From the NCBI GenBank assembly GCA_015231405.1, contig JADGBR010000004.1:64189-128188 (forward strand): DNA of 64,000 nucleotides. Reading direction: 5' to 3'. The first letter of the stretch is position 1. The number at the start of each line of letters is the position of its first letter. Positions 1 through 64,000 of the stretch are shown piece by piece. A model generated the notes under the pieces. It was not told the origin of the DNA and ran no database searches. It saw only the letters and a list, made by a program, of their open reading frames with translations. The stretch is from Candidatus Omnitrophota bacterium (GTDB lineage Bacteria > Omnitrophota > Gorgyraeia > Tantalellales > Tantalellaceae). A program made the position numbers and the translations under genes.

Positions 1-423
1 GTTCCAACTCAATCCTCTACTATTGAACTGTTTTAAGATACTGTTCCATCCAACCTGTGGGACCTTATAAATATCCCCATCACCCGGAGGGTCCAATCTC
101 TTGACCATACCCTTAATAATATCCAGGCCTTCCCATGTACCGTGCTCTTCGGATGTCGTCATCAGAAGCTGCATCCCGAGACAGATACCCAGGAGCGGCT
201 TCCCCGATGAGGCGAACTCTTTTAACGGAGCGATAAGCCCTCTTTCTTTGAGATGCTTTATCCCCTCGCCAAACGCCCCTACCCCAGGCAGGATAATACT
301 TGAAGCGGCGAGAATGTCTTCCGGATCAGCGGAAACCGCAACCTGGGTCCCGACAGATTCGAACGCTCTCCGGAGATTAAACAAATTACCCAGATTATAA
401 TCGACTATGACAATATTTTTCAT
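1..423 (-). CDS. hisH: Imidazole glycerol phosphate synthase glutamine amidotransferase subunit homolog (HisH/WbuY-like). Partial: the 3' end lies outside the window
   Basis: Manual translation of the minus strand gives MKNIVIVDYNLGNLFNLRRAFESVGTQVAVSADPEDIL...GKPLLGICLGMQLL, the class-I GATase fold with the catalytic Cys in GICLGMQ. The start ATG at 421-423 is preceded by a GGAAAACAATG RBS-like stretch. It is not in the ORF track because no stop codon falls in the window. Confidence 0.8.
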   Translation of the reverse strand, partial: MKNIVIVDYNLGNLFNLRRAFESVGTQVAVSADPEDILAASSIILPGVGAFGEGIKHLKERGLIAPLKEFASSGKPLLGICLGMQLLMTTSEEHGTWEGLDIIKGMVKRLDPPGDGDIYKVPQVGWNSILKQFNSRGLSWN

Positions 424-444
424 TGTTTTCCGAGGCTATTAAGT

Positions 445-1338
445 TCATATCCTGACTTCTATCCCGTTTTTTACCATATCCTCTTTAACCTCACGAATGG
501 ATGCGGGCTTTACGGTACAAGCTCGCTCCCCCCCATACCCATGATTCAGAAAATCAACGTTCCCCGAATCTATATGTTCTCCCATACGCAGTCTAGCTTC
601 CGAAAAAGACATGAAAGGTTTATTCACGGGCGTCGCGTAGTTATAGTGGAATATTGACGCCGCCGCGGCGGCCTGCGCGCCGCCATTTCTTATGACCTTT
701 GAGAGATCGCTTTTAGTTCCTGCGCCGCCTGAGGCTATAACCGGGATACTGACGATCGAAGAGATCCTGTTTGTAAGCTCAATATCATAACCTTCCCCCA
801 TCCCTTCAGAGTTTATGGATGTCAATAGGATCTCCCCGACGCCCAGTCCTTCCACCTGTTTGGCCCATTCTATGGCGTCAAGGCCCGTAACCTCTCTACC
901 ATAATCGACCCATACCTGATATTTCCCGTCACTTATCCGGAACGCCTCTATCGAGCTTACTATGCATTGTGACCCGAACACCTTTACCGCTTCGGAAAGA
1001 AGCGCGGGATTCTCTACCGCTCCCGTATTGATCGCTACCTTATCCGCGCCTGCCCTTAATATCTGCCGGATATCCTCGATCGTCCTTATTCCTCCGGCTA
1101 CGGTAAGCGGGACAAAAACTTTCATCGCTGTCTTCTTAATTATCTCTAAAAGAGAATTTCTGCGATATAAACTGGCTACAGCGTCCTGATATATCAGCTC
1201 GTCTATCCCTTCCCTGTAATAAAGCTCCCCGAATTGCTCGGCGGTGCCAAGCACCCGGTGTCCGTCAAATTGGACGCCCTTTATCAGATTAGGCCCTTTG
1301 ATATCAAGCCTGGCTATGACTCTAACGGCATGTCCCAT
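445..1338 (-). CDS. hisF: Imidazole glycerol phosphate synthase cyclase subunit homolog (HisF/WbuZ-like) with a ~50-aa C-terminal extension
   Basis: 297 aa. It aligns along its length with HisF (GVQF, VAGGI...ADKV, SGGAG motifs). It sits 22 bp downstream of the hisH-like gene on the same strand. Confidence 0.85.
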   Translation of the reverse strand: MGHAVRVIARLDIKGPNLIKGVQFDGHRVLGTAEQFGELYYREGIDELIYQDAVASLYRRNSLLEIIKKTAMKVFVPLTVAGGIRTIEDIRQILRAGADKVAINTGAVENPALLSEAVKVFGSQCIVSSIEAFRISDGKYQVWVDYGREVTGLDAIEWAKQVEGLGVGEILLTSINSEGMGEGYDIELTNRISSIVSIPVIASGGAGTKSDLSKVIRNGGAQAAAAASIFHYNYATPVNKPFMSFSEARLRMGEHIDSGNVDFLNHGYGGERACTVKPASIREVKEDMVKNGIEVRI

Positions 1339-1364
1339 TTATCGAGCTTTATCCTCAAAGCAAA

Positions 1365-2090
1365 TTAAATATTCAATACGGAAAGATTGTTGTGAAAATT
1401 CGGCAATAATTTCAGATCCGGGGATTTTCCCATAACAAGACAATTATCGGGAATATCCTGGTTAATAATAGTTGTACCGTGAGAAACGATCACGTTATTT
1501 CCGATCTTGCAATCGCCGTAAATAGTGACATTCGCCATAATTACTACCCCGTCACCGAAAACCGGATGAATGTAATCGGCAGGGTCCTTGCCTACTATGT
1601 CGTAAGGCCCGATATGCACGTTATTGTATAAATTCAATCCAATCCCATATTTTGAATGTGAATCAATTACCGTACCTATAGGATGGCACGGTATAAAATA
1701 ATCGCCGATATCCGACCTGTAATAAATATCTACCGAGGTCCTGGCCCTCGATGAGTAGTAGATCGCTTCAGCTATATCCAGCCTTGTCCCGGCCCTGAAA
1801 AGAGCGTTAGCCACTCTTAAACAGATAATTAAATAATGGTCAAAATGTTTAAGGTCCAGCAACCCTTTCCCGCTTTGAGAAAAATACCTGTCCTTGATCC
1901 GGGAATGCTGTTCGAGCAGGCATTGATGAACGCCCTTGAAAGTAGACTTAAACTCCCCACCATCCATGTAATCATCCATTTCATATGGATGATCAGATTT
2001 GACCGTCCTGACAAAAGCCTTATAATTCCTATTCAAAATATCCTTTCCTGAACAATTCATGCTCAAAAACCCTAACTTCTGCTTTTTCAA
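1365..2090 (-). CDS. Hexapeptide-repeat (LbH) acetyltransferase, serine-acetyltransferase (CysE)-like; probable sugar O/N-acetyltransferase
   Basis: 241 aa. The C-terminal half has a left-handed beta-helix repeat pattern (NVHIGP...GDGVVIMANVTIYGDCKIGNNVIVSHGTTI). It has an N-terminal extension and an AT-rich promoter region upstream (2091-2219). Confidence 0.6.
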   Translation of the reverse strand: MKKQKLGFLSMNCSGKDILNRNYKAFVRTVKSDHPYEMDDYMDGGEFKSTFKGVHQCLLEQHSRIKDRYFSQSGKGLLDLKHFDHYLIICLRVANALFRAGTRLDIAEAIYYSSRARTSVDIYYRSDIGDYFIPCHPIGTVIDSHSKYGIGLNLYNNVHIGPYDIVGKDPADYIHPVFGDGVVIMANVTIYGDCKIGNNVIVSHGTTIINQDIPDNCLVMGKSPDLKLLPNFHNNLSVLNI

Positions 2091-2219
2091 TTATTCGTTT
2101 AGTAAGTTTTAAACAATCTAAACATCGTAACTATTTCATTTTTAATATCAATTTTTATCACATCAAATACCGATTTATTAAGGATAAATCAGCTCGGCCA
2201 AGTTATTTTATATTCTAAC

Positions 2220-3191
2220 TTACCGCATTAACGCCATTTTTGTCAACCGGTGACGCTTCTCCAGTTTGTCTATGTGCACAAAAGGATAATGCCTCGAGAA
2301 ATGATAGTTCACGAAAACAGGCTTTCCATCGATAATGTGGATATCCCTCACATCCCATGGGTAGTTATTAAATTCGACCATCTCTCCACAAGGTAATTTC
2401 TTGCTTACCCTGTTCAAACAGTAGAAAATATTATCCGTAGCGGCATATTTGCGTATATAACGGAAGTACTCTCCAACCGTGCGCATGTTCATTTCCTGCA
2501 TCGAATTTATGTTCACAGAGAGGGTATATTCGACCGAATCTATTTTTTCGTAATGTTCAGCCGGGCAATATATAAGGTCCGAAACTTCCAGCCTGTCTTT
2601 ATCAACTACTCCTTCTTCCACGCCATAATGGCTGGCTTGGGGAAAAAAAAGCTGCATATTAACGGATTGGTAAAGCAATACTTTCCCGATATCGACTAGT
2701 ATTATCCGGGCATTCGGATATGCGGTCTTCAACAATAGAGATGTTATTCCGGGGCCATCACCTATTATTAAAATACTGAACTTGGCGGCTATATCCATTT
2801 TGAGATGTTTTTTTATAAGAGTGACGGCGCAGACTTGCTTGAAAACCTCATTAGTAAGGGCATATCCTTTTTCTTGAAGTAGCTGATATGCCTTTATGGT
2901 TTCCCTGAAATGCGACAACGGGTCCTCCAACCGAAAGAAATAAGTAAATACGCATAGATAGCTCAGGATCCTATTAATGATATTAAGTTTGAGGCTAGGC
3001 AAACCAGAAGACCTAAGAGATAGAATCCCGGTCCTCACATCATGATCCGCCTGTAACTTAGCGCCATAGATCTTCCAATGAGAAGAAATATGGGCCTCTG
3101 GGTCCATATTAGTCGCGGAGAAATATCGTTTCAGTAAAAATAAGACATAATTTTTCTCAACCAGCTCAGTGGTCTTTATCTTTAATTCCAT
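2220..3191 (-). CDS. Hypothetical protein, possible sugar O-methyltransferase-like (Rossmann G-rich motif LIIGDGPG)
   Basis: 323 aa. It has a glycine-rich loop resembling a SAM/nucleotide-binding motif. There is no other recognisable signature. Confidence 0.35.
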   Translation of the reverse strand: MELKIKTTELVEKNYVLFLLKRYFSATNMDPEAHISSHWKIYGAKLQADHDVRTGILSLRSSGLPSLKLNIINRILSYLCVFTYFFRLEDPLSHFRETIKAYQLLQEKGYALTNEVFKQVCAVTLIKKHLKMDIAAKFSILIIGDGPGITSLLLKTAYPNARIILVDIGKVLLYQSVNMQLFFPQASHYGVEEGVVDKDRLEVSDLIYCPAEHYEKIDSVEYTLSVNINSMQEMNMRTVGEYFRYIRKYAATDNIFYCLNRVSKKLPCGEMVEFNNYPWDVRDIHIIDGKPVFVNYHFSRHYPFVHIDKLEKRHRLTKMALMR

Positions 3192-3206
3192 AATGAGATC
3201 CTAATA

Positions 3207-3914
3207 TTATTTTTTATCTCTACCACGGGAGGCCAACAAGTGTATTTTTCTCATAGCGTAATACGGCAAACGCAACAACCTGTTAAATATCGGGTCATTG
3301 ATTCCGTGATAGACGGTACCGCCTCCAAGCCTTTCAATGGACTTCAATATGACCTCCCTGTCTCCCATAAATGGTTTGTTGCTATTTTTCCGATAACAGG
3401 GGCAAACTAAGCCATTGATATCCCGCAACAAGATAAGCGTATAATCGTTATATTTTACGAGCATATCCACGAATCCAACCGAGTAAAAGTTATTGCAGTG
3501 TCCTTTCCATTTCCCGGTTTCCTGAAAAGCTTTGATATCCGGCAGAAAATGGATGGCGATGCCTCCTGTTTTGAGGCAATCGTGGACGTTCTTGAAACAT
3601 GTATATTGCGCTTCGTAGGGTTCAACGTGTTCTAAAGTACCCGCGTTTGTAACAATGTCGAATTGGCTTAACCATTCAGGCTTTTTTATGGGCTTGGATA
3701 GATCAACTTTCAAGGCGCCGCGGCGGCCGTTGAGGTCGAAGGAGGTGTGGATGACTCCTCTATTAGTAAAATATTCTTTACCCGTTTTCTCCGGGATACC
3801 CTCGCCGGACACTTCCTGGTCGCCGAGCTCAAGCATTTTTTTGCCTCTTAAGTCGCCTATGCTCATGGCAGCGCATTCTAATATGTATTCCAGATATGGT
3901 TTTTTTAAGCCCAT
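3207..3914 (-). CDS. Class I SAM-dependent methyltransferase
   Basis: Motif I LELGDQ and a post-I acidic residue are present. The start is placed at the internal Met MGLKKPY because its ATG overlaps the upstream gene's TAA stop (TAATG), which is classic translational coupling. The 263-aa track ORF begins further upstream inside the neighbouring gene. Confidence 0.6.
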   Translation of the reverse strand: MGLKKPYLEYILECAAMSIGDLRGKKMLELGDQEVSGEGIPEKTGKEYFTNRGVIHTSFDLNGRRGALKVDLSKPIKKPEWLSQFDIVTNAGTLEHVEPYEAQYTCFKNVHDCLKTGGIAIHFLPDIKAFQETGKWKGHCNNFYSVGFVDMLVKYNDYTLILLRDINGLVCPCYRKNSNKPFMGDREVILKSIERLGGGTVYHGINDPIFNRLLRLPYYAMRKIHLLASRGRDKK

Positions 3915-5479
3915 TATCTCTTCTCCATATTTTTGAACATTTCGTTGACCTTTTCGGGCAGGAACATCTTCATTCTGTATTTCCTTTCGGCCGTCCATTT
4001 CCTTTCCTCAACAGAAAAACCCTCAAAAAGGTAGGCTTTGAAGGTCAAGGGGTGCGGGGATGAAGAAGCAAGGACCAGGCCTTTCGGGTCCTCTAATGGA
4101 AAATGGTCTTTCTTTATAGGAGACAAGAAATTCGTGTTGACGAGGAGCATAAGATCGTGGCCGGGACCGGTTTCCCATTGTTTGCCGGTCTCGTCTATCC
4201 TGGTTATCCGTTCTCTGGGGCAGTTTTTAGTATTCTTGTAAATGAAATATCGCGGATACTCTAAATCGAAATAGGCGCGGAAAAATATCAGGAAAGAGAT
4301 AATTGAGGTCCCCGCGACCGTCCAAACAGCTAACCTCCTCACACCCGGCAAAGAGATTTCCTTTATCGCCAAGACGAGAGCGATCACAAGCATCGGGATG
4401 TAAAAATGTATAAGCCTGCCGTAAAACACCACTTTATTGAAGAAGACACCCAGGATGCCGTGATAAAGATACAGGATAAGCGCGGCGGTTATGACGCTTT
4501 TATCGGGAGTGAATTTAAGAATATCTTTTCGTGTGCGGGATATCACATAGGCGAGAAAGCCGCATATAAGGATAGCACCCGCCGGTCCCTCGACCTGGAG
4601 AAGATATTTAACGATAAATACAAGGCTTTCGCTGAAAGTCCCCTGGGTGGCTGTTCCGCTGAGCTGAGCGAGATCGGCTAAATAGGGACGCCCGGCTATC
4701 CGCGAGATCACCTCGGTTATCGAAATAACACAACCGGCGGAAACAAAATATACCAGTATGCCGGGCAATATTCTGTCTTTAAGCAAAATGAAAACTATCC
4801 CGAAGAACGCTAAAATATTGCAGTAACCCGGATAGACCAGGAACGATAACGCGCTTAAAATACCGCATAACGCGTAGATCGATATCCCGGGTTCTTTGAC
4901 GGCCCTGACCCTGAGATACAGATACAGCGCAAGAAAAAAAATGGAAATAGCCATATCGTACGGGAAAATATGACGCAAATAAATATTTGAGTTACAGAGA
5001 AGAGCATACACTCCCGCGCCCAGGAATGATATCCTCCTTTCCCCGGAGAGCACGAAGATGATCCTGTAAAACAAGTAAAGCGCCCCGACAGAGACCGCCA
5101 CGTTAAAAAAACTGACGACACAAGGGAAATGATAACCGTACGGCGTTATAAGCCGCAGTTTTACGAGCAGTTGCTGCACTGCCGCTATCGGGATACAAGC
5201 GGCGATGAACCCGGGCCTTCCCTGGGAGTGGAACATATTGTAAAACGCGTCCCGAAAATGCCCATCTACCAGGGCCCCATACGCCTTATAAACCATATTG
5301 TACCTGAATTCGTCCGGAAAGAAGAACTGGCCTTTGTTTATTAGCGACAACCGAAGCAGAAACACGACCAGCAATAGAACAAATGTAAGAGAACCCCTAA
5401 CGAAAGGTTTCTGAAATGATATCATAATTCTATTTCGCTTCATAAAGGCCTTGGCAATTGCCCCATAAAATCTCGCCAT
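3914..5479 (-). CDS. Polytopic membrane glycosyltransferase, GT-C fold (ArnT/PMT-like, GT39/GT83-type)
   Basis: 521 aa and more than 10 predicted TM helices. FFFPDEFRY (a DE motif) lies in the first predicted periplasmic loop, and the C-terminal ~100 aa is soluble. The start is possibly at M19 (5425) rather than 5479, which would avoid overlap with the next gene. Confidence 0.55.
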   Translation of the reverse strand: MARFYGAIAKAFMKRNRIMISFQKPFVRGSLTFVLLLVVFLLRLSLINKGQFFFPDEFRYNMVYKAYGALVDGHFRDAFYNMFHSQGRPGFIAACIPIAAVQQLLVKLRLITPYGYHFPCVVSFFNVAVSVGALYLFYRIIFVLSGERRISFLGAGVYALLCNSNIYLRHIFPYDMAISIFFLALYLYLRVRAVKEPGISIYALCGILSALSFLVYPGYCNILAFFGIVFILLKDRILPGILVYFVSAGCVISITEVISRIAGRPYLADLAQLSGTATQGTFSESLVFIVKYLLQVEGPAGAILICGFLAYVISRTRKDILKFTPDKSVITAALILYLYHGILGVFFNKVVFYGRLIHFYIPMLVIALVLAIKEISLPGVRRLAVWTVAGTSIISFLIFFRAYFDLEYPRYFIYKNTKNCPRERITRIDETGKQWETGPGHDLMLLVNTNFLSPIKKDHFPLEDPKGLVLASSSPHPLTFKAYLFEGFSVEERKWTAERKYRMKMFLPEKVNEMFKNMEKR

Positions 5480-6600
5480 GGCAGGAATTCTATTTTTTCA
5501 TACTTATAGGGGCGAGGCGTAAAGCAAACACAGATAGCCCTTGTATGGCCATGGTCGCTGATAAAACTTCTAAGCCCCCTGACATCGCTTAAACGCGGCT
5601 CCCCCGAGGCCTTTATCTCGACAGCCCAGATCTCATCCCTGAACTCCAAGATCATATCTATTTCAGCCCCGTCCGATGTCCTAAAAAAACTCATCTTTGA
5701 CGCCGCCTCCGAGTAGTCAAGTATCCTTTTCGTTTCGACCATAATAAAATGCTCGAATGCCCTGCCATAGGGAGGAGTTCCCGCGACCAATCCGCTATAG
5801 ATGACATTTTTCAAACAGGCAACTATCCCGCAATCAAAAAAGTAAAACTTCGGATGGGACACTATTTTAGTCCGGCTTGATCTGCCATAAGGGTATATAA
5901 AAAAACCCAGCAGGGTATCTTCCAGGATCTGAAAATATTCTTTGATGGTCTTTGAATGAACGCCCACTTCACGGGCCAAACTCTGGTAATTGATCAGATT
6001 GCCGTTCTCATAAGCCGCCAACTCCTGGAACCTGGCGAAAGCCGGTATGTTCCTGATCAACGCTTCCTGGGTCACCTCTTCATTAAGATAAGTCTCAATA
6101 TAGCTTTTTAACAGCCGTATTTTATCTTCTCCTTTCTTTTCCAGGGCTATCTTGGGCAATGTTCCGAAAAGAAGAGCGTCTTCCAGAATAAAACCATCCC
6201 CCAGTTCCATATGCGTAAAAGGATAAAGATGTATCGTAATGGCCCTCCCTCCCAACAGGTTCGCGCCTGATCTCTTAAGTTTACGGGCACTTGATCCGGT
6301 CAAAATAAATTTCATCTTTGGTTTTTCTTCCATAAGTAACTGAACCTCATCCAGGAGCCCGGGTAAACGTTGGATCTCATCGATAACGATCAATCCCTCC
6401 TCTATATTTAACGCCCTTACTTCCCCGGAAAGCAAGGATACATCCCTGGCATATCGCATAAACTCGCTATGTTTAAGAAGATCGATAAAAATAACAGGAG
6501 ATAGGGTATTTTTTATTAAATACGTTTTTCCGGTCTGGCGAGGACCAAGTAGAAATAATGAGTGTTTGTATTTTTCTAGGCAGATTGTTCGTTGAGTCAT
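5440..6600 (-). CDS. AAA+ ATPase with DUF4143 C-terminal domain
   Basis: 386 aa. Walker A GPRQTGKT and Walker B VIDEIQ are present. The architecture is that of the widespread 'ATPase (AAA+ superfamily), DUF4143' proteins. Confidence 0.8.
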   Translation of the reverse strand: MTQRTICLEKYKHSLFLLGPRQTGKTYLIKNTLSPVIFIDLLKHSEFMRYARDVSLLSGEVRALNIEEGLIVIDEIQRLPGLLDEVQLLMEEKPKMKFILTGSSARKLKRSGANLLGGRAITIHLYPFTHMELGDGFILEDALLFGTLPKIALEKKGEDKIRLLKSYIETYLNEEVTQEALIRNIPAFARFQELAAYENGNLINYQSLAREVGVHSKTIKEYFQILEDTLLGFFIYPYGRSSRTKIVSHPKFYFFDCGIVACLKNVIYSGLVAGTPPYGRAFEHFIMVETKRILDYSEAASKMSFFRTSDGAEIDMILEFRDEIWAVEIKASGEPRLSDVRGLRSFISDHGHTRAICVCFTPRPYKYEKIEFLPWRDFMGQLPRPL

Positions 6601-6646
6601 ATATCAATAATACACGTAATTATTGGAATGTCAACCATTATTTACG

Positions 6647-7753
6647 TCATTTAAGCGATTTAGTCACTATGTCGTATATCCATCCTGCGATATATTGATT
6701 GCCTGTTCCGGTGTAATGGCCTTCGGAGTACGCGAACGAAAGGACCCCGGGCTTAAGAAAGAATTTGTCGATCTCTTCCTTAGACAGGTTCCTTAAAGGC
6801 GGCACGAGATCGATAAACGTAATACCATAAGAGGCTAATTTATCTTTAAGCAAAGCCCTCCATACGTCGGATCCGCTGCCATTAACATCCTGATATACGG
6901 GCAAATATACCACGTATAGCTTTGAGTTTCCAATTTTATCCAGCTCTTCGAAAAGTTTCAGCACCATTCCCTCGGCGGATTCAGGGGTGTCATATATTGT
7001 TACACTGGCTTTCTTGATCGCGTCAGTTTTAGGGAAAAAATGTCTGTGGATATCTTTCAAAAGCTTGAATGATCTTAATTCCCACATTATCCACAGATTA
7101 CGCGATAACCATGGGAATGAATACCATTTTTTGGGGACAGGGACGTTCTCTACCGCCAGTTCATTATTAACGAGCCTCAAAACCGGTTTCCCATAGCGCT
7201 GAAAAGTTTTCCACTGGGTCCTTCTGATGTCGTCTGTTATGAAAGCGAAAATATGGATGTCATGGTCGTATTTAACGCCGTCTTCCTCATACCACAGGTA
7301 TGACTGGTCGATGCCATAACCGCACTGGCCCATGTTGATAATTTCGAGACCCGGATCTATTTTTTCCATTAAAGACGGCCAGGTATCGTTATTCGCGACC
7401 CCGTAACCGAAAGTAAAAGAATCACCGGAACAAATTATTCTTTTTTTACCCGAGGGGATCTCTTTAGAGTATTCCTTATCCGCCCTGATCGATCCGGAAT
7501 TGATAGTTACATCATTGCCCGGGCCGAACATATCCGCGATATGCGTGTTCGGTATACTTTTCCAGCCTAAAAGGCTGTCATATCTGGTGTATAGCCTATC
7601 GGCTAAAGGGGGTTTGGCATTACAGGCTATGTCCCTAATGAACAGCACCAGGCTGGAAGTGCCTTCAAATAGGATAAAGATCGCGACAAAGACCAGAATT
7701 AAGAGCGCTATATTCCCTGCAGCTCTTTTTATTATCCCCATTGTTATCCTCAC
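6647..7753 (-). CDS. Membrane-anchored SGNH/GDSL hydrolase family protein
   Basis: 368 aa. It has an N-terminal TM helix, then the SGNH block I ICSGDSFTFGYG, and a later DxxH-like region. Confidence 0.6.
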   Translation of the reverse strand: MRITMGIIKRAAGNIALLILVFVAIFILFEGTSSLVLFIRDIACNAKPPLADRLYTRYDSLLGWKSIPNTHIADMFGPGNDVTINSGSIRADKEYSKEIPSGKKRIICSGDSFTFGYGVANNDTWPSLMEKIDPGLEIINMGQCGYGIDQSYLWYEEDGVKYDHDIHIFAFITDDIRRTQWKTFQRYGKPVLRLVNNELAVENVPVPKKWYSFPWLSRNLWIMWELRSFKLLKDIHRHFFPKTDAIKKASVTIYDTPESAEGMVLKLFEELDKIGNSKLYVVYLPVYQDVNGSGSDVWRALLKDKLASYGITFIDLVPPLRNLSKEEIDKFFLKPGVLSFAYSEGHYTGTGNQYIAGWIYDIVTKSLK

Positions 7754-7761
7754 TCTACTTT

Positions 7762-9363
7762 TTATGGATACGGCTGTATCTTGACGGGTTGCCGCTGTTC
7801 TCCAACTTCAAGGAGCCACTTTTTTCTGTCCTTGTAGTATTCGAACAGATCCGAATTATCCGCCATATCCCTCGCCCAAACGACGGATGAGGCGTCAATG
7901 TCGGCGTTATTATAAACCCACTCTTCATGGACAGTATGCCCCGAAAGATATTTTACTACCACCAGATGCTTCTTGCCCGTCTTTTCGAGATATCGTTCGA
8001 TCTTAGCGCGCTCTTTGCCGTGTAAATAAATTTCCGAATTCCTGTCCTTTCTCAGGTTTACGACCCCGCCTATGAATAGCAGTACGGCTAAAAGAATATA
8101 ACCCCCGAGAAGAAACCGGCCTATCTTTTTACCGCCTGTATTTACCCCTGATATCTCCCCAAGCGCTTTAACCGACAATAAGAAAACAAGCCCGGTAAAT
8201 GGCGCGGCATAATGAGAGTAGAAGTGCACAGACAAACCGATGACAATGAAATACGCTATCAAAATGACATAAGCGAAAACCGCCCATTTATCGCGCCTGA
8301 ACGATAGTGCCGGATAAATTAGAAGTATTCCAAAATATATGCCGTAAAGCAATTTCCCGCCCCAGAAATTCCATAGTTCATTTATCCGTTCTCCGTAACG
8401 GGTGATAATATTTCCGGGTTTATAAAATTCCGGCGAAGTCTTATCCTCATAAAATATCTTCATTTCGATATTATTGTAAACGGGCGCCGGCTTAACACCC
8501 TGCCATACAAAAACAGGGGTTGGGCAGTATTGTTCTTCGTAAGCCTTATACGGCATTTCCAGGGCATCTCCCGTCAGGCGGTAGTTGTAATATCCCATCC
8601 AAAGGACGATGGGGACTAAGAGAACGACCAAAGGCAAAAACAATTTTCTAAGGATATTCGCCGGAGTACACCCTTCTTTTTTCATGAAGAGGACCAGCGC
8701 AAGTATCGAAAGCGCCCCGAGGATCAACCCTTCCCACGGCCTTGTGTTGGCCAAGACGGCAAGACCAAGCGCCAGGGGCAGGATATTTTTCATCTTTTTA
8801 TCCCCGAGAAAACGCGGCAGAGAACCAATAAGCAATGCTCCACCAAAAGCCGCCACGGCTCCCCCGAAATAGGTCTGGCTCCTATATCCCCCGACTCCGA
8901 GATACAAGTGCGTTATCGCCATCATACCGCCTATTATGGCCCAGGGAGGGCGCACAAATCCCCAAAGCATCCATGTTATACTCCCGGCCATTAGCGTAAG
9001 CCCTATCCATATACCCGCCGCGGCGTCACCCGCGAGAACCTTACCCAACGCGAGTACCAACCCCTGTCCGGGAGGATATTTTGACATGTAAGTAGGTTTT
9101 TGTGTCAGGTGAAATGTCTCAAAATGTCTCCACATGGGATGGGTCGGATTCGTAAGCCTGCCATGCGAAAAAGTGTCGGCGGCAAGCAGGTAACTATATT
9201 CGTCGTGGATCCTCGGGACCGGTTTGCCGATGACCCCCGAAACCCCGGCGGCGAGAAAAAAAGCCAGCAGAGAAACGAGACAAACAGACAATAACTGGTT
9301 GTCAAATAACGTTTTAGGACGCAGCATATGACTAATTCTAAAGAAAAAGACTCCGGCTTTCAA
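7762..9363 (-). CDS. Polytopic membrane glycosyltransferase, GT-C fold (PMT/ArnT-like with DE motif)
   Basis: 533 aa and about 12 TM helices. PRIHDEYSY (DE motif) sits after TM1. It is arranged divergently from a polyprenyl-phosphate sugar synthase gene. Confidence 0.6.
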   Translation of the reverse strand: MKAGVFFFRISHMLRPKTLFDNQLLSVCLVSLLAFFLAAGVSGVIGKPVPRIHDEYSYLLAADTFSHGRLTNPTHPMWRHFETFHLTQKPTYMSKYPPGQGLVLALGKVLAGDAAAGIWIGLTLMAGSITWMLWGFVRPPWAIIGGMMAITHLYLGVGGYRSQTYFGGAVAAFGGALLIGSLPRFLGDKKMKNILPLALGLAVLANTRPWEGLILGALSILALVLFMKKEGCTPANILRKLFLPLVVLLVPIVLWMGYYNYRLTGDALEMPYKAYEEQYCPTPVFVWQGVKPAPVYNNIEMKIFYEDKTSPEFYKPGNIITRYGERINELWNFWGGKLLYGIYFGILLIYPALSFRRDKWAVFAYVILIAYFIVIGLSVHFYSHYAAPFTGLVFLLSVKALGEISGVNTGGKKIGRFLLGGYILLAVLLFIGGVVNLRKDRNSEIYLHGKERAKIERYLEKTGKKHLVVVKYLSGHTVHEEWVYNNADIDASSVVWARDMADNSDLFEYYKDRKKWLLEVGEQRQPVKIQPYP

Positions 9364-9370
9364 GTTATTC

Positions 9371-9399
9371 TTGCCAATTTTCCGAAATTACGATATATT
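9371..9399 (+). promoter_or_regulatory. Sigma70-like promoter TTGCCA-17-TATATT; near-leaderless mRNA for the GT2 gene at 9411
   Basis: The -35 box is at 9371-9376 and the -10 box at 9394-9399. The predicted TSS is about 5 nt before the ATG. The region also serves the divergent GT-C gene. Confidence 0.45.
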
Positions 9400-9410
9400 C
9401 CATCTACCTT

Positions 9411-10568
9411 ATGAAAAAACCTTCACCTTTAGTGTCTATAGTAATGCCCTGCCTCAACGAAGAAGAAACACTCGGGATATGCATAGAAAGGTCTAAAGCT
9501 GTTCTTAAAGACAATGCTATTGACGGCGAGATCATTGTTTGCGATAACGGATCGACCGACAGATCTGTGGAAATAGCACGGAGCCTGGGCGCTAAGGTTG
9601 TCCACGAACCAGAAAAAGGGTACGGCAACGCTTATCTTAAAGGATTTTCGGAAGCGCGCGGCGAATATTTCGTAATGATCGACGCCGATAATACCTATGA
9701 TTTCTCCCAGATACCGGTCTTTATTGAAAAACTTGAGAAAGAGTGTTATGACTTCGTCACCGGCAAAAGAATATTGAATTCACCGGGGACAGGGGCGATG
9801 TCATCTTCTCACTTCTTCGGGAATAAGATACTGACCTTCCTTCTGAACATTTTTTTTGGCACGAATTATACCGATGTCTACTGCGGCTTCAGGGCATTTT
9901 CCCGGGGAGCGTATGACAGGATAAAACCTGTCAGCGAAGGAATGGAATTCAACCTGGAAATAGCGATCAACGCCGCTAAGGACCATCTCAGGATCATCGA
10001 GATCCCCACTTCTTTATCACCAAGGAAGGGACAATCCAAACTTCGAACTTTCTACGACGGATGGAGAAGCCTTCGCCTTATGATCCTTTACGCGCCGAAT
10101 AAAACATTCGTTCTGCCAGGTTCCCTGGCAGGGATCACGGGGCTTATTCTCCATGCGCTATCCATGGCCGGTGTTTTCAATAAGCCTGTCTCCTCCGGCA
10201 ATTCGATATCCGGTATCGCGGGGATGATACTGAGCATTTTAGGTTTACATATTCTAAGCCTCGGCCTTTACACAAAGACCTACAGCCTATCGAGAAAATT
10301 CGAACGGAAAAACCAGTTCCTTGTGAACTTCTACAGCACGTTCAAACTTGAACACGGCATGACCTTGGGATCGCTGTTACTCGCCGGGGGGATCATATCG
10401 TTCTTATTGCTCATACCGCGCCTTTCGGCTATGAATTTTGAATCGGTCCTACCGGGGATGCTCTTTTCTTCGACAATTATCATATCGGGCGTCACTATCA
10501 TTTTCTCATCATTATTCATTTCGGCGATGAGCCTTGGCGGGAATCAAATAGTTAAAAAGGGTACTTAA
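9411..10568 (+). CDS. GT2-family polyprenyl-phosphate sugar synthase (ArnC/GtrB/DPM1-like)
   Basis: 385 aa. The N-terminal GT-A domain has SIVMPCLNEE, a DxD-like motif in VCDNGSTD, and MIDADN. The C-terminus has 3-4 TM helices, which is typical of Und-P-sugar synthases. Confidence 0.8.
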   Translation: MKKPSPLVSIVMPCLNEEETLGICIERSKAVLKDNAIDGEIIVCDNGSTDRSVEIARSLGAKVVHEPEKGYGNAYLKGFSEARGEYFVMIDADNTYDFSQIPVFIEKLEKECYDFVTGKRILNSPGTGAMSSSHFFGNKILTFLLNIFFGTNYTDVYCGFRAFSRGAYDRIKPVSEGMEFNLEIAINAAKDHLRIIEIPTSLSPRKGQSKLRTFYDGWRSLRLMILYAPNKTFVLPGSLAGITGLILHALSMAGVFNKPVSSGNSISGIAGMILSILGLHILSLGLYTKTYSLSRKFERKNQFLVNFYSTFKLEHGMTLGSLLLAGGIISFLLLIPRLSAMNFESVLPGMLFSSTIIISGVTIIFSSLFISAMSLGGNQIVKKGT

Positions 10569-10661
10569 AAAGAGTCGGCATCCCCGCCGGGATCATTATT
10601 ATCTTGATGAGAGTTCAATCCTTTCTTCCTTTTATCCAAACCCCATTGTATAATCTTAGTC

Positions 10662-11009
10662 ATGGATAATTCAGGGATCGGCGGGATAGATCGGGAACTG
10701 ATCGATAAGATAATCGAGACGATATTGCGGCGCAAATCCGTCGAAAAGATAGTTATTTTCGGGTCAAGGGCTTCAGGGGACCATGGAAGGACGTCCGATA
10801 TCGATATCGCCGTTTTCGCCGAAAAATGGTCGAGGACAGATTTCGCGCTAACCAAGGATGATCTGGAGGAAACAGTTCTAACTCCTTTGAAATTCGACCT
10901 GGTGGACTACCATGATCTTGCCGAAGGATCCCTCAAAAATAACATTTTGGCGAAAGGGAAGGTCATATATGACAAAAGAACGGATCAGGCAGCTTTACGG
11001 GGACTATGA
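10662..11009 (+). CDS. mntA: MntA-type minimal nucleotidyltransferase (antitoxin of a HepT/MntA TA pair)
   Basis: 115 aa. It carries the GS-x9-D-x-D nucleotidyltransferase signature GSRASGDHGRTSDIDIAV. Confidence 0.8.
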   Translation: MDNSGIGGIDRELIDKIIETILRRKSVEKIVIFGSRASGDHGRTSDIDIAVFAEKWSRTDFALTKDDLEETVLTPLKFDLVDYHDLAEGSLKNNILAKGKVIYDKRTDQAALRGL

Positions 11010-11370
11010 AAAGGCTCTACTTAAGCTGGAAGAGATCCTGAAAGAAAAACCGGTTAAAGGCAGCATAGTCGTCGACGCGACCATTAAACGGTTTGAATTC
11101 ACCTATGAGCTAGCCTGGAAACTCATGCAGAAGATCCTGGATCACGAGGGGATAGAAGTCAACTCGCCCAGGTCGGCGATAAAGGAATCTTTCCGGGAAA
11201 AGATAATAACCGACGGCCAGGGCTGGATCGAGATCCTCGAGGCCAGGAACAGGACTTCACATATTTATAATGAAACGCAGGCTTTAGAAATATGCAGGGA
11301 TATAGAAAATAAATTCTACGATAACTTCCGGGCGCTCAGAGACTCCGCGTCTAACTTCTTGAAACAATAA
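10969..11370 (+). CDS. hepT: HepT-like nucleotidyltransferase substrate-binding protein (HI0074 family; HEPN toxin)
   Basis: Start is placed at the internal Met MTKERIRQLYGDY. It overlaps the mntA 3' end by about 40 nt, as is typical for HI0073/HI0074 pairs. The sequence is helical and HEPN-like. Confidence 0.7.
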   Translation: MTKERIRQLYGDYEKALLKLEEILKEKPVKGSIVVDATIKRFEFTYELAWKLMQKILDHEGIEVNSPRSAIKESFREKIITDGQGWIEILEARNRTSHIYNETQALEICRDIENKFYDNFRALRDSASNFLKQ

Positions 11371-11616
11371 TTATCATGAGCTCTGTTATTTGATCCCGCG
11401 GAGTTTCCAGAATATCTCGCGGCGTTTCGGGGAGGCTGTCCGGAGCAGGGAGTCATGCATCTTCTCGAGCCATTCCAGTTTTTTCTTAGGCGGTATCTTC
11501 ATGGACCGGGCGACCTTTTCCTCTTCGCTTTCCCATCCGAAGTTTATCTTTTCCCTCCGGTCAGCTTAATTATTATAATGTATCACAAGATCTCCTCATG
11601 CGCAAATGAAGCTCCG

Positions 11617-12396
11617 TTAGCCTCTGGCCATAAACATGAACTTATGCATCCACCCGATCTTCCGCATAAGGAATTCACTTCTAAGTAAAGGCGGGACATG
11701 TTTGCCGTATTTTTCGTGCAGGCGCTTCCTTTCGCTCCTGCGCACATCCTGGAGGCGGCTTGTTTTCGAGTCTTTGTGGATCCTGAATTTTGTGAAGTTC
11801 TCGTCCACATACTCGAATTTCGCGCCGTTAAGTATGAATCTGGTAAAGAGGTCCGGGTCCATCACGAACCGGAAAGAAGGGTCGATGCCTCCGGATCTTT
11901 CGTATATATCCCTGGTCCAGAAAGACGCGGGCTGCCAGACCATGTAGCCGCCATAGACGTAAAAAGGGAGAGCTAGTCTCTTGGGGAAAGGGCGCTGCAG
12001 GCGCTTTCCGATATCCGCGCCTTGCTCGTCGATCAGGAGTTCATTACCGTACACAACGTCGGCTGTTTTAGTCCTGAATACCTCAGCCGCTTTTCGAAGC
12101 GTCCCGGGCAAATACACGTCATCCGAGTTCAGCCAGGCGAAAATACTTCCTGTAGCCTTCTCGAAACCTTTCCGGATAGCGTCCGCCTGCCCGCCGTCTT
12201 TCTCACTGACCCAGTAAGACAGTTTATCCGCGTACTTTCGGATAATTTCGACGCAGCCGTCGGTGGAACCGCCGTCGATGATAATGTATTCGATATAAGG
12301 ATAGTCTTGCGTGAGTACGGATCTTATCGTCTCTTCCAAAAACGCCGACTGGTTGAATGACGGCGTTATAACAGTGAAAATAGGGTTTATTTTCAT
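11617..12396 (-). CDS. GT2-family glycosyltransferase
   Basis: 259 aa. Motifs: TVITPSFNQ, DYPYIEYIIIDGGSTDG, and a DxD in NSDDVY. Confidence 0.8.
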   Translation of the reverse strand: MKINPIFTVITPSFNQSAFLEETIRSVLTQDYPYIEYIIIDGGSTDGCVEIIRKYADKLSYWVSEKDGGQADAIRKGFEKATGSIFAWLNSDDVYLPGTLRKAAEVFRTKTADVVYGNELLIDEQGADIGKRLQRPFPKRLALPFYVYGGYMVWQPASFWTRDIYERSGGIDPSFRFVMDPDLFTRFILNGAKFEYVDENFTKFRIHKDSKTSRLQDVRRSERKRLHEKYGKHVPPLLRSEFLMRKIGWMHKFMFMARG

Positions 12397-12418
12397 AGGT
12401 CAGCACTGAGGTTCGCGC

Positions 12419-14914
12419 TTATTTTTTCCGACCCCAATCGGCCAGTATCTCCTCATACCATTTATGATATTTCGAACATTGATTATTAAGATCGAACCTC
12501 TGGCAGGCGTCTTTCGCAGCATTCTGCCCTAGCATCGTATTAAGGTCCCGCTCCTTCAATAATTTGGCGATAGCCTCGCTCATTTTTGCGGAGTCACCTC
12601 TTGGAACAAGAATACCCGTAGCTTCTTCCGGGCCATATGAATTCCATTCATCCGGCGGCGCCCCCTCAGCCTTCAACCCCTTTACCTGCTCTGGTATACC
12701 GCCAACAGCGCTAGCTACTACGGGTATACCGCAAGCCAAAGCCTCAAGGACCGTATTGGGAAAAGTGTCAGCCCTGGCCGCGTGAGCGTAGATATCCGCT
12801 GCTCGATACATATCCGCCACTTTCCGGGTATCATTCTCGAAACTCATGAACTTAATCTCAAGATTATCCTGTATCTCCACCGGTCCCGTCTCACCCAGGA
12901 CCAGAAAAAGTATTTTCCCGGACGGGGCAAAAGACCTGGAAGCCTTTATCGCGGATGTCCTGATAGTTTCATAATCCTTAAAAACGTTCTTCCTTATGCC
13001 GTTACCAATGAACAGTATTATCCTGGCATCGAGAGGCAGTCCCAACCTCTTACGGGCCACGCTCTTATCCCCCGGGCGGAATACCGAAAGATCCACCCCG
13101 TTGTTTATGACCCTGAGCTCAGCGATCGCCGGCATCATCATGGACCTTTTCACATTCTCCATAAGCCACTTTGAAGGAGTCGCCACATAAAGCCTGCTGC
13201 GCGAAAATATATCTTTCCTCACGGCCCAATCCCTTGCGGTTATATCCCTCCAAACCGACGGATATATCAGAAGGTCCGGGCATTCGCCGCATCCGGTCTT
13301 CCACCTCATGCATTCCATGAAATGCGCGCAATGGCCTGTCAGAAGCCACGCGTCATGAAGGGTGAACATCAATGGAACTTCCGACGAAAGATACGGGATA
13401 GCTCCAAGATCGAAATATCCGCCGTGAAGGCAATGACAATGGACCAGGTCTGGGCGTTCCCTTGGGATATCAAGAAGTTTTCGGCATACGGGAAAATCAA
13501 GGTCTTCAAAACCGTAATAGCGTTCTTTTTTGCCGAACAGCCCGGCTAATGAGCACGAAATGCGTAAAGGCCATACCGCGATCCTGCCCATGTATTTTCT
13601 TATGGAACGCCCTACTAGAAGCCACGCTCTCACCCAATATTCATTAAGGCCCTTCCCCAATATCCTGTAAACCCTGTTTTTTTTGCTTCGCTTATAACCG
13701 ACACCCATCAAAGGCATACACCCGCGTTTTTCAAGATAATTAAAAAGGTTCCACGCGACCTTCGCGGCCCCGCCACCTTCTTCGACGGTATGCACCTGCA
13801 TTACCTTGAGCTTCTGAAGGGTCATGTCATAAAGTTTTTTATCTTTTATGCCGCTCAATAATTTATCGAATTTTGGGAAGAAAAGATATAACCTGTCCCC
13901 GAAGAATATCCAGTAATCGTTGTTATATGCTTTACGGAACACGAATCTCAACTGCGATTTAAATTGCCCTATTCTGGAATGCCATTTCTCGGGTTTTCCG
14001 CCTTTGACCGTACGGATGGAAGCGGTATGGAACGGAAGTTTCCCTGTGCCAAATAAATCCCTGAGCCAGCTCTCAATTTCGATAAGCCCTTTTATGTACG
14101 GCATGTACAAATAGTGTCTGAGCGCGATGCTCGCATCCACTTCATACCTATGTAGCCTTGGATCATAGATGTTTTTTGTTATTTTCCTGAGCCCGTGGAA
14201 ATGGAAAAGCACCAGTGGCAATGAATCTATGAATATCCCGCGTTCTTCGTATCTAATTTTATATCTTTCAACGTTCCAGGGCGCCAACCCCACGCCTTTA
14301 TGTTCGAGAACAACGACACCTTTGAACAGCCGCGGCCAATCGTCAAGATATTTCTGGTCCGCGTAGAGCCCGTTCTCCTCACGGTCATAGCACCATTCCA
14401 GGCATTGTTCACCCCATTTTTTCAGGCACTTAACCGCCGAGCCATCCCTTCTGAAAGCCAGAAGGCTGACGTTATATATCCCCCGGGCCTCCAGATGTTC
14501 CAAATGAGGCGGGAATCTGTGGCCGATTATCAGTATGGACCCGTCGCCGAGTTCAGTATAGATCGGGTCAGGGCTTGAAAGGAATAAAAGGTCCGCGTCC
14601 AAATAGGTTATAAGATCGACCTCGGGGGCCGCGTTGAGAATAAAAAGCGGCAGAAATGGGGTACAAGTAAAATAATATTCGACGGTGGTCCTGTTACTTT
14701 TAACATCGGCCAATCCCGGATTGAACGCTTCAAACTCTAATAATCTGATCGGGACGACCTCCGGGAGGTTTATTTTCTGCAAAGTCTCGAAGGTCATGTC
14801 ATCGAAACAAAGCACCCATAACCTGAAATCCCCGGCAAAACGGCACAACGACCTGTATAACGCTATGCCTTTCGTCAGGTAATGCGAATCAAAATATGTG
14901 CAGTAATATTTCAT
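12419..14914 (-). CDS. Bifunctional glycosyltransferase: N-terminal GT-A-like nucleotide-sugar transferase domain fused to a GT4 (GT-B) domain
   Basis: 831 aa. The N-terminal ~330 aa contains DADLLF (a DxD). The middle region has QVHTVEEGGGAAKVAWNL (the GT4 N-lobe start). The C-terminal region has the GT4 E-x7-E-type region ...FPNTVLEALACGIPVVAS. Confidence 0.7.
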   Translation of the reverse strand: MKYYCTYFDSHYLTKGIALYRSLCRFAGDFRLWVLCFDDMTFETLQKINLPEVVPIRLLEFEAFNPGLADVKSNRTTVEYYFTCTPFLPLFILNAAPEVDLITYLDADLLFLSSPDPIYTELGDGSILIIGHRFPPHLEHLEARGIYNVSLLAFRRDGSAVKCLKKWGEQCLEWCYDREENGLYADQKYLDDWPRLFKGVVVLEHKGVGLAPWNVERYKIRYEERGIFIDSLPLVLFHFHGLRKITKNIYDPRLHRYEVDASIALRHYLYMPYIKGLIEIESWLRDLFGTGKLPFHTASIRTVKGGKPEKWHSRIGQFKSQLRFVFRKAYNNDYWIFFGDRLYLFFPKFDKLLSGIKDKKLYDMTLQKLKVMQVHTVEEGGGAAKVAWNLFNYLEKRGCMPLMGVGYKRSKKNRVYRILGKGLNEYWVRAWLLVGRSIRKYMGRIAVWPLRISCSLAGLFGKKERYYGFEDLDFPVCRKLLDIPRERPDLVHCHCLHGGYFDLGAIPYLSSEVPLMFTLHDAWLLTGHCAHFMECMRWKTGCGECPDLLIYPSVWRDITARDWAVRKDIFSRSRLYVATPSKWLMENVKRSMMMPAIAELRVINNGVDLSVFRPGDKSVARKRLGLPLDARIILFIGNGIRKNVFKDYETIRTSAIKASRSFAPSGKILFLVLGETGPVEIQDNLEIKFMSFENDTRKVADMYRAADIYAHAARADTFPNTVLEALACGIPVVASAVGGIPEQVKGLKAEGAPPDEWNSYGPEEATGILVPRGDSAKMSEAIAKLLKERDLNTMLGQNAAKDACQRFDLNNQCSKYHKWYEEILADWGRKK

Positions 14915-14989
14915 CGTCCCGCTTTAGATTTCATTATTTTGTCCGAAACATACCCTGCGCCAGGCCGTTAATATCCATGGTATTGGGGA

Positions 14990-16537
14990 TCAGCCTGTCT
15001 GATCGCGCGCATATTTACCGCCATTTATGATACCTCTGGCCTCAAGCCTCGATCTATCCAGGCATATCTGGATATTTTCATAGATGCCGTTATCCGCTAA
15101 TCCGGCCTTATAGCATATTCGGCCTGCCCAGAGCATAATAAGCTCCAGTACCGCTACTTTCCACCCGACCGCTTTTCTTTTCTCGATCCTGTAAACTTTC
15201 CATATTCTATCATACATAAGCGACAATTTCTCATCGCTCATCGCCGACATGTTCACGACGCTTTTCCAATGCCCCTCGGATCTGAAATACTTATCGTAGA
15301 ACTCCTTATCGTCTTTCATATATCCCCCGGAAAATATCTGCTCATAAAGTTTAGACCCCGGGAAAGGCGTCGCTATAGTGAAATTAAATTGTATGTTCTT
15401 ATTCTCCCTGACAGCATCCCTGACCAGCCGGATAGACATTTCAGCTTCTTCCTCTGTTTCCGCGTACTGCCCAAGCATTATCGATACGGTCGGCAATATC
15501 CCGGCTTCTTTCAGTCTCCTTAAACCTCTCCGTACCGTATCCGCCGTGAACGCTTTGCCTATTACCTTGAGCACCCGGTCGGACCCGGATTCTATCCCCA
15601 GACCCATTATCCTGCATCCCGTCGTTCTCAGCTCCGCCAAAAGGCCGTCGTCTATCCTGTCCAGGATATCGAACCGGGATGAAACGGAATACTCGATCGG
15701 ATAAGGCAGGGACTTTATTTGATCTATTATCTTTCTCACCCTATCCGTCGAATACAGGGTCGTTTCATCGGAAAAATATAGGACGTTCCCCTTAAATGAG
15801 AGAAGGGCTTCCCTGGCTTCTTTCATCATCAGCTCTACCGGACGGAACCGGGGCTTGCTGTGATGATAACAGAAATTACATGTGAACGGACACCCTCGCC
15901 CGCCATGGACATTGATAACCCTGTCGTTAAACCGCCAGTGCGGCTGCGGGAATTTGCGCGCGTACCACCTGCCGATCTCTAACCACTGCCGCTCCGGGAA
16001 TAGCTCATAAGGTATCGCGGGCAGATCTTTAAGGTCCTCGATATATTCTTCCCCGCCGGTATGGACGAACTCCCCGTCTTTTTTGAATACCAGCCCTCTG
16101 ACGCCGCTGAGATCCTTCCCCTCCCTCAAGTATTTTACCAGATTATACAGGGTGACCTCGCCTTCCCCTAAAGCCGCGAGATCGGCTCCGGTAACTTCCA
16201 GTGCTAGTTCAGGTATTGGGGTGACCATCTGTCCGCCTATGACGACCGGCACCCCGGGACAGGCTTCTTTGATCATACTGATAAGCCCGGCCAGTTCCTT
16301 AAGTTCCGGATAGAGTCCACCTATCCCTACGAGAATAGGACGTTTATCGGCGATATCCCTTACCAGATTTCCATACTTTTTATCCTCCGGCCGGAACAGA
16401 AGCTCGACGGGTTCTCCCTTTTCCTTCAAATACCCGGCCAGGTACGCGTAGGATAAGGGGAACGTGAACGCTATAGCCCTGGATACGAGAACAACCGGAC
16501 GATGGATACCTTTAACTGTCACTTTTATCTCCATTTC
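14990..16537 (-). CDS. B12-binding domain radical SAM protein (class B rSAM)
   Basis: There is an N-terminal cobalamin-binding Rossmann region and then CPFTCNFC (CxxxCxxC). Start is placed at the internal Met MEIKVTVKG (16537), which leaves a 24-nt gap to the upstream gene. The track ORF extends to 16642. Confidence 0.8.
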   Translation of the reverse strand, partial: EMEIKVTVKGIHRPVVLVSRAIAFTFPLSYAYLAGYLKEKGEPVELLFRPEDKKYGNLVRDIADKRPILVGIGGLYPELKELAGLISMIKEACPGVPVVIGGQMVTPIPELALEVTGADLAALGEGEVTLYNLVKYLREGKDLSGVRGLVFKKDGEFVHTGGEEYIEDLKDLPAIPYELFPERQWLEIGRWYARKFPQPHWRFNDRVINVHGGRGCPFTCNFCYHHSKPRFRPVELMMKEAREALLSFKGNVLYFSDETTLYSTDRVRKIIDQIKSLPYPIEYSVSSRFDILDRIDDGLLAELRTTGCRIMGLGIESGSDRVLKVIGKAFTADTVRRGLRRLKEAGILPTVSIMLGQYAETEEEAEMSIRLVRDAVRENKNIQFNFTIATPFPGSKLYEQIFSGGYMKDDKEFYDKYFRSEGHWKSVVNMSAMSDEKLSLMYDRIWKVYRIEKRKAVGWKVAVLELIMLWAGRICYKAGLADNGIYENIQICLDRSRLEARGIINGGKYARDQTG

Positions 16538-17360
16538 CTGCGGACTTGAACAGATATCCTCTGTAGCCGCACTCTTCGGGAGCGCGGTAAATCCTCGGCT
16601 TATAACCGTAAATAAACTCCCTGACAAGCTCGAGCCCGGCATCCGCGGCGGATCTTAAAAAGACTTTGCCGTTAAGGCACCATGAAAGGTATTCCGTTCC
16701 ATATCCGTACTTGTAAGGCCTCTGGATAAAAACGAACGGTTCGCCGGAAAACACCACGGGCAGCTGCGCGACGTATATATATCCCTCGGTCACCCTCGCC
16801 AGATCTCGAAGGGTCTTTCTCCAATCTTCCGAATAGTGCAAGCTTGTACCGGCCATTACCAGGTCGTACCTTCCATTAAGACAACTCTCATCGGATACGA
16901 ATACCTGATCCGGAAACAGGGTTTTACCGTGTTCCGTGAATACCGCGTGGTCTTTACAGGTATAGGATATGTCCAGCCGCGGGAACATTTCTTTCGCCAG
17001 GAAATAATACTGTCCTATCCCTCCCCCCCAATCCAACATACTTATGGAACTTTTCCCGAGCGCTGAAACCCCGAGAGCATAAGAGAAAGACATGTTTATA
17101 TTGTGCGCGAAAACATCTTCCCGCTCCGGTCTCTTCATCTCCAGAGTAATTCCCACAGGCCCTTTATCGGAGACGCAAGAGGCGTAAAACGGCCATTTCT
17201 TTCTATAAACATCCAGTATTTTCTCAACACCCCAGCCCTTAACTTCGGGGTGCCCTTTGAGGTATTTCCACCCCTCGGGGATATATTCCCACTGCGGCTT
17301 TTTCAGCCTCAAGACGAACATCGCCTTTTCGACCAGGTCTATCGCGCTGTTCTTTCCCAT
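16512..17360 (-). CDS. Putative SAM-dependent methyltransferase
   Basis: 282 aa. The G-rich motif MLDWGGGIGQYY resembles MTase motif I. It is 1 nt from the next gene. Confidence 0.5.
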   Translation of the reverse strand: MGKNSAIDLVEKAMFVLRLKKPQWEYIPEGWKYLKGHPEVKGWGVEKILDVYRKKWPFYASCVSDKGPVGITLEMKRPEREDVFAHNINMSFSYALGVSALGKSSISMLDWGGGIGQYYFLAKEMFPRLDISYTCKDHAVFTEHGKTLFPDQVFVSDESCLNGRYDLVMAGTSLHYSEDWRKTLRDLARVTEGYIYVAQLPVVFSGEPFVFIQRPYKYGYGTEYLSWCLNGKVFLRSAADAGLELVREFIYGYKPRIYRAPEECGYRGYLFKSAGNGDKSDS

Positions 17361-17361
17361 G

Positions 17362-18522
17362 CTATAACTCCAAAGCGGGTTTAACTTTTTCGAATAACCT
17401 CTCCATATTATAATCCCTGATCGTCCTTTTTTGTCCCTCTTTCGCTACCATACCTGTTTCTTTCCACTTTTTTCCGATAATAATGTCTTTCAATTTGTCC
17501 AGCAACTCTTCTTTGTGACTATATGTCAATATTTCCTTGCCGGGCTCAAATAATTCCGGTGTGTTTTCAAACCCTTCGGTAACAAGGCAGGCACCGGATC
17601 CGGTAGCTTCGTACATGCGCATATTCCCGCTGTACCGGCAGGCAAGGCCTATATGCGTATTCAGCGTGAGCTTTGACCTCGCGAGCGTTTTATACATTTC
17701 CAGATCGTAAAGGGGCCCTCTGTGCTTTGTCCGGATAACTTCGCAGTTCTTGACGTACTCACGCAAAATATCTTTCCCCTCGGGTGAAACCTTGCCTATA
17801 TCACGCCCCTTTCGTTTTCTGACCATATCGGACAGGATCGCCTTGACGTCACTCAAAAACCCCGGTTGATCCATCCGTCCGAACACGTCTATGTCTATCC
17901 CGTTCCTGATGAGGAAGGCCAGGGTATCCGCTCTTTCCGCGTGCGAGGGCGATATCGTCCCGATAAAAGTGATATCGTGTTCTTTTTCCGGACTTCCCAG
18001 AAGTTTCAACACCTCACCGTCAAACCCCGGCTTAAGAACGATGACTTTTTCGAACCTGTCATGGTATCCGGCATAAGTCCCCGGATTTTCGGTGAATAAT
18101 ACCGATATCCCGCGAGGGTCGATCTCCTTCCTAAAAGGGAGCGCAATCCAGGTAACCACTTTCCCCGCATATCCGGATATCTCTTTTATAAAATCCCCGT
18201 AAAGATCGAATATCCCGTCTATCCAGAGTATATCGGGCTTTAACCTTTTTATCTGCTCCGCTACGGTCTTTTCCCAGCTCCTCTCATCAGCGCCATTCTC
18301 AGCGACCCATTTCCTCTGGAGCGGGATATCATTGACCACTATAAAATCGGACGAAAATCCTTTCTCCGAGGCGTATCTCAAGAGCCGTAAAGGCCAGGAA
18401 AAATTCTCGCGGGCTATCCTTTCCTTGTGTTCCAGGTACGAAAGACGACCGAGGCCGGGGTTTTTCCCGTAAAACCATTTAAGATGATCGCCGTAAAACC
18501 TTAGAAGCATCAGGATCTTCAT
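17362..18522 (-). CDS. CgeB-like glycosyltransferase (GT-B fold, DUF3880/Glyco_trans_1_2-like)
   Basis: 386 aa. The C-terminal region ...ATGSGACLVTEG... and the overall layout resemble the spore-maturation CgeB family. Confidence 0.5.
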   Translation of the reverse strand: MKILMLLRFYGDHLKWFYGKNPGLGRLSYLEHKERIARENFSWPLRLLRYASEKGFSSDFIVVNDIPLQRKWVAENGADERSWEKTVAEQIKRLKPDILWIDGIFDLYGDFIKEISGYAGKVVTWIALPFRKEIDPRGISVLFTENPGTYAGYHDRFEKVIVLKPGFDGEVLKLLGSPEKEHDITFIGTISPSHAERADTLAFLIRNGIDIDVFGRMDQPGFLSDVKAILSDMVRKRKGRDIGKVSPEGKDILREYVKNCEVIRTKHRGPLYDLEMYKTLARSKLTLNTHIGLACRYSGNMRMYEATGSGACLVTEGFENTPELFEPGKEILTYSHKEELLDKLKDIIIGKKWKETGMVAKEGQKRTIRDYNMERLFEKVKPALEL

Positions 18523-19925
18523 TTGCTTTTCAGATAAACCCTTATCCCTCCGAGTAGAGCCCTGTATAAAGCGTTAAGGGCCTTAGGCACATATGCCCGG
18601 TTAGTGATACATATAAGCTTGATCACCTTTCTCCACCGGCACAGAAATTCGTAAGTTCCGCCGTCCAGCCATGCCGGCCTGCCTTTATTTTTCATCTCGA
18701 ATATCCGCGACCAGTCCTCCAGCGTGAACTCCCCGGCCTTATCCGCCAAACATTCTTTCGCTATGGCCGTCCCCGGAGTAGGTATAAGGAACGGGCTATC
18801 GCATATAGCCCGTTCGTTCTCGAGCAGGATATCGATATTCATAAGGATAGTCTCTATCGTATCTTTTTTTGTTTCGCCGGGAAAACCCTGTATCGTGACA
18901 AAATGAGGTATGATGTTCAAACCGCGGAGTTTCCTGTTAGCGTGAAGCACGTCCTCCTTGGAAGCGAACTTATTCACCATCTTAAGTATCCTTTCGGAAC
19001 CTGACTCCGCCCCGAAGGTCAGCATCCTGCAACCCGACCTCTCTATCTTTTCGATAGTGGCCGGCGTGGCTCTCGCCATATAATCCGTCCTCGCGTTCGT
19101 ATACCACTTGATCCCCACATTCTCTTTTATCAGAAGATCCAGAATGCTTTCGGCTCGTTTGATATTCCCGAAGAAATTATCGTCTATGAACGTAAAATTA
19201 GTGACGCCGTATTTCCGGATATACGTTTTTATATCCTCCACTACCCTCTCGGGCGGTAAAGCCCTCCATTTTTTCTTACGCACCGACTCCGTGCAGAAAG
19301 AACATGAAAAAGGGCATCCTCTGCTTGTCTCGACGGGAAGCACTTTTTCCCCTTCGCACCAAAGGTCCCGGGAACGGTAATTATCAAGGTCAATAAGGCC
19401 GAACGGAATGAGCGGGACACTTTCGATATTAGCGGGCTCGCCCGGGCCGGTCAATATTATTTCACCGTTCTTTTTAAAACCGATACCCGGAAGGCCGCTA
19501 AGATCGCTCTTGGAAGCGCCTATCATCTCCATAAGCTTTGGAAAAGTATTTTCACCGTCATCCCTGACGATAATATCTACGAACTCGTTCGCTATGGTCG
19601 ACCCGGGCTCAAGAGAAGCGTGGACCCCTCCCCACACGACCGGGATATCCGAAAGCTCCTTAACTAATTTTGAAACGCGCAGCGCCCCCGTTATGTGGCT
19701 CCCGCTCATCGAGGATACCCCGACGCAAAGCGGACCTTTTTTGAGTTCTTCGGATAATTTCATGTCAAAATCCGGCTCAGCCCGCTCGTCAAGAACGGTC
19801 ACATCCATACCCTTTTCGACAAGCGGCGCCGCGACCGTCAATATGCCGAGAGGCGGACGGTCAGGCATTTTACTTTCTCCGGGCTTTGCCGGATAAACCA
19901 GAACGACCCTGTTATTTCGATCCAT
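18519..19925 (-). CDS. B12-binding domain radical SAM protein (class B rSAM), paralog 2
   Basis: 468 aa. It has an N-terminal B12-binding-like domain, then CPFSCSFC. It overlaps the neighbouring gene by 4 nt. Confidence 0.8.
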   Translation of the reverse strand: MDRNNRVVLVYPAKPGESKMPDRPPLGILTVAAPLVEKGMDVTVLDERAEPDFDMKLSEELKKGPLCVGVSSMSGSHITGALRVSKLVKELSDIPVVWGGVHASLEPGSTIANEFVDIIVRDDGENTFPKLMEMIGASKSDLSGLPGIGFKKNGEIILTGPGEPANIESVPLIPFGLIDLDNYRSRDLWCEGEKVLPVETSRGCPFSCSFCTESVRKKKWRALPPERVVEDIKTYIRKYGVTNFTFIDDNFFGNIKRAESILDLLIKENVGIKWYTNARTDYMARATPATIEKIERSGCRMLTFGAESGSERILKMVNKFASKEDVLHANRKLRGLNIIPHFVTIQGFPGETKKDTIETILMNIDILLENERAICDSPFLIPTPGTAIAKECLADKAGEFTLEDWSRIFEMKNKGRPAWLDGGTYEFLCRWRKVIKLICITNRAYVPKALNALYRALLGGIRVYLKSK

Positions 19926-20742
19926 TCGCGACCTTCCTTATAAACGCCCTGTGCCATATCCGCATTATATTCAGCAGCTTCCATGGCCAGGGACAAGCGA
20001 GAATAATAAAAGCGGTCCCTTCTATCGGGTTAGCGGGATTTTTTCTTGAAAAAATATCATTTAAACGCCCGGTCCTCTCCCGTCCCTTAAGAAGCTTTTC
20101 GTCTTCGGCAGTTCCTTCATTCATGTACAACTTTAGTTCTTTATCCAACAGCAGCCTCATCCCCGAACGTCTGGCCCTTATCGTGAACTCGTAATCGGAG
20201 TGACAGTGGGGTAATAAATACGGATAAAAACCGCCCAGCTTCAAAAAATCACCGGCGGACAAGAACACTCCCCTGGTTGAAAAACAGTTGATCTTCCGAT
20301 CGTCATCGGTCATACGGAACGACAACTTGCTCCAGTCAACATGCACCCCTGAGTCCAACGCCTCTCCCGTTATCCTGTCCGTATTATAAGAATGTATCAT
20401 GTAATTGTTTTTCCCGCGCATGGCGACCGCGCCCCTTTCCAAAAAGGAGCTATCCATTTCCGTATCGTCATTCACTATAAGGATCAACTCTTCTCCGGGG
20501 ATAGCGTTATCCCTGACCCACTCATACCCTTTTTGCAGCGCCCCAGCCCACCACCAATCCCCTTTGCCTCTTATTACATCGCAGGAAGGAACTTTATCCT
20601 TGACCATCCGATCCGTTCCATCCAGGGAACCATCGTCTATCAAAACCAGATGAAAGCGCCGATACGTCTGCGCAAGCAGAGAATTAACGAATTTCTCCGT
20701 TACATTTTTCCTGTTATGGACAGGAAGCAATATGTATATCAT
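19912..20742 (-). CDS. GT2-family glycosyltransferase
   Basis: Start at MIYILLPVHNRKN. Motifs: LIDDGSLDGT and a DxD in VNDDTE. The track ORF extends to 20808. Confidence 0.75.
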   Translation of the reverse strand: MIYILLPVHNRKNVTEKFVNSLLAQTYRRFHLVLIDDGSLDGTDRMVKDKVPSCDVIRGKGDWWWAGALQKGYEWVRDNAIPGEELILIVNDDTEMDSSFLERGAVAMRGKNNYMIHSYNTDRITGEALDSGVHVDWSKLSFRMTDDDRKINCFSTRGVFLSAGDFLKLGGFYPYLLPHCHSDYEFTIRARRSGMRLLLDKELKLYMNEGTAEDEKLLKGRERTGRLNDIFSRKNPANPIEGTAFIILACPWPWKLLNIMRIWHRAFIRKVANGSK

Positions 20743-20765
20743 TACTTCACTCGATCCAACGGCAT

Positions 20766-21803
20766 TCATAGATAGTCCCAATCGTAAGATCTCCTTGTCA
20801 TGGACCATGGTATGAGTGTGTTCTTAAATTTTTCTCTGACGATCTCCAATTCCTCGTCAGTAGGTTCGGAATGAAAACCCCATTTTTCAAGAAAAAACCC
20901 TTCGACCTTGTCGATATCCTCTTTGATGATATCCCACGACCTTGTGTTCCCGCCGGCCTTATTTCCCCTGAAATGAAAATATTCGATATCGGGGACCCAG
21001 ATATTCGGAAAATTGAGCCGGAGCGCCCTTAACCCCCAATCCTCATCCACCAAAAGAGCGTTCCCGGTCCCCCAGTCATCGCAATCCCCTATTTTATTCA
21101 GTGTTTCCATACGTATAAGCACAAAGTGGTTGAAAGGGGCGTGACATCGGACGATACCCGCGGGCATATCAGCGACAAGACCCCTTATCCTGCCGACGGG
21201 TTTGGGATATGGCAGTGTTTTCCCTGTCAGCTTCCTTAACGAATAATTACAAAAATGATAAAATGTGTCCGCAAGTGGCCCCCGCTTCCACCAGTTTTCG
21301 GGAAAAACATGGAACTGGAATAATTTCCTTCTGTCCCAGCCATTTTCTTGCCTATGGTCTATATGATATCCGGACCTTACAGACGGGCTAAAATCGCCAT
21401 ATTTCCACCCGGTATCCGTAAAGCTCACCCACCCGACCTCGCGGCCTAAACGTTCAAGATAACCACTCACTTTACCATAGAAATCCCCTGTCAAAAGCTC
21501 TATATCGTCATGGGACTTTACAAAATACCTGCACGCTCCGGCTTCTCTTATGGCGGCATTGATAAAAGACGCCCATGAAACATTTTTTTCCTGAAAAACC
21601 CTGAAATTCCCGCTATGTATCGACACATATCTTTTCACAAAACGGCTGACAGCCGGGTCAATGTTCAGACCCAGCGAAATAAGCACTCGCCAATCACAAG
21701 CGCCGATATTACGCCTAAAGGAATCGAAAGCCCTCCCGACGAGTTTTACTGATGAACCCGGAGACCCTACCCTAATGGCGATGATCAGATCATTCATTTC
21801 CAT
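20766..21803 (-). CDS. Hypothetical protein, possible GT-A-fold glycosyltransferase
   Basis: 345 aa. VKSHDDIELL is a DxD-like motif. Nothing else is recognisable. Confidence 0.3.
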   Translation of the reverse strand: MEMNDLIIAIRVGSPGSSVKLVGRAFDSFRRNIGACDWRVLISLGLNIDPAVSRFVKRYVSIHSGNFRVFQEKNVSWASFINAAIREAGACRYFVKSHDDIELLTGDFYGKVSGYLERLGREVGWVSFTDTGWKYGDFSPSVRSGYHIDHRQENGWDRRKLFQFHVFPENWWKRGPLADTFYHFCNYSLRKLTGKTLPYPKPVGRIRGLVADMPAGIVRCHAPFNHFVLIRMETLNKIGDCDDWGTGNALLVDEDWGLRALRLNFPNIWVPDIEYFHFRGNKAGGNTRSWDIIKEDIDKVEGFFLEKWGFHSEPTDEELEIVREKFKNTLIPWSMTRRSYDWDYL

Positions 21804-22803
21804 GTCCCGATATATCCATGTATTTACAAGAGTTCTTTACCGTGACGTGGTGGGCTGTATAAAAATCCCGTTTATCCTTCTCATTAGCGAATACCAAAAC
21901 CCCTCCCAAACCCAGGATCTCCCCTTCATAATCCCGGAGCCCCAGGCTCGAGAACGCCGCTACCCTTTTAAATCTATTCATGACAAGTTCCACCGGAATA
22001 TATCTGGATACCTCCCTGGACATCGCCTTGACGCGAAGTCCATCCAGACAGCTTTTATAGCTATTAGGATGGCTTTTATGATAAAGGTTCATCCCCTTCC
22101 CAATTAATGCCAATAGAACAGTCTCAAGTTTTTTACCCGTCTCCGTCACATCCACGCCCTTTATGTCCTGCATCGGATAATCCACTATCAAAAGACTGTT
22201 GGGTAAAACATCCTCAAGTCCTTTTATCCTGGGTCCCAGCGCGCCGGAAAGCTCAGCCCATTCGCGCCCGCCACGCCTCGCCATGGCCGCATCATCATAA
22301 CCATACATTTTAGCCCTATGTCCTGATATTTCTGATATTTTTATCTCGAATCCATATAAAACCCTCATGAGGAAGGAGTATTTGATCGTTTCTTTCAGAT
22401 TCGGCACTACAGGCTTTTTCATGGCGTCCATATGTTTATCGGAATTGATAAATATGATCGTTGCTCCCCTTTTCCTCAAATGGTCTATCAGAAAAAAGAA
22501 TGCCATCGTATACAAGTTGCAAAAATAATAAACTTTGCCTGCCTCACCCGCGAGGAAAGGGAAAGTATCATTCAACCAGCGCCTGACCTTGGCCGGGTTC
22601 GAGATAAACAAAAAACCGCTATCGACCTCGTCAATGTTTATAATTTCGGTCGTATTCGAAACTATGACTTCGCCGAGAAAATCGAACAAGTCACGGTTCG
22701 CGAGGACTACTACCCGATTTATCTCATCCTCGCGGAACACATTGAAAAAATCCTTAAGGCACACATACGAGGACACGCAAAATATGTTCATTTTACCGGC
22801 CAT
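21790..22803 (-). CDS. Hypothetical protein; candidate CMP-sugar (nonulosonate/Kdo-type) transferase with an HP motif
   Basis: 337 aa. LYHKSHPNSYKS contains an H-P dipeptide like the CMP-binding HP motif of sialyl/Kdo transferases (GT52/GT80/KpsS). It lies immediately upstream of the CMP-nonulosonate operon. Confidence 0.3.
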   Translation of the reverse strand: MAGKMNIFCVSSYVCLKDFFNVFREDEINRVVVLANRDLFDFLGEVIVSNTTEIINIDEVDSGFLFISNPAKVRRWLNDTFPFLAGEAGKVYYFCNLYTMAFFFLIDHLRKRGATIIFINSDKHMDAMKKPVVPNLKETIKYSFLMRVLYGFEIKISEISGHRAKMYGYDDAAMARRGGREWAELSGALGPRIKGLEDVLPNSLLIVDYPMQDIKGVDVTETGKKLETVLLALIGKGMNLYHKSHPNSYKSCLDGLRVKAMSREVSRYIPVELVMNRFKRVAAFSSLGLRDYEGEILGLGGVLVFANEKDKRDFYTAHHVTVKNSCKYMDISGHGNE

Positions 22804-22810
22804 ATTACAC

Positions 22811-24610
22811 CTAAAGGATTTTCGCTATCTCGGTCATGTGCCTGAACCCGGGGCATTTCTCCAGAAGCTCGGCATAAGATCCGGAACCCGCGAGCCCCCC
22901 TTTTTCCAGAAAAAATATCGTATCACAATTCCTTATAGTCGTGAGCCTGTGGGCTATCATTACAACGGTTTTCCTCGCAGTTATCTCTAACAGGACCTTC
23001 ATGAACATGCGCTCGGTTTCATTATCCAGAGCCGCGGTCGCCTCGTCCATCACCAGAACATCCGGATCATGGTACAGCGCCCTCGCTATGCCGACACGCT
23101 GTCTTTCCCCTCCGGAAATACGCGTACCTTTCTCCCCGATAACGGTCCCTATTTTTTCCGGCAAAGAACGGACGAGAGCCTCAAGCTGTGCCATCTTCAA
23201 AACGTCCCACACCCTCCCCTCGTCTATCTCGCCCTCCGGAACGCCGAAGGCGACATTGGCCTTGATCGTATCATCGGAGAGATATATGTCCTGGGGTATA
23301 TACCCGATCTGTCTCTGCCACCCCGCGATATTCCCGGCCACGTCCGCTCCATCCACGCAAACGCTTCCGGCCGTGGGCTTTAAAAGGCCCAGTAAAATAT
23401 CCACCGCCGTCGTCTTCCCTGCGCCCGAAGGCCCTACGAACCCTACGACTTTCCTCACGGGTATATTTATGGATACAGTCTTAAGGGCCAACCCCGCTGA
23501 TCCTTCGTACCTAAAAGAAACATTCCGAAATTCTATGTTCTTCTCGAACGCCGTTTTAACGAAAGTACCGCTCCCCGGGACCATATCCGCCGACCTTTCG
23601 CAATCAACGAGATCCCGGTATATCCGGTTAAAAGACGGAATATAAAAACGTATTGTATTGACCGATGTGCTTATCCTGGTAAGGCTCGGCATAAGTCGGG
23701 CGGCGGCCACTGCCAGCATCGAAAGCCTGAAAAGAACACCCCGACTGTCAGACCCGCTCATCAGAAGACCTATCATGACGAGAAGCACAAGGGCCACCGC
23801 GACCGTCTCTATGTAGAACCTCGGAGCCTGAGTGATAACCTGTTTAAAATGGGCCGCGCGGATGACTTCCTTAAAATGATGGGAATATGCGTCGCTGAAG
23901 AAGTCCTCACAGCCTAATATTTTTGTCTCTTTAATGCTGCCCAGACCCTGGTTAACGTTCTGGATAGTCTTGCCTATATGGTACTGCTGCATCTCGCCAT
24001 GCGCCCGCAATTTTTTTCGTACAAGGACATAAAACAACAGCATGGAAAGCGCCAGAACGGCTATCACGCTCCCTGAAATAACGAAACTCGTCCATAAAAG
24101 CGCCGCGCAGATGATGATAACTACCGCGCCCTCCGTAAATATAAGCAGTATAGGCCACAACAGACCCTGCGACAGGACAAAGACGTTCTGGATATTCCGC
24201 AAAAGCTCGGCGGAGTTCCTCTGGAGATGGAACGTATAAGGGCTTAAAAGATATGAACGATAAAGCCTGGATGAAAGGCGCAAACACTTCCTATTCATAA
24301 AAAGGCTCTGGAAATGGACGGCCAGGCACAGGTAAAGGTTCTTGACAACGAACACCGCGATAAGCCCCGCTCCGGCACATATCATGAACCCGTTGAATGA
24401 GCCCCCGGAAAAACGGACAAATATCCCGTTTAAAAATGGATTTGAGTTAACGAGCTCTGGTCTGTTAAGCAACGCTATGAACGGAAGAAGCGCCCCTATG
24501 CCTATGACCTCGAAGCACGCCCCAGCAAGTATCATGGCCAAAAGGCAAAAGATCCCGATCTTCTCTTTACCGTCGAATATATCCCAGAGTTTCGCTAAGA
24601 GGTCCTTCAT
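22811..24610 (-). CDS. ABC transporter, fused permease/ATP-binding protein (MsbA/PglK-type exporter)
   Basis: 599 aa. It has a six-TM N-terminal domain plus an NBD with Walker A GPSGAGKTT, signature LSGGERQRV and Walker B VLVMDEAT. Confidence 0.9.
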   Translation of the reverse strand: MKDLLAKLWDIFDGKEKIGIFCLLAMILAGACFEVIGIGALLPFIALLNRPELVNSNPFLNGIFVRFSGGSFNGFMICAGAGLIAVFVVKNLYLCLAVHFQSLFMNRKCLRLSSRLYRSYLLSPYTFHLQRNSAELLRNIQNVFVLSQGLLWPILLIFTEGAVVIIICAALLWTSFVISGSVIAVLALSMLLFYVLVRKKLRAHGEMQQYHIGKTIQNVNQGLGSIKETKILGCEDFFSDAYSHHFKEVIRAAHFKQVITQAPRFYIETVAVALVLLVMIGLLMSGSDSRGVLFRLSMLAVAAARLMPSLTRISTSVNTIRFYIPSFNRIYRDLVDCERSADMVPGSGTFVKTAFEKNIEFRNVSFRYEGSAGLALKTVSINIPVRKVVGFVGPSGAGKTTAVDILLGLLKPTAGSVCVDGADVAGNIAGWQRQIGYIPQDIYLSDDTIKANVAFGVPEGEIDEGRVWDVLKMAQLEALVRSLPEKIGTVIGEKGTRISGGERQRVGIARALYHDPDVLVMDEATAALDNETERMFMKVLLEITARKTVVMIAHRLTTIRNCDTIFFLEKGGLAGSGSYAELLEKCPGFRHMTEIAKIL

Positions 24611-24620
24611 GATCTATGCT

Positions 24621-25832
24621 TCATGAGAAATGATCGATCGTCTTTGAAAGAGATCTGGCCTGATCCCCCATTTCCTCATCGTTCTTCTGATTGGTAGTAA
24701 ATTGCATGAGTTGAGGCTGGATCAATTCGGCGTTAGGGCATATCCCCTTATCCGTAACCATCCTGCCGCCAAGGCCTATCGACCTTAACAGCTTTTTCAC
24801 GTCATCGATGCAATCTTCCTGGTATGTGAGCGCCCACGCCGCGTATATCCCGTCCCCCCCGTTCTCCACATGTTTCTTTCTAAAATCAGTCCATTTAATA
24901 TCCTGGCGCAAAAACCTGAGACCAAAGGTAAAATATGAGTTCCTGTCGCCCGCGGGAACGGATTGCGGCTTAAGCCATTCATACCCGGAAATAACGTCCA
25001 GATATAGCCCCGCCATCTTCTCCCTTTTCTCAACGAACCAGTCCAGCTTTTCAAGCTGAGCCAGGGCCAGCGCGGCCGCGACCTCGGATAACCTGTACAT
25101 GAACCCGAACATGTCATGCCGCTTATAAGCCGGGTCCTGGAACAGATTCTTGTCTATGCGGACTTTTCCGGACAGCGCGCTCGCGTTACGGAAACCTATC
25201 GAGCTCAATTTCCTTATCCTGGTCGCGAGAGCTTCATCATTCGTGGCTATTATCCCACCATCGCCGCATGTCAGGTGTTTCGAGTTCTCGAAACTCCAGC
25301 TGCCGACATCGGCGGTAGTTCCGCCTATTTTACCGCGGTGCGTCCCGAGGAAACACTGAGCGCTGTCCTCAAGGACCTTCAAATTAAATTCCCTGGCGAT
25401 ATTCATTATCTCGGTCATGTTACATACCTGCCCATAAAGATGCACGGGCATGATAGCTTTAGTCCGGGATGTGATCTTTTTTCTTACATCGGCCGGATCA
25501 ATGAGAAAAGTATCCTTATCAACGTCCGCGAAAACAGGGACCGCATTGCAATAAAGCACCGCGTACATGCATGAAATGACCGTAAGCGCCGGGATAATGA
25601 CCTCATCCCCGTATCCAACCCCTAAGGCCACGAGCGCCGCGTGAAGCGTCGTCGTGCCGGAATTGAATGTCACGGCGTATCTCATACCAAAGCGCTCGGC
25701 GAAAGCCCTTTCTATCCTTGAATTCATGTTCCCGGAAGTCCCGCTCGCGAAACCGGAATCAAGCACCTCATTGATATACTTTCTTTCCCTTTCATCGAAC
25801 CGCCAGGAGAGATCTCCCATGATACCCGTCAC
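24621..25832 (-). CDS. DegT/DnrJ/EryC1/StrS-family PLP-dependent sugar aminotransferase (LegC/PseC-like)
   Basis: 403 aa. The conserved fold is present, including ...SFENSKHLTCGDGG... (the lysine region). Confidence 0.85.
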   Translation of the reverse strand: MTGIMGDLSWRFDERERKYINEVLDSGFASGTSGNMNSRIERAFAERFGMRYAVTFNSGTTTLHAALVALGVGYGDEVIIPALTVISCMYAVLYCNAVPVFADVDKDTFLIDPADVRKKITSRTKAIMPVHLYGQVCNMTEIMNIAREFNLKVLEDSAQCFLGTHRGKIGGTTADVGSWSFENSKHLTCGDGGIIATNDEALATRIRKLSSIGFRNASALSGKVRIDKNLFQDPAYKRHDMFGFMYRLSEVAAALALAQLEKLDWFVEKREKMAGLYLDVISGYEWLKPQSVPAGDRNSYFTFGLRFLRQDIKWTDFRKKHVENGGDGIYAAWALTYQEDCIDDVKKLLRSIGLGGRMVTDKGICPNAELIQPQLMQFTTNQKNDEEMGDQARSLSKTIDHFS

Positions 25833-25838
25833 CTCCGT

Positions 25839-26552
25839 CTAATGAGTTCCGCGCTTTTTCATTATTTCCTCTATGATTGCAAGGTCCCACTCATCGTCCA
25901 CCTCGTAATTCTGCCACCTCTCTATAAAAAGAGGGATAGTCCTGGCCGTATCGAACGTTCTTGCCCTGCAAAAGGGCCCGACCTTCGCGAGATACAGAAC
26001 TCCATACGGGAAGTAGGCTTTTCCCCTGTCCTGGCGGCGGTAGACAGCCTTCAGCCCCGAATACGGCAGCATCCTTCCGGAGCTGATCTTTTTCGCCAAA
26101 CATGGATGCTCCAGGTGTATTTCACCCAGCGTCATGAGATTGTCCATCCCAGGCTTCCCGATCAATTCCTTTATGCCATTATCGATATCCTCATCCCTTC
26201 TTAACGGCGAAGTAGGCTCCAAAAGGGCGATGAAATCGAACGATACCCCTTTCTTCTTAAAATGCCCCAGAGCATGAAGTATGACATCGGAAGCTTTCGC
26301 GGTATCGGACGCCAGCTTTCGCGGACGGATAAAAGGGACTTCCGCCCCGCACTGAACGGAAATATCCGCGATCTCACGGTCATCCGTCGAAACGACCACT
26401 TTGTCGGCATATTCGCTTTTCATAGCCTGCTCTATCGTCCAGGCTATGAGAGGCTTGCCCCCCAGATCCCTGATATTTTTACGGGGAAGGCCTTTACTCC
26501 CGCCCCTGGCCGGTATAAGAGCCAATATTTTTTTTCCTTTGTACATTGTCAT
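25839..26552 (-). CDS. Acylneuraminate cytidylyltransferase family (CMP-nonulosonate synthetase, NeuA/LegF/PseF-like)
   Basis: 237 aa. ILALIPARGGSKGLPRKN is the hallmark CMP-NeuAc synthetase P-loop. Confidence 0.85.
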   Translation of the reverse strand: MTMYKGKKILALIPARGGSKGLPRKNIRDLGGKPLIAWTIEQAMKSEYADKVVVSTDDREIADISVQCGAEVPFIRPRKLASDTAKASDVILHALGHFKKKGVSFDFIALLEPTSPLRRDEDIDNGIKELIGKPGMDNLMTLGEIHLEHPCLAKKISSGRMLPYSGLKAVYRRQDRGKAYFPYGVLYLAKVGPFCRARTFDTARTIPLFIERWQNYEVDDEWDLAIIEEIMKKRGTH

Positions 26553-26572
26553 CCCTTACGATCTTTTTTTCG

Positions 26573-27655
26573 TTAACCTTTAAGACTGTCGCTGACAAGC
26601 CTTATATCGCACCGGGAACTGCATTTGTAATTGCCGGGAAATCCACCGTATATGTGCCGCTTCCTGAATTCCTCATAGCGCTTTCCATTCCATATTTCCC
26701 CGAGAGTCTCGGTAGAAACGTTGCCCATGACCATCTCGGCATTGTAGTCCTGCGTACAAGGGACCACGGACCCGTCGGCCATGACCGTCAGGGACATCCA
26801 CGGGAATTCGCAATACTGCGACTCGTAATGCGATCTGCATTCAAGTTCCTCGGACCCTTCATAAAGCCATCTATTGTCCTGGCTTTTCACATAGGCATAC
26901 ACCGGCTCCTCCCGCCATAAGCTCAGAAAATCCTCGCACATCTTTTCCATATGCGGTCCGGACTCAAGAGCCAGCATCACAACGGTTATCTTTGTTTTAA
27001 TGGCCGGATCTCTCTCCTTGATACTTATCAGCTCCTTGACCTTCCTGTACGAATCTGTGAAATTGCTTTTTTCACCTCGTATCTTTTTCTCAGTCAAATC
27101 GTCCAAGCTGTCCATAGAAAATTTAATGACGCCAAGACCGTTTTTCATCATTTCGGCGACTTTCTCCACCTTTATGTTCGCCGGCATACATGAAAAGTAA
27201 GTAGGCACACCCATCCTCGTACATGCTTTTATCCTTTCACCTATATGCGGATCAAGAAGAGGGTCGCCGAACCCATGCAGAACAAGATATCTTGAACTAG
27301 TATAGAAATAAAAAGCGTTCTCACTCATCTCCGAAGGATAAATAGAATATGTCCTCTGAATAAACCCGTCAAAATCGTCCAGGTCCTCTCCGGTGAAAGG
27401 TTTGATCTGTGACAAGACCTTTTCAAAAAGCTCCATGTCCATAGTCTTGATGGGGCGATCCATAAGAGTCGTACGCGGACACATGATACAAGTCATGTTA
27501 CATACGTTAGTAGTTTCGATATTAAAAACGGCCGGCAACCTTGAACGCTCGCGCTCGAAAAACGCGGCTATTTCTTCCTCACCAGGTTTTTCATCCGGAC
27601 CGGTTATCCTTCTTTTTATATCCCCGCAAACCCTGAAAAACCGAATATCATACAT
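26573..27655 (-). CDS. Radical SAM protein with C-terminal SPASM/twitch-like Cys cluster
   Basis: 360 aa. CNMTCIMC (CxxxCxxC) is at about residue 52. The C-terminus has Cys-rich CEFPW...CTQDYN...CSSRC. Confidence 0.75.
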   Translation of the reverse strand: MYDIRFFRVCGDIKRRITGPDEKPGEEEIAAFFERERSRLPAVFNIETTNVCNMTCIMCPRTTLMDRPIKTMDMELFEKVLSQIKPFTGEDLDDFDGFIQRTYSIYPSEMSENAFYFYTSSRYLVLHGFGDPLLDPHIGERIKACTRMGVPTYFSCMPANIKVEKVAEMMKNGLGVIKFSMDSLDDLTEKKIRGEKSNFTDSYRKVKELISIKERDPAIKTKITVVMLALESGPHMEKMCEDFLSLWREEPVYAYVKSQDNRWLYEGSEELECRSHYESQYCEFPWMSLTVMADGSVVPCTQDYNAEMVMGNVSTETLGEIWNGKRYEEFRKRHIYGGFPGNYKCSSRCDIRLVSDSLKG

Positions 27656-27681
27656 AACTATTCCCCGCCGGAGCCGTAAGG

Positions 27682-28809
27682 CTAAACTGTATCGACAAAA
27701 TATTTCTGAAGTTTCACATCCCAGAACCCGGGCCTTTTTACCGTCCTGATGAACCGCTCGGCGCTTTTACCGTCGCCGAAGTGCATTGACCTTTTCTTTT
27801 TTATCCCGGGCACCTTATTGATAGCCGTAAGAATGTCTTCTTTTGATCCCAGACAATTAATTATGGTATCGCATAAATAGCGCCGCTCCTGGCGGTTCCC
27901 GATATTGACGCTCGGAATAGAATATATCGGCGCTTCTCTTATGCCCGCGCTGGAGTTCCCGATTATGAACTCGCAATGTTTAAGAAGCACCAGAAAACTC
28001 TCGAAACGCGTCGAAGGGAATATCCTAAAACGCGGATTACCCCTATAAAGCTCGATCTCCTCAATAATAATGTCAGCCCCGGGGTCATTGTTGGGATATA
28101 TGAGAATATAGTTCCTTCCCGACTCGATCAAAGACTCCATGACCGCCCTGAAATCTCTCAGAAGGTTGTGAAGATTGTGGCTGACCGGATGATAGATGCA
28201 CATGGCGTATTTATCTTTGAACGGTATAGCGTAATGCCTTTTCACCGTATCAAGAGCAGGAAGGCTATCGGAGACCATCAAATCTATATCTGGAGACCCT
28301 ATCACATTTATACTTTTGGGGTCCTCGCCCATGCGTAGAAGCCTTTTACGCGCCTCATCATTAGCCGCGAAATGCACATGCGCCAGTTTCGAGACGGCAT
28401 GCCTGATAGACTCGTCGATCGCCCCGGAAACCTCTCCTCCTTCAATGTGCGCCACAAAGAAATTATTCAATACCCCTGAAATAGCCCCGGCGAGAGCCTC
28501 GGTACGGTCGCCGTGAATGACCAGCATGTCCGGCTTCAAAAGATGCAGGTAATTGCCCAGGCCCTGGACGGTATTGGTAAATATCGTATCCAATGAGTCA
28601 CCGAGTTTCTGGTTGATGAAATAATGTATTTTCTTAAAACCCCTTTTTTTGACTTCGCTGGCGGTGTTCCCGTATTTTGGGAGCATGTGCATGCCTGTAA
28701 CGAATATGTACAGCTTAAACCCCCGTTCCTTTTCTAACGCGTGCATCAAAGGCCGTAATTTCCCGAAATCGGCCCGAGACCCGGTAAGGAATAAGATCTT
28801 TTTAACCAT
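27682..28809 (-). CDS. neuC: UDP-N-acetylglucosamine 2-epimerase (hydrolysing), NeuC/LegG-like
   Basis: 375 aa. Motifs: GSRADFGKL...HIEGGE... Confidence 0.85.
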   Translation of the reverse strand: MVKKILFLTGSRADFGKLRPLMHALEKERGFKLYIFVTGMHMLPKYGNTASEVKKRGFKKIHYFINQKLGDSLDTIFTNTVQGLGNYLHLLKPDMLVIHGDRTEALAGAISGVLNNFFVAHIEGGEVSGAIDESIRHAVSKLAHVHFAANDEARKRLLRMGEDPKSINVIGSPDIDLMVSDSLPALDTVKRHYAIPFKDKYAMCIYHPVSHNLHNLLRDFRAVMESLIESGRNYILIYPNNDPGADIIIEEIELYRGNPRFRIFPSTRFESFLVLLKHCEFIIGNSSAGIREAPIYSIPSVNIGNRQERRYLCDTIINCLGSKEDILTAINKVPGIKKKRSMHFGDGKSAERFIRTVKRPGFWDVKLQKYFVDTV

Positions 28810-29839
28810 TAGTATCTCTCCACTTTAACTGTGAATCCATCGCGATGTTATCCTTCGCTTTTTTCCCAAGCAGACTTTTGAAAGATACTGCCTTAATCTC
28901 GCCGGTACCGGGGCGTTTCACCCAGATATTATCGGGAGTAAATTTCTCGTTTTTCTTTATGTCGCGTATCGCCACGACGGAAGCGTAGGCGAAATTTATG
29001 ACAGGCATTTCCTCAGACAATATCTCTTTCTTTCCTCCCATGGCCTGCCATACCGCTTTCGCCCCCTTCACAAGCTCCGATAGCTCTCCCGGTTCGATCG
29101 AGATAGAAATATCCGGGCCCGGCCATTTTCGGCTAACCGTAAAATGTTTTTCCAAAACACACGCTCCGAAAGATACCGCCCCCAGGCATGTATATATCCC
29201 CTGGGAATGGTCGCTCAATCCCACCGGAAGTCCAAAGATATCCATCAGCTGTCCGATGGCCCCCAGCCGGACCTTTTCATAGGGTGTCGGATATATAGAA
29301 GTACAATGCATGAGCATGACCGGAGTTTTATACTTTCTGATAACTTTCAAGGTTTTGCCTATGGAGCCGATATCATTCATCCCGGTAGAAAGGATCATCG
29401 GCTTGCCCTTTTTAGCTATATGTTCAATAAGAGGGAGGTTATTACATTCTCCGGACCCTATTTTAAAAGCCGGAACGTCCATCCTTGAAAGCCTGTCGGC
29501 GGCTTCCCTGGAAAACGGCGTCGACAGGTACATTATATTATTTTTTTCACAGTATTTCTTGATACGCTTTTCCTCATCTTCACTTAATTCACAGCGCTTG
29601 ATTATATCCCATACGCTTTCACTCGATAATTTACCGGGCTTGGCTTTGGATTTTATCATTTCGGCCTCGGCAATATGGGATTGGAACTTAATGCAATCCG
29701 CTTTAGCGATGACGGCCGCGTCTACAAGCTTGAGCGCCTTATCAAAAGAACCTTCATGGTTTATCCCGGCTTCAGCGATTACAAAAGGAGGATGCCCCGC
29801 CCCTACTTTCCTATCCCCAATTCTCATATTTTTCATCAT
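28802..29839 (-). CDS. neuB: N-acetylneuraminate synthase family protein (NeuB/LegI/PseI-like) with C-terminal SAF domain
   Basis: 345 aa. FVIAEAGINHEGS is the hallmark motif. Confidence 0.9.
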   Translation of the reverse strand: MMKNMRIGDRKVGAGHPPFVIAEAGINHEGSFDKALKLVDAAVIAKADCIKFQSHIAEAEMIKSKAKPGKLSSESVWDIIKRCELSEDEEKRIKKYCEKNNIMYLSTPFSREAADRLSRMDVPAFKIGSGECNNLPLIEHIAKKGKPMILSTGMNDIGSIGKTLKVIRKYKTPVMLMHCTSIYPTPYEKVRLGAIGQLMDIFGLPVGLSDHSQGIYTCLGAVSFGACVLEKHFTVSRKWPGPDISISIEPGELSELVKGAKAVWQAMGGKKEILSEEMPVINFAYASVVAIRDIKKNEKFTPDNIWVKRPGTGEIKAVSFKSLLGKKAKDNIAMDSQLKWRDTNG

Positions 29840-29897
29840 TTCACCCCATTTGATCGGCAGAATCGTTTAAATCGTTTAAAATGCTTTTAACGCAACT

Positions 29898-29925
29898 ATT
29901 ATATTTAATTAAACCCTTTTGTCAA
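29898..29925 (-). promoter_or_regulatory. Near-consensus sigma70 promoter TTGACA-16-TATAAT (minus strand) driving the neuB-neuC-rSAM-neuA-aminotransferase-ABC operon
   Basis: The minus strand reads TTGACAaaagggtttaattaaaTATAAT. The -35 box is at 29920-29925 and the -10 box at 29898-29903. It lies 60 nt upstream of the neuB ATG. Confidence 0.6.
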
Positions 29926-29973
29926 TTGCCAACAGATCAGTTGACCACTTAATAAGCAATTAGGCTCAGGTCT

Positions 29974-31383
29974 TTAATCGAGAGGGATTTCACCATCCAG
30001 ATACTTTTTAAAATTCTCATAAAAATGGATCTGCCGATCCTTTCTGAAATCAGGCATATCAATGCAGGTATTAGAATCGCCGATAATATGGTCCTCCGGA
30101 ATATACCCAAGATCCACTGCCATTTTTCTCATTTCCGTCCCTCTGTAAGGCTGAAAATAATTGATAGAAATGCTTTTCGGCCGTATCTTTCTCAAAAGAT
30201 CTATCGTTTCCCTGAACATACATTCTTTTTCATAAGGCATGCCGATAATGATGTTAGCCGTAGTCCTTATGCCGTGTTTATGGACAATATCAAAAGCCTC
30301 GATTATCTTTTCGTTGCTCATATATCTTCTCATGTGTGTTTTTCTCAGTTCCACGTTGCCGTTCTCTATCCCTATGCCGATGGAGGAAACATTGGCATCT
30401 TTTAACTTCTTTATGTAACCCTCACTTATTGTTTCCGGCCTGGTCTGGATGTAAAACGGCAAACCTATCCTGGACTTATATCTTTCACAGAACAGGTCAA
30501 ATCTTTCGGGAGGCATACCCAAAAAATTATCATCTATGAAGAACACCAATTCCAATCCGTACCTATCCTTTACCATTGAAACTTCGTCCATGGTCCTATC
30601 AATATCCCTGAATCTGAGGAAGTCGCCTTTTTTCTCATATAGTTCCTTCAAACTCGCGGTGCAGCAAAACGTACAGTTAAATGGACACCCTCTCGCTAAC
30701 TCAAAAAAACCTGTTCTGAAAAATGAGCCGCAATAAGGCTTGTAGTAATGTCTTTTGTCGAAAATGGACCAATCCTGAAATGAAAGAGTGGCCATATCCT
30801 TTAACGGCCTTAACGGATTTTTTATTATTTTCCCTTCTTTCTTGACCCACAGGTTCTTTATCGCGGCATGGTCCCGCCCTTCAACCAAACTTTCCGCCAG
30901 TTCTACAAGAGGATCCTCCCCTTCCCCGACACACACAATATCTATTCCGTCATTATTGATCACCATATCAGGACACATCGTTACCGTTGGTCCGCCGGCA
31001 ATAACCGGAACCTTCACCGTCTTTCTAAACTCCCCGAGAAGTGCTACGACGAATTTATAAGATACGTCAATTATTGTCACCGCGATAAGATCCGGCCTAA
31101 AATCGTCAACCGCTTTCTTGAACAACTCCGGTATCTTTTCCGGGACCGTAGGATCCCAGTAATCCCCCCAGTATTTCAAGTGATCCGCTTTTAAAACTCC
31201 CCCATGTTTTTGCCTGTACAAATGGGTCTTTGGAGGGGCTTTTAAAAATGTTGTGTCGAAGCACGCGGTTTCGAACCCGGCGGCCTTAAGCCCCCCCGAA
31301 AGCAATGCCAAACCGTTAGGAATACCGCCATCCCCTTCGGTATTGGGATACAAAAAAAGGACCCGCCCCTTAATGTTAAGCAT
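29974..31383 (-). CDS. B12-binding domain radical SAM protein (class B rSAM), paralog 3
   Basis: 469 aa. It has an N-terminal B12-like domain, then CPFNCTFC. It overlaps the upstream sulfotransferase gene by 8 nt. Confidence 0.8.
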   Translation of the reverse strand: MLNIKGRVLFLYPNTEGDGGIPNGLALLSGGLKAAGFETACFDTTFLKAPPKTHLYRQKHGGVLKADHLKYWGDYWDPTVPEKIPELFKKAVDDFRPDLIAVTIIDVSYKFVVALLGEFRKTVKVPVIAGGPTVTMCPDMVINNDGIDIVCVGEGEDPLVELAESLVEGRDHAAIKNLWVKKEGKIIKNPLRPLKDMATLSFQDWSIFDKRHYYKPYCGSFFRTGFFELARGCPFNCTFCCTASLKELYEKKGDFLRFRDIDRTMDEVSMVKDRYGLELVFFIDDNFLGMPPERFDLFCERYKSRIGLPFYIQTRPETISEGYIKKLKDANVSSIGIGIENGNVELRKTHMRRYMSNEKIIEAFDIVHKHGIRTTANIIIGMPYEKECMFRETIDLLRKIRPKSISINYFQPYRGTEMRKMAVDLGYIPEDHIIGDSNTCIDMPDFRKDRQIHFYENFKKYLDGEIPLD

Positions 31384-32194
31384 ATGAAACTAAGTCCCCC
31401 GACTTCCTGTAAAGTTTATCAAAAAGACCGGCATCGTAATATCTAAACCGCTTGATATCGTATTTCTCGTTCACCGTTCTATCGCATATTTCCTTCAGTA
31501 ACACGGGATCTATCTTTTCGGAAGGCGCGATAAAGGATATGACTTTCCAAACCTGTTCATAAGGCCTCTCAATGAGACTCTGGTACGGAATAAAAACTGT
31601 TTTCGGGTTCTTATTTTGAACCACCCATTTTCTCATGAACCTCTTCCATTCAACAAGCACCGGCGGGGTAACTAACAATAGGTTATACCTCAGACACTTT
31701 TTAATTATTCCCGTGATTTTTGAGTGATACAAAAGAACCGCCATAGCTTTCACCAACAAGTTTGACTCGAAAGTCCCCCCGAACACCTCCCTAAGCAGAT
31801 ACGAATGCCAATGGTCAACGCTGATCTTAATTGACGGATCCGACTCTAATGCCCCCTTGGAAACGTAGTTGTACAGAGAAACCAGCGTTTCAACCGGGTC
31901 ACGGTATTGTACTATATACCTCTTAAACGGGTCATTTGGCAATTTAAGATCAAAATCATGATTTTTCTGGAAGTTAGTGACTGATTCGACACAAGGAGTC
32001 CGTCCACAGTGGCTATAGTTTTCGCAGTAATGAAACCGGCCGGCATGTATTATGTTTCGGCACTGAGCGGCTGTGCTTACGTCTCTGATCTCCGGATAAT
32101 TAATATCGCCGCTGAAATATTTCAACAGACAATTGACAAGCAAGTGGTGCCCGCTACGCGGAAAACTAACGCAAATGACCTTTTCTAACGACAT
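31376..32194 (-). CDS. Sulfotransferase family protein (PAPS-dependent)
   Basis: 272 aa. The 5'-PSB-like motif is VSFPRSGHH (compare PKSGTT), and the 3'-PB-like motif is YRDPVE (RDP). Confidence 0.6.
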   Translation of the reverse strand: MSLEKVICVSFPRSGHHLLVNCLLKYFSGDINYPEIRDVSTAAQCRNIIHAGRFHYCENYSHCGRTPCVESVTNFQKNHDFDLKLPNDPFKRYIVQYRDPVETLVSLYNYVSKGALESDPSIKISVDHWHSYLLREVFGGTFESNLLVKAMAVLLYHSKITGIIKKCLRYNLLLVTPPVLVEWKRFMRKWVVQNKNPKTVFIPYQSLIERPYEQVWKVISFIAPSEKIDPVLLKEICDRTVNEKYDIKRFRYYDAGLFDKLYRKSGDLVSYA

Positions 32195-32330
32195 CCCATC
32201 CCTGATTACTTTATGTATATGAAAACCTGATCCCCGTAAAAATTTGTTTCATTATTATACGAAAAAGATTATATTAAGTCTATGTCTTACGACCATCCTT
32301 TTCCCGTTATGCGCAAAAGGCTAAATATTT

Positions 32331-33116
32331 ATGTTCAATAAACTTCGTTCCAGGGTCAAAAGAACCTTACTAAAGTTATTCGAAATTTTCTCCAATAAGG
32401 TCCTTGACCCGGATCGTATCAGAGACCCTTTCTACAGACAGAAATTCCTGACAAACAATTGCGGTCCTTTGACTATTTTTGATGTAGGGGCGTATATCGG
32501 GACCGTCGCCCTTGGCTATAACGACATTTTTCCGGGATCGGAGATACACTGTTTCGAACCCTATCCCGGTAATTATAAGAAACTTTGCGAAAATGTTAAA
32601 GGTCGTCCGTCGATCAAACCTTTCCAGCTGGCTGTTTCCGACAAGGATTCATCCGTTGACTTTTTCGTTAATAGCGGGTGGGAATCGACCAGTTCATTGT
32701 TCGAACGCTCGCAATATGGCCGGAGGTATTACCCGAACGGAGCCGATTCCTCCTCGCGGATAGAGGTCCGGGCTATAACGTTAGACTACCATTGCGAAAA
32801 GAACGCTATTAACAAAATTGATATCCTTAAAATGGACATCCAGGGTGGCGAATTATCCGCATTGCGAGGGGCTCAGAAACTTCTGAAAGGGAACAAGATA
32901 TCCGTGCTTTTCCTGGAAGTGATGTTCATCCCCCATTATAAGGATGCCCCCCTGTTCCGCGATATCGAACAGTTCCTGGCCCAATACGGATATTCCCTGT
33001 ATAATATTTATTCTCTATCACATGGGAAGAACGGTCAACTCAGGCACGGAGACGCGATTTTCGTTAGCGAAATGATACGAAATAATGTTTTGGATAAATT
33101 TCACAATGAGCCATAG
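32331..33116 (+). CDS. FkbM-family methyltransferase
   Basis: 261 aa. Motifs: IFDVGAYIGTVAL and LKMDIQGGE. Confidence 0.8.
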   Translation: MFNKLRSRVKRTLLKLFEIFSNKVLDPDRIRDPFYRQKFLTNNCGPLTIFDVGAYIGTVALGYNDIFPGSEIHCFEPYPGNYKKLCENVKGRPSIKPFQLAVSDKDSSVDFFVNSGWESTSSLFERSQYGRRYYPNGADSSSRIEVRAITLDYHCEKNAINKIDILKMDIQGGELSALRGAQKLLKGNKISVLFLEVMFIPHYKDAPLFRDIEQFLAQYGYSLYNIYSLSHGKNGQLRHGDAIFVSEMIRNNVLDKFHNEP

Positions 33117-33126
33117 AAAAGCACTT

Positions 33127-34422
33127 TCACATTACATCTTTGGGATCCGAAGCATTTTTGCCATTTTGATAAATCGCCGTCATCTCTTTAGCCAATATTT
33201 CGGCGATCATTTCGCACCCGGAAATATTATAATGGCAGCCGTCATAAAAGACCGAGGTATCCTTAGGCAGCATTGAGGCAAGATCGACGTATGGGATCCC
33301 CTCCTGCCGGCATACTTCTATCAGAGCGCTGTTGTAAACGTCCAGGATCTTCCCGAGAGCTTCTGTCGTGTACGCCTCACCCGGACCATTGTGCTGCCAA
33401 AGAAGTTCTTCAAGGTCCGGGGGCAGATCTTTTCGCCACATAGAGGGTTGTGTGAGCATTAACAGCTTTTGATCTCTGACCTTACACATATCTATGATCT
33501 TTTTTAAATTGCTTTTATAAACACGGACAGATTCGTCCAGGCCCTCGGGCAATCGGTCGATCGCGCGATTTTCCAGGGCTTTCTTTCGCATTTGTCTCGC
33601 GGTATCGAACCAGCGCCCGCTCGGATCCTGCAGGACGGTTTCAAGACAGAAATAATTCAAAAAAGCGTTCCTGCATTTGGCAAACAGTTTCATATCCCTG
33701 TAATAGATCTTCCCGCGGGCAGAAACCGTTTTGATATTTGCTTGAGACCTGATCTCATAGTTCCTCCTCAAAAGAGTTCCCATGTCATTTATACCAACCA
33801 GCATTATTACCCAATCGAACTTGTTCGCCCACCGATAATTACGGAGAAGCTCCATATGGTTCAAGGTAAAATGCCCGCTCCTGCCGGCATTCCCTACAAA
33901 AACTTTTTTCCCGAGTCTGTCCGCAAGCTTATCCTGTAATCTCCAGGGCCAGGTTAGTTTATCGCTCACGTACAAACACTCAGCAGTGCTCCCACCCGCG
34001 ACCAGTATCCTGATATCTTTTTTTTCAATATCAACCTCAGGTCCCCTTAAGTTTAAATTATTAACCGAAAGCTCAATCTTTCCATCAATACCAGGCATAA
34101 CTCCGGTGGCAGCATAACTGATCCTGTGTATTCGCGGCCATGGGATATACGCCTCCGGTTTAAGTCTGAGATACTGTTCGCAGAGAAATATCGACAGGAT
34201 CAATGAATACGTTATCAGTATCAAACGGACAAGCTGTTCCTTATTTTCGCGAAAAAGGAACAGGCAACCAAGATAAAGAGTAAGCACCACAAAAATCAAT
34301 AGATCGAATTTCTCGAACGTTTTATAGGAATTTTTCACAATGGCATATAGCACCAGCGCTTCATGAATGAAAACAGGAATCAACGCCGCCAAGATTAGAA
34401 TTGTTTTAATATTTTTTTTCAT
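33127..34422 (-). CDS. Membrane-anchored SGNH-type hydrolase/esterase
   Basis: 431 aa. There are three N-terminal TM helices, block I ILVAGGSTAE and block V DGCHYN. Confidence 0.5.
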   Translation of the reverse strand: MKKNIKTILILAALIPVFIHEALVLYAIVKNSYKTFEKFDLLIFVVLTLYLGCLFLFRENKEQLVRLILITYSLILSIFLCEQYLRLKPEAYIPWPRIHRISYAATGVMPGIDGKIELSVNNLNLRGPEVDIEKKDIRILVAGGSTAECLYVSDKLTWPWRLQDKLADRLGKKVFVGNAGRSGHFTLNHMELLRNYRWANKFDWVIMLVGINDMGTLLRRNYEIRSQANIKTVSARGKIYYRDMKLFAKCRNAFLNYFCLETVLQDPSGRWFDTARQMRKKALENRAIDRLPEGLDESVRVYKSNLKKIIDMCKVRDQKLLMLTQPSMWRKDLPPDLEELLWQHNGPGEAYTTEALGKILDVYNSALIEVCRQEGIPYVDLASMLPKDTSVFYDGCHYNISGCEMIAEILAKEMTAIYQNGKNASDPKDVM

Positions 34423-34473
34423 TATGCTGCCTGCGTCGTCCAGTGCCGTTACTTCCCCTATTAAACTCGGCCT

Positions 34474-35214
34474 TTATTTACGTATCGTCCAGAAATCACC
34501 TGACAGGGTCTCCAGGTACTCGAAAGGCATGGTGAAATAACCTTTCAGACCCCAATCCTCGCCCCAGGAGTTACGCACGGTGAAACGTTTCTTTTTACGG
34601 TCGTATCCGACGGCCATTACAGCATGGCCGCCCAGCTGGGTCTCGTCCTCTTTCGGCATGGGGACTATGCCGGTCCGCGCGACTTTCGCGGACTCGAAAC
34701 TTTCGTATACGGCGAAACCGAAAACGAAAGGGTATCCTTCCGCGAGACAGGCTAGCATTTCATTTGTCGTACTTAGACGATGATACGCCTTTATCGAACG
34801 TTTTTTGCCTTCATCGTAACATTTCTTAGGAGGTTTTTTCGCGAATTTGGATATCACGTAGGGCCAGAGTTTTTCCCGGCACGCGCCTTCGTTCTTCAGG
34901 GTTTTGATGCCGTCGCGGAGAGACGCGCCTGAGTCCGAATCTATCGTGCCCATCAGGGCCCTTTCGTTATAATACACGAACAGCCGGCTGGCGTCCTCAT
35001 ATTCGCCGTCTATTTTCTTATCAAGAAATTCAAGGTTCCCCGCCAGAGCCTGGGACGTACAGCTCCCGAGAGCTTCCTGGTCCTCAACAGCGGAACAACC
35101 CTCCCGGAGGTCGACTTTTTCCGGCAGCTTAATGACGGGCTTAATAGCCTTGTACAGATAGTCCCTCTGGTCCGGTATATCGGGCACCCAGCCGTAGTTC
35201 CTTGCTCTCTCCAT
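34474..35214 (-). CDS. Papain-like cysteine peptidase (C1 family), cytoplasmic (no signal peptide)
   Basis: 246 aa. QEALGSCTSQA (Gln, then the catalytic Cys), GGHAVMAVGYD (His) and NSWGEDWG (Asn/Trp) match the C1A catalytic signature. Confidence 0.7.
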   Translation of the reverse strand: MERARNYGWVPDIPDQRDYLYKAIKPVIKLPEKVDLREGCSAVEDQEALGSCTSQALAGNLEFLDKKIDGEYEDASRLFVYYNERALMGTIDSDSGASLRDGIKTLKNEGACREKLWPYVISKFAKKPPKKCYDEGKKRSIKAYHRLSTTNEMLACLAEGYPFVFGFAVYESFESAKVARTGIVPMPKEDETQLGGHAVMAVGYDRKKKRFTVRNSWGEDWGLKGYFTMPFEYLETLSGDFWTIRK

Positions 35215-35354
35215 ACCTTATACCCCCCCTTTTTCTAATTTACAATATCACATGGTGGCAATTATCGCCGAATTTGGATCGCTTGTCATCAATTTTCCGA
35301 ACTGACACTACTTGTATCTATGAACACTCTATCCATATTTTACCACCTATCCGC

Positions 35355-35630
35355 CTACCCGCATAAATATTCATCATGTTTGGCCGACGCGTCATTTACA
35401 TTCAGTTTTATACCCCCTACCATACGGATCAATGGGTCATTGTCCCAGTTCACCCTCTTCTCCCGGGTTTTCAAGAACTTGTCTATCGCCTCTCTTATAA
35501 GCTCTGAGACTGCTAACTGTTTGCGCTTAGCCTCGAGCTTAAGCATCCTCATCTGGCTTTCCTCCAGATATATCTGTGTCCTATGCAACGCTCCTCTCTC
35601 ATTACGCCCTCCTCTTATACGATGTTTCAC
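35355..35630 (-). CDS. Ribbon-helix-helix (CopG/VapB-type) antitoxin, orphan
   Basis: 91 aa. RTQIYLEESQMRMLKLEAKRKQLAVSELIREAIDKFL is a typical RHH antitoxin DNA-binding domain. No toxin gene follows. Confidence 0.6.
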   Translation of the reverse strand: MKHRIRGGRNERGALHRTQIYLEESQMRMLKLEAKRKQLAVSELIREAIDKFLKTREKRVNWDNDPLIRMVGGIKLNVNDASAKHDEYLCG

Positions 35631-35702
35631 AAAATCTCGGCCTAATATCGTTATACATTATACACGATACATCATCCATGACCTTTTGGGAAGTTTGTAC
35701 TA

Positions 35703-35977
35703 GTTCAGTTGTGGAACGGAACACCGTCATTGCGAGGAGCGAAGCGACGAAGCAATCCCAACACTCTCATTAGAGTACCTTTTAATTCCTTCAGTTCTTT
35801 TTCATATTGGCTGCAATCCTTGCAACCGGTCAAATGATATGCTCCCTTTTTGCATGGAGAATATCATAGATATTTCAATTCGCAAGTATTCGGATATTTT
35901 TGCAGGGATTGCTTCGTCGGCCTGCGGGCCTCCTCGCAATGACACCAAGGCGCCCTTATCGCTGCCATAACTGAACT
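35703..35977. mobile_element. MITE-like non-autonomous element, copy A (~275 bp) with ~60-bp imperfect terminal inverted repeats
   Basis: The left TIR AGTTCAGTTGTGGAACGG...CGTCATTGCGAGGAGCGAAGCGACGAAGCAATCCC is the reverse complement of the right TIR GGGATTGCTTCGTCGGCC...CCTCGCAATGAC...AACTGAACT. It is non-coding. Confidence 0.6.
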
Positions 35978-35993
35978 TTTACCCCATAGGGAT

Positions 35994-37079
35994 TTACCAT
36001 CTCCACGCGACGCCGGCGTTGATCGTTGTTTCGGCGCCGGATGCCAGGATGGAGAGGAAGGCCTGGCCGTCGCCTTTCAGGATGTTGTGGGATAATTTTA
36101 GTTCGATGCCGATGTCCCTGTTCTCCGGGTCGTTCTTCAGCCGGAAAGAAACGGTGTTGTTTTCGAGGAGCCTGATATCGGCGCCGAAGACTATCGTTCC
36201 CGTCCTTTTATCGCCGTACCGCGCCTCGAAAGCCAGGCCCAAGTCCCTTTTCAAATACCATTTGCCGGATAAAGTTATTATCCGTTTTACCGGATCGGCT
36301 TTTGAGACCAGTCCGATCCCGGCCTCGTAGCGTATATCCCCTTCCCTGAAGACCCCCGCTCCGGTCTTAAATGAGAATACCGAATCCGTATCCCCGCTGA
36401 GCGCGTATGTGATGCGGAACTTCTCTTTTACGACCCAACGCCCGGCGAAGACAAGCGTATGGGTCTGGCTCTTTTTCCTAATGAGAGCTTTCTCTTCGTA
36501 ACGATAAACTAACTGGAAGTCGTCGTTCATATCCCATGCGCCCATAAAAGTGAGGATGTCGTACCTGCCTCCCTCTTTTCGCGCGTGGAACGTTATCCTG
36601 TTATTATCGTCAGCTTTCCAGGACCCGCCGAGCTCGAGAACATAGATCGAACGCGTGTGCTTTTTTGTCACCGTCGTGACGGCGAATAAAAGGGAATTGC
36701 CTTTAACGTCGAGGATATCGCCCTCGAGGGTTATTTTATCGCCGAATGTTTCACGCGAGGATTTGTCCAGGGTAAGAGAGAGAGCGTGGTCATCCGTTAA
36801 AGCCCAATCGCCCGTCAGCCTGAGCTGGTTCGGGATCTCCATGCCTTCGGGGAGAGGCGCTTTAATACGGTAGGTGAGTTCGTTATTCCCGTCGACCATG
36901 AACCGGCCGTCAAGCACCTGCCTGAATTCGGGGAGATCGCTTTTTTCGCCGTAGCTGTTAAGGACCAGCCTGTTATAGGGGTCTATTTCGTAGCGTATCC
37001 GCGGCACGCGATCTCCTCCCGGATGTTTAGGATCGTCTTGAATAAAATTCCCGTATTTTCTCCGCGACGCGCCTGGCAT
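35994..37079 (-). CDS. Hypothetical beta-rich protein (C-terminal ...AGVAWRW)
   Basis: 361 aa with no recognisable motif. It has the C-terminal aromatic ending of OM beta-barrels but no obvious signal peptide. Confidence 0.35.
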
Positions 37080-38133
37080 TGTCCTCGGGCATATCGGGAT
37101 AAATGGGAAGGCTTAAGATCTCGCCGGATATTTTTTGAGTATTCTTAAGGCTTTTGCCGGTCCTGGCACTGCCGCTATAGGCCGGCTGGAGATGTACGGG
37201 TACGGGATAATGGATAGCTGTCTGGATACCATTATCGGATAAAAAAGCCCTTAGCTCTTCCCTTCTTTTAGAACGGATGACGAACTGGTGATAAACATGC
37301 CGGACATTAGGGGCCTCGTAAGGCAACACTATATCGAGCCCGGATAACATTTCTTTATAAATAGCGGCTATCCCTATCCGCCTGGAATTCTCCATGTCCA
37401 GATATTTTAGCTTCACCCGCAATATGGCCGCCTGTATCTCGTCGAGCCTCGAGTTCATGCCTTTCGACGCGCTCACATACCTTTCTTTCCAGCCGTATTC
37501 CCTCGCGGCCCTGACTTTATCGGCGAGAACGCCGTTATCCGTGACGACAATGCCACCGTCACCGAGCGCACCGAGATTCTTGGTCGGGTAAAAGCTGAAC
37601 GCCGCCATATCGCCCATGGAACCGGTCTTTTTCCCGGAAAATAGAGCGCCATGGGACTGGGCGGAATCTTCTATCACTTTGAGGCCTCTTTCACGGGCGA
37701 AAGGAATGATCTTATCCATGTCCGCCGGATGTCCATAAAGATGCACCGGTATAATGGCCTTGGTTTTTTGGGTGAGGGCGCCTTCCATTTCGCGGATATC
37801 GATCGTATAAGTTTCGGGATCGACGTCCACTAGAACAGGCGCCCCGCCGGCAAGCTCGATAGCGGCGACGGTCGCGACCGCCGTATGTGAAACAGTGATG
37901 ACCTCGTCGCCCGGCCCTATCCCTCCGGCCATGACGGCGAGAGCTACCGCTTCCGTTCCGTTAGCGACGCCGATCGCGTATTTCACGCCGATATACCCGG
38001 CGAACTCTTCCTCGAATTTTCTGACTTCACCGCCAAGGATATAGCACCCGCCCTCGAGCGCAATGGCGATAGCCTGTTCTATCTCATTTTTATGGCTCAG
38101 GTAATTCGCTTTAGGGTCGGCCTGTTTTATCAT
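37027..38133 (-). CDS. DegT/DnrJ/EryC1/StrS-family sugar aminotransferase (ArnB/WbpE-like)
   Basis: Start is at the internal Met [12 protein letters not shown], whose ATG overlaps the upstream stop by 1 nt. The PLP-aminotransferase fold is present, including ...[17 protein letters not shown]... Confidence 0.85.
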
Positions 38134-39116
38134 CAGATATAATTCCCCGCGTTCTCCCTGTAATAATCCAATGTCTCTTTTAGCGCCTGTTTCAGCCTGA
38201 CTTTCGGCTTCCAGCGGCACTGTTTCGTGAACTTCGAATGGTCCGCGTAATAATCATCGATGTCTATTTTTTTCCGGTCGGCCGGGAATTCTTTTATTTT
38301 GTAAGAGCCTTCCCCGTTAACGGCGACGAGAAGTTCCGCGAGGTCTTTCAATTTGATGGACCCGTCCCCGCCCAGGTTGAAGATATTCCCCGCCGCTTTC
38401 TTATCCGACCCGGCTATCAAAAAGGCGCTGGTCGCGTCCCTGGAATAAGTGAAATCCCTTATCTGGTCCCCGCCCCAGACCTCGAAAGGCTTCCCTTCCA
38501 GAAGAAACCGTATCCATATGCCCAGGAATGTCTGCCGTGAGTCCTTGATCCTCATACGCGGACCGATCGTATTGGTCAAACGAAGCACGCATACCCTGAT
38601 GCCGTATACCCTGTGGTAAAGCATATGGTACTGTTCCCCGGCCAGTTTATTGACGCCGTTGATATCCACGGGGCATAAAGGATGTTTCTCATCGACGGGA
38701 AGATATTCGGGCTTACCGTAGATCTGGCGGGTGCTGGCGTATACGATCGAAATACCCGGGTTATATTTACGGCAGGCTTCCAGGATATGCAGCTGGGCCC
38801 GCGCGTTGATGTCCAGGTCCGCGAGCGGGTCCGACATGGAATCCATATGGGAAGTCTGACCCGCGAGGTTAAAAAGATGGTCGACGCCCCTGACGAGATA
38901 TTTCATGCTGTGATCGTCCCTCACGTCGGAAATGTTTATCTTTATCTTATCCGCAATACCCTCGACGTTAAAGAGGTTGCCGCCATATTCGGGAATGAGA
39001 CTATCTATGACCACGACCTTAGCCCCGAGTCCGACCAGCTCGATGGCCAGGTTAGAACCTAAGAAACCCAACCCGCCGGTTATGAGCACCTTCTTGTTCT
39101 TATAATAATTTTTCAT
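38133..39116 (-). CDS. NAD-dependent epimerase/dehydratase, extended SDR (UDP-glucuronate decarboxylase/ArnA-C-terminal-like)
   Basis: 327 aa. Motifs: [14 protein letters not shown] and [10 protein letters not shown] (Ser-Tyr-Lys). Confidence 0.8.
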
Positions 39117-39190
39117 AAGCTGATGGACTTTTCTATTATTTTCCTGTATTTTACCAATACGCCGTTGTTTTGCAACAAATTATTCCATAA

Positions 39191-40171
39191 TTGGAGCCTG
39201 ATATGATAGCCGGTCCGGACCTTCAATGTATATTCTGTAGAGGCGCTCTGGATAAGACGCCGCGTTTTATCGTCACCGATAAGCTTGCCCTTGGCCGGAA
39301 AATACCCTACCGGTTCCACAGGTGTTCCCTCTGCGGATCGGATATACTCGCCGGAGGAGTGGACGAAGGCGAGAATTCGAAGACATATGAAGAGAACTAC
39401 ATGTTCAGCATGGATGAGAAAGGCGGACGCCTCCGAAAGGCGCTGCAAAAAGCGGAATGGAACCTCTTCTACAAGAGAACTTACCTTTCCGACGCGCGGC
39501 TCATCGAAAAGTACATGGGCGGGAGACGTTTCAGACTATTGGATGTCGGATGCGGGTCGGGCCTCCGTGTTAAATGTTTCGGGGAATACGGGTTCGACGC
39601 CCGCGGGATCGAGACATCACACCCGGCGGTCGAATACGCGGCCAACAAACTTGGCTGTGACGTAAGGCTTAGATCCCTCCGGGACTGTGTCATTGCGAGA
39701 GAGAGCTACGATATAGTCACATCTTACGCCGTGCTCGAGCATATTACCGACCCTTCGGTTTTTATCGCCGATCTCGTTAAATTGCTTAAGCCCGGAGGGC
39801 TACTGCTCTTAAGGGTCCCGCTCGCCGGATCGTTCCAGATGAGGATTTTCGCCGGGAGCCACAGCCTTTACAGGGAAGCTCCACGGCATGTCTGGATACC
39901 CTCATTTAAAGCGATGACGGAAAATATCGAAAAGTTCGGGTTGTCGCTTATCGGGCACCGGAGTGAGCCTCTTCTTAGCGCAGCCAGCCACGCGAGTTTG
40001 TCATTGTTCCCTATGGCCGCTAACGCTATCGCGGTAAAGGTCGGCTTAAGAGGGGTATTTTACAGGTTGGTTGGAGCACTTTTGGCCGTTTTCCCCGGAA
40101 TACCTCTGGCGCTTGCCGATTCTTTCCGGGGCGTCGGGGCGCATACGGATTTTGTTTACAGGAAGTCCTAG
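39191..40171 (+). CDS. Class I SAM-dependent methyltransferase with N-terminal Zn-ribbon (CxxC...CxxC)
   Basis: 326 aa. Motif I is LLDVGCGSG. The N-terminus has CIFC...CSLC. Confidence 0.7.
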   Translation: MEPDMIAGPDLQCIFCRGALDKTPRFIVTDKLALGRKIPYRFHRCSLCGSDILAGGVDEGENSKTYEENYMFSMDEKGGRLRKALQKAEWNLFYKRTYLSDARLIEKYMGGRRFRLLDVGCGSGLRVKCFGEYGFDARGIETSHPAVEYAANKLGCDVRLRSLRDCVIARESYDIVTSYAVLEHITDPSVFIADLVKLLKPGGLLLLRVPLAGSFQMRIFAGSHSLYREAPRHVWIPSFKAMTENIEKFGLSLIGHRSEPLLSAASHASLSLFPMAANAIAVKVGLRGVFYRLVGALLAVFPGIPLALADSFRGVGAHTDFVYRKS

Positions 40172-40184
40172 GGTATATTATTAT

Positions 40185-40219
40185 GGGGATTGCTTCGTCG
40201 CTTCGCTCCTCGCAATGAC
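40185..40219 (+). repeat. Solo copy of the 35-38-nt MITE core motif GGGATTGCTTCGTCG-N-CTCCTCGCAATGAC
   Basis: It is identical in its arms to the TIR cores of elements A and B. It lies just upstream of, and partly overlaps, the annotated start of the next GT-C gene. Confidence 0.6.
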
Positions 40220-40227
40220 GGCGGTTC

Positions 40228-42688
<2,461 letters not shown>

Positions 42689-42781
42689 CTATATCCTCCT
42701 TACTATTTTAAATAGTAGCTCCTCCATTAAAAATCCCGCGCCCCGACATCGCGAACCCCGGGAAGCGGGGTGAAGCGATCT

Positions 42782-43786
42782 CTATTGGGATTGCTTCGTC
42801 GCCTTCGGCTCCTCGCAATGACGGAGCTGATCCAAAATTCTGTCATGGCAAAGGCCATTAGTGGCTATAATGCCGATATTATTCTCGAGCGACCGGTCGA
42901 AACTGAAGTCAAGGGGTTTGCCGGTTATGTCAGTCACTTTGCCTCCGGCTTCTTCTACTATTACGCACCCGGCGGCGTGGTCCCATATCATCTGCCGGTA
43001 GTCCGGGGTTAGAGGCGACTGCATCCTGAGATATGCCGAGACATCTCCTCTCGCCACGAGGGCGTATTTAGCCTGGCCGTCTATACGCGTATGCGGAGCT
43101 GATACTCCAAGCCGTCCATATAAACGGTCATGGGCGGCGTGATCGGTATGGGCTGATTCGAAGCTTTCGACGAATTTGAGTTCACCCGGATCTTTATCGG
43201 CCGAAACATGTATACTCCTGGATACCGATATGTCCTCTATCCATATCACCCGAGCGCCGCGGCGTTTTTCGGCGACGAAAATACAACCCTTCTTCCCGTC
43301 TTCGTAGTCGATGTTCGGACAGCCAAGCGCGCCGAAAAGGATCTCGCCGTTCTCGATCAGAGCCAGGGCTATGGCGTATTGGCCGCCCCTTAAGAACCCT
43401 TTGGTGCCGTCTATGGGGTCGAGCACCCATTTCCTGGACGGCCCTCTTTTATGATCGCAGTCTATCCACCGGGATATGTTCGCTAACGATACTTCCCCGG
43501 GGAAAATATCTCCGACAAGACCCACGATCTGTTCGACCATTTCATTATCGCCGGAAATAAGGCCGGAAGAGTGTTCTTCGGCTACGACGGGTTCTCCCGG
43601 AAAATGTTCGCGGAGTTCCCTGCATATGACGGCCTGGGAGGCGTAATCGGCGACGGTCACGGGGCTTTTGTCGGATTTCTTCTGGGACCGGTACAGGACG
43701 AGATCGGCCTGGACCTTTATGCAGATCCGCGACGCGGCGAGTACCGCCTTAACCGCTATTTCTGTCTCTTTTGTCAGCTCCGCCAT
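42782..43786 (-). CDS. cysQ: 3'(2'),5'-bisphosphate nucleotidase (CysQ/inositol-monophosphatase family)
   Basis: 334 aa. WVLDPIDGTKGF is the metal-binding signature. Confidence 0.75.
   Translation of the reverse strand: MAELTKETEIAVKAVLAASRICIKVQADLVLYRSQKKSDKSPVTVADYASQAVICRELREHFPGEPVVAEEHSSGLISGDNEMVEQIVGLVGDIFPGEVSLANISRWIDCDHKRGPSRKWVLDPIDGTKGFLRGGQYAIALALIENGEILFGALGCPNIDYEDGKKGCIFVAEKRRGARVIWIEDISVSRSIHVSADKDPGELKFVESFESAHTDHAAHDRLYGRLGVSAPHTRIDGQAKYALVARGDVSAYLRMQSPLTPDYRQMIWDHAAGCVIVEEAGGKVTDITGKPLDFSFDRSLENNIGIIATNGLCHDRILDQLRHCEEPKATKQSQ
42787..42822 (+). repeat. Solo copy of the MITE core motif (GGGATTGCTTCGTCGCCTTCGGCTCCTCGCAATGAC)
   Basis: The arms are the same as in the other copies. 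The central spacer is a different small palindrome (GCCttcGGC). It overlaps the cysQ stop codon region. Confidence 0.6.
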
Positions 43787-43802
43787 AAGTCAGCCCTCGG
43801 AT

Positions 43803-44867
43803 CTACATATACAGGTAATCAAGCCCCACTTCGCCCTTGTTCTCCAATAACTCAATATCGGCTTTCACCATTATCTCGACCAGTTCCGTGAATTTTACCT
43901 TCGGGGACCATCCCAGCTCTTTCCGGGCTTTGGATGGATCTCCCAGGAGCTGTTCTACCTCGGCCGGCCTGAAGTACTGGGGGTCGATCTCTATAAGGAC
44001 CTTGTTCTTTTTCTTGCAAAGACCTTTCTCGGTAACGCCTTTACCCTGCCAGACGATATCTATCCCCGCGCATTTGAAAGCTTTCTCTGAGAATTCCCTG
44101 ACGGTATGGTTCTCTCCCGTCGCGATGACATAATCCCCGGGTTCGTCCCTATCCATCATCATCCACATGGCCTCTACGTATTCCGGCGCGTATCCCCAGT
44201 CCCTTTTCGCGTCCAGATTGCCGAGATATACTTTTTCCTGAAGCCCGGCTTTTATCTTGGCAACCGCGCTGGTTATTTTGCGGGTGACGAACCGCGAGTC
44301 CCTTCTCTCCGATTCGTGGTTAAAAAGTATGCCGTTACAGGCGAACAAGCCGTAAGCCTCACGGTAATTCACGGTTATCCAGTACCCGTAGACCTTGGCG
44401 GCCGCGTACGGGCTTCTCGGGTAGAACGGAGTGGTCTCTTTCTGCGGTATTTCCATGACCTTCCCGAACATCTCGCTCGATGACGCCTGGTAGAACTTGG
44501 CTTTTATCCGCACCTCTCTTATCACGTCAAGGAGCCTTAAAACCCCGAGCGCGTCGGTATCGGACGTATACTCGGGCTGGCTGAATGAGACCCCTACATG
44601 GCTCTGCGCGGCGAGATTGTATATCTCATGCGGCTCTATCTTCTCGATAAGCCTGCTCAAATTGCTCGAGTCGACCATATCGCCGTAATGGAGATGGAAC
44701 TTCACCCCTTTCTCATGCAGGTCCTTGTAAAGGTGGTCCAGCCTCTGCGTATTGAAATTCGACGCCCTCCTTATTATCCCGTGCACTTCGTAGCCTTTTT
44801 TGAGCAAGAGCTCCGCGAGATATGAACCGTCTTGGCCGGTTATGCCGGTTATCAGAGCTTTTTTCAT
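43803..44867 (-). CDS. gmd: GDP-mannose 4,6-dehydratase
   Basis: 354 aa. [47 protein letters not shown] is a near-canonical Gmd N-terminus. Confidence 0.95.
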
Positions 44868-44913
44868 TATTCACGACCTCCTCATTAAATACTCCAACTC
44901 CAAAAAAACGCGG

Positions 44914-45657
44914 CTAAACAGGTTTTTTCGCCACACAGAAAACCGACGATCCGAAGGGAAACGTAACCCTTAACAATAATTCATTCTCCAGGAACAACAC
45001 GCCTTTCAGCATATCGTTAATAAAACCTGGTAATCTGTTCAACCCGGCGATGTTCTTTTTATGACAGAACGGGAATACCCTCTCCAATAACCGGCCTGCC
45101 AGAAGGACGGGAAACAGCAGCGAATCCCTGTAAGTTATCCTTTCAATGGCGAACCCGGCGTTAAGTACCTTCATTTTTACCTCACCCAGGGTATACCTGT
45201 GCTTCGCGTGAACAAGCTCATCGTGTTTCGCGGTCAGAAAAGAGAATGCCGGGACGTTGACTATAAATAACCCGCCGTCAGTCATGACCCTGAATATTTC
45301 CGACAATGCCGCCATATCGTCCCCTACATCCCTGTGGTACAACACACCCATCGAAACTACAACTCCGAAACTCGAACTTTTAAAAGGCAGCCCCGATACC
45401 GACGCCCGGGCAAGCCGCGTCAAATTCCTTTTTTTGCAGAAACGAAGCGCTTCGGACGATATATCGACCCCGTATGCCTCGCGCCTCCCTAAGGAAGCGA
45501 GCAGCCCACCCGTCCCGCACCCGGCGTCAAGGAGCTTTGTTCCGTACCAATTTCCGCAATATCCCTCCAAGGTCCTCGAAAGGAACCTTTTCTGGGCTTC
45601 ATACCACCAGTACGAATCCTCAAGCTCATACATTTTAGCGTATTCCGGTATTTCCAT
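44914..45657 (-). CDS. Class I SAM-dependent methyltransferase
   Basis: Start is at MEIPEYAKMYELED. Motif I is LLDAGCGTGGL. The track ORF extends to 45786 and would overlap the upstream gene. Confidence 0.7.
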   Translation of the reverse strand: MEIPEYAKMYELEDSYWWYEAQKRFLSRTLEGYCGNWYGTKLLDAGCGTGGLLASLGRREAYGVDISSEALRFCKKRNLTRLARASVSGLPFKSSSFGVVVSMGVLYHRDVGDDMAALSEIFRVMTDGGLFIVNVPAFSFLTAKHDELVHAKHRYTLGEVKMKVLNAGFAIERITYRDSLLFPVLLAGRLLERVFPFCHKKNIAGLNRLPGFINDMLKGVLFLENELLLRVTFPFGSSVFCVAKKPV

Positions 45658-46585
45658 CCCTCTCCCCGTGCAACCCCCTAACGACGTACTGGGGCGTCTG
45701 GTTGTTATATAGGAACAACCTTCCGATATATTCCCCCAGGAGGCCCAGCGTAAGGAGCTGTATACCGGAAAAGACCATGATGGCAATGATCAAGGACGGG
45801 TACCCCACGACCAGCCCGGGGTTTTTTATCTTTTCCGTGATAACGACCCCGCTGAATACCACCCCGAGCACGCTTAGGAAAATACCGAGAAAAGTACTTA
45901 TCCTCAACGGGTTGATAGAAAAATTCACGAACATGTTCAGCCATAAAAGGAAAAGTTTCCGTAATGTATACCCCGACCCGCCCGAATAACGGTCCTCATG
46001 GCGCACCTTTACCCGGCCGATATTGTTCGTGCACCTCAATATCAACCCATCTATGTAAGGGAAAGGCCCCCTGTACTTTATTATCTCGCCGGCCACGAAA
46101 CGGCTTACGCATTTGAAACTGGATAAATACAGGTCCTTCGGCTTATCCATCACCAGGTTCGCCACAAAATGGTTAAACCTGCTGCCAAGGTTCCTGGCCC
46201 ATGAATGTTTCTTCTCATCGTACTGGACATAAACAACGTCTAAAGACCCAGCCAGCGCTTTATCGAAGAGGATGGGAACTTCTTCCGGGGGATTTTGGAA
46301 GTCATCGTCCATTATAACCACGTTATCCCCGGTAACGTGGTTAAGCCCGGCCATTACGGCGTTATGCTCCCCGAAATTCTTCGAAAGCTCCAGGTACATG
46401 ACCGAGCCTTTATATTTCCCGGCCAGGGCCAGGCACGCCCCATGGCTGTTATCCCGGCTGCCGTCGTTCACAAGGATGATCTCAACGCCCTGTTTCCCGA
46501 GTATCTCTATAAGCTTATCCACAAGCATGGTTATTGTCTTTTCTCCGTTATATACGGGTATTACCAAGGATCGCTTAATATCCAT
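45635..46585 (-). CDS. GT2-family polyprenyl-phosphate sugar synthase (ArnC/GtrB/DPM1-like), second copy
   Basis: 316 aa. Motifs: LVIPVYNGE, ILVNDGSRD and a DxD in VIMDDDFQ. The C-terminus has two TM helices. Confidence 0.8.
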   Translation of the reverse strand: MDIKRSLVIPVYNGEKTITMLVDKLIEILGKQGVEIILVNDGSRDNSHGACLALAGKYKGSVMYLELSKNFGEHNAVMAGLNHVTGDNVVIMDDDFQNPPEEVPILFDKALAGSLDVVYVQYDEKKHSWARNLGSRFNHFVANLVMDKPKDLYLSSFKCVSRFVAGEIIKYRGPFPYIDGLILRCTNNIGRVKVRHEDRYSGGSGYTLRKLFLLWLNMFVNFSINPLRISTFLGIFLSVLGVVFSGVVITEKIKNPGLVVGYPSLIIAIMVFSGIQLLTLGLLGEYIGRLFLYNNQTPQYVVRGLHGERDGNTGIR

Positions 46586-46950
46586 TTTTTCTCCCGATAG
46601 AGTTGAACAAAGCCGAAATATCCTTTGACAAAGGGTTATACCTCATGAAAATATCCAGGAATTTAAACGGCAAAGTGAAAAGCATCATGATGCCCAGCAG
46701 GATATTCCGCAGGCGTTCGTTCCCGAAAGACAGAATGATGGCCACCCATCCCTGGAATACCCATAGTCGGGCGGCTGTTCACCCCCAGCCCCATTATCCC
46801 GAACCCCTGGATCCACATTATCACGCGGAAAAACAACGGCATTTATCACATCGGCCTGGACCCGGGTATTACCGGACCCGAGGTTCATGAAAACCCCTTC
46901 TTTCCCATTTAAGGATATCATACTCATCGCGGGGAATAAAGCCCGCCTGT

Positions 46951-47943
46951 TTAAAATCTTTTCCTGACATACCTTCCAACCTTGCGCAAACTGACACCAC
47001 GGTTCGGGAAACCGCATATCTCATTCAAAACTTCTCCCGCGACCCTAATGACGGACGCTTCACCGGCGCTGACGTACTTGAAACCCTCATAGGGGCACGT
47101 GCAGTCTATAAGGGGGCACGGGGCGGGTGTTTTGTCGGGTGTGTACTTCCCTTTAAGAAGGTTGCCGTATCTCTTGTACGAGCTCGAGCAGCGGTAGAGG
47201 TTGCCGGAGGGGTCCATGCGGAAATAATCCATCCCCGTCCGGCATGGGTTTCCGAAATAATTGACGCTCGTGTTCATGACCTTCTCTTCCCGGGGATCGA
47301 GGGAGTATTTATAGATGAACTCTTTTTCCTCGCGGGTAAAAGCGGCCGGATATTTTTTGCCGTTATGGTATCCCCTGAAAGTCTTGGCGTTAACGAGCTT
47401 GATCCCGCGAGATTTCAGGTATTTTACGTCCAGGGCCATTTTTTCCAATAGACGGGGGTATGTCAGATATCCTACATCGATATTGAAACCTTTCTCCTGG
47501 AGGATGAGCACCTTTTCAATAAAATGATCTATGCCGGCAGGATTTTTCTCTCGCGCGGTTTTATGGAACCCGGCGTTCAGGAAAACGACCTTATCGGGCG
47601 ATATCCTGTTAGCGAATTCCCTGACGTTCAAGGTCGAAAGATTGGTATTAAGAGATATGAAGTGCCCTTTCGTCAGCTCGGCGCAAAGATCGACGAATTT
47701 CGGGTAAAGGAACGGCTCGCCGCCCGACATGTGTACCTGCCAGACCTTACCGGTATCGTTAAAACACCCGGCGATATGAGCGGGACCGTATTTGCCGCAA
47801 TCGGGATGCTCCTTCGACAGTTTCTCCTCGCCGCAAAAACAGTACTCGCAACGGAAATTGCACAGGTTATTAAGCTGCCAGAAGACCATGCTGTCCGGCC
47901 GTTTACCGCTCGTACCCTTAATATCCCTTGTAAAGTCGCTCAT
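46951..47943 (-). CDS. Radical SAM protein with SPASM-like C-terminal Cys cluster (anSME/BtrN-like architecture)
   Basis: Start is at MSDFTRDIKG. WQLNNLCNFRCEYCF (CxxxCxxC) is near the N-terminus. The C-terminus has CRTGMDY...CPLIDCTCPYEG. The track ORF extends to 48018. Confidence 0.7.
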   Translation of the reverse strand: MSDFTRDIKGTSGKRPDSMVFWQLNNLCNFRCEYCFCGEEKLSKEHPDCGKYGPAHIAGCFNDTGKVWQVHMSGGEPFLYPKFVDLCAELTKGHFISLNTNLSTLNVREFANRISPDKVVFLNAGFHKTAREKNPAGIDHFIEKVLILQEKGFNIDVGYLTYPRLLEKMALDVKYLKSRGIKLVNAKTFRGYHNGKKYPAAFTREEKEFIYKYSLDPREEKVMNTSVNYFGNPCRTGMDYFRMDPSGNLYRCSSSYKRYGNLLKGKYTPDKTPAPCPLIDCTCPYEGFKYVSAGEASVIRVAGEVLNEICGFPNRGVSLRKVGRYVRKRF

Positions 47944-47944
47944 A

Positions 47945-49570
47945 TTAAGATCTGTCCGAATACACCACGAATTCCCCTTCGGGGTATCTGAACGCTTTCC
48001 TTTCGTATTTACCGGCATTGAACCATGCTTCTGACCCTAGAAGGAAATCCTTTTCGAGCCCGGGGAAGACGGCTATTGTCTTTATATTCTCGGGGTCCTT
48101 GATATCCTTGAGCCATCTTCCCGTGTATCTCGTTTTGGCCTCTTCTTTCAGCCTTCGGGTCTCGGCCTTATCCACAAAAACGCGATCGGTGAAAATGAAC
48201 ATGTAATACAGGTTCTCCCCGGAGATCTGCCCGTAATGGGATAGATATACCGGCATCGTAAAAGAGGCTTCGCAGTTAATAACAGGGTCCACGACCGCCA
48301 GGATCCTGTCTTTTACCCCGGCGGTTCTTATGATCTCTTTCAAAAAGGCGTTAGTCTGCTTACCTTCGTCAGCAAGATATTTCACGCGGAAATATCCATA
48401 GCCCAGGCGCGGTATGAACATCAGGAATACCAGGGTAAAAAAAACCAGTTTTGAGAACACGGTTACCCTTTTATCTTTCCTTATCCGCCGGATCAGATAG
48501 ACCACCATAAAAGCCGTGCCCAGGAACGCCGGCAATAGGAACCTGTGGACGAGCCCGGTCTTGTTGTAGAGCGCCATCTCGGGGATCAATATCAGTAGAA
48601 ATAGGGTTAAAGCCTTAAAGGTATCAGTCCCGAATATCTTTTTAACGGAAAGCGCGTCTATTTTCCTTTTATCCCCGAAATAGGACTCGCCCACGATGAA
48701 TACGCCGAAGAATATCACAAGGACAGGGATTAGCTCGATAAGATCCAGCAGGAACAATTTGAATTCACGCGCAGCGAAAAGAGGATTTCTTATCATCATC
48801 GCAAGAAAAGTACCCTCACCAAAACCGGCCATCGATTCCTTGTGGATATCTACGTAATGTCTGATGATGTAAATATCGAACGCCAGTATCGAGAATAACA
48901 CCGCGGCGGCGGTGATATTACCCGCGGCAGCGCGAATAAATGGAACATTATCCCTTTTTGAACACAGCCATACCTTCCAGAAAAAGAACGCCGGAACGAT
49001 CACAATGAAACTCTCCTTACACAGTGATGAGATGAAAAGCATGGATAAAGATATGACGCCATACGCCTTCCCTCCCGAGCGCACCCCTTTAGCCATAAAA
49101 AAAAGGGCCCCCGAGAAAAATACCATACCTATCGACTCCGCCACGCCCAGCCGCCACCAGATGGGGACCTGCTGCCCAATAAGCGTCAAAAAAGAAAAAA
49201 ACAGCGATTCGGCCGCATCGTATCCCATAGCGCGCATAAAAAGGAAGAGGAAATACGCGCAAACGACAGCCAAAAAGGTATGGTAGACATAAAACAGTTT
49301 GAAATTATCCCCGAACGATCGGATCTCCAGGAACCTGTGCAGGTTCCTGAACGGCCTAAACCTTATATGTTCCTTAAAGATCTCATCCAATACGCTTTTT
49401 TTGGCTCCGGCAAGAAAGCCCGTGCCATTATTCCCCCGAGCGCCTGAAAGTATCTGAGAATCATCCTTAAAATGGAACCCGGAACCCAATGTTCCGCTAA
49501 TAATGAGCAAACCGGAGTAAAACGATACTATAAACAATAAAACCAGCAGATTCGTCCTCATAGTTAGCAC
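47945..49570 (-). CDS. Polytopic membrane protein, probable GT-C-type glycosyltransferase
   Basis: 541 aa and about 12 TM helices. FKDDSQIL (an acidic pair) follows TM1. The C-terminal ~130 aa is soluble. Confidence 0.4.
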   Translation of the reverse strand: MLTMRTNLLVLLFIVSFYSGLLIISGTLGSGFHFKDDSQILSGARGNNGTGFLAGAKKSVLDEIFKEHIRFRPFRNLHRFLEIRSFGDNFKLFYVYHTFLAVVCAYFLFLFMRAMGYDAAESLFFSFLTLIGQQVPIWWRLGVAESIGMVFFSGALFFMAKGVRSGGKAYGVISLSMLFISSLCKESFIVIVPAFFFWKVWLCSKRDNVPFIRAAAGNITAAAVLFSILAFDIYIIRHYVDIHKESMAGFGEGTFLAMMIRNPLFAAREFKLFLLDLIELIPVLVIFFGVFIVGESYFGDKRKIDALSVKKIFGTDTFKALTLFLLILIPEMALYNKTGLVHRFLLPAFLGTAFMVVYLIRRIRKDKRVTVFSKLVFFTLVFLMFIPRLGYGYFRVKYLADEGKQTNAFLKEIIRTAGVKDRILAVVDPVINCEASFTMPVYLSHYGQISGENLYYMFIFTDRVFVDKAETRRLKEEAKTRYTGRWLKDIKDPENIKTIAVFPGLEKDFLLGSEAWFNAGKYERKAFRYPEGEFVVYSDRS

Positions 49571-49703
49571 ATTTTTAACACTTTTAATTTACTGTGTCAA
49601 TAGCCTGTGTCGCTATAATTAATAATGGAAAGACATAGTCTGAACATTAACATTTACAAATGCCGGCCAAACGTGGATAATTAGTCCGGAGGGGGGTCCA
49701 TCT

Positions 49704-50774
49704 ATGGTCAATATCGGGGTCATAGGCTTCGGATACTGGGGTCCGAACCTTGTAAGAAATTTCACGCATCATCCAAAATGCTCGGTCAAAAGGATAGCTG
49801 ACCAGTCGGAAGCCCGCCTCGCTACCGCCCAGAAGATGTACCCTTTTATCCAGACCACGACGGACATGTACAGGGTACTCGATGACCCCGGGATACAGGG
49901 CGTCGTGATCGCCACTCCTATCAACACGCATTACCGTATCGCTAAGGAAGCTCTTTTACGCGGCAAGCACGTGCTGGTCGAAAAGCCGCTGACAAACTCG
50001 AGAGCCCACGCCCTCGAACTCATCAAAATAGCCAAAGAAAAAGACCTGCGGCTCATGGTGGACCATATCTACCTCTATAACGGGGCGATAAGGAAGATAA
50101 AAGAGATCATTTCCAAAGGCGAGCTCGGGAAAATACAGTATTTCGATTCCATAAGGGTCAATCTGGGCCTTATACAGAACGACTCGAACGTCCTATGGGA
50201 CCTCGCGGTGCACGACCTGTCGATCTTGAATTTTCTGGTGGAAGAGAAGCCTTCGAGCCTCATCGCGACGGGCGTATCGCATACGATGAACAATATCGAG
50301 AATATCGCCTATATCACGCTCAACTACAGTTCAGGCATGATAACGCATATCAACTGCTCGTGGATCTCGCCCGTCAAGATACGCATGATACTCATCGGCG
50401 GAACAAAAAAAATGATAGTCTACAACGACGTCGAGCCGACGGAGAAGGTCAAGCTCTACGACACTAACTACCAGATAATCGAAAGGGAAAAAACCCTGGT
50501 CGATTATAGGATCGGGGATATCTATATACCAAAATTCGACCAGACCGAGGCTTTAAAGAACGTCGCCGACGATTTTATAGACTCTATCATCGAAGGGCGA
50601 GAACCTTTCTCTAACGGTAAAAGCGCTTACGATACCATCGATATCCTGGAAGCCGCACAGGAGTCCATAAAAAAGAACGGCAAAGAGGTGTTCCTTGATG
50701 GAAACAGTCAATATCGAGAACCCAAGGCAGCTGGTAAAGAACGTAAAGCTCGGAACAAACGTAGTGCTGCGTGA
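49704..50774 (+). CDS. Gfo/Idh/MocA-family NAD-dependent sugar oxidoreductase (WbpB-like)
   Basis: 356 aa. MVNIGVIGFGYWGPNLVRNF is the Rossmann N-terminus. GGAGG RBS sits 8 nt upstream. The 3' end overlaps the next gene. Confidence 0.85.
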   Translation: MVNIGVIGFGYWGPNLVRNFTHHPKCSVKRIADQSEARLATAQKMYPFIQTTTDMYRVLDDPGIQGVVIATPINTHYRIAKEALLRGKHVLVEKPLTNSRAHALELIKIAKEKDLRLMVDHIYLYNGAIRKIKEIISKGELGKIQYFDSIRVNLGLIQNDSNVLWDLAVHDLSILNFLVEEKPSSLIATGVSHTMNNIENIAYITLNYSSGMITHINCSWISPVKIRMILIGGTKKMIVYNDVEPTEKVKLYDTNYQIIEREKTLVDYRIGDIYIPKFDQTEALKNVADDFIDSIIEGREPFSNGKSAYDTIDILEAAQESIKKNGKEVFLDGNSQYREPKAAGKERKARNKRSAA

Positions 50775-51225
50775 GTTCATAAACCTTTACGGCTGTAGGA
50801 TCGGCGACAATTCCCGTGTGGGTACTTTCGTCGAGATACAAAAGAACTCGAGCGTCGGAAAGAACTGCAAGATACAAAGCCACTCCTTCATTTGCGAAGG
50901 GGTGGATATCATGGATAACGTATTCATCGGGCATAACGTTTCCTTCATCAACGACAAATACCCGAGATCCGTCAACCCCGACGGGACGCTCATGAACGAC
51001 GCGGACTGGAGCGTCTCTAAAACCCTAGTCGGGAAAGGCGCCTCTATCGGCACCAGCGCCACGATACTCTCGGGCGTCACCATAGGCGAGAATTCCATTA
51101 TCGGGGCGGGTTCTGTCGTCACCAAAGACATTCCGGCCAACGTGATAGCGGCCGGTAACCCCGCCAGGGTATTAAGGACCGTCGGAGGGAAAAGCCTTCC
51201 CGAGCGCGGCAAAAGGGTATCATGA
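50698..51225 (+). CDS. Hexapeptide-repeat N-acetyltransferase (WbpD-like)
   Basis: It has LbH repeats (...IGDNSRVGTFVEIQKNSSVGKNCKIQSHSFICEGVDIMDNVFIGHNVSF...) and ends with the typical ...AAGNPARVLR. Confidence 0.8.
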   Translation: METVNIENPRQLVKNVKLGTNVVLREFINLYGCRIGDNSRVGTFVEIQKNSSVGKNCKIQSHSFICEGVDIMDNVFIGHNVSFINDKYPRSVNPDGTLMNDADWSVSKTLVGKGASIGTSATILSGVTIGENSIIGAGSVVTKDIPANVIAAGNPARVLRTVGGKSLPERGKRVS

Positions 51226-51944
51226 TAAGCGGCGCCGGGCTCAGCGTTATTATACCCGTATACAACGAGAAGGAACTTCTCGCCCCGGCGATCAAAAGAT
51301 CAATGGATGCCCTCTCTTCAGGGTTCAGCGATTACGAGCTGATCATCGTCAACGACGGCTCCGACGCCTCAGGCACCCTCGAATTGAAGAGGGCCGCGGG
51401 TATCTACCCGGGCATAAAGGTCATAAACAACGACGTCAACCTGAACCTGGGCATATCGATACAGCGCGGGTTCATGGCGGCCTCTAAGGACCATATTCTC
51501 TTCAATTCAATTGACCTGCCTCTAGCTCCGGAAGATTATCCGGCCCTTATAGAAAAAGCGCGCGGCCTGGATATGCTCATACTCCAGAGAGAGGTTTACG
51601 CGGGGGCGTCCCTCTGGAGAAAGATCACATCTCGATCGAACCTCTTCTTAATTAAAACTCTTTTCCCAGTCGCCTCGCGCGGCATCAGAGATCTCAATTA
51701 CACGTTCATTTTCAGGCGCGATATCCGCTCGAAAATAATGCCGGTATCGAAAAGTCCCGCGTTCACCCAGCCCGAAATGATACTCCGGGCGATCTACAAT
51801 AAATTGAAAGTGCAAGTTGTCACCGTCCCCTACCACCCCCGCACCGCCGGTAAAGCTTCTTTAGGCAAACCGCATGACATCATCTGGTCGATGTACGATA
51901 TGTTACGATTCAGGGTTATGGCGTTCAGGCGTTTTTTGAGATAG
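51222..51944 (+). CDS. GT2-family glycosyltransferase
   Basis: 240 aa. Motifs: SVIIPVYNEKE, LIIVNDGSD and SIDLPL. The start overlaps the upstream stop (ATGA). Confidence 0.7.
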   Translation: MISGAGLSVIIPVYNEKELLAPAIKRSMDALSSGFSDYELIIVNDGSDASGTLELKRAAGIYPGIKVINNDVNLNLGISIQRGFMAASKDHILFNSIDLPLAPEDYPALIEKARGLDMLILQREVYAGASLWRKITSRSNLFLIKTLFPVASRGIRDLNYTFIFRRDIRSKIMPVSKSPAFTQPEMILRAIYNKLKVQVVTVPYHPRTAGKASLGKPHDIIWSMYDMLRFRVMAFRRFLR

Positions 51945-52050
51945 CGGTTAGCGTATAGCGGCTAGCGTTTAGTGAACAATACCTGCGCTAAACGCCAAAC
52001 ACGTTATCATAACCGACTAACCGCTAAACGCTGATCGCTAAACGCTAAAC
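51945..52050. repeat. Imperfect ~100-bp palindrome built from GCTAAACG/CGTTTAGC units, immediately upstream of a promoter
   Basis: The left arm agcggttagcgtatagcggctagcgtttag is the inverted complement of the right arm ctaaccgctaaacgctgatcgctaaacgctaaacc. The right arm recurs as a 28-bp exact inverted copy at 61424-61451. Confidence 0.6.
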
Positions 52051-52065
52051 CGTTGACTCTAAAAT

Positions 52066-52094
52066 TTGTTCCTCGCGATATCCTGTGGTATAGT
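52066..52094 (+). promoter_or_regulatory. Sigma70-like promoter TTGTTC-17-TATAGT for the LOG-family gene
   Basis: The -35 box is at 52066-52071 and the -10 box at 52089-52094. GGAG RBS is at about 52113 and the ATG at 52128. Confidence 0.45.
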
Positions 52095-52127
52095 TTATGG
52101 AGCTTTTAACCGAAAGGAGCGGGCCGC

Positions 52128-52970
52128 ATGACAATGGACAGTAAAGACATTAAAAAAAAGCTGGTAAAGGCCTATAACAACTGGGATTTCCTCAACGGCC
52201 CGGACGCGCGTATCGTAAGGGTGCTCGCGGAAATGGTAGAGCCCGCCACGCGTTTCAGGAAACTCGGGATCCGCAACACCGTCGTCTTTTTCGGATCAGC
52301 CCGGACGCTTCCGGCCGATACGGCCATGAGTAACCTCCGTGCGGTCGAAGCCAAAATGCGGCAGGTAAAAAAGGTCTCCCCTAAGCTCAAAGAGAATTAT
52401 CACACGGCCATGCGCAACCTCAAGACATCGAGATACTTCGAGGACGCCTCAGACCTGTCGGAAAAACTGGCGCTGTGGTTCAAACAGCTGAGAAAAAAGA
52501 ACATCCATTTCAGCATCTGCTCCGGAGGAGGCCCCGGGATCATGGCGGCCGCGAATAAGGGCGCCTGGAAAGCTAAAGAAAAATCCATTGGGCTAAATAT
52601 AAGCCTGCCCATGGAGCAGTACCCTAACCCTTACCAGGACAAGGAACTTTCATTCGAGTTCCATTATTTTTTCATCCGCAAATTCTGGTTCACTTACCCG
52701 GCCAAGGCGCTCGTGGTCTTCCCCGGAGGTTTCGGGACCATGGACGAGCTCTTCGAGCTCCTGACCCTGATACAGACCCAAAAGACCAAAAAATATATGC
52801 CCATAGTCCTATACGGCAAGGAGTACTGGGAGGAGGTAATTAACCTCAAGAAAATGCTGGACTCCGGCTATATAGACGCTAGCGACCTGAAACTGTTCAA
52901 AATATTCGACGACGTGAACGAGGCTTTCGATTTTCTGAAGGGAGAATTAAAAAGGCACTACGTCGATTGA
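52128..52970 (+). CDS. LOG-family protein (cytokinin riboside 5'-monophosphate phosphoribohydrolase-like/TIGR00730)
   Basis: 280 aa. GGGPGIMAA and PGGFGTMDEL are the LOG signatures. Confidence 0.8.
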   Translation: MTMDSKDIKKKLVKAYNNWDFLNGPDARIVRVLAEMVEPATRFRKLGIRNTVVFFGSARTLPADTAMSNLRAVEAKMRQVKKVSPKLKENYHTAMRNLKTSRYFEDASDLSEKLALWFKQLRKKNIHFSICSGGGPGIMAAANKGAWKAKEKSIGLNISLPMEQYPNPYQDKELSFEFHYFFIRKFWFTYPAKALVVFPGGFGTMDELFELLTLIQTQKTKKYMPIVLYGKEYWEEVINLKKMLDSGYIDASDLKLFKIFDDVNEAFDFLKGELKRHYVD

Positions 52971-52984
52971 CACAGAGCTATAAG

Positions 52985-53209
52985 CTTTCAGTTGCGGGAC
53001 ATACCGCCGTCATCGCGAGGAGCGAAGCGACGAAGCGATCTCAACAGATAACCTAAGTAGGAACCTTTCGAAGAACTTCGATTTGCTTGGAGTATATCTT
53101 AGTTATTTTAATTCGCAAGTATTCGGATATTTTTGTAGGGATTGCTTCGTCGGCCTCATGGCCCCTCGCAATGACGACACGGCGCCTTAATCGCTACCGC
53201 AACTGAACT
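52985..53209. mobile_element. MITE-like element copy B (~225 bp), same family as 35703-35977
   Basis: The left TIR is CTTTCAGTTGCGGGAC...CGTCATCGCGAGGAGCGAAGCGACGAAGCGATCTC. The right TIR is GGGATTGCTTCGTCGGCCTCATGGCCCCTCGCAATGAC...AACTGAACT. The internal segment shares TTAATTCGCAAGTATTCGGATATTTTTG with copy A. Confidence 0.6.
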
Positions 53210-53232
53210 ATTACGACAGCTGATAGCTAAGT

Positions 53233-54894
53233 TCATAAATATCCCAGGCTTTTTATCTTCTCCGTGTCGGCGTCATCGCCTTTCCGGGATATCCTTTTGA
53301 TCAAAACTCCGGACATCGACCTGAAATATCCTTCCATCCGCTTAAGAAGCTTTTCGTATATCGTGGAATACGCGGCATTCGCGGCCAGGTCCTGTTGCTC
53401 CAGCGGGTCGGCGGCAAGGTCGTACAGTTCAGGTCTCACGGACTTAAGCTCTTCCCTCGTAATGATGAGCTTGAACCCGTCCTCGACGAGCGCAGCGTGG
53501 TTGAATGCCTGAACGAAAAATATGTAGTCTTTCGGAGGCCTCGCGCCGTTCTTATCGCCGTTATCGCCCGGTTTTCTCAGCCTCAGCCCGTCGGAAGTAT
53601 GAGAAAAAACAAAATACGCCCCCGGCAAAACTATCTTACTTCCGGTCTTTATCATGTTCCAGTAAGAGATCCCGTCGATCTTCACTCCCAGCTCTATGCC
53701 AAGATACTCGAGAAGCGTCGGCATTATATCCGCCCCGGTTATCCCTGGAATTATCCGTTTCTGAGAAACACCCGGAAATTTCATGATAAGAGGGACATCG
53801 AGTGAGGCGTTGTACAGATATTTGTGATGCCCGAAATAGTTCGCTTTCTCGTAAAGGATCTCTCCATGGTCCGAGGTTATTATGATAGCGGTATTGTCGT
53901 AGAGCCCTTTTTCCTTAAGTTTGTCTGTCACTTTCCCGACGAGATCGTCGGCGAACGCTATTTCGCCGTCATAGGCGTTACGCATGGCTTTCACTTTATT
54001 TTCGGGGATCCCCTCTCCCGAAAAAGTAAGCTCCTCCTTCGCCAAGGCTTCGGAGGACAGGCCCTCCTTCGCCAAGGCTTCGGAGGACAGGCTCTCCTTC
54101 GCCAAGGCTTCGGAGGACAGGCTCTCCTCGTCATTCTTCTCTTCTTTAATATGTGTCTTATAATCCGGGTCGAACTCTAGTCCAAACTTCTCGGGAGGGT
54201 CATAAGGAAGATGCGGGTCGTAAAGGTGCAGCCACATGAAGAATTTCTTATCGCCGTTACCGTCAAGCCATCCCAGCGCCTCGCCGGTTGTTATATCCCC
54301 TGTTCTAAATAGCTGTTTATCTTCGGCGTCGAGATCGGAAAACGCGTCAAATCCCTGGCTGAAACCATTAGCGGCCCCCACGAGCCTTGTGCTCACAAAA
54401 CCCGCGGTAACATAGCCGTTACGTTTCATGACCTCGGCCAGCGTGGTGAATTTGTTATCCAAGCTATAAGCGTTCCGGTAGACAAGGTGCGACGCGGGAT
54501 AAAGTCCGGTCATTATCGTGCTATGCGAAGGAGTTGTCATGGGGATCGTTGTTATCGCCCCGTCAAAGACCACCGACTCAGCGGCTATCTTATCAATGTT
54601 CGGCGTCGTCCCGCGCCCGTACCCATAACACCCGAAACGGTCCTTTCTGGCAGTATCAATGACCACCAGAAGAACGTTAGGCCTGTCCTCCGAAGCCTCG
54701 GCGAAGGAGGGCCTGTCCTCCGAAGCCTCGGCGAAGGAGGGCCTGTCCTCCGAAGCCTCGCTTGTCCCGGGGGAAACCGGTGGGGCGAAGGAGGACCTGT
54801 CCTCTTCCGATATCGCCCAGCGCCAGTTAATAAACATCATTAACGCCAGAAAGATACCGGGTAATATGGAAAATCGACTTTTTCTCATGATCAT
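53233..54894 (-). CDS. Sulfatase-like hydrolase/transferase (alkaline-phosphatase superfamily) with signal peptide/TM anchor and two internal tandem-repeat insertions
   Basis: 553 aa. The N-terminus is hydrophobic. NVLLVVIDTARKDRFGCYGY is the metal-binding region. The nucleophile motif TTPSHSTIMTG has Thr where true sulfatases have Cys/Ser-x-P-x-R. There are low-complexity repeats SFAEASEDRP x3 and SSEALAKE(S/G)L x3. Confidence 0.7.
   Translation of the reverse strand: MIMRKSRFSILPGIFLALMMFINWRWAISEEDRSSFAPPVSPGTSEASEDRPSFAEASEDRPSFAEASEDRPNVLLVVIDTARKDRFGCYGYGRGTTPNIDKIAAESVVFDGAITTIPMTTPSHSTIMTGLYPASHLVYRNAYSLDNKFTTLAEVMKRNGYVTAGFVSTRLVGAANGFSQGFDAFSDLDAEDKQLFRTGDITTGEALGWLDGNGDKKFFMWLHLYDPHLPYDPPEKFGLEFDPDYKTHIKEEKNDEESLSSEALAKESLSSEALAKEGLSSEALAKEELTFSGEGIPENKVKAMRNAYDGEIAFADDLVGKVTDKLKEKGLYDNTAIIITSDHGEILYEKANYFGHHKYLYNASLDVPLIMKFPGVSQKRIIPGITGADIMPTLLEYLGIELGVKIDGISYWNMIKTGSKIVLPGAYFVFSHTSDGLRLRKPGDNGDKNGARPPKDYIFFVQAFNHAALVEDGFKLIITREELKSVRPELYDLAADPLEQQDLAANAAYSTIYEKLLKRMEGYFRSMSGVLIKRISRKGDDADTEKIKSLGYL
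54031..54130. repeat. 30-bp tandem repeat x3.3 inside the sulfatase-like CDS (unit CTCCTTCGCCAAGGCTTCGGAGGACAGGCC)
   Basis: Direct inspection. It encodes SSEALAKE(S/G)L repeats. It is the inverted complement of the array at 54681-54804. Confidence 0.85.
54681..54804. repeat. 30-bp tandem repeat x3+ inside the sulfatase-like CDS (unit GCCTGTCCTCCGAAGCCTCGGCGAAGGAGG), inverted relative to the array at 54031-54130
   Basis: Direct inspection. The unit is 28/30 identical to the reverse complement of the other array. It encodes SFAEASEDRP repeats. Confidence 0.85.
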
Positions 54895-54965
54895 CTACGA
54901 GTATATCCTTTCGACCCTAAAAATGGAAGAAGTTTGACTATTTTTGGATATGATAAGCCTAAAAG

Positions 54966-54974
54966 TGGTATAAT
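54966..54974 (+). promoter_or_regulatory. Extended -10 element TGgTATAAT upstream of the response-regulator gene
   Basis: TGGTATAAT lies 31 nt before the ATG at 55005. A weak -35 TTGGAT sits at 19-nt spacing. Confidence 0.4.
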
Positions 54975-55004
54975 ATATGCGGCATCACAAAATGCCTCAA
55001 AAAA

Positions 55005-55364
55005 ATGTTCACCATATTGGTAGTTGACGATAACGAGGGTATGTGCGAAACGCTCGGTGATATATTTACCTCCGAGGGGTTTAAGGTCAAGACGGCCCTC
55101 TCCGGGTTAGAAGCACTTAAACTCGCCGACGAGAATAAGTTCGACATTCTCCTCACTGACCTTGTCATGGACGGAATGGACGGGGTGGAGACCTTGAAGA
55201 AAATGAAAAAGACCAGCCCGCAAACTCTGCTTTTCGCGATGACAGCCTACCGCGCCGATAACCGCGTAAAAGAAGCCATGAAGAACGGCGCGAGACAGGT
55301 TTTCGAGAAGCCTTTCGAGATAGCGCTTGTAGTGAACGTGTTCAAAAGATCCATGGCAGAATAG
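55005..55364 (+). CDS. Single-domain response regulator (CheY-like receiver)
   Basis: 119 aa. LVVDDNEG has the acidic pair, DLVMDGMDG has the phospho-acceptor Asp, and the conserved Thr and Lys (KPF) are present. Confidence 0.85.
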   Translation: MFTILVVDDNEGMCETLGDIFTSEGFKVKTALSGLEALKLADENKFDILLTDLVMDGMDGVETLKKMKKTSPQTLLFAMTAYRADNRVKEAMKNGARQVFEKPFEIALVVNVFKRSMAE

Positions 55365-55394
55365 AACGATCAGACTGTGGCATGATCCGTAAAA

Positions 55395-56327
55395 TTACCG
55401 GGACACGATCTGACTGATTTTCCTGATGATCCCTCCGTAATTCTCGTCGTCGCTGGCTATGAATATTTCCGTATCGTTTCCCGACGCGCCCCGGGCGGCG
55501 ATCCCTTCGACCTTCACGCCGTCAAGCGCGGCTATCCGTTCGGGTCCTTTAAAAAGCGCGACCGGTCCCGCCGGGCCCCGGGCATCCACTTTACCTATCC
55601 TGTATACCGCGCCCCGGAACGGGCCGTTATCGTCGCCTGTATCCTCGGTCGAGGCGGCGTAAATAAATCCTTCCGGATCGATCCCCAGTTCGCTTACGGC
55701 CCTCGAGTACACCCCATTAGGCCAGGGACACGTAAATATCCCTGCCGGCTTGAATTCCCCGAATTTCAGTTCATGAGGGTCAAATTCGGAATAACGTATC
55801 TCGGAAAAGCCCTTTCCATCTGCGCGCTCGGCGTAAATGAAAATGTATTTGTCTCCTGATCGAGCAACAGCCGTGCCCTCCACGTTCTCTATAGGCTCGG
55901 GCCACTTGACCGTCTTAAGTATCTTTACCTTTTTCCCTACCGGCTTAGCCAGGAATATCCTCCCGGCAAAAGGTTTTTTTCCGGGAAAGAAAGAGCTCTC
56001 GCATAAAAGGTAAAGGTCCGTACCGGGAACCCGGGCGACGCTTTCAAGGTCGCTGCTTTTTTCTTCCGGGAAATCGACCTCGAGCGGAGTAAAAAGTATC
56101 CCCCCGGTTCCTTCCGGCAGTCTGATAAGACTTACGCGAACGCCCTTTTTATCATTAGGGAATTTAGCGTCGTGCACCGCCAGAAAAGTATCCCCAAAAA
56201 CCCACGCCAGCCCGCTTACAGCCGGCAACCCGGCAAACTTTTCCCCATGATGAATATCCTTAGCCTCTCCCGCCAGAACAAACAACATAAACCCCGAAAA
56301 TATCACCACCCAAACCATTCCCTTCAT
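55395..56327 (-). CDS. Hypothetical secreted protein (signal peptide)
   Basis: 310 aa. MKGMVWVVIFSGFMLFVLAGEA is a cleavable signal peptide. The protein is beta-rich with no recognised motif. Confidence 0.4.
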   Translation of the reverse strand: MKGMVWVVIFSGFMLFVLAGEAKDIHHGEKFAGLPAVSGLAWVFGDTFLAVHDAKFPNDKKGVRVSLIRLPEGTGGILFTPLEVDFPEEKSSDLESVARVPGTDLYLLCESSFFPGKKPFAGRIFLAKPVGKKVKILKTVKWPEPIENVEGTAVARSGDKYIFIYAERADGKGFSEIRYSEFDPHELKFGEFKPAGIFTCPWPNGVYSRAVSELGIDPEGFIYAASTEDTGDDNGPFRGAVYRIGKVDARGPAGPVALFKGPERIAALDGVKVEGIAARGASGNDTEIFIASDDENYGGIIRKISQIVSR

Positions 56328-56373
56328 CCCCCACCCCCCAACTAACCCCGAATCACGAACCCCGAACCCCTCG

Positions 56374-59178
56374 CTACTTCCACGTCCGAACCCTCTCGCT
56401 CCGCCTCGCGAAAGCCGACGACATCGCGCGTCCCCTGGCCCTTAAGAGCATCCTCCTGCCTCCAGCCGTCCTCGTGTATATGAGTTTTGACGGCCCGACA
56501 TACTTCGACCACATCTTCGAGAAATATTCGGCGCTCTCCTTTTTTTTCGCTATGATCTCCGGAACGACATGGTAATCTTTTCTAGTCATTTTCCAGAAAG
56601 GGCTTTTCCGGATGAGAATGTACCGGGGGTTACCTATCGGCCCGAGTATTTCCTCGAGCGAATCGAGAAATAATGACTTTTCATATGTCGTAGCGCCCCC
56701 AAGTGAACATCTCACCACGCCGATCTTATCGCGTTCGGATCGCACGGAGAGCCTCGCGACAGGCGTTTTGATGAAGCCCGTGTAAAAAAGCGTCCTCACG
56801 ACAGCTTCCCCGACCTCCCGCACGCTCGACTCTATCGGTCCGTGTTTCACGAATAAATAAAGCGCCTTAAGGCATTTAGGCAAAGCGACGACACCGGCTA
56901 TGAGAAAAATAAGTGACAGGGTCACCGCGTATTCCCTCGCCGACATTGACCGGACGGATGAATTCTTTTCAAGAGCCTGGGATAATTCGGAAATTGCATA
57001 CCCTCCCCAGAACAACCCCTGCCAGAAAAGCGCGAGTATGGTATTCCGAAAAACCAGCGCACGCGGCAAAAAGATCGCCGGACTCCTGACCTCCTCGACC
57101 ATCTCATCCTTCTTATCGCCGATCTTTAGGGCTTTCATCCAGAGATCGTAAAGCCCCTTCCGGTCGGCCCCCTTCTCCATCATAGCCCTGTTTATTTCGC
57201 TGATACCTTCTTTCCAGAAAGGAGGGGTACCTATACCCAGACGGCTGAACCCGTTCTCGATAACGGGTTCCTTGAAAGACACTCCCACGAAAGCCTTGAA
57301 CCTCCGTTTGAGCAGATCAAGGTCGTCGTTATTCCCCGCCTTTCCTTCCTCAACGCAAACGAGATGCCAGACATTAGCCGTTTTACCCGGGTTCCCCTCC
57401 TGTGTGCGGATGGCCCTGCCCCGCATCTGATTAGAAAGGACAAAAGACCCCACAAAGCTGGCGAGGACAAGCGAATTGATCGACGGCGCGTCCCAGCCTT
57501 CACCTAAAAGGGATTTTGTCCCGACAAGCACCGTTATCCCGCCCTTATCGAAAAGCCTGGTTATGAGCCGCACAATTTTCTCGCCGTCCGAGCCGGATAT
57601 TTCAACGTAACAATACTCTTCGTCATGGGCAAGAACCGGCGTCTTTATGGCTGGCCCGGATATACCCGTCTCTTGAGCGATATCCAGAAGCCTCTTAACC
57701 GAAGACGACGGTATGACCACCATGGATCCGGTAAGGATCCCGAGTTTGATCTCGCCCGCGCGCGACCGCCGTATCTGCTCAAAAATAGGGACAATTCCCA
57801 TTTTATTGAGCTCTGGCGTGTCACCGCTCGAAGCCGGCATAAAAGACTTCCTTATATGATCGGTAAGTATGACCATCCGAAGATCGAGCTTAAGGGACAC
57901 ACTCTCGAATTTCACGATCTCCCCTATGCTTTTAAGCTTGGACATGCTTCTGACCAGAAGTTTCTGTATGTTATCGGTCCCGGAAAGTTTAACTTTTTTC
58001 CTTTCGACGGCGCCGATACGTTTAAGGTCATTCTCGATGCCTAGAAGAACGGATGACCCGTTCCCGAAATCGTCCGCATGGGAATAAAAACATCCTCCCA
58101 GCAGGATCTCCAGTATCTCGCTCCCCAGGTTCGGCAGGTCCTTAGTCTTTATGCCGATAGCCCTTAGAACAGCTTCCGGATATTTTTTCCCCGTTCTGTA
58201 TAGGAAGGTAACGATCGAGGAAAAGAAAGCCGGATCATCCAGTATTTTCTCGATATTCCCGCCAGGGTCCTTGCAGGCGGGATGCGCTAGGAGGACATCG
58301 GCGAATTTCTCGTCGGACGATATCCTCTTTATGGCGTCGTCCACGCCGGCGCGGAATTTTCTTATCTCGGCGCTTTCCTTTTCGAGCGGCAGGGATACGT
58401 AAACGTAGTCCTGGTGAGGGCAAAGATTCTTCTCAAGGACAAGTTCCGGTACCGAGATCTCGGAATCCACGGTGCCGCACAGTTCTGTATACCTTTCCCA
58501 TTCCGTTGCTGGGACATCGTAAGGCGGTGTGGCGGTCAAGGCGACTATCGTAGGATATCCCAGGGTTTCTTTGATATAAATGAGGGCTTTCCACCATTCG
58601 CTTCTCAAATGATGGGCCTCGTCGACGATCATGGTCTTTATGCCGGCTTCTTTGAGCGCGGATATGAGAGCCTCTTTCGGGTCGGCGGGAGCGTCCTCCC
58701 CATTCTTATCGTCATCGTCGCCTCGGGATGTTTCTTCTTCCTCGTCCTCGACATCACCCTCTTTTTCCTCGACTCCCTTAAAAGCGCTATAAAGCCCCTG
58801 ATATGTGGACACCGTCATTAATTTCGGGCTTTTGATATTCTTTGAGATAAGCCCCTTCATGCTCTCGTCGCCGGAACAAAATAGTTCGATGAACCGGTCC
58901 GACCACTGGTCCCTGATGGCCAAAGTCGGCGCGAATATGAGGGCCGGTCCGCCGAGTGTGAGCATCACCTCAAGCCCGAGGACCGTCTTACCGGACCCCG
59001 GAGCGGCTATCACGTGCAGGTGCCCGTCGTCCAGATGTTCTTCCAGCTCGGAGAGCACTCTCTCCTGATACGGCCTCCACTTCCGGCTGAATTTAACGTT
59101 TTCGGGGAATTTTTTCATATATCCACAGGGGTCATACGGCTTATGTCCCTTTTCTGGCGGCGTAAGCAAAATGGTCAA
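56374..59178 (-). CDS. Superfamily-2 DEAH/ResIII-type helicase with ~330-aa C-terminal region containing two predicted TM helices
   Basis: 934 aa. Motifs: RPYQ, Walker A AAPGSGKT, DEAH in IVDEAHH, and motif VI NQMRGRAIR. The C-terminus has the hydrophobic segments ILALFWQGLFWGGYAI and VTLSLIFLIAGVVAL. The start is probably at M21 (59118). Confidence 0.7.
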   Translation of the reverse strand: MTILLTPPEKGHKPYDPCGYMKKFPENVKFSRKWRPYQERVLSELEEHLDDGHLHVIAAPGSGKTVLGLEVMLTLGGPALIFAPTLAIRDQWSDRFIELFCSGDESMKGLISKNIKSPKLMTVSTYQGLYSAFKGVEEKEGDVEDEEEETSRGDDDDKNGEDAPADPKEALISALKEAGIKTMIVDEAHHLRSEWWKALIYIKETLGYPTIVALTATPPYDVPATEWERYTELCGTVDSEISVPELVLEKNLCPHQDYVYVSLPLEKESAEIRKFRAGVDDAIKRISSDEKFADVLLAHPACKDPGGNIEKILDDPAFFSSIVTFLYRTGKKYPEAVLRAIGIKTKDLPNLGSEILEILLGGCFYSHADDFGNGSSVLLGIENDLKRIGAVERKKVKLSGTDNIQKLLVRSMSKLKSIGEIVKFESVSLKLDLRMVILTDHIRKSFMPASSGDTPELNKMGIVPIFEQIRRSRAGEIKLGILTGSMVVIPSSSVKRLLDIAQETGISGPAIKTPVLAHDEEYCYVEISGSDGEKIVRLITRLFDKGGITVLVGTKSLLGEGWDAPSINSLVLASFVGSFVLSNQMRGRAIRTQEGNPGKTANVWHLVCVEEGKAGNNDDLDLLKRRFKAFVGVSFKEPVIENGFSRLGIGTPPFWKEGISEINRAMMEKGADRKGLYDLWMKALKIGDKKDEMVEEVRSPAIFLPRALVFRNTILALFWQGLFWGGYAISELSQALEKNSSVRSMSAREYAVTLSLIFLIAGVVALPKCLKALYLFVKHGPIESSVREVGEAVVRTLFYTGFIKTPVARLSVRSERDKIGVVRCSLGGATTYEKSLFLDSLEEILGPIGNPRYILIRKSPFWKMTRKDYHVVPEIIAKKKESAEYFSKMWSKYVGPSKLIYTRTAGGRRMLLRARGRAMSSAFARRSERVRTWK

Positions 59179-59473
59179 AGTATTTCCGCCAAAGGCTTTC
59201 CGTAGAAGAGAACTCGTTCGATCCGAAAAAATAATCCACGACCGCCTCTCTCACTCGAGCGATCTCCCTGATACGCGGAAAATACCTTGACGATTCCAGG
59301 CTCAGGTCCAAAAGCTCAAGGGCTCTGGTAACGGCTTTTTGGCTGAGCTCTTTATTCCCTTTCTTTTCCCAATTGAGCGCGCGGCTTATCTCACTGCCGA
59401 TATTCGCCATTTGAACCGAGATAGAAAGCTCCGCCCATCGCCCCAGAGCCAGATCTTTATGCTGATACTTCAT
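59141..59473 (-). CDS. Hypothetical small protein
   Basis: 110 aa with no motif. It is translationally coupled (4-nt overlap) to the upstream small gene and lies upstream of the helicase gene. Confidence 0.35.
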   Translation of the reverse strand: MKYQHKDLALGRWAELSISVQMANIGSEISRALNWEKKGNKELSQKAVTRALELLDLSLESSRYFPRIREIARVREAVVDYFFGSNEFSSTESLWRKYFDHFAYAARKGT

Positions 59474-59811
59474 CTCTCAACCCATTTCGCGACGACCGAA
59501 ATGATCTTCCGGCGAACTGATCCGTCTTTGACCCACCTCGACATATTCCCTTCCGAAGGGCGCAGATTTATCATCGAATCAATCTCAACAAAATCATCCC
59601 CTTCGACATCCGGATAAAAATTCACTCCCCAAAGATTCTTCCGCCGTGACCCATCAGCCAGAAGAAGAGCCTCCAGGTCCGAGTGCAGGTCGGCGTCAAC
59701 CGCCACCAGTTCCCTCTCAGTATCAACAACAGCTTTGACCATATCCCCGAACATATTAGCCGACATTATCTTAAGTTCATCAACACTGATCGGAATAGTC
59801 AATATTTTCAT
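59470..59811 (-). CDS. Hypothetical small protein, DUF5674-like
   Basis: Start is at MKILTIPISVDELK (113 aa). KAVVD...LWGVNFYP...IDSMINLRPS resembles what I recall of DUF5674 proteins (weak recollection). The track ORF (162 aa) extends into the permease gene. Confidence 0.4.
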   Translation of the reverse strand: MKILTIPISVDELKIMSANMFGDMVKAVVDTERELVAVDADLHSDLEALLLADGSRRKNLWGVNFYPDVEGDDFVEIDSMINLRPSEGNMSRWVKDGSVRRKIISVVAKWVER

Positions 59812-59846
59812 AGTCCCCCCCTTAAAGCTGCACGATCCCCCGATTT

Positions 59847-60650
59847 CTAGCTCAAAGTCTCGGCGCTGTACCTGGCCAATAGCCCGGTACGGAGCGCGTT
59901 TTTGTAAACCTTTACGAACACCCTGTACGCAAGGAACACGTACAATAACGACAGGCATACTCCGAATAACAGCGCCGTGCCGTCGGCCTTCCCCCCCGAA
60001 ACTATAGCTCTCAATCCTTCAAATACGTACGACGGCGGCAGTATCCATGAAACCGGACGCATCCATACCGGCAGCGTCGATACGGGATAAAGGACACCCG
60101 CGAACGGAGAAATAAGCGCGGGCAGAGGCCAGATGAACCATTCCGCGGCCGGGCCGAACTTGAGCACGATGGCGCTCCCGAGAACCCCTATCGAGATACC
60201 GAATAAAAATAGCACCAGGATAAAAGGGATAGCCATGAGCCCGTAGACAAGAACGGATAATTTGAACATGAAGCACGCGATAAAAAGCATGGCAACGATC
60301 CCTATCACGCTTGTCCCTACGCTTGAAAGGACGAGTCCGGCCACATATTCCGATATCTTGATCGGGGTAGCGAACACGTTGAGAAAATTCCTGGACCACA
60401 CATCCTCGAAGAACGCTATTGTGACACCCTGCATGATGCGTATGAAAAAATCCCATAGGAGCACAGCCCCGAGGAGCGCAGGAACGAAATTGAACCCCGG
60501 CGCCGCTACCGTATTCAGGTATCTGGTGAGAAACCCCCATAGCACCATATCGACCCCGGCCCACGCGAAGAGCGGGACCACGCGCGAAAAACTGCCCCTA
60601 ATGAGGTAGAACTGTCTTAGAAGTATCGCGTACACCCTTCCGAACGCCAT
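59847..60650 (-). CDS. ABC-2-type transporter permease
   Basis: 267 aa and six TM helices. It sits immediately downstream of an ABC ATPase gene. Confidence 0.7.
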   Translation of the reverse strand: MAFGRVYAILLRQFYLIRGSFSRVVPLFAWAGVDMVLWGFLTRYLNTVAAPGFNFVPALLGAVLLWDFFIRIMQGVTIAFFEDVWSRNFLNVFATPIKISEYVAGLVLSSVGTSVIGIVAMLFIACFMFKLSVLVYGLMAIPFILVLFLFGISIGVLGSAIVLKFGPAAEWFIWPLPALISPFAGVLYPVSTLPVWMRPVSWILPPSYVFEGLRAIVSGGKADGTALLFGVCLSLLYVFLAYRVFVKVYKNALRTGLLARYSAETLS

Positions 60651-60654
60651 TTCT

Positions 60655-61395
60655 TTATACCTCCAGCGAAAGCGGCTCCCTCGCGACCGTTATGAAAAGC
60701 TCCTCGAGCGTCTTCTTACCATATTCCCCCGGCAATGTCCTGGGGTTACCTTCAAGGAGCGTACGCCCGCGGGAAAGGAAAATAACACGGTCGCAAACCT
60801 CCTCCACCTCGTACATATTGTGCGACGTCCATAGCACCGCTCCGCCCTTACGGGCCGCGAATTCCCGTATCTTGACCCGGATATCCCCGGCGGTAGCCGG
60901 ATCGAGCGACGCCGTGGGTTCGTCCAGAAGCAGTAGTTCCGGAAGGTTCAGCATAGCTTTCGCCAGACTCGCCCTGGTCTGCTCGCCGGAAGAAAGCACC
61001 CCGCATTTCTTTTTCCTGAACCGTTCGAGATCGAACTCGCTTATGACCTCGTCCACCCTATCTTTCAGCCTCTTCACCCCATACAAGAGACCGAACACCC
61101 TTAGATTCTCCTCGACCGTCAGGTTCCCGGGAAGCGGCGTATAAACCGCCGCGAAATTCGTCCGCGAAAGAGCGGTCGAACGCCCCGTGCGGAGGTCCGT
61201 ATCCCCCACGAAAACCGACCCGGTATCCGCATCGAGAACGCCGAGCACTATATTTATGGTAGTTGTCTTCCCGGCCCCGTTAGGGCCAAGGAGCCCGACT
61301 ATCTCGTTCTTTTTGACATCGAAAGAAACCCCGTCGACGGCGGGCGTTCCGCCGTAGGATTTCCGGAGGTCTCTTACTGAAAGAATGCTTACCAT
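60655..61395 (-). CDS. ABC transporter ATP-binding protein (ABC-2 type)
   Basis: 246 aa. Motifs: GPNGAGKTT, LSSGEQTRASLA and LLLDEPTASLD. Confidence 0.9.
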   Translation of the reverse strand: MVSILSVRDLRKSYGGTPAVDGVSFDVKKNEIVGLLGPNGAGKTTTINIVLGVLDADTGSVFVGDTDLRTGRSTALSRTNFAAVYTPLPGNLTVEENLRVFGLLYGVKRLKDRVDEVISEFDLERFRKKKCGVLSSGEQTRASLAKAMLNLPELLLLDEPTASLDPATAGDIRVKIREFAARKGGAVLWTSHNMYEVEEVCDRVIFLSRGRTLLEGNPRTLPGEYGKKTLEELFITVAREPLSLEV

Positions 61396-61423
61396 TGAAG
61401 TTGATTATACCATATGCGTAGAT

Positions 61424-61451
61424 CGTTTAGCGATCAGCGTTTAGCGGTTAG
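61424..61451. repeat. Second copy (inverted) of the CGTTTAGCG direct-repeat motif, immediately upstream of the rubrerythrin promoter
   Basis: cgtttagcgatcagcgtttagcggttag is the exact reverse complement of 52016-52043. Confidence 0.7.
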
Positions 61452-61457
61452 GGCTCC

Positions 61458-61485
61458 TTGACTATCGCCGGGGGTATGATATTAT
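61458..61485 (+). promoter_or_regulatory. Sigma70-like promoter TTGACT-16-TATTAT for the rubrerythrin gene
   Basis: The -35 box is at 61458-61463 and the -10 box at 61480-61485. AAGGAGG RBS is at 61617-61623 and the ATG at 61631. Confidence 0.45.
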
Positions 61486-61630
61486 GAACCCGTACTACTC
61501 CACGGGTTGAAACCCGGGGTTTCCAGGTATGGGTTCATACTGAGGCGGCTTACATGTAACCCAGCCGTTAACGGCGGGGTTTAGCGCCGCCGAATGTATG
61601 GACCTACTAACAAAACAAGGAGGTACGGCA

Positions 61631-62266
61631 ATGTTCTCGAAGATGCTGAAAGTGTCACTGTTCGTTGTTCTTTGCTCGGTCCTTTGCGCGGGAGTTGTTC
61701 TAGCCAAGGAAGAAGCTGCCTCAAAGTCCGCTACCACGCTGGACAACCTTATGGCCGCGTTCAACGGTGAAAGCAACGCCAACGCCAAATACCTGGCATT
61801 CGCGAAAAAGGCCGACGAAGAAGGTTACGGCGCGGTAGCCAGCCTTTTCAGGGCCGCCGCTCAGGCGGAAGAGATCCATTTTAAAAGGCACGCTAAGGTG
61901 ATCGAATCCCTCGGCGGCAAGGCTAAAGCCGAAATCGTCCAGGCATCGGTCAAAACAACCGCCGAAAATCTGCAGAACGCGATCGACGGAGAAACCTACG
62001 AAAGCAAGGTCATGTATCCGGGCTTTCTGGCCAAAGCGAAAAAAGACAAGATAGCGGACGCCATCGACGCTTTTGAGGACGCCATGTCCGCCGAAAAGGT
62101 GCACGCGGATCTCTACAAGAACGCCCTCAAGAATCTCGCAAAAATGAAAGGAGCGGCTAAGGAATATTTCCTTTGCCCGAAATGCGGCAATATTGAGAAA
62201 GCCATACCCGGTCCCTCATGCCCGATATGTATGTTCGATACGAAGAAATTCATATCCGTTAAATAA
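61631..62266 (+). CDS. Rubrerythrin-family protein with N-terminal signal peptide (ferritin-like diiron domain + C-terminal rubredoxin-like CxxC-x-CxxC)
   Basis: Start is at MFSKMLKVSLFVVLCSVLCAGVVLA, which has a strong RBS. ExxH motifs (AQAEEIHFKRH) are present. The C-terminus has CPKCG...CPICM. Confidence 0.8.
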   Translation: MFSKMLKVSLFVVLCSVLCAGVVLAKEEAASKSATTLDNLMAAFNGESNANAKYLAFAKKADEEGYGAVASLFRAAAQAEEIHFKRHAKVIESLGGKAKAEIVQASVKTTAENLQNAIDGETYESKVMYPGFLAKAKKDKIADAIDAFEDAMSAEKVHADLYKNALKNLAKMKGAAKEYFLCPKCGNIEKAIPGPSCPICMFDTKKFISVK

Positions 62267-62294
62267 TACCCCGAAATTCAATACGCCAATAAAA

Positions 62295-62326
62295 AGGCCG
62301 GGATAACTCCCGGCCTTTTTATTTTA
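62295..62326. terminator. Rho-independent terminator (GGCCGGGAtaacTCCCGGCC + T-run); bidirectional for the convergent genes
   Basis: A perfect 8-bp GC-rich stem with a 4-nt loop is followed by TTTTTATTTT on the plus strand and preceded by an A-run (the T-run on the minus strand). Confidence 0.8.
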
Positions 62327-62334
62327 GAGGAACG

Positions 62335-62565
62335 TCACTTTTTTCTGAAATTGAACATATTAGCTTTTACCCATCCCCAATTAAGGTAGATATGCGTAAA
62401 TATCAGGAGGATGAGTATGATCCCGTTATTTGTGTGCACCGCGAATACCATTTTCGGCTTCGGGACGGGGATATGAAATAACATTATCGTGACGGTCGTG
62501 ACCTGGGTCAGCAAAGATAAGGCAAGGACCCTGTTAACAGGTCTCAGTAAAGCGATTTTATTCAT
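62335..62565 (-). CDS. Small membrane protein, DUF4405-like
   Basis: Start is at MNKIALLRP (76 aa). There are two TM helices. The pattern H..W..I..L..TG....H...HIYLNWGWVK is reminiscent of DUF4405. Confidence 0.4.
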   Translation of the reverse strand: MNKIALLRPVNRVLALSLLTQVTTVTIMLFHIPVPKPKMVFAVHTNNGIILILLIFTHIYLNWGWVKANMFNFRKK

Positions 62566-62590
62566 GAACTCCTCCTTTTGTGTCACGATT

Positions 62591-63148
62591 TTAGTAACTC
62601 TTCTCTTTGTACCTGGAATATCCCTGGGGGAGCTCAAATAAAGCGGTATCCTCGGGCCATGTAACCGCGTTCCTGTATTCTACAGTCCACCCGCCGTCTT
62701 CGGCCCTCACGCGGAAGGGAAGGGATGACACGGGATCGAGCCACAATTCAAGGGCCCGGCTCATCCCGTTATCGTCATAGACCACCCGATACCTCGCCAC
62801 TTTCCGGCCGTTCACGGTATCGTTCCCCAGAAATTCACGCTCGATCTCTCCCGGCATCGTTTCCGACGTTCCAGCTATCATCCTGGCGTCCACAGGGCGT
62901 TCAAGATACATCCTTCGCCCAGGCATTAACGCCCAGGTAACACCCTTGTCCCCCCGGACTATATTCACGTCCGCCCCGCTTTCCATCCTGACTTTATTAC
63001 CGGATACGTATACTTTCCCGTCGAAAGAGACCCCGCGGGAAGATGTCACCGTTTCCGACGAAAACTCCAAAGCGGAAGCGTCGCCCGCCCCGGAATGGAA
63101 CAAAACCACCCATAGGAACAACCTGTATCTTTTCAGCTGTAAACCCAT
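62591..63148 (-). CDS. Hypothetical secreted protein (signal peptide)
   Basis: 185 aa. MGLQLKRYRLFLWVVLFHSGAGDASA is a signal peptide. Confidence 0.4.
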   Translation of the reverse strand: MGLQLKRYRLFLWVVLFHSGAGDASALEFSSETVTSSRGVSFDGKVYVSGNKVRMESGADVNIVRGDKGVTWALMPGRRMYLERPVDARMIAGTSETMPGEIEREFLGNDTVNGRKVARYRVVYDDNGMSRALELWLDPVSSLPFRVRAEDGGWTVEYRNAVTWPEDTALFELPQGYSRYKEKSY

Positions 63149-63255
63149 ACTTACCCCTCGATATCGTATGTATCTCTATATTCCCTTCATGTTTTTCGAT
63201 AAACATTTCCTTTAACTTACGCCCCATTTAATATGGTCAGCCTTCCCCTGATTTA

Positions 63256-64000
63256 TTATCCCTTAGGCAATGTGAAAACAACCTCCGCCCCGTTCCTCAT
63301 ACCCTCAGTGACCCAGATCTTCCCGTTATGGGCTTCGACGATCCCTTTAGCTATCGCGAGGCCCAGGCCTATCCCTTTTTTCCCGGCCTTGATCATTTCT
63401 TTTGTTCTCTCGAATTTCACGAACACCCTCTCAAGCGAGTCTTTAGGTATCCCCGGCCCGGTATCTTTAACACGGAATTCGATCGAGGCGACATTCTCGA
63501 TAAGAGAGACCTCCACGGAGCCCCTCTCGGTATATTTCAAAGAATTGCCTATCAGGTTCATAAGCACATGGCTCAGTTTTTCGCCGTCAACCTGGGCGTA
63601 GACGTCTTTTCCGGGAAGCGCGCGGTCAAGCTCCAGCCCCTTCGCCTTGAAGGGAAGAAAAAATCCGTCGCACATCTCATTGATCATTTCCGTGATATTT
63701 ATCTTCTCCTTGCGGAGGCTTATCTTCCCCAGTTCCGTGGCCGCGGATTCACGCAAGTTGTCGACCATTTCCGTGAGCCGGCGCATATTACGCCTCGCCA
63801 TGGTCAGAAAGTTCCGCTGTTCTTTGTTGATATCCCCGGCCATACCATCAAGGATAAAGGCGATGGCTTCGCTCGTTACCGATATGGGGGTTTTCATATC
63901 ATGGATCACCATGCTGAGGATCTCCTGCTTCATCCGGAGCGTCTCGGCGCGCAGAAGCCCGTATCGGATGACACGCTCAAGCACCCCCTTATCCATATTT
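63256..64000 (-). CDS. Sensor histidine kinase, C-terminal portion (HisKA + HATPase_c). The 5' end probably lies outside the window
   Basis: H-box VIHDMKTPISV, N-box NLIGNSLKYT, G1 VKDTGPGIP and G2 GIGLGLAIAKGIVEAHNGKIW are present. Confidence 0.8.
   Translation of the reverse strand, partial: NMDKGVLERVIRYGLLRAETLRMKQEILSMVIHDMKTPISVTSEAIAFILDGMAGDINKEQRNFLTMARRNMRRLTEMVDNLRESAATELGKISLRKEKINITEMINEMCDGFFLPFKAKGLELDRALPGKDVYAQVDGEKLSHVLMNLIGNSLKYTERGSVEVSLIENVASIEFRVKDTGPGIPKDSLERVFVKFERTKEMIKAGKKGIGLGLAIAKGIVEAHNGKIWVTEGMRNGAEVVFTLPKG

Follow-up and report, generated by a model that had tools for sequence, protein, structure and literature searches.

What does a radical-SAM gene do in the middle of a sialic-acid-type operon of an uncultured Omnitrophota bacterium, and is its presence there more than an accident? 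We addressed these questions by analysing the window, a stretch of 64,000 nucleotides of contig JADGBR010000004.1 (assembly GCA_015231405.1), with profile searches, structural comparisons and the neighbourhoods of related genes. The initial annotation had described an operon for nonulosonic acids (nine-carbon acidic sugars) of the legionaminic or pseudaminic type, preceded by its own near-consensus promoter, and had suggested that an inserted rSAM/SPASM gene, foreign to any described pathway, may modify the sugar or its precursor. The gene arrangement that it reported was confirmed. Its interpretation was supported only in part, since the sugar type and the view of the gene as an insertion both had to be changed. 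Relatives of the radical-SAM enzyme lie next to the same sugar genes in at least 13 phylum-level lineages, so an undescribed step in making these surface sugars, possibly an oxidative one, is likely.

Gene content of the operon

Five genes lie head-to-tail on the minus strand at 24621-29839, separated by an 8-nt overlap and then by spacers of 26, 20 and 6 nt. The first, neuB (28802-29839), encodes a NeuB-family nonulosonate synthase with PF03102 at 272 bits and a SAF domain, and is followed by neuC (27682-28809), a hydrolysing NDP-hexosamine 2-epimerase of the NeuC/LegG type with TIGR03568 at 402 bits (cut-off 235.9). The latter scored equally against the human GNE epimerase domain (191.8 bits) and LegG (191.1 bits), so that the substrate type is unresolved. 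Next come the radical-SAM gene (26573-27655), with PF04055 and PF13186, and neuA (25839-26552), a CMP-nonulosonate synthetase of the NeuA type with PF02348 at 86 bits, which reached 143 bits on the PseF model, below its cut-off of 205.7, and whose closest solved structure is a CMP-Neu5Ac synthetase (6ifd, 124 bits). The last gene (24621-25832) encodes a DegT-family PLP aminotransferase with PF01041 at 282 bits, in which only residues 13-308 are matched, the catalytic Lys185 is invariant and the C-terminal domain is divergent. Its orthologues suggest that the likely true start is the ATG at 25820, in which case the last spacer becomes 18 nt.

A consensus sigma-70-type promoter sequence, TTGACA-N16-TATAAT, lies on the minus strand at 29898-29925, 58 nt upstream of the neuB ATG and inside the 134-nt gap that follows the upstream gene. 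It is the only perfect match in the 64 kb, with 0.03 expected by chance and 3 of 100 shuffles reaching one match, although its role as a promoter is predicted from sequence alone. The co-directional gene block does not end at 24621 as had been annotated, but continues with overlaps or short spacers through a PglK/MsbA-like ABC exporter (22811-24610, minus strand; NF050066 at 330 bits, below its cut-off) down to about 17362, and co-directional genes continue beyond that to about 11617. A 43%-identical homologue of the exporter flanks the cassette in locus L007 of the relatives that we compared (loci are numbered L006, L007 and so on), and ABC homologues lie near the radical-SAM gene in 8 of 80 loci.

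These data identify a nonulosonic-acid operon, but the pseudaminic type is excluded. NeuB scored 390 bits on the NeuB/NnaB model TIGR03569 (cut-off 399.65) as opposed to 256 bits on PseI. Against solved structures, it scored 355 bits to NeuB of Neisseria meningitidis, a true Neu5Ac synthase to which it is 51% identical, and 159 bits to PseI (8h2c), which places it in the Neu/Leg clade. Furthermore, a NeuC-type epimerase, which the pseudaminic pathway does not use, is present. The legionaminic type is not established either, because the conserved module has no LegB dehydratase or LegH acetyltransferase, and DegT scored 221 bits against the LegC cut-off of 420.

At the left end of the window, on the minus strand, are a HisF/WbuZ-like protein, of the type that forms the ammonia channel and cyclase half of the acetamidino-forming system (445-1338; WbuZ model 263 bits, cut-off 299.7; hisF model 262 bits), and a partial HisH/WbuY-like glutamine amidotransferase (1 to about 425), which runs off the end of the window and shows the motifs GVGAFG and GICLGMQ. 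The initial annotation had proposed that these proteins, together with an acetyltransferase at 1365-2090, would fit an N-acetimidoyl decoration as in Leg5Am7Ac. The idea of an acetamidino group gained support, since the orthologous HisF/HisH lie inside the same cassette in the relatives L008, L026 and L048 (HisF homologues 50-56% identical in all three, followed by HisH homologues 43-54% identical in L026 and L048), and L166 shows an annotated equivalent. A WbuX model hit (372 bits, cut-off 203) was obtained for L048, the only representative of that cluster tested, but no WbuX lies in the window. The protein at 1365-2090 is a hexapeptide-repeat protein that most resembles serine O-acetyltransferases and is not PglD-like.

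A radical-SAM family linked to nonulosonate genes

The radical-SAM protein carries CxxxCxxC at C52/C56/C59, and in 81 of 81 family sequences four C-terminal cysteines (C282, C300, C345 and C349) and one further cysteine, C156, are invariant. With only four conserved cysteines, the C-terminal domain that Pfam calls SPASM is not a seven-cysteine SPASM but a one-cluster Twitch-type domain. In the AlphaFold2 model (pLDDT 88), C156 is located at the C-terminal end of barrel strand beta-3 (residues 152-156). No NCBIfam model reached its cut-off, and full-text literature searches found nothing linking the enzyme to these sugars. None of the described Neu, Leg or Pse pathways is known to use such an enzyme, in agreement with the initial annotation.

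The gene is not a one-off insertion but belongs to a compact, widespread family found in at least 13 phylum-level lineages, including SAR11, Anaerolineae and DPANN archaea. In 80 loci, a NeuB homologue lies within 10 kb in 70 and a NeuA homologue in 59, often directly adjacent and co-directional, which strongly ties the gene to the sugar pathway by association. By contrast, three Rhodospirillaceae loci have the enzyme in flagellin-glycan islands with dTDP-sugar genes and no NeuB within 10 kb. The conserved module also includes a gene outside the coordinates originally annotated, encoding a B12-binding-domain radical-SAM enzyme (29974-31383, minus strand; PF02310 and PF04055), although it lies upstream of the putative promoter. 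The same six genes (NeuB, NeuC, NeuA, DegT, B12 radical-SAM and Twitch radical-SAM) recur at 55-74% identity, in a different order, in a Planctomycetia MAG (L006), and the same set is present at 54-73% identity in an Omnitrophota MAG (L008). The B12-type orthologue is 69% identical in L006, where it lies directly beside the Twitch enzyme, and 62-70% identical in L008, where it is split into two ORFs, the second of which adjoins the Twitch gene. In seven cases a member of the B12-type subfamily and a Twitch-family member were recorded on contigs of equal size, which suggests a shared contig, and the B12-type gene also lies next to NeuB/NeuA genes in L166, L167 and L168.

The DegT aminotransferase belongs to a subfamily linked to NeuB/NeuA genes, with orthologues 73-74% identical in L006 and L008, that sits beside either this radical-SAM enzyme or an SDR. 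Within 1.5 kb of DegT-subfamily genes, the radical-SAM enzyme alone occurs 14 times, an SDR alone 13 times, both twice and neither 6 times (Fisher's test, p = 0.0016). Three of the loci with neither have the radical-SAM gene 1.5-4 kb away, and after their reassignment p = 3e-5, but these values are optimistic since the loci are not phylogenetically independent. The closest DegT outside the radical-SAM loci (L086, 72% identical) has an SDR in the equivalent position. However, about 65 of the 80 loci with the radical-SAM gene have no DegT and many carry both an SDR and a GFO/IDH/MocA oxidoreductase, so simple equivalence with an SDR is not universal. Likewise, most DegT-subfamily loci in the unbiased metagenome scan lack the radical-SAM gene, which is present in 3 of the 16-19 informative loci.

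Possible reactions of the enzyme

Our preferred reading, to which we give a probability of about 0.45, is that the protein is an oxygen-independent dehydrogenase supplying the keto group for amination. In this view, NeuC supplies the hexosamine, NeuB condenses it with phosphoenolpyruvate and NeuA activates the product with CMP. The CxxxCxxC cluster of the radical-SAM enzyme would cleave SAM to give a 5'-deoxyadenosyl radical, which would remove the hydrogen from a carbinol carbon of either the nonulosonate itself or its hexose or hexose-phosphate precursor. The single four-cysteine auxiliary cluster would then take the second electron, leaving a ketone that the co-evolving DegT aminotransferase would convert into an amine. 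The result would be an extra amino group installed without the usual NAD-dependent 4,6-dehydratase and without oxygen. The B12-type enzyme would probably add a further tailoring step (C-methylation or dehydration), and HisH/HisF a possible acetamidino group. This reading is favoured by the family-wide linkage, the conserved gene set, the either/or pairing, the resemblance of the enzyme to BtrN and of DegT to BtrR and KdnA described below, and by compact cassettes of the form phosphatase, NeuA, DegT, radical-SAM, NeuB that contain no other redox enzyme. Against it stand the invariant C156, the many radical-SAM loci without a DegT, the DegT-subfamily loci without the radical-SAM gene, and the Rhodospirillaceae loci without a nearby NeuB. 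While the gene identities, the cluster-binding motifs, the family-wide linkage to NeuB/NeuA, the similarity to BtrN and the pairing of DegT with this enzyme or an SDR are established by our analysis, the type of reaction, the substrate and the position attacked are inferred, as is the function of the promoter.

The main rival, which we consider less likely, is a radical-SAM epimerase. Here the invariant C156, which is isoleucine in BtrN, would return a hydrogen atom to the opposite face of the sugar radical and the Twitch cluster would re-reduce the thiyl radical, giving a stereoisomer of the nonulosonate (for example a 4-, 7- or 8-epimer) or of its precursor, while DegT would act independently on a keto sugar made by another enzyme. 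Radical-SAM sugar epimerases use such a cysteine as the hydrogen donor, the Twitch enzymes HygY and NeoN epimerise sugar carbons in this way, and stereoisomer diversity is the hallmark of bacterial nonulosonates, although the role of C156 rests on analogy alone. It also fits this reading that the only near-universal partners are NeuB and NeuA rather than DegT, and that some cassettes such as L026 (NeuB, NeuC, radical-SAM, NeuA, HisF, HisH) show no aminotransferase or SDR in the sequence available, but L026 is a 7.4-kb contig cut at NeuB and a partner gene may lie beyond its end. On the other hand, the either/or pattern is not expected for an epimerase, and the compact cassettes with DegT would lack any source of a keto substrate.

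Other radical reactions on the pathway sugar are doubtful: diol dehydration or deamination as in DesII or AprD4, decarboxylation as in BlsE, or carbon-carbon bond formation, which together with the AprD4-like B12-type enzyme would give a deoxy or branched nonulosonate. The B12-type partner has the diol dehydratase AprD4 as its closest solved structure (68.8 bits), and an SDR, which could reduce a keto-deoxy intermediate, lies within 6 kb in 38 of 80 loci. However, the B12-type partner scored higher against several methyltransferase-type B12 families than against the AprD4 family, and both the sequence similarity and the auxiliary cluster of the Twitch enzyme point to BtrN. Very unlikely is a protein or peptide maturase, such as an anaerobic sulfatase-maturing enzyme for the sulfatase at 53233-54894 or a RiPP enzyme, sitting incidentally in a conventional legionaminic-acid operon whose dehydratase and acetyltransferase lie elsewhere. 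Many SPASM proteins act on peptides, and the window contains a LegB/RmlB-like dehydratase (38133-39116) besides the sulfatase. Against this stand the linkage to NeuB and NeuA, the four C-terminal cysteines as opposed to the seven of true SPASM maturases, and the failure of any anSME or RiPP-maturase model to reach its cut-off. Moreover, no short precursor-peptide gene stands out in the tight operon spacers, and the dehydratase is paired with its own DegT (37027-38220) and scored 124 bits against the LegB cut-off of 475.

Comparison with BtrN and related systems

In a PDB profile search with an E-value cut-off of 1.0, the closest solved relative of the Twitch enzyme was BtrN, and no other sugar-acting radical-SAM enzyme appeared. 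BtrN performs a two-electron oxidation of an alcohol to a ketone and has a fully cysteine-ligated, four-cysteine single auxiliary cluster (PMC9012708), the arrangement also predicted here. It is the radical dehydrogenase whose keto product is aminated by a DegT-family enzyme. The DegT of the window scored 211 bits against perosamine synthase, and is closer to BtrR (179 bits) and to the ulosonate aminotransferase KdnA (160 bits) than to PglE (96 bits) or PseC (82 bits).

Gene content of the operon and assignment of the sugar

Five open reading frames annotated initially as a nonulosonic acid operon were located on the minus strand at the coordinates proposed, so that the observation itself held. 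These are neuB (28802-29839), which encodes a NeuB-family synthase with a SAF domain (PF03102, 272 bits; TIGR03569, 390 bits), neuC (27682-28809), which encodes a hydrolysing 2-epimerase (TIGR03568 NeuC_NnaA, 402 bits, cut-off 235.9), a radical-SAM gene with a Pfam SPASM hit (26573-27655), neuA (25839-26552), which encodes a CTP_transf_3 cytidylyltransferase (PF02348, 86 bits), and a gene for a DegT-family aminotransferase (24621-25832). The best solved match of NeuA is the CMP-Neu5Ac synthetase 6ifd (124 bits), and no equivalog cut-off was reached (PseF, 143 against 205.7 bits). The junctions consist of an 8-nt overlap followed by spacers of 26, 20 and 6 nt. The listed GTG start of DegT is probably wrong, since orthologues begin at the position of the ATG four codons downstream (25820), which makes the last spacer 18 nt. 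A putative promoter, TTGACA-N16-TATAAT, lies at 29925..29898, 58 nt before the neuB ATG, and is the only perfect match in the 64 kb, where 0.03 are expected by chance. Rfam and tRNA scans of the whole window returned nothing, so no riboswitch lies in the neuB leader.

Downstream of the operon the gene string continues with overlaps or short spacers to about 17362, and co-directional genes carry on to about 11617, running through a PglK-like ABC exporter, two proteins with no family match, glycosyltransferases, a methyltransferase and two B12-type radical-SAM genes. Several sizeable ORFs (263-541 aa; 21790-22803, 20766-21803, 3207-5479, 7762-9363, 35994-37079, 47945-49570 and 55395-56327) had no Pfam match, nor an NCBIfam match where that was also tested. 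Two of them lie directly downstream of the ABC exporter in this gene string and could be the missing nonulosonate transferases, although they are not homologous to the BFO_1060-like candidate transferases that flank the radical-SAM gene in the closest relatives, L006 (a locus of a Planctomycetia MAG) and L008 (a locus of an Omnitrophota MAG). A papain-family cysteine protease and a GDSL-type esterase (34474-35214 and 33127-34422) lie just upstream of the glycan genes on the same strand. An AAA_14/DUF4143 ATPase and a HepT-like nucleotidyltransferase-substrate-binding protein of toxin-antitoxin type (5440-6600 and 10912-11370) are interspersed in the glycan locus, and a low-GC stretch (2001-4000, 0.406) containing genes with no family match lies nearby, which suggests that this part of the island may be mosaic.

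The initial interpretation of the operon as a legionaminic/pseudaminic-type pathway carrying an enzyme foreign to described pathways was only partly supported. Pseudaminic acid can be set aside, as NeuB scored 390 bits on the NeuB/NnaB model against 256 on PseI (cut-off 340), and 355 bits (51% identity) to the Neisseria meningitidis Neu5Ac synthase against 159 to the solved PseI (8h2c). In addition, a NeuC-type epimerase is present, which the pseudaminic route does not use, no PseB or PseH is encoded in the operon, and DegT scored 210 bits against the PseC cut-off of 423.5 and only 82 bits against the PseC structure 2fn6. Legionaminic acid, on the other hand, is not established. No LegB-type dehydratase was found in the gene string 11617-32194, no LegH-type acetyltransferase was found in the operon, and neither is part of the six-gene set shared with L006 and L008. 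NeuC scored equally against the human GNE epimerase domain and LegG. The best NCBIfam hit of DegT is TIGR04181 (LegC family) at 221 bits against a cut-off of 420, its C-terminal third diverging from canonical DegT enzymes. The nearest LegB/RmlB-like dehydratase (38133-39116) scored 124 bits against the LegB cut-off of 475 and overlaps by 88 nt a second, canonical full-length DegT (37027-38220). It lies among a GDP-fucose-synthase-like gene (41738-42685) and a GDP-mannose 4,6-dehydratase gene (43803-44867, 516 bits), and probably serves another sugar, of the GDP-deoxyhexose or perosamine type.

An acetamidino decoration had also been proposed on the basis of hisH/hisF paralogs and an acetyltransferase. 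The hisF (445-1338) and partial hisH (about 425 to 1) genes are real, the former scoring 263 bits against the WbuZ cut-off of 299.7 and the latter running off the window edge. Homologues that are 43-56% identical lie inside the nonulosonate cassette in L008 and in loci L026 and L048, whereas L166, a related Omnitrophica locus, shows annotated equivalents. A WbuX protein accompanies them where tested (372 bits against a cut-off of 203 for the L048 representative), so that L048 carries all three components inside the cassette, and L008 and L166 appear to on weaker evidence. This supports an acetamidino decoration, but no WbuX homologue lies in the 64 kb. The hexapeptide protein (1365-2090), about 22 kb from the operon, resembles serine O-acetyltransferases and gives no specific support. 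The window also holds a sulfation toolkit, namely a sulfotransferase (31376-32194) that overlaps the start of the upstream B12-type radical-SAM gene (29974-31383), a 3'(2'),5'-bisphosphate nucleotidase (42782-43786; HAL2 model, 291 bits, above its cut-off) and a sulfatase (53233-54894), and in the Dehalococcoidia loci L017, L027 and L030 an APS kinase (about 5353-5910) lies near the radical-SAM cassette. These genes suggest that the glycan may be sulfated.

A conserved radical-SAM family associated with nonulosonic acid genes

A protein search with the radical-SAM sequence returned 874 relatives, of which the top 120 were about 50% identical, came from many phyla and carried no informative names, being annotated at source only as radical SAM/SPASM domain proteins. 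No NCBIfam model reached its cut-off for this protein. A profile search of 1.84 billion representative proteins revealed a compact core of roughly thirty 50%-identity clusters that matched over the full length above 200 bits, followed by generic SPASM/Twitch proteins that matched only from profile position about 123 onward. A scan of one genome per species detected the family in 242 species. The 80 best loci derived from Planctomycetota, Omnitrophota, Actinomycetota, several alphaproteobacterial orders (including about 15 SAR11 genomes), one gammaproteobacterium, Dehalococcoidia, Anaerolineae, Acidobacteriota, Nitrospinota, Nitrospirota, Magnetococcales, Desulfobacterota, Bdellovibrionota, and DPANN archaea. 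Carriers not labelled as metagenome bins included Roseibium aggregatum PHM038 and Roseospira visakhapatnamensis JA131, as well as a SAR11 genome labelled HIMB2226.

Within 10 kb of the radical-SAM gene in these 80 loci, a NeuB homologue was found in 70, a NeuA homologue in 59, the DegT family in 26, B12-type radical-SAM genes in 22 and NeuC in 19. Unbiased clustering of all neighbours within 6 kb retrieved NeuB in 65 loci, CTP_transf_3 cytidylyltransferases in 65, classical SDRs in 38, GFO/IDH/MocA oxidoreductases in 35, Capsule_synth-type transferases in 24, DegT in 17, B12-type radical-SAM genes in 16, methyltransferases in 15 and NeuC in 13. WbuX, HisF/HisH, a class-III aminotransferase and a KDN-9-phosphatase-like HAD protein also recurred. 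Four gene arrangements were recurrent: GFO, SDR, NeuA, radical-SAM, NeuB and transferase in Anaerolineae; HAD, NeuA, DegT, radical-SAM and NeuB in Omnitrophota, Planctomycetota and archaea; radical-SAM, NeuB, NeuC and NeuA with WbuX/HisF/HisH and often a class-III aminotransferase in SAR11; and the arrangement seen in the window. Two arrangements can coexist in one genome, since the deltaproteobacterial contig L048 carries two copies of the family (8-2877 and 10001-19226), one in a cassette of DegT, radical-SAM and short NeuB, and the other in a cassette of radical-SAM, NeuB, NeuC, WbuX, NeuA, HisF and HisH, in which an SDR was also clustered just after the radical-SAM gene. Unusual fusions were also observed, namely a 585-aa NeuB plus CTP_transf_3 protein in a candidate-phyla-radiation (Nealsonbacteria) genome (L167, 10489-12245) and a 749-aa protein with CBS, NeuB, SAF and AP_endonuc_2 domains next to the radical-SAM gene in an Actinomycetota genome (L004/L013, about 10881-13130).

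The closest relatives, L006 and L008, carry the same six genes in a different order, with identities to the window in L006 of 59% for NeuB, 61% for NeuC, 55% for NeuA, 74% for DegT, 69% for the B12 radical-SAM protein and 56% for the Twitch radical-SAM protein. Therefore, the B12-type gene upstream of the putative promoter (29974-31383) is part of the conserved module. In seven cases, a member of its subfamily and a member of the Twitch family are recorded on equally long contigs, which suggests a shared contig, and it also lies next to NeuB/NeuA genes elsewhere. In L008 this orthologue is split into two ORFs (8618-9004 and 9071-9994), which may reflect a frameshift, a pseudogene or an assembly error. 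Altogether, the glycan island holds five radical-SAM genes, three with B12-binding domains (14990-16642, 18519-19925 and 29974-31383), the Twitch enzyme and an unrelated STM4011-like one (46951-48018), and no paralogy was found between the last two (BLASTP, E = 1.1). L166 shows at least four B12-type genes in a row with a methyltransferase and the same ABC exporter type, suggesting heavy radical tailoring of the glycan, perhaps by C-methylation. Radical-SAM/SPASM proteins that are not members of this family lie near the B12-type orthologues in L166 and in a further nonulosonate locus, L168 (L168, 5824-10446 and 14164-15336; L166, 1-336), so radical-SAM enzymes in such clusters may be a wider phenomenon.

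Predicted role of the radical-SAM enzyme

Eight cysteines are invariant in all 81 sequences aligned: C52, C56 and C59, which form the CxxxCxxC SAM cluster motif, C282, C300, C345 and C349 in the C-terminal domain, and C156. A GGE-type SAM-binding motif, HG(F/Y)G(D/E)P, lies at residues 127-132, and the confident predicted model has a beta/alpha core. The C-terminal pattern is CX12GX4C followed by CX3C, with no further conserved cysteines in that domain, as opposed to the seven-cysteine SPASM motif (CX9-15GX4C ... CX2CX5CX3C ... C). It is therefore a one-cluster Twitch domain, and the Pfam SPASM hit (59.6 bits) covers the shared half of the motif. The DegT of the window keeps the catalytic lysine (K185) and belongs to a subfamily with a distinctive C-terminal third containing GGDGIYAAW and MQFTTNQ motifs. 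Among solved structures it scored 211 bits to perosamine synthase, 179 to BtrR, 160 to KdnA (Kdo8N aminotransferase), 96 to PglE and 82 to PseC.

In 13 or more loci, a member of this DegT subfamily lies directly beside the radical-SAM gene. A reciprocal scan of metagenome contigs with the subfamily ruled out an obligate pair, as its members were nearly always beside NeuB/NeuA but only three of the informative loci carried the radical-SAM gene, and in the others a classical or extended SDR sits in the equivalent place. One example is L086, whose DegT is 72% identical and whose gene order is NeuB, PtmE-like, NeuA, DegT and SDR. Counting uniformly within 1.5 kb of the DegT gene over both sets, the radical-SAM gene alone occurred in 14 loci, an SDR alone in 13, both in 2 and neither in 6, three of the last having the radical-SAM gene 1.5-4 kb away. 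Fisher's test gave p = 0.0016, or 3e-5 after reassignment of those three, although these values are optimistic because the loci are phylogenetically related. This either/or pattern suggests non-orthologous displacement of one oxidoreductase by another, and the compact five-gene cassettes contain no other redox enzyme that could give DegT a keto substrate.

We therefore favor, tentatively (probability of about 0.45), a BtrN-like, oxygen-independent dehydrogenase that would oxidize a hydroxyl of a pathway sugar, the resulting ketone being converted to an amine by DegT. While the gene linkage, the conserved cysteines, the resemblance to BtrN and the alternation with SDRs were observed directly in the sequences, the alcohol oxidation itself, its substrate and the binding of the iron-sulfur clusters are inferred, and the invariant Cys156, absent from BtrN, argues for caution. 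As for the level of action, the near-universal NeuB and NeuA partners and the absence of nucleotide-hexose enzymes from the HAD, NeuA, DegT, radical-SAM and NeuB cassettes favor the nonulosonate itself or a sugar phosphate. On the other hand, the presence of NeuC in the window and three Rhodospirillaceae loci situated in flagellin-glycan islands with dTDP-sugar genes and no NeuB within 10 kb keep a hexose-level substrate possible.

The main alternative, which we consider doubtful, is an epimerase. Cys156 lies at the end of barrel strand beta-3 in the predicted model and is isoleucine in BtrN, sugar-epimerizing Twitch enzymes use such a cysteine as the hydrogen donor, and most loci carrying the family have no DegT. 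Other radical chemistry, such as dehydration, is possible but less likely still. A role unrelated to the sugar is very unlikely, and a sulfatase or RiPP maturase was rejected because no such model reached its cut-off, the C-terminal domain has only four conserved cysteines and the family context is NeuB/NeuA. It is also conceivable, albeit improbable, that the Twitch enzyme, the AprD4-like B12-domain enzyme and the special DegT form a late-stage, oxygen- and NAD-independent tailoring line acting on the finished nine-carbon sugar (Neu5Ac or CMP-Neu5Ac) rather than on a nucleotide-hexose. Radical dehydration and/or oxidation of the glycerol side chain followed by transamination would then yield a 7-, 8- or 9-amino sialic acid, possibly also deoxygenated, and would represent a second, convergent route to legionaminic-like diamino sugars or a new sugar class, used by lineages as abundant as SAR11 and Anaerolineae.

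Nonulosonic acids decorate flagella, S-layers, capsules and lipopolysaccharide, and shape recognition by phages and hosts. To our knowledge, all described routes (Neu, Leg, Pse and their epimers) use NAD-dependent dehydratases, PLP aminotransferases and acyltransferases, and none uses radical chemistry. Full-text searches of the open literature for a link between radical-SAM enzymes and nonulosonate biosynthesis or flagellin glycosylation likewise returned nothing relevant. While the operon type is known, the embedded radical-SAM step and a second, B12-type one are not. A conserved radical-SAM family, and a second B12-type one, are built into these operons, and the carriers span many uncultured anaerobic lineages, the very abundant marine SAR11 clade and DPANN archaea. 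This points to sugar structures or biosynthetic steps that current pathway-based predictions of nonulosonate type would miss.

Comparison with characterized systems

All three core enzymes of the Neu5Ac pathway (NeuC, NeuB and NeuA; SiaA/SiaC/SiaB of N. meningitidis and E. coli K1) are present and contiguous in the window, but the classical pathway has no aminotransferase and no radical-SAM enzyme, while here two radical-SAM enzymes and a DegT are part of the conserved module. The legionaminic acid pathway of Campylobacter (LegB, LegC, LegH, LegG, LegI and LegF plus Ptm proteins) also uses NeuB-like, NeuC-like and NeuA-like enzymes plus a DegT aminotransferase. Related loci carry PtmE-like (CBS plus nucleotidyltransferase), PRK09186-type SDR and GFO/IDH/MocA genes, and HisH/HisF/WbuX-type acetamidino genes co-occur. 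However, the conserved module has no 4,6-dehydratase and no N-acetyltransferase, and a radical-SAM enzyme occupies the slot where an oxidizing enzyme is needed. KdnB/KdnA of Shewanella, which convert Kdo to 8-amino-Kdo, provide a precedent for amination at the ulosonic acid level by an oxidoreductase followed by a DegT-family transaminase, although KdnB is an Fe-ADH-type enzyme and not a radical-SAM enzyme. A similar pair of Fe-ADH and DegT was detected in L168, beside NeuA, the B12-type radical-SAM orthologue and NeuB/NeuC, but that DegT is not of the window's subfamily; it is only 35% identical and lacks the C-terminal domain of the subfamily.

For the upstream B12-domain enzyme (29974-31383), the closest solved structure is AprD4, the radical-SAM 1,2-diol dehydratase of apramycin biosynthesis, which acts on an amino sugar (68.8 bits, E = 3.5e-18). 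This match covers only the radical-SAM core (residues 221-431), and several B12-dependent methyltransferase families scored higher in NCBIfam, so that a methyltransferase role is at least as likely. The radical-SAM sugar epimerases HygY and NeoN have a Twitch domain, act on sugars and rely on a conserved non-cluster cysteine, with which the invariant Cys156 would be compatible by analogy.

The best sequence and Foldseek match of the Twitch enzyme is BtrN, the radical-SAM 2-deoxy-scyllo-inosamine dehydrogenase of butirosin biosynthesis. BtrN oxidizes the C3 alcohol of this polyhydroxylated carbocycle to a ketone, and its auxiliary cluster, which has four cysteine ligands, is the likely electron acceptor (PMC9012708). 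Both proteins have a CxxxCxxC motif, and the profile alignment places C282, C300, C345 and C349 position for position on the cysteines of the C-terminal Twitch segment of BtrN. Nevertheless, identity is only 14-22%, the family described here is about 110 residues longer with a conserved N-terminal helical extension (residues 1-40), it has the extra Cys156, and its genomic context is nonulosonate rather than aminoglycoside biosynthesis. The keto product of BtrN is aminated by a DegT-family enzyme (BtrR/BtrS), and in other aminoglycoside pathways BtrN is replaced by the NAD-dependent NeoA, which parallels the alternation of the radical-SAM enzyme and SDRs observed beside the DegT subfamily.

Follow-up and report, generated by a model that had tools for sequence, protein, structure and literature searches.

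Palindromic repeats at four gene boundaries

The window (the whole 64-kb stretch of DNA analyzed) holds six clear copies of a short palindromic core unit plus one diverged unit, spread over four independent sites: one singleton (40185–40220), one tight inverted dimer (42744–42823) and two dimers within longer elements bounded by terminal inverted repeats (TIRs; element 1, 35697–35982; element 2, 52980–53214). The motif GGGATTGCTTCGTCG was counted in five exact copies plus one with two mismatches, and was always paired with CTCCTCGCAATGAC (four exact copies, two with one mismatch) at the places given in the original prediction. A profile search of the 64 kb recovered the six units (E ∼1e-4 or better) and no others, missing the diverged unit, which is known from direct reading of the sequence. 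Paired motifs and profile search thus confirm the repeats as real, but the predicted four cores are in fact six, because each composite element carries two in inverted orientation. Five of the six units open with the tag CGTC and one with TGTC, their tails read CCC or CTC, and all three dimers have the tags outside. All sites lie at the gene boundaries originally described, with a stop codon 0 to 17 nt away in each case, and a scan of 60 window ORFs turned up no transposase family.

The singleton, located by motif and profile search on the minus strand (tag CGTC, centre GCGAAGC), lies 14 nt past a methyltransferase stop (40171) and 8 nt ahead of the TTG at the start of a PMT_2 (GT-C type) ORF; inverted-repeat and profile searches found no partner for it. 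The core at 42787, previously described as equally solitary, proved to be the right half of a dimer (42786–42823, minus strand; tag CGTC, centre GCC-GAA-GGC; motif and profile search) with a diverged inverted partner 4 nt to its left. By direct reading, this partner (42744–42782, plus strand) runs CGAC-ATCGCGAA-CCCCG-GGAAG-CGGGG-TGAAGCGAT-CTC, its outer stem, ATCGC/GCGAT, departing from ATTGC/GCAAT in both arms. The dimer has its tags outside and a 4-nt spacer; the last 12 codons of a CysQ-like ORF are supplied by the unit at 42786–42823, and the stop codon (42782–42784) falls where the tail of the diverged partner meets the spacer. The syntenic locus of a related genome (CysQ 86% identical), the sole empty site found, lacks the dimer and already has CGTCAT at the junction. 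This relative may instead have lost the dimer, since the intergenic DNA beside the empty site has diverged.

Element 1 (286 bp), between a 361-aa ORF on one side and an RHH gene on the other, consists in order of a terminal repeat, a linker, a REP unit, a 143-nt interior, an inverted REP unit, a linker and a terminal repeat. Its 18-nt terminal arms (35697–35714, plus strand, GTACTAGTTCAGTTGTGG; 35965–35982, minus strand, reading GTAAAAGTTCAGTTATGG) are 83% complementary. The left unit (35725–35760, plus strand; profile E = 1.5e-11) reads CGTC-ATTGCGAGGAG-CGAAG-CGACGAAGCAAT-CCC with the centre GCGAAGC, and the right unit (35904–35944, minus strand; E = 2.2e-9) has the tag TGTC and, on the minus strand, the centre GGCC-CGCA-GGCC. 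Element 2 (235 bp), between converging LOG and sulfatase genes, has the same layout with an interior 54 nt shorter. Its terminal repeats lie at 52980–52997 (plus strand, ATAAGCTTTCAGTTGCGG) and 53197–53214 (minus strand, reading GTAATAGTTCAGTTGCGG), with an exact 11-nt arm, TTCAGTTGCGG, pairing with CCGCAACTGAA; the left unit (53008–53043, plus strand; E = 1.2e-4) reads CGTC-ATCGCGAGGAG-CGAAG-CGACGAAGCGAT-CTC, its outer stem altered on both sides to ATCGC/GCGAT, and the right unit (53137–53176, minus strand; E = 7.1e-9) has the tag CGTC and the minus-strand centre GGCC-ATGA-GGCC. Both full elements of the original prediction are real, but extend 6 to 7 nt beyond its bounds (35703–35977 and 52985–53209).

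Over their whole length the two elements show 80% identity, interrupted by a 54-nt indel. They share an 82-nt right-hand block of 89% identity that includes the exact run AATTCGCAAGTATTCGGATATTTTTG; this run lies in the stretch of element 1 common only to element 2 (35849–35903, plus strand), and both end blocks are also common to the pair. Because similarity stops at the element ends, elements 1 and 2 are not one duplicated segment, and the copies as a whole lie at independent sites. A 22-mer from the shared interior block matched neither genome nor metagenome contigs. No target duplication was detectable at element 1, and none was clear at element 2, which is flanked by ACAGAGCT and GACAGCTG.

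Distribution, architecture and folding of the unit

Far from being restricted to the window, the motif is extremely widespread. Among the matches listed, the ∼33-nt unit was abundant in viral contigs and in species genomes, with hosts in Bradyrhizobium, Rickettsiales, Bacteroidota, Chloroflexota, Patescibacteria, Omnitrophica and others, and a 34-nt stretch was 100% identical in a Methylosinus plasmid; judged by these matches, copies from many bacterial phyla are nearly the same in sequence. A wider sample of 279 units was taken from the matches listed. CGTC (149 of 279) and TGTC (116 of 279) were the leading tags, and CCA (113), CTC (88) and CCC (30) the leading tails. About half of the 279 units had a tags-outside dimer partner (spacers of roughly 10 to 90 nt), and viral loci contributed at least 52 such dimers. 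Many units of the sample lay 2 to 35 nt after a stop codon, and units between convergent genes outnumbered those between divergent genes by 34 to 7. The 150 ORFs adjoining units were spread over 215 Pfam families, no family having more than three members, and none of the 25 families listed was a transposase family.

The consensus of the unit is 5'-(C/T)GTC-ATTGC-GAG(GAG)-[variable small hairpin]-(CGA)CGAA-GCAAT-CCN-3', a split stem in which a 5-bp outer stem (ATTGC/GCAAT or ATCGC/GCGAT in all units) is followed by a conserved internal loop and then by an inner hairpin (2 to 7 bp), mostly with 3-nt loops (on the tag strand, GAA in 59 cases, GCA in 36, GTA in 8 and GGA in 8). The centre had been described as different in every copy. 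The four centres then listed are indeed distinct small palindromes, but three of the six window units share GCTTCGC. The proposal of compensatory variation held up: an anchored stem of ≥3 bp was present in 43 of the 129 distinct centres of the wider sample, compared with 8.6 in shuffles (maximum 17), and 24 distinct inner stem sequences were found, so the inner stem varies by compensatory substitutions. The commonest centre on the tag-bearing strand, GCGNAGC, is a known and very stable DNA mini-hairpin (PMC13037366).

A conserved hairpin had been proposed for the core, with a possible terminator-like role for the solo cores. Single units, however, folded no better than shuffled sequence, either as RNA (z = +0.17 for the singleton) or as DNA (z = +0.2 to +1.3), which gives no support to a stable hairpin in each core. 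Fold z scores of the larger arrangements were −4.5 for the sense-strand RNA of the cysQ dimer and, as single-stranded DNA, −7.5 for element 1 and −3.7 for element 2. Because single units fold like shuffles and are followed by no T-run at the window sites, a terminator role is unsupported, and none of the 18 terminator-like sites between 35000 and 54000 coincided with any copy. Across the window, no Rfam family reached its gathering threshold, the only hit near element 1 being a microRNA match at chance level.

It could still be argued that these are host-selected RNA elements (terminators, protectors of mRNA 3' ends or attenuators) whose spread reflects function and not selfish mobility. The closeness of all four window sites to a stop codon, the excess of convergent gaps, the compensatory change in the inner stem and the fold of the dimer RNA all suit such a role, and PMC3733652 argues that many REPs act as RNA. 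Against this, the orientation of units in co-directional gaps (33 sense versus 48 antisense) has no strong bias, which gives no support to a strand-specific RNA role. Single units have no fold beyond that of shuffles, and neither a T-run nor a terminator-like site falls on any copy. Moreover, the syntenic relative manages without the cysQ dimer, and near-identity of sequence across phyla, not just of structure, goes beyond what a simple hairpin function needs. A host RNA function is an unlikely explanation of the repeats and their spread.

Relation to published palindromic repeats

The comparison with REPs made in the original prediction was apt, and the features observed fit the CGTC-tagged REP superfamily, which, as there described, includes Rickettsia RPE-4 and RPE-6 and Neisseria dRS3 (Di Nocera, De Gregorio & Rocco 2013, PMC3733652). 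In that text, CGTC-tagged REPs have an unpaired terminal CGTC tag (TGTC or CCTC being tolerated), as do the units of the window and of the wider sample; a stem opening with complementary A-T at positions 1 and 2, as in all units here; and an unpaired 3-nt tail near CCA, the commonest tail of the wider sample (CCC or CTC in the window). There, too, dimers with tags outside (HH) predominate, with spacers mostly of 20 to 100 bp and often complementary ends, copies follow ORFs where the flanking genes are co-directional or convergent, a few lie within ORFs (compare the CysQ C-terminus), and no dedicated or associated transposase is described. Hosts given in the same text overlap with those found here in Bradyrhizobium, Rickettsiales, Sphingomonadales, Micavibrio and Bacteroidetes, whereas the present range is wider and takes in Omnitrophica, Patescibacteria, Chloroflexota, Zixibacteria and others. 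The end of the present unit is also the ATGAC motif that PMC3767692 notes for the ends of RPE-4/6/7.

The stem sets the unit apart. Published stems are continuous (8 to 9 bp, loops of 4 to 5 nt) in PMC3733652, in contrast to the split stem found here; its authors allow that their search may have missed relatives with bulges. The DNA and peptide strings of the unit had no match in literature text and supplements. Compared by published description rather than by the consensus sequences of the four published families, the unit would form a family with a split stem that belongs to the CGTC-tagged REP superfamily or lies beside it. The claim of a new family is not supported, since the unit occurs across many bacterial phyla and fits that description (PMC3733652), and the finding is for the most part an ordinary one: local copies of a palindromic "junk DNA" unit of the CGTC-tagged REP kind. 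It departs from the described CGTC-REPs in its split stem with a variable inner hairpin.

REP/REPIN-RAYT systems offer another comparison, sharing the small tagged palindrome, the inverted dimers that can form one long hairpin and the location after genes, but having a GTAG tag and a REP-flanked RAYT gene where the present units have CGTC or TGTC and no linked tyrosine transposase next to them. The dimers might nonetheless be REPINs, with a single-copy RAYT, an IS200/IS605-type tyrosine transposase whose gene lies elsewhere in the genome, as their copying enzyme. The inverted pairing of tagged palindromes (spacers of 4 to 145 nt) is consistent with this, as is a GCGNAGC centre suited to single-strand DNA, and CGTCAT already standing at the empty-site junction is reminiscent of IS200/IS605 elements, which insert next to a fixed short target. 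Yet the tag is CGTC and not GTAG, CGTC repeats flank no RAYT gene according to PMC3733652, and the 150 neighbouring ORFs are not enriched in transposases. REPIN-RAYT systems are also lineage-specific and vertically inherited according to the abstract of 10.1101/2022.05.22.493013, unlike a unit near-identical across phyla, and we regard such copying by a RAYT as very unlikely. Correia, ERIC, RUP, BOX and Rickettsia RPE-1 repeats are likewise short, structured and non-coding and sit at gene boundaries, and some are read through in frame as at the CysQ C-terminus, but they have no sequence relation to the unit.

The composite elements and the spread of the unit

The description of the two long elements as MITE-like is upheld by metagenomic relatives with the same ends. 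Four of these carry exact 8-bp target duplications (8 of 8 positions; random chance ∼1.5e-5 each) and another matches at 7 of 8. Ends of the GTAA/GTTA type occur throughout (starting GTAAGCA, GTAATCG, GTTACCA, GTAAAAG or GTAATAG), and the TIR consensus of the relatives is GTAAnnnTTCAGTTRYGG. On this pattern the relatives qualify as true MITEs. The window copies have TIRs and occur twice at unrelated sites, but without target duplications; because of this, and because their interior block has no match, their mobility is read only from relatives that share the ends.

The missing target duplications at both window copies would also be expected if the long elements were not transposons, REP dimers having landed in a pre-existing longer palindrome or a local duplication having occurred, and REP dimers embedded in longer palindromes are described for Halothiobacillus and Anabaena in PMC3733652. 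This reading is highly improbable given the four relatives that share the ends and carry exact 8-bp duplications. The window copies, furthermore, share their whole architecture at unrelated sites, with similarity ending exactly at the terminal repeats, and no terminal-repeat pair without a dimer was present among the loci compared.

We consider it probable that a selfish palindromic repeat, itself non-autonomous, inserted independently at the four sites, and that the copies are not a dedicated host device. From the TIRs and exact 8-bp duplications of the relatives, the whole composite would move by a DDE-type cut-or-copy-and-paste reaction with a transposase supplied in trans. We infer a transposase of the IS66 family, since published IS66 terminal repeats (20 to 30 bp) start GTAAGCG and IS66 makes 8-bp duplications (PMC11946415, PMC12888890). 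Like IS66-derived MITEs, the composites are non-coding, 145 to 290 bp long and bounded by ∼18-bp TIRs starting GTAA, with exact 8-bp duplications in the relatives. They differ in that their ends, GTAAnnnTTCAGTT, match the GTAAGCG ends of IS66 only over the first ∼6 to 8 nt, their interior is a REP dimer and not remnants of insertion-sequence ends, and the window copies lack the target duplication. A search for a full-length parent element with these terminal repeats found none.

Outside the MITE, the unit may spread by a route that passes through single-stranded DNA, as its commonest tag-strand centre is the highly stable GCGNAGC mini-hairpin. Any consequences for the host would be by-products: transcripts reading past stop codons would fold into strong hairpins at dimers and composites, and one dimer appears to have recast the stop of CysQ and its last 12 residues.

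Repeat units in the window and the genes beside them

The window holds five exact copies of the motif GGGATTGCTTCGTCG and a sixth with two mismatches, and four exact copies of CTCCTCGCAATGAC plus two with a single mismatch each; the two motifs are always paired at a spacing of 7-12 nt. The same six units were recovered (E ≤1e-4) when the 64 kb were searched with a profile of 271 related units, and that search returned no credible unit beyond the six. The original prediction was accurate as to the sequences at its coordinates; each long element holds two inverted cores, so the window has six cores rather than four. On its tag strand every unit reads (C/T)GTC-ATTGC-GAGGAG, then a small hairpin, then CGACGAA-GCAAT-CC(C) or CTC. 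The core at 42787, taken to be solo, has a diverged inverted partner 4 nt to its left (42744-42782; by direct reading of the sequence, CGAC-ATCGCGAA-CCCCG-GGAAG-CGGGG-TGAAGCGAT-CTC). The core at 40185-40220 is indeed solo, the only true singleton in the window, with no partner in inverted-repeat or profile searches.

All seven units are confined to 17.5 kb of the 64-kb window, with none in the other 46 kb (1-35000, 53300-64000), and a stop codon lies 0-17 nt away at all four sites. Element 1 (35697-35982), a composite with an inverted unit dimer inside terminal inverted repeats, starts 12 nt past the stop of a 361-amino-acid ORF and upstream of an RHH gene; the singleton is 14 nt downstream of a methyltransferase stop; a tight dimer (42744-42823) lies over the end of a CysQ-like gene; and element 2 (52980-53214), the second composite, sits between convergent LOG and sulfatase genes. 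The window carries a long cluster for the synthesis of glycan or nonulosonic acid, encoded mostly on the minus strand (NeuB, CMP-transferase, DegT aminotransferases, several B12-radical-SAM enzymes and glycosyltransferases), and no transposase family was matched among the 60 window ORFs scanned. For the window the repeats have little consequence: they mark gene boundaries in this cluster, have altered the C terminus of one enzyme (CysQ-like) and will generate spurious small ORFs in annotation (peptide ...HCEERSDEATKQS...). A sigma-70-like match (TTTACA, 18 nt, TATTAT; 10/12, as a consensus match only) lies at 40155-40184 (+), directly upstream of the singleton and of a PMT_2 glycosyltransferase gene.

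The CysQ-like gene can be compared with that of L121, a JGI contig in which the epimerase-cysQ-epimerase order is the same and CysQ is 86% identical, without the repeat. Between cysQ and the gene that follows lie 19 nt in L121 versus ∼96 nt in the window. Both sequences have ...GATCAGCTCCGTCAT in common before they diverge; the window sequence then runs on into the dimer, so that its CysQ ends ...RHCEEPKATKQSQ at the stop, and the C terminus in L121 is ...RHLHFV at the stop. The string CGTCAT is already present in the repeat-free L121 site (∼2100-2125), where the window dimer begins (42820-42830), so the REP tag is possibly not part of the inserted DNA; it may derive from the target, on the evidence of one case in which the adjacent intergenic DNA has diverged. 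A search for a second empty site via LOG homologues gave nothing above 65% identity.

Other repeats are present in the same stretch. The sulfatase ORF (53233-54894, −) contains a 30-nt tandem repeat with three copies each at 54033-54128 and 54680-54769; the arrays are in opposite orientations and separated by 558 nt, their arms are 96% complementary, and both are in frame. Directly after the signal peptide the repeats of one array encode SFAEASEDRP, and in mid sulfatase domain those of the other encode ESLSSEALAK; the arrangement has the appearance of a second family of palindromic repeat, this one protein-coding. At 52017-52044 and 61424-61451 there is an inverted pair of 28 nt without mismatch, CTAACCGCTAAACGCTGATCGCTAAACG, which has a GCGNTNA heptad-like rhythm; both copies are intergenic, 9.4 kb apart and the only two in the window.

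Structure, folding and arrangement of the unit

In a wider sample of 279 related units, the centre between the conserved halves is 3-20 nt long and closed by a constant G-C pair. Stems of at least 3 bp anchored on this pair were found in 43 of 129 distinct centres (mean of 8.6 and maximum of 17 in 500 shuffles) and comprise 24 different sequences, which bears out the compensatory variation of the centre originally predicted. Outer-stem changes were two-sided (ATCGC/GCGAT, ATGGC/GCCAT, ACTGC/GCAGT) in five unit sequences in total and one-sided in ∼17, with ATCGC/GCGAT occurring in two window units. Loops on the tag strand were mostly GNA (GAA, 59; GCA, 36; GTA, 8; GGA, 8), and 92 of the 279 units had GCGNAGC in their centre, the sequence of an unusually stable DNA mini-hairpin (PMC13037366). 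The tag CGTC of long-form units is complementary to GACG in the conserved 3′ half (GCGACGAAGC; 35725-35752, 40193-40220), and the 4-bp CGTC/GACG helix is present in their minimum-energy DNA fold. Integron attC sites, which are also bulged hairpins with a variable centre, were considered and rejected, as the units lack the R′/R″ consensus and cassette spacing.

About half of the units in the wider sample have an inverted partner at most 160 nt away, with the tags outside. The commonest dimer, by our reading of the pairing, joins a short form (GTCATTGCGAG-CGAAG-CGAAGCAATCCAG) to a long form, which is the short form plus two triplets; the window has no copy of the short form, which is frequent in Alphaproteobacteria. 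Units were found in 34 convergent versus 7 divergent gene gaps, often 2-35 nt past a stop, and the ORFs neighbouring 150 units were spread over 215 Pfam families, none of them represented more than three times. In co-directional gaps 33 units were sense and 48 antisense, indicating no strong orientation bias.

Folding z-scores of single units were +0.2 to +1.3 as DNA and +0.17 as RNA, compared with −2.0 to −2.8 and −4.5, respectively, for the dimer; folded as single-stranded DNA, the composites scored −7.5 (element 1) and −3.7 (element 2). Stability therefore resides in the dimer or whole element and not in the single core. Rfam gave no match at gathering thresholds across the whole window and a chance-level match only in E-value mode around element 1. 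The idea that the repeats act as terminators or other RNA devices, of which a terminator-like role had been suggested for solo cores, agrees with the RNA fold of the dimer but not with that of the single unit, which folds weakly. It is weakened further by the lack of terminator-like sites at the copies, the absence of strong orientation bias and the empty cysQ site in L121.

Distribution and relation to CGTC-tagged REPs

A degenerate unit pattern gave at least 144 matches in at least 120 loci of viral contigs and matched many one-genome-per-species contigs, so the motif is not restricted to the window. Hosts among the matches listed include many Bradyrhizobium, other Alphaproteobacteria, Rickettsia, Tisiphia and Sphingomonadales; Pedobacter, Chryseobacterium, Mucilaginibacter and Tannerella; Anaerolineaceae, Desulfobacterales, Patescibacteria and Berkelbacteria; and Zixibacteria, Latescibacterota, Ignavibacteriota, Armatimonadetes, Opitutaceae, Bacillota and another Omnitrophica genome. 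A Methylosinus trichosporium plasmid carries a 34-nt stretch 100% identical to a window unit. With a typical dimer as query, one weak match was obtained in 50,697 GenBank phage records; given this near-absence, the environmental viral-contig matches are hardly informative on cultured phages. Contamination or an adapter artefact was considered and rejected on the grounds of the variable centres, the occurrence in complete isolate chromosomes and the ordered positions at gene ends. The window repeats are a lineage-specific copy set of a very widespread REP-like unit; what was originally predicted is real, was correctly seen and was reasonably interpreted, and the family is not new. In a Candidatus Tisiphia endosymbiont (L222, 2127-2528), six units lie within ∼400 bp in both orientations, with inner hairpins that all differ.

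In Di Nocera et al. 2013 (PMC3733652), CGTC-tagged REPs are described as having an unpaired CGTC tag (often TGTC), a stem that begins A-T and a 3-nt tail near CCA. Dimers with outside tags predominate, with spacers of 20-100 bp whose ends are often complementary, and the repeats follow ORFs in co-directional or convergent gaps, some being intra-ORF, without a linked transposase. They are assigned mainly to Alphaproteobacteria, also to Bacteroidetes and other phyla, and are equated with Rickettsia RPE-4/RPE-6 and Neisseria dRS3. Our units resemble them in tag (CGTC, 149/279; TGTC, 116/279) and tail (CCA, 113/279; CTC, 88/279; CCC, 30/279), and the ATGAC motif of Rickettsia RPE-4/6/7 (PMC3767692) corresponds to the end of the unit. 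In contrast to the continuous 8-9-bp stem and 4-5-nt loop given for the REPs in that paper, the stem of the unit is split. Because this defining continuous stem is lacking and the unit sequence was not found in the text or supplements of PMC3733652, we file the unit as a probable split-stem relative within the CGTC-tagged REP superfamily rather than under one of the four named families. Literature searches with unit DNA and peptide strings returned unrelated primer matches only. Membership of a REPIN/RAYT system, the other reading considered for a REP-like unit, is weakened by the different tag, the lack of a linked tyrosine transposase and the near-identity of the unit across phyla.

Composite elements, MITE relatives and movement

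Elements 1 and 2 have in common an 82-nt right-hand block (89% identity) and both end blocks, and are 80% identical end to end with one 54-nt indel. Similarity ends at the element boundaries; the two are therefore not parts of a single duplicated segment. Their existence as long elements was correctly predicted, and comparison with relatives moves their ends 6-7 nt further out; element 1 has a terminal inverted repeat of 18 nt with 83% complementarity. A 22-mer from the composite interior had no match in genome or metagenome contigs, and 28 metagenome loci have a core placed 8-30 nt inward of the terminal motif TTCAGTTRYGG; at least 10 of these loci are complete small elements (142-258 bp). 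Two sets of window units probably lie inside a MITE, of a type also present in other metagenomes. The terminal repeats of the relatives reach 7 nt beyond the search pattern (GTTACCA, GTAAGCA or GTAATCG, then TTCAGTTAYGGG), and direct repeats flank the elements with 8/8 matches at four loci (L125, L126, L130, L132), 7/8 in L134, 8/9 in L140 (by eye) and 6/8 in L129 and L137. As both features lie outside the search pattern, they are independent evidence of whole-element transposition. The ends of the window copies (GTACTAG, GTAAAAG, ATAAGCT and GTAATAG, each then TTCAGTT) fit those of the relatives; no target duplication was found at any symmetric boundary of the window elements, shifted boundaries included, and these copies may be old, rearranged or no longer mobile.

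IS66-family ends are 20-30-bp repeats beginning GTAAGCG, with 8-bp duplications (PMC11946415, PMC12888890), and on these two features IS66 would be the best candidate source of transposase for the MITE relatives. Two terminal-repeat patterns had no match in viral contigs, a terminal-repeat query gave chance matches only against plasmids, and a search for a parent element found no terminal-repeat pairs 0.5-5 kb apart in any fetched locus.

We commit to the reading that the repeats are selfish, non-autonomous mobile DNA, based on their wide distribution, the constraint on the centre, the preference for gene ends, the presence or absence of the repeat at cysQ, and the fact that the relatives have both terminal repeats and target duplications. 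An IS66-type transposase would act in trans, units outside the MITE would move through a single-stranded DNA step, and any host effects would be by-products only. To our knowledge, no mobilising enzyme has been assigned to CGTC-type REPs, which makes them an orphan class. A near-identical 33-nt palindrome is common to Omnitrophica, candidate-phyla-radiation bacteria, Bacteroidota and Alphaproteobacteria, and this raises the question of how such REPs move if they have no transposase themselves. The dimer-carrying elements, with their terminal repeats and target duplications, make this question testable, and the wider interest of the MITE type is that it could be a demonstrable vehicle for an orphan REP class. 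In the relatives, dimers of such units are carried as cargo by MITEs with terminal repeats and 8-bp target duplications, possibly of the IS66 type. It is conceivable, although we think it rather unlikely, that this is a route by which CGTC-type REPs spread within and between phyla, and that the split-stem unit, through its conserved internal loop and GCGNAGC mini-hairpin, is also the recognition site of a broadly conserved factor acting on single-stranded DNA. In L140 (∼435-540), a second, shorter element with ends of the same kind directly follows the complete MITE; its REP dimer is reduced to GTCATCGCAATGAC, as though the palindrome had been deleted.

Follow-up and report, generated by a model that had tools for sequence, protein, structure and literature searches.

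The host gene and its product

The two repeat arrays described here lie within a single gene on the minus strand of the window, by which the whole 64-kb stretch of DNA analysed is meant. The ORF (53233..54894) encodes a membrane-anchored protein of 553 aa with the fold of the sulfatase / alkaline-phosphatase superfamily. The database version of the protein starts at M3 and is 551 aa long. The homologue search returned only one match of 100% identity, P0001, annotated 'MAG: sulfatase [Candidatus Omnitrophica bacterium]'. The window sequence stems from a single MAG assembly, and an exact-protein look-up in the contig collection, with the window protein as well as the NCBI form, gave no further contig.

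Pfam and Foldseek agreed on the fold. The PF00884 Sulfatase match covered residues 72-400 (E=3.6e-55), and the AlphaFold2 model, with a mean pLDDT of 82.6 and values above 90 in the core, had its best PDB match in 4uph (E=4.3e-29), the top matches being phosphonate monoester hydrolase and sulfatases with E-values of about 1e-29 to 1e-25. The C/S-x-P-x-R formylglycine signature was absent from the protein. At the aligned positions it reads T120-T-P-S-H124, opposite A-S-P-A-R of 4uph, and in an alignment of 13 family members T120, P122, S123 and H124 were invariant. Judged by its sequence, the protein is sulfatase-like in fold only, and it may use a Thr nucleophile of the kind found in superfamily phosphodiesterases and phosphotransferases. 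An annotation as a sulfatase-fold enzyme, but no formylglycine sulfatase, would be due.

The segment between the two arrays (54129..54681, minus strand) encodes the N-terminal half of the catalytic domain with the metal-ligand region and the putative nucleophile T120; the invariant residues D80, T81, T120, P122, S123 and H124 are all encoded here. A flip of this segment would turn it antisense to the rest of the gene. The host gene adjoins a surface-glycan biosynthesis cluster.

Anatomy of the two arrays

A sequence-only reading of this DNA had reported two mutually inverted 30-bp arrays within one sulfatase-like ORF, and the repeat search agreed with it. The inverted arms 54045-54122 and 54681-54758 are 78 nt long, 96% complementary and spaced by 558 nt, and the pair lies wholly within the single ORF 53233-54894, which is the geometry of an intragenic inverton. 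Tandem Repeats Finder placed array 1 at 54033-54128 (period 30, 3.2 copies, 98% matches, score 178) and array 2 at 54680-54760 (period 30, 2.7 copies, 100% matches, score 162). By allowing up to 3 mismatches, the 30-mer was found in five places only in the 64 kb, all of them in the arrays, and it had 0 matches in 100 dinucleotide-preserving shuffles.

The repeated unit is a 30-nt cassette composed of a head CnTGYCC, a 20-nt core TCCGAAGCCTYGGCGAAGGA and a tail GGR. Array 1 (54032..54128, minus strand) contains three complete cassettes at 54032-54061, 54062-54091 and 54092-54121 and a 7-nt partial unit extending to 54128, and its cassette sense lies on the coding (minus) strand. In array 2 the cassette sense is on the plus strand and the cassettes are therefore antisense to the host gene. 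Its intact part (54682..54741) holds two complete cassettes of the form CCTGTCC, core and GGG. The third cassette (54742..54795, plus strand) is interrupted exactly in the apical loop, between ...GAAGCCTC and GGCGAAGGA..., by an in-frame insert of 24 nt (54760..54783, plus strand), GCTTGTCCCGGGGGAAACCGGTGG. This insert has the CTTGTCC head seen in the cassette family, encodes PPVSPGTS and may itself be a nested cassette. A fourth unit (54796..54804, plus strand) is partial and consists of a degenerate cassette head, CCTGTCCTC; the repeat search recorded a degenerate further copy at 54784-54804 (95%). The head variant CCTGTCC and the tail GGG are common to both arrays, whereas one base is private to each, CCTTGG being present in every array-1 unit and CCTCGG in every array-2 unit. 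The longest perfectly identical run between the arrays is at most 29 nt, and comparison of the unit with its reverse complement gives about 63% identity.

Translation of the 553-aa ORF was in agreement with the earlier claim that both arrays are in frame and encode SSEALAKE(S/G) and SFAEASEDRP peptides. Array 1 is translated as (E/G)SLSSEALAKE three times in a surface loop (residues about 256-288) whose length differs in all homologues, and array 2 as RPSFAEASED twice in the linker past the membrane anchor. That these acidic low-complexity peptides occupy a post-anchor linker and a surface loop was likewise borne out. The array 2 region (residues 33-66, after the helix 11-31) had a pLDDT below 50 and the array 1 region (residues about 255-290) one of 52-63, with short helices predicted in the latter, and both sites were gapped or length-variable in an alignment of 12 homologues. 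The arrays are thus placed in low-confidence, non-conserved regions of the host protein. Since the unit is 30 nt long and in frame, a change in copy number affects linker length only, and the arrays do not constitute a frameshift contingency locus.

Orthologues and homologues

Among the 120 best homologues, the cassette was detected only in the source protein and, as a variant unit, in the orthologue P0002. The orthologue is 68% identical to the host protein; at its N-terminal site there is only one unit, which has the opposite orientation. The cassette is absent from its surface loop, which contains the unrelated sequence (AAGGGTC)x4.1. With one unit at the first site and none at the second, the orthologue bears out the suggested change in copy number, here over evolutionary time. 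The head of the orthologue unit, GCTTGTCT, is similar to that of the window arrays, and a partial antisense half-unit, GGCTTCGAAGG, abuts the sense unit in a fold-back-like arrangement. The cassette was found at this same N-terminal site of the orthologue in two independent samples, one from JGI and one from Logan.

A dispersed family of hairpin cassettes

The 20-nt core TCCGAAGCCTYGGCGAAGGA was present in at least 120 stretches of genome_contigs and at least 120 of metagenome_contigs, compared with a chance expectation of about 2-4 in 596 Gb by hand estimate. Distinct flanks were seen in 234 of 238 cassette matches among the matches listed. Near-identical copies thus occur at more than 240 loci, in many phyla and in both orientations, and the window unit CCTGTCC, core and GGG fits the family consensus at all 30 nt. 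This does not accord with the view of the sequence-only reading that the arrays arose by a recent intragenic duplication-inversion, the unit being the full cassette found at all these loci. The hosts among the matches listed included Verrucomicrobiota/Opitutaceae, Patescibacteria, Alphaproteobacteria (with isolate Mesorhizobium species), Bacteroidales, Planctomycetota, Kiritimatiellia, Acidobacteriota, Nitrospirota and Omnitrophota. At least 39 other loci had two or more cassettes within a few kb, some of them in tandem (spacing of about 30-48 nt) or inverted. A neutral model of selfish DNA does not account for a 20-nt core that stays identical from phylum to phylum, and this identity hints at constraint or function.

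The cassette is predicted to fold as a single strand into a closing stem, a GAA-GAA internal loop, a GC-GC stretch and a YUYG loop, with a consensus fold of -19.6 kcal/mol. Among the matches listed, the stem extended at least 3 bp past the core in 202 of 246, and the pair at positions -3/+22 was C-G in 112 and T-A in 86, pairing in 93% against 66% after shuffling. Stem extension, covariation at -3/+22 and the consensus fold together identify the cassette as hairpin-forming. A conserved head lies beside the stem in a REP-like manner, with frequencies among the matches listed of 62% for T(-5), 78% for G(-4), 94% for Y(-3), 88% for C(-2) and 88% for C(-1). No stop codon is present in any of the six frames.

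Single cassettes were sometimes located 3′ of tRNA genes and before T-runs, like a terminator (L004, L178). A role as terminator is plausible at these few post-tRNA sites only and was rejected as the general one because, among the matches listed, a T-run within 20 nt was found downstream in only 18 of 246 and on the other strand in 13 of 246. No Rfam family accounts for the cassette. An Rfam search (E-value mode) of the window locus and nine cassette loci returned tRNAs, noise and one Acido-Lenti-1 match that lies off the cassette. Neither was the cassette traced to phages or plasmids, as blastn with the 34-nt consensus gave no phage match and five weak partial plasmid matches, none of them full-length at high identity.

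Literature searches by sequence and peptide returned nothing for the core, its reverse complement, SFAKASE, LRSLGEGG, SEALAKEG or LRQGFGG, and a keyword search on in-frame palindromic hairpin insertions in metagenomes gave nothing relevant; no description of the 30-nt cassette was found in the literature searched by sequence, peptide and keyword. A phmmer search with the array-1 peptide against 1.84 billion representatives gave 34 matches, mostly unrelated low-complexity repeats. The only cassette arrays among them were in P0247, P0249 and P0252, which are short ORFs of 68-143 aa. Arrays of three copies are rare inside real enzymes, and the host gene is therefore atypical for the cassette family.

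In-frame insertions in other genes

The boundaries of the cassette could be read from genes in which filled and empty sites coexist among relatives. In CTP synthase the filled site GGCCTA[CTTGTCC-core-GGA]TGGGA corresponds to the empty site GGCCTA|TGGGA, and in RF2 the additional 30 nt are [CTTGCCC-core-TGG]. CTTG microhomology leaves the RF2 boundary uncertain by 1-4 nt. These independent empty/filled pairs gave the same 30-nt boundaries, the two proteins had exact 10-residue gaps relative to solved homologues (9fy1 for RF2 and 3nva for CTP synthase), and no target-site duplication was present in either pair. The cassette is in these two genes an in-frame 30-nt polymorphism with empty sites, evident at both the protein and the DNA level. 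The word insertion describes what presence/absence patterns of sequence suggest, since neither an enzyme nor a mechanism that would spread the cassette came to light.

Further cassette-bearing genes recognised by eye were those for Acs, RseP, GT1, GuaA, RecF, DprA, trigger factor, RNase R and HsdM. Among the matches listed, 81 of 246 lay well within open stretches that span 200 codons or more and include several verified genes, and across coding loci the cassette is read in all six frames. Among close relatives the same slot was empty, occupied by this cassette or occupied by another hairpin, and the CTTGYCC head was also found on a different cassette in RF2.

Comparison with known repeats

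RPEs have been described as palindromic repeats of about 100-150 bp in ten families confined to Rickettsia (PMC10969869). RPEs and the cassette are alike in being dispersed palindromic families present in frame in unrelated, often essential genes, where the added peptide is compatible with the fold and presence or absence differs between relatives. Unlike RPEs, the cassette measures 30 nt, is open in six frames, keeps one and the same 20-nt core in many phyla and forms, in the gene studied here, tandem arrays in both orientations. Its size, its Omnitrophota host and its cross-phylum spread exclude it from the RPE families, which are analogues only.

REPs are short imperfect palindromes with a GTAG head 5′ of the stem, occur in either orientation, clustered or in tandem, and are not known to show a target-site duplication; they lie outside genes, and each kind is limited to one species or genus. 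The cassette resembles REPs and BIMEs as a short imperfect palindrome with a conserved head (CnTGYCC) 5′ of its stem that likewise occurs in both orientations, clustered as well as tandem, and has no target-site duplication. It differs from REPs, which are served by IS200/IS605-like RAYT, in being often intragenic rather than extragenic and in crossing phyla, and, unlike in REP/RAYT systems, no RAYT gene was found within the 64-kb window, the stretch that was covered.

The window gene shares with described intragenic invertons the location of inverted repeats within one gene and a flip leading to a premature stop. Described invertons were validated in both orientations by reads or PCR and are presumed to be driven by an invertase, and a premature stop is one of their two described outcomes (Chanin et al., bioRxiv 10.1101/2023.03.11.532203). 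The window gene, unlike these, has no invertase nearby and is known from one assembly, and what is repeated in it is a dispersed cassette, copied in tandem, and not a dedicated recombination site. The remark in the earlier reading that this architecture had not been seen described is not supported, intragenic invertons (bioRxiv 10.1101/2023.03.11.532203) and in-frame RPEs (PMC10969869) having both been published.

The cassette is comparable to MITEs as a small non-autonomous repeat able to fuse in frame with host ORFs. It is several-fold shorter, at 30 nt, than known MITEs and has neither terminal inverted repeats around a distinct interior nor, in the two empty/filled pairs, a target-site duplication, and identity as a MITE was rejected on these grounds. 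Likeness to quasi-palindrome template switching is seen in the roughly 63% self-complementarity of the unit and in the fold-back-like half-unit of the orthologue, and likeness to minisatellite slippage in copy numbers of 1 versus 3-4 between orthologues. These processes remodel existing sequence, and neither explains the same 30-nt module in unrelated genes and phyla.

Origin of the arrays

The arrays in the host gene are probably tolerated copies of the dispersed hairpin cassette that were expanded by slippage. The unit is present at hundreds of sites, often in frame, and therefore points to tolerated insertions rather than to a built-in switch. Each array is a head-to-tail run of complete 30-nt hairpin cassettes. 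A cassette that is 30 nt long and open in six frames fits a coding region in either orientation and adds 10 residues per copy. Two structurally permissive sites of the host gene contain the cassette, in opposite orientations, and each now has 3-4 copies, to which slipped-strand mispairing, a process that the hairpin would favour, most likely expanded it. The peptides are presumably tolerated, disordered acidic spacers of neutral effect. The mutual inversion of the arrays would be a by-product and no device. How the cassette reaches new sites can be guessed at; a single-strand hairpin process of the REP/RAYT kind or templated copying at stalled forks might be responsible. Against this reading, the arrays share head and tail and the orthologue head is similar, so that the one array may have arisen from the other within the gene, as the earlier reading proposed. 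It also counts against it that no cassette copy beyond the arrays was present in the 64-kb window.

An alternative put forward earlier was inversion. In silico, inversion at each of three crossover points always gave an 84-aa product ending in a stop, and OFF is therefore the sole possible outcome. Of the proposed on/off or variant switching, an OFF state is thus conceivable and a variant protein is not. The 78 nt of 96% inverted homology make the gene physically recombinogenic, yet a flip would yield a null allele only. It is quite unlikely that the locus is a phase-variable intragenic inverton, turned ON and OFF in the population by a recombinase or by RecA, even though the 78-nt, 96% complementary pair does bracket 558 nt in one gene, premature-stop intragenic invertons exist (bioRxiv 10.1101/2023.03.11.532203), the adjacent surface-glycan biosynthesis cluster serves a function that is often phase-varied and the 7-nt repeat (x4) in the same loop of the orthologue could shift the frame by slippage. 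No alternative protein arises from the 84-aa truncation, and Pfam identified no recombinase, invertase, resolvase or transposase domain in the 67 ORFs across the 64-kb window. A T is fixed in all units of array 1 and a C in all units of array 2, which crossovers within the arrays would mix, and the longest identical stretch between the arrays (at most 29 nt) falls at the lower bound of homology for RecA-dependent exchange. A programmed switch is not supported, given that no recombinase was found in the window and that one base is fixed per array. Hundreds of unrelated contexts hold the cassette as a single copy, and in either direction, and the inverted arrangement therefore needs no special purpose; no special inversion switch is needed to account for the arrays in the host gene.

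A private duplication-inversion, in which template switching at a quasi-palindrome copied one array, both then expanded and any outside resemblance is incidental, is unlikely. The CCTGTCC...GGG variant common to both arrays, the partial self-complementarity of the unit (roughly 63%), a property conducive to strand switching, and the fold-back-like abutment of the orthologue half-unit GGCTTCGAAGG on a sense unit would fit it, but the unit agrees with the cross-phylum consensus at all 30 positions and its boundaries equal those of the RF2 and CTP synthase insertions. Such a duplication explains the origin of the second copy and not the identity of the unit, and therefore overlaps with slippage-expanded cassettes without replacing them. 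Selection for the peptides, as acidic 10-residue spacers or binding modules that set membrane distance or gate the active site, is very unlikely: one DNA unit yields two different peptides (SSEALAKE versus SFAEASEDRP), conservation across phyla is at the DNA level in six frames and not at the peptide level, the orthologue loop has unrelated sequence and model confidence is low over both arrays. The in-frame position of the arrays in one linker and one loop, the short helices in the array-1 region of the model and the presence of some insertion at both places in both orthologues speak for it. An element acting at the RNA level is highly improbable, whether the arrays pair in the mRNA as a duplex of about 95 bp or fold locally, for instance for control by RNase III. 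The MFE fold of 54010-54830 (minus strand) did pair the arrays end to end at -390.9 kcal/mol (z = -11.9 versus shuffles), and the single cassettes after tRNA genes and before T-runs (L004, L178) could be taken in the same sense. This pairing is an automatic outcome of an inverted repeat and does not show that it is used, a duplex of 550-nt range would face competition from translation and from hairpins that form locally during transcription, the orthologue has no second array, and T-runs within 20 nt were confined to 18 and 13 of 246 among the matches listed. We likewise give very little credence to an assembly artefact from mis-joined or mis-counted MAG repeats. Only a single MAG is available, look-ups found no second assembly of the organism, and de Bruijn graphs can miscount copies or pick an arbitrary orientation in arrays of this size (80-125 nt); nevertheless, the ORF is unbroken and remains collinear with 12 homologues across the two arrays, which keep the reading frame, and two independent samples (JGI, Logan) show the orthologue with the cassette at the same N-terminal site. 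An artefact could alter the copy number of the arrays and not their presence.

Beyond slippage-expanded copies in one gene, we tentatively consider it possible, though doubtful, that the cassette belongs to an undescribed cross-phylum family of hairpin cassettes of about 24-33 nt with a CTTGYCC head, which would insert in frame into protein-coding genes in both directions, with no target-site duplication, and would at fixed slots be expanded, loop-nested, flipped or exchanged for other cassettes. If true, a new mobile or templated element or a new mutational process continually adds peptides of 8-11 residues to bacterial proteins, essential ones included. The cassette, which recurs across phyla and is found in frame in essential genes including those for RF2 and CTP synthase, is possibly of more weight than the host gene. 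Should a common machinery move the cassettes, they would represent a widespread source of variation in protein length that has been overlooked, a confounder of gene calling in that many 'hypothetical proteins' would be translated hairpins, and a handle on a single-strand DNA process active in uncultivated lineages. The host gene, whose two slots contain seven units and a nested insert, would be the most heavily colonised example of this family so far.

Two inverted arrays in one gene

A single ORF on the minus strand (53233-54894, 553 aa) contains both arrays of the 30-nt unit. Tandem Repeats Finder placed array 1 at 54033-54128 (period 30, 3.2 copies, 98% matches) and array 2 at 54680-54760 (period 30, 2.7 copies, 100%), and the inverted arms, 54045-54122 and 54681-54758, are 78 nt long, 96% complementary and separated by 558 nt. 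These calls and the translations, KNDEESLSSEALAKESLSSEALAKEGLSSEALAKEELT for array 1 and ISEEDRSSFAPPVSPGTSEASEDRPSFAEASEDRPSFAEASEDRPN for array 2, confirm the proposal of a sequence-only reading that two mutually inverse 30-bp arrays lie in frame inside one ORF. Direct reading extended array 2 beyond the software call, to a third unit split by an insert (54742-54795) and, directly after it, a partial fourth unit (54796-54804). The in-frame 24-nt insert, GCTTGTCCCGGGGGAAACCGGTGG (54760-54783), interrupts the third cassette precisely at its apical loop and begins with CTTGTCC, the head of the cassette family described below, so that one cassette seems to be nested inside another. CCTTGG is found in every array-1 unit versus CCTCGG in every array-2 unit. 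The unit had no match outside the arrays in the 64 kb, and none was seen in 100 shuffles.

The host protein matched the Pfam Sulfatase family (E=3.6e-55) and was 100% identical to a database protein named 'sulfatase' on a 130-kb contig of a Candidatus Omnitrophica MAG. A structure search of the PDB with its AlphaFold2 model (44-sequence alignment, mean pLDDT 82.6) found phosphonate monoester hydrolases and sulfatases (4uph, E=4.3e-29), as did a search by sequence. The term 'sulfatase-like' is correct for the fold, but a formylglycine sulfatase is unlikely. Where sulfatases have C/S-x-P-x-R, the alignment of homologues has T120-T-P-S-H124, invariant across the subfamily (T120-x-P122-S123-H124; 54535-54549, residues 116-124; alignment A1); in terms of function, the database name is probably a misnomer. 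The invariant T120 points to a Thr nucleophile like that of the superfamily's phosphodiesterase and phosphotransferase branches.

Array 2 occupies residues ~33-72, immediately after a predicted membrane helix (residues 11-31), and array 1 residues ~256-288, in a segment that varies in length across every homologue aligned. In the model, pLDDT was below 50 for residues 33-66, 52-63 for array 1 and above 90 for the catalytic core. Low pLDDT at both sites and the variable segment at array 1 support the suggested placement in a linker and a surface loop, and both sites are permissive.

The unit is a dispersed hairpin cassette

The 20-nt core of the unit, TCCGAAGCCTYGGCGAAGGA, was found in at least 120 stretches in GTDB species genomes and at least 120 in JGI metagenomes, with a chance expectation, estimated by hand, of ~2-4 matches in 596 Gb. 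Among the matches listed there were 246 core matches with 234 distinct flanks, and the hosts were Opitutaceae and other Verrucomicrobiota, Brevifollis, Patescibacteria, Bacteroidales, Planctomycetota, Kiritimatiellia, Acidobacteriota, Nitrospirota, another Omnitrophota genome and Alphaproteobacteria, with isolate Mesorhizobium species, Plastoroseomonas and Taklimakanibacter as examples of the last. The flanks revealed an element longer than the core, with a head c-n-T-G-Y-C-C that pairs with a tail G-G-R; in 202 of the 246 matches listed, three or more base pairs lengthened the stem beyond the core. Covariation was evident at positions -3/+22, with C-G in 112 and T-A in 86 of the matches listed (93% paired versus 66% when shuffled). 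The consensus folds at -19.6 kcal/mol into a closing stem, a 3x3 GAA-GAA internal loop, GC-GC and a YUYG loop. The unit is not private to the host gene: it is a dispersed hairpin cassette, which changes the interpretation of the arrays, both of which are exact head-to-tail runs of the complete cassette (CCTGTCC + core + GGG).

The cassette matched no Rfam family, was absent from the phage collection and was nearly absent from plasmids. A literature search found no paper containing the cassette sequence or its six peptide readings, and no description of the family.

Two or more copies (at most 4 mismatches) within a few kb were present at 39 other loci, including tandem pairs with 30-48-nt spacing (L014, L048, L084, L122, L216) and inverted pairs (L008, L082, L128, L227). 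Seven core copies (0-4 mismatches) lie in ~2 kb of the Taklimakanibacter lacteus isolate genome (L070, 3430-5470), and this cultured alphaproteobacterium could lend itself to work on the cassette. Three-copy arrays at two sites in a real enzyme are unusual even within the family, since the tandem pairs inspected were mostly non-coding and a search of 1.84 billion representative proteins with the array-1 peptide turned up comparable arrays in just three short ORFs.

Cassettes were also seen immediately 3′ of tRNA genes (L004 ~1829-1960, L047 ~4723-4860, L178 ~1880-2030, L021, L179 and L216). Those of L004 and L178, each followed by a T-run, may be transcription terminators.

In-frame insertions in other genes

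All six frames of the cassette are free of stop codons, and each of the readings (SEALAKE, PKPWRR, RSLGEG, SFAKASE, PSPRLR and LRQGFG) was found in long open stretches. Open stretches of at least 200 codons held 52% of the cassette matches versus 72% of random positions in the same loci, and 81 of the matches listed lay deep inside such stretches. Many of these stretches could be recognised by eye as housekeeping genes, namely those for acetyl-CoA synthetase, RseP, a GT1 glycosyltransferase, GMP synthase, RecF, DprA, trigger factor, RNase R and HsdM.

In two further genes the cassette is polymorphic as a precise in-frame insertion of 30 nt. Relative to the solved structures, an exact 10-residue gap coincided with the cassette in CTP synthase (3nva; ...KAY[LSSEALAKED]G...) and in RF2 (9fy1; ...EGP[SFAKASEGKQ]GPYG...). 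Among patescibacterial CTP synthases of 78-94% identity, one site was empty in P0131 and P0133, held the cassette in P0121 and P0143, and otherwise held other sequences, in P0122 the perfect 12-bp-stem hairpin CTCCAAAATTGCTTCGCAATTTTGGAG. The empty DNA reads GGCCTA|TGGGA and the filled GGCCTA[CTTGTCCTCCGAAGCCTTGGCGAAGGAGGA]TGGGA, a difference of exactly 30 nt, and comparison of these alleles showed no target-site duplication. Presence/absence blocks occurred at four other CTP synthase sites, five in all (L183, L243, L244, L245; alignment A4). One block is of 48 nt after K-K-T-K, others elsewhere are of 12 to ~50 residues, and at the C-terminus a terminator-like hairpin is read through. The inserted DNA examined was mostly hairpin-forming, and one slot held different cassettes by lineage.

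In RF2, the empty P0278 and the filled L029 differ by [CTTGCCC-core-TGG], 30 nt, with a boundary ambiguous by 1-4 nt owing to CTTG microhomology. In a third allele, P0277, the cassette is 33 nt long and differs in its middle part, but has the same CTTGTCC head and CGAAGGA tail. Across Patescibacteria (L029, L246, L247, L248; relatives ~75-82% identical) the slot was either empty (EG-KGAYG) or filled with PSFAKASEGKQ, NPSTRSARSGQ, KPSTSSGQ, KPSTGLSPG or KASPPAG. All filled alleles have the flank QGPYG in common, which suggests that cassettes were exchanged at an occupied slot rather than each inserted independently. These cassettes and the 24-nt insert in array 2 appear to be members of a wider family with a common head that occupy, or swap at, fixed slots.

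Evolutionary history of the arrays

The closest relative of the host protein, P0002 (68% identical, 519 aa), was recovered from two independent samples (L001, L002). Its N-terminal site contains one unit in the opposite orientation (GLSSEALAKDG on the sense strand), matching the window unit at 27/30 positions, with an antisense, fold-back-like half-unit, GGCTTCGAAGG, ahead of it. The internal loop has no cassette unit; where array 1 sits in the window gene there is a perfect heptanucleotide repeat, (AAGGGTC)x4.1, at L001 2793-2821, identical in L001 and L002. No long inverted repeats were found in the P0002 gene, and the remaining 118 best homologues of the host gene had no unit. With one flipped unit and none in the loop in P0002, and no unit in the others, the arrays are lineage-specific; the N-terminal site is occupied in both orthologues, but its content has turned over.

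The heptanucleotide repeat is itself a candidate phase-variable tract, since slippage of a 7-nt unit, not a multiple of three, would shift the frame. Further 7-nt runs, (AGCTTTC)n and (AGCTGAA)n, follow right after the orthologue's stop codon (L001 3646-3768), and in the window the sequence just 3′ of the host-gene stop retains no more than a short remnant related to them, cagctgatagct (53190-53232).

The history may be depicted as follows. The N-terminal slot would already have been occupied in the common ancestor of both orthologues, its orientation and copy number being turned over later, and the loop slot would have been filled only in the window's lineage, either from another genomic copy or from the N-terminal slot, a possible source because the arrays share the CCTGTCC/GGG variant. 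Each array would then have been lengthened by slipped-strand mispairing, which hairpins promote. By analogy, the cassette may spread through REP-like handling by HUH (RAYT or IS200-like) enzymes on single-stranded DNA or, alternatively, may be copied from a template where replication forks stall. This history does not account for a core that is identical across phyla.

Switching and relation to known systems

The sequence-only reading had further regarded the segment between the arrays as a candidate for inversion or recombination, with on/off or variant switching. In-silico inversion with crossovers at three array points always gave an 84-residue product ending ...SSSFFSSLICVL* and turned the nucleophile-bearing half of the domain antisense; every product being this truncation, only OFF is possible, and variant switching was not borne out. 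No recombinase, invertase, resolvase or transposase domain was found in the 67 ORFs spanning the window. Crossovers inside the arrays are expected to mix CCTTGG and CCTCGG units, and no mixed array was seen in the assembled sequence; this same difference limits uninterrupted identity between the arrays to at most 29 nt. The minus-strand RNA of 54010-54830 is predicted to form a near-perfect ~95-bp duplex enclosing 550 nt (-390.9 kcal/mol, z = -11.9), a pairing that follows automatically from the inverted repeat. If it ever forms in vivo, this duplex could be a substrate for RNase III. Physically, RecA could now and then mediate an inversion, or the hairpins could drive a deletion, and the segment is recombinogenic in this weak sense; nothing in the one assembly indicates a programmed or used switch. 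The locus has the geometry that defines an intragenic inverton, but showed no functional hallmark of one among those that could be examined. A frameshifting contingency repeat was rejected for the arrays, the 30-nt unit being a multiple of three, and a MITE was rejected for the cassette, which has no TIR/TSD structure.

The observation of the arrays was confirmed and its interpretation borne out in part: the locus is a striking, though probably passive, example of one gene colonised twice by a dispersed hairpin cassette, and its interest lies more in the cassette family than in the putative switch. Like REP elements handled by HUH enzymes, the cassette has a conserved head beside its hairpin, shows no target duplication and seems to nest within a hairpin loop; though alike in architecture, it is often intragenic and cross-phylum. 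It is not one of the Rickettsia palindromic elements, being 30 nt versus about 150 bp long and neither Rickettsia-specific nor homologous to them. The cassette is placed with selfish palindromic DNA in coding sequence, a known kind, with a substantial chance that the process behind it is new.

Genomic neighbourhood

The host gene marks the edge of a large region devoted to surface-glycan biosynthesis, whose products include NeuB, an epimerase, glycosyltransferases, radical-SAM enzymes and an ABC exporter, and adjoins a divergent response-regulator gene, a neighbour kept on the orthologue's contig. Positions 1-52000 are mostly this cluster, with NeuB, CMP-sugar cytidylyltransferase, UDP-GlcNAc 2-epimerase, GDP-mannose dehydratase, several GT2/GT4 glycosyltransferases, an FkbM methyltransferase, ABC exporters, a weak sulfotransferase match and five radical-SAM enzymes, three of them with B12-binding domains.

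Three intergenic gaps of the window share a second dispersed palindromic word, CCGTCATTGCGAGGAGCGAAGCGACGAAGCAATCCC, at 35724-35759, 40186-40221 (reverse complement) and 53003-53046 (partner 53134-53180), and two of the copies match at 100% identity. Its GCGAAGC motif forms a DNA mini-hairpin of unusual stability, and the word looks like a REP-like family of the window's genome, separate from the in-gene cassette.
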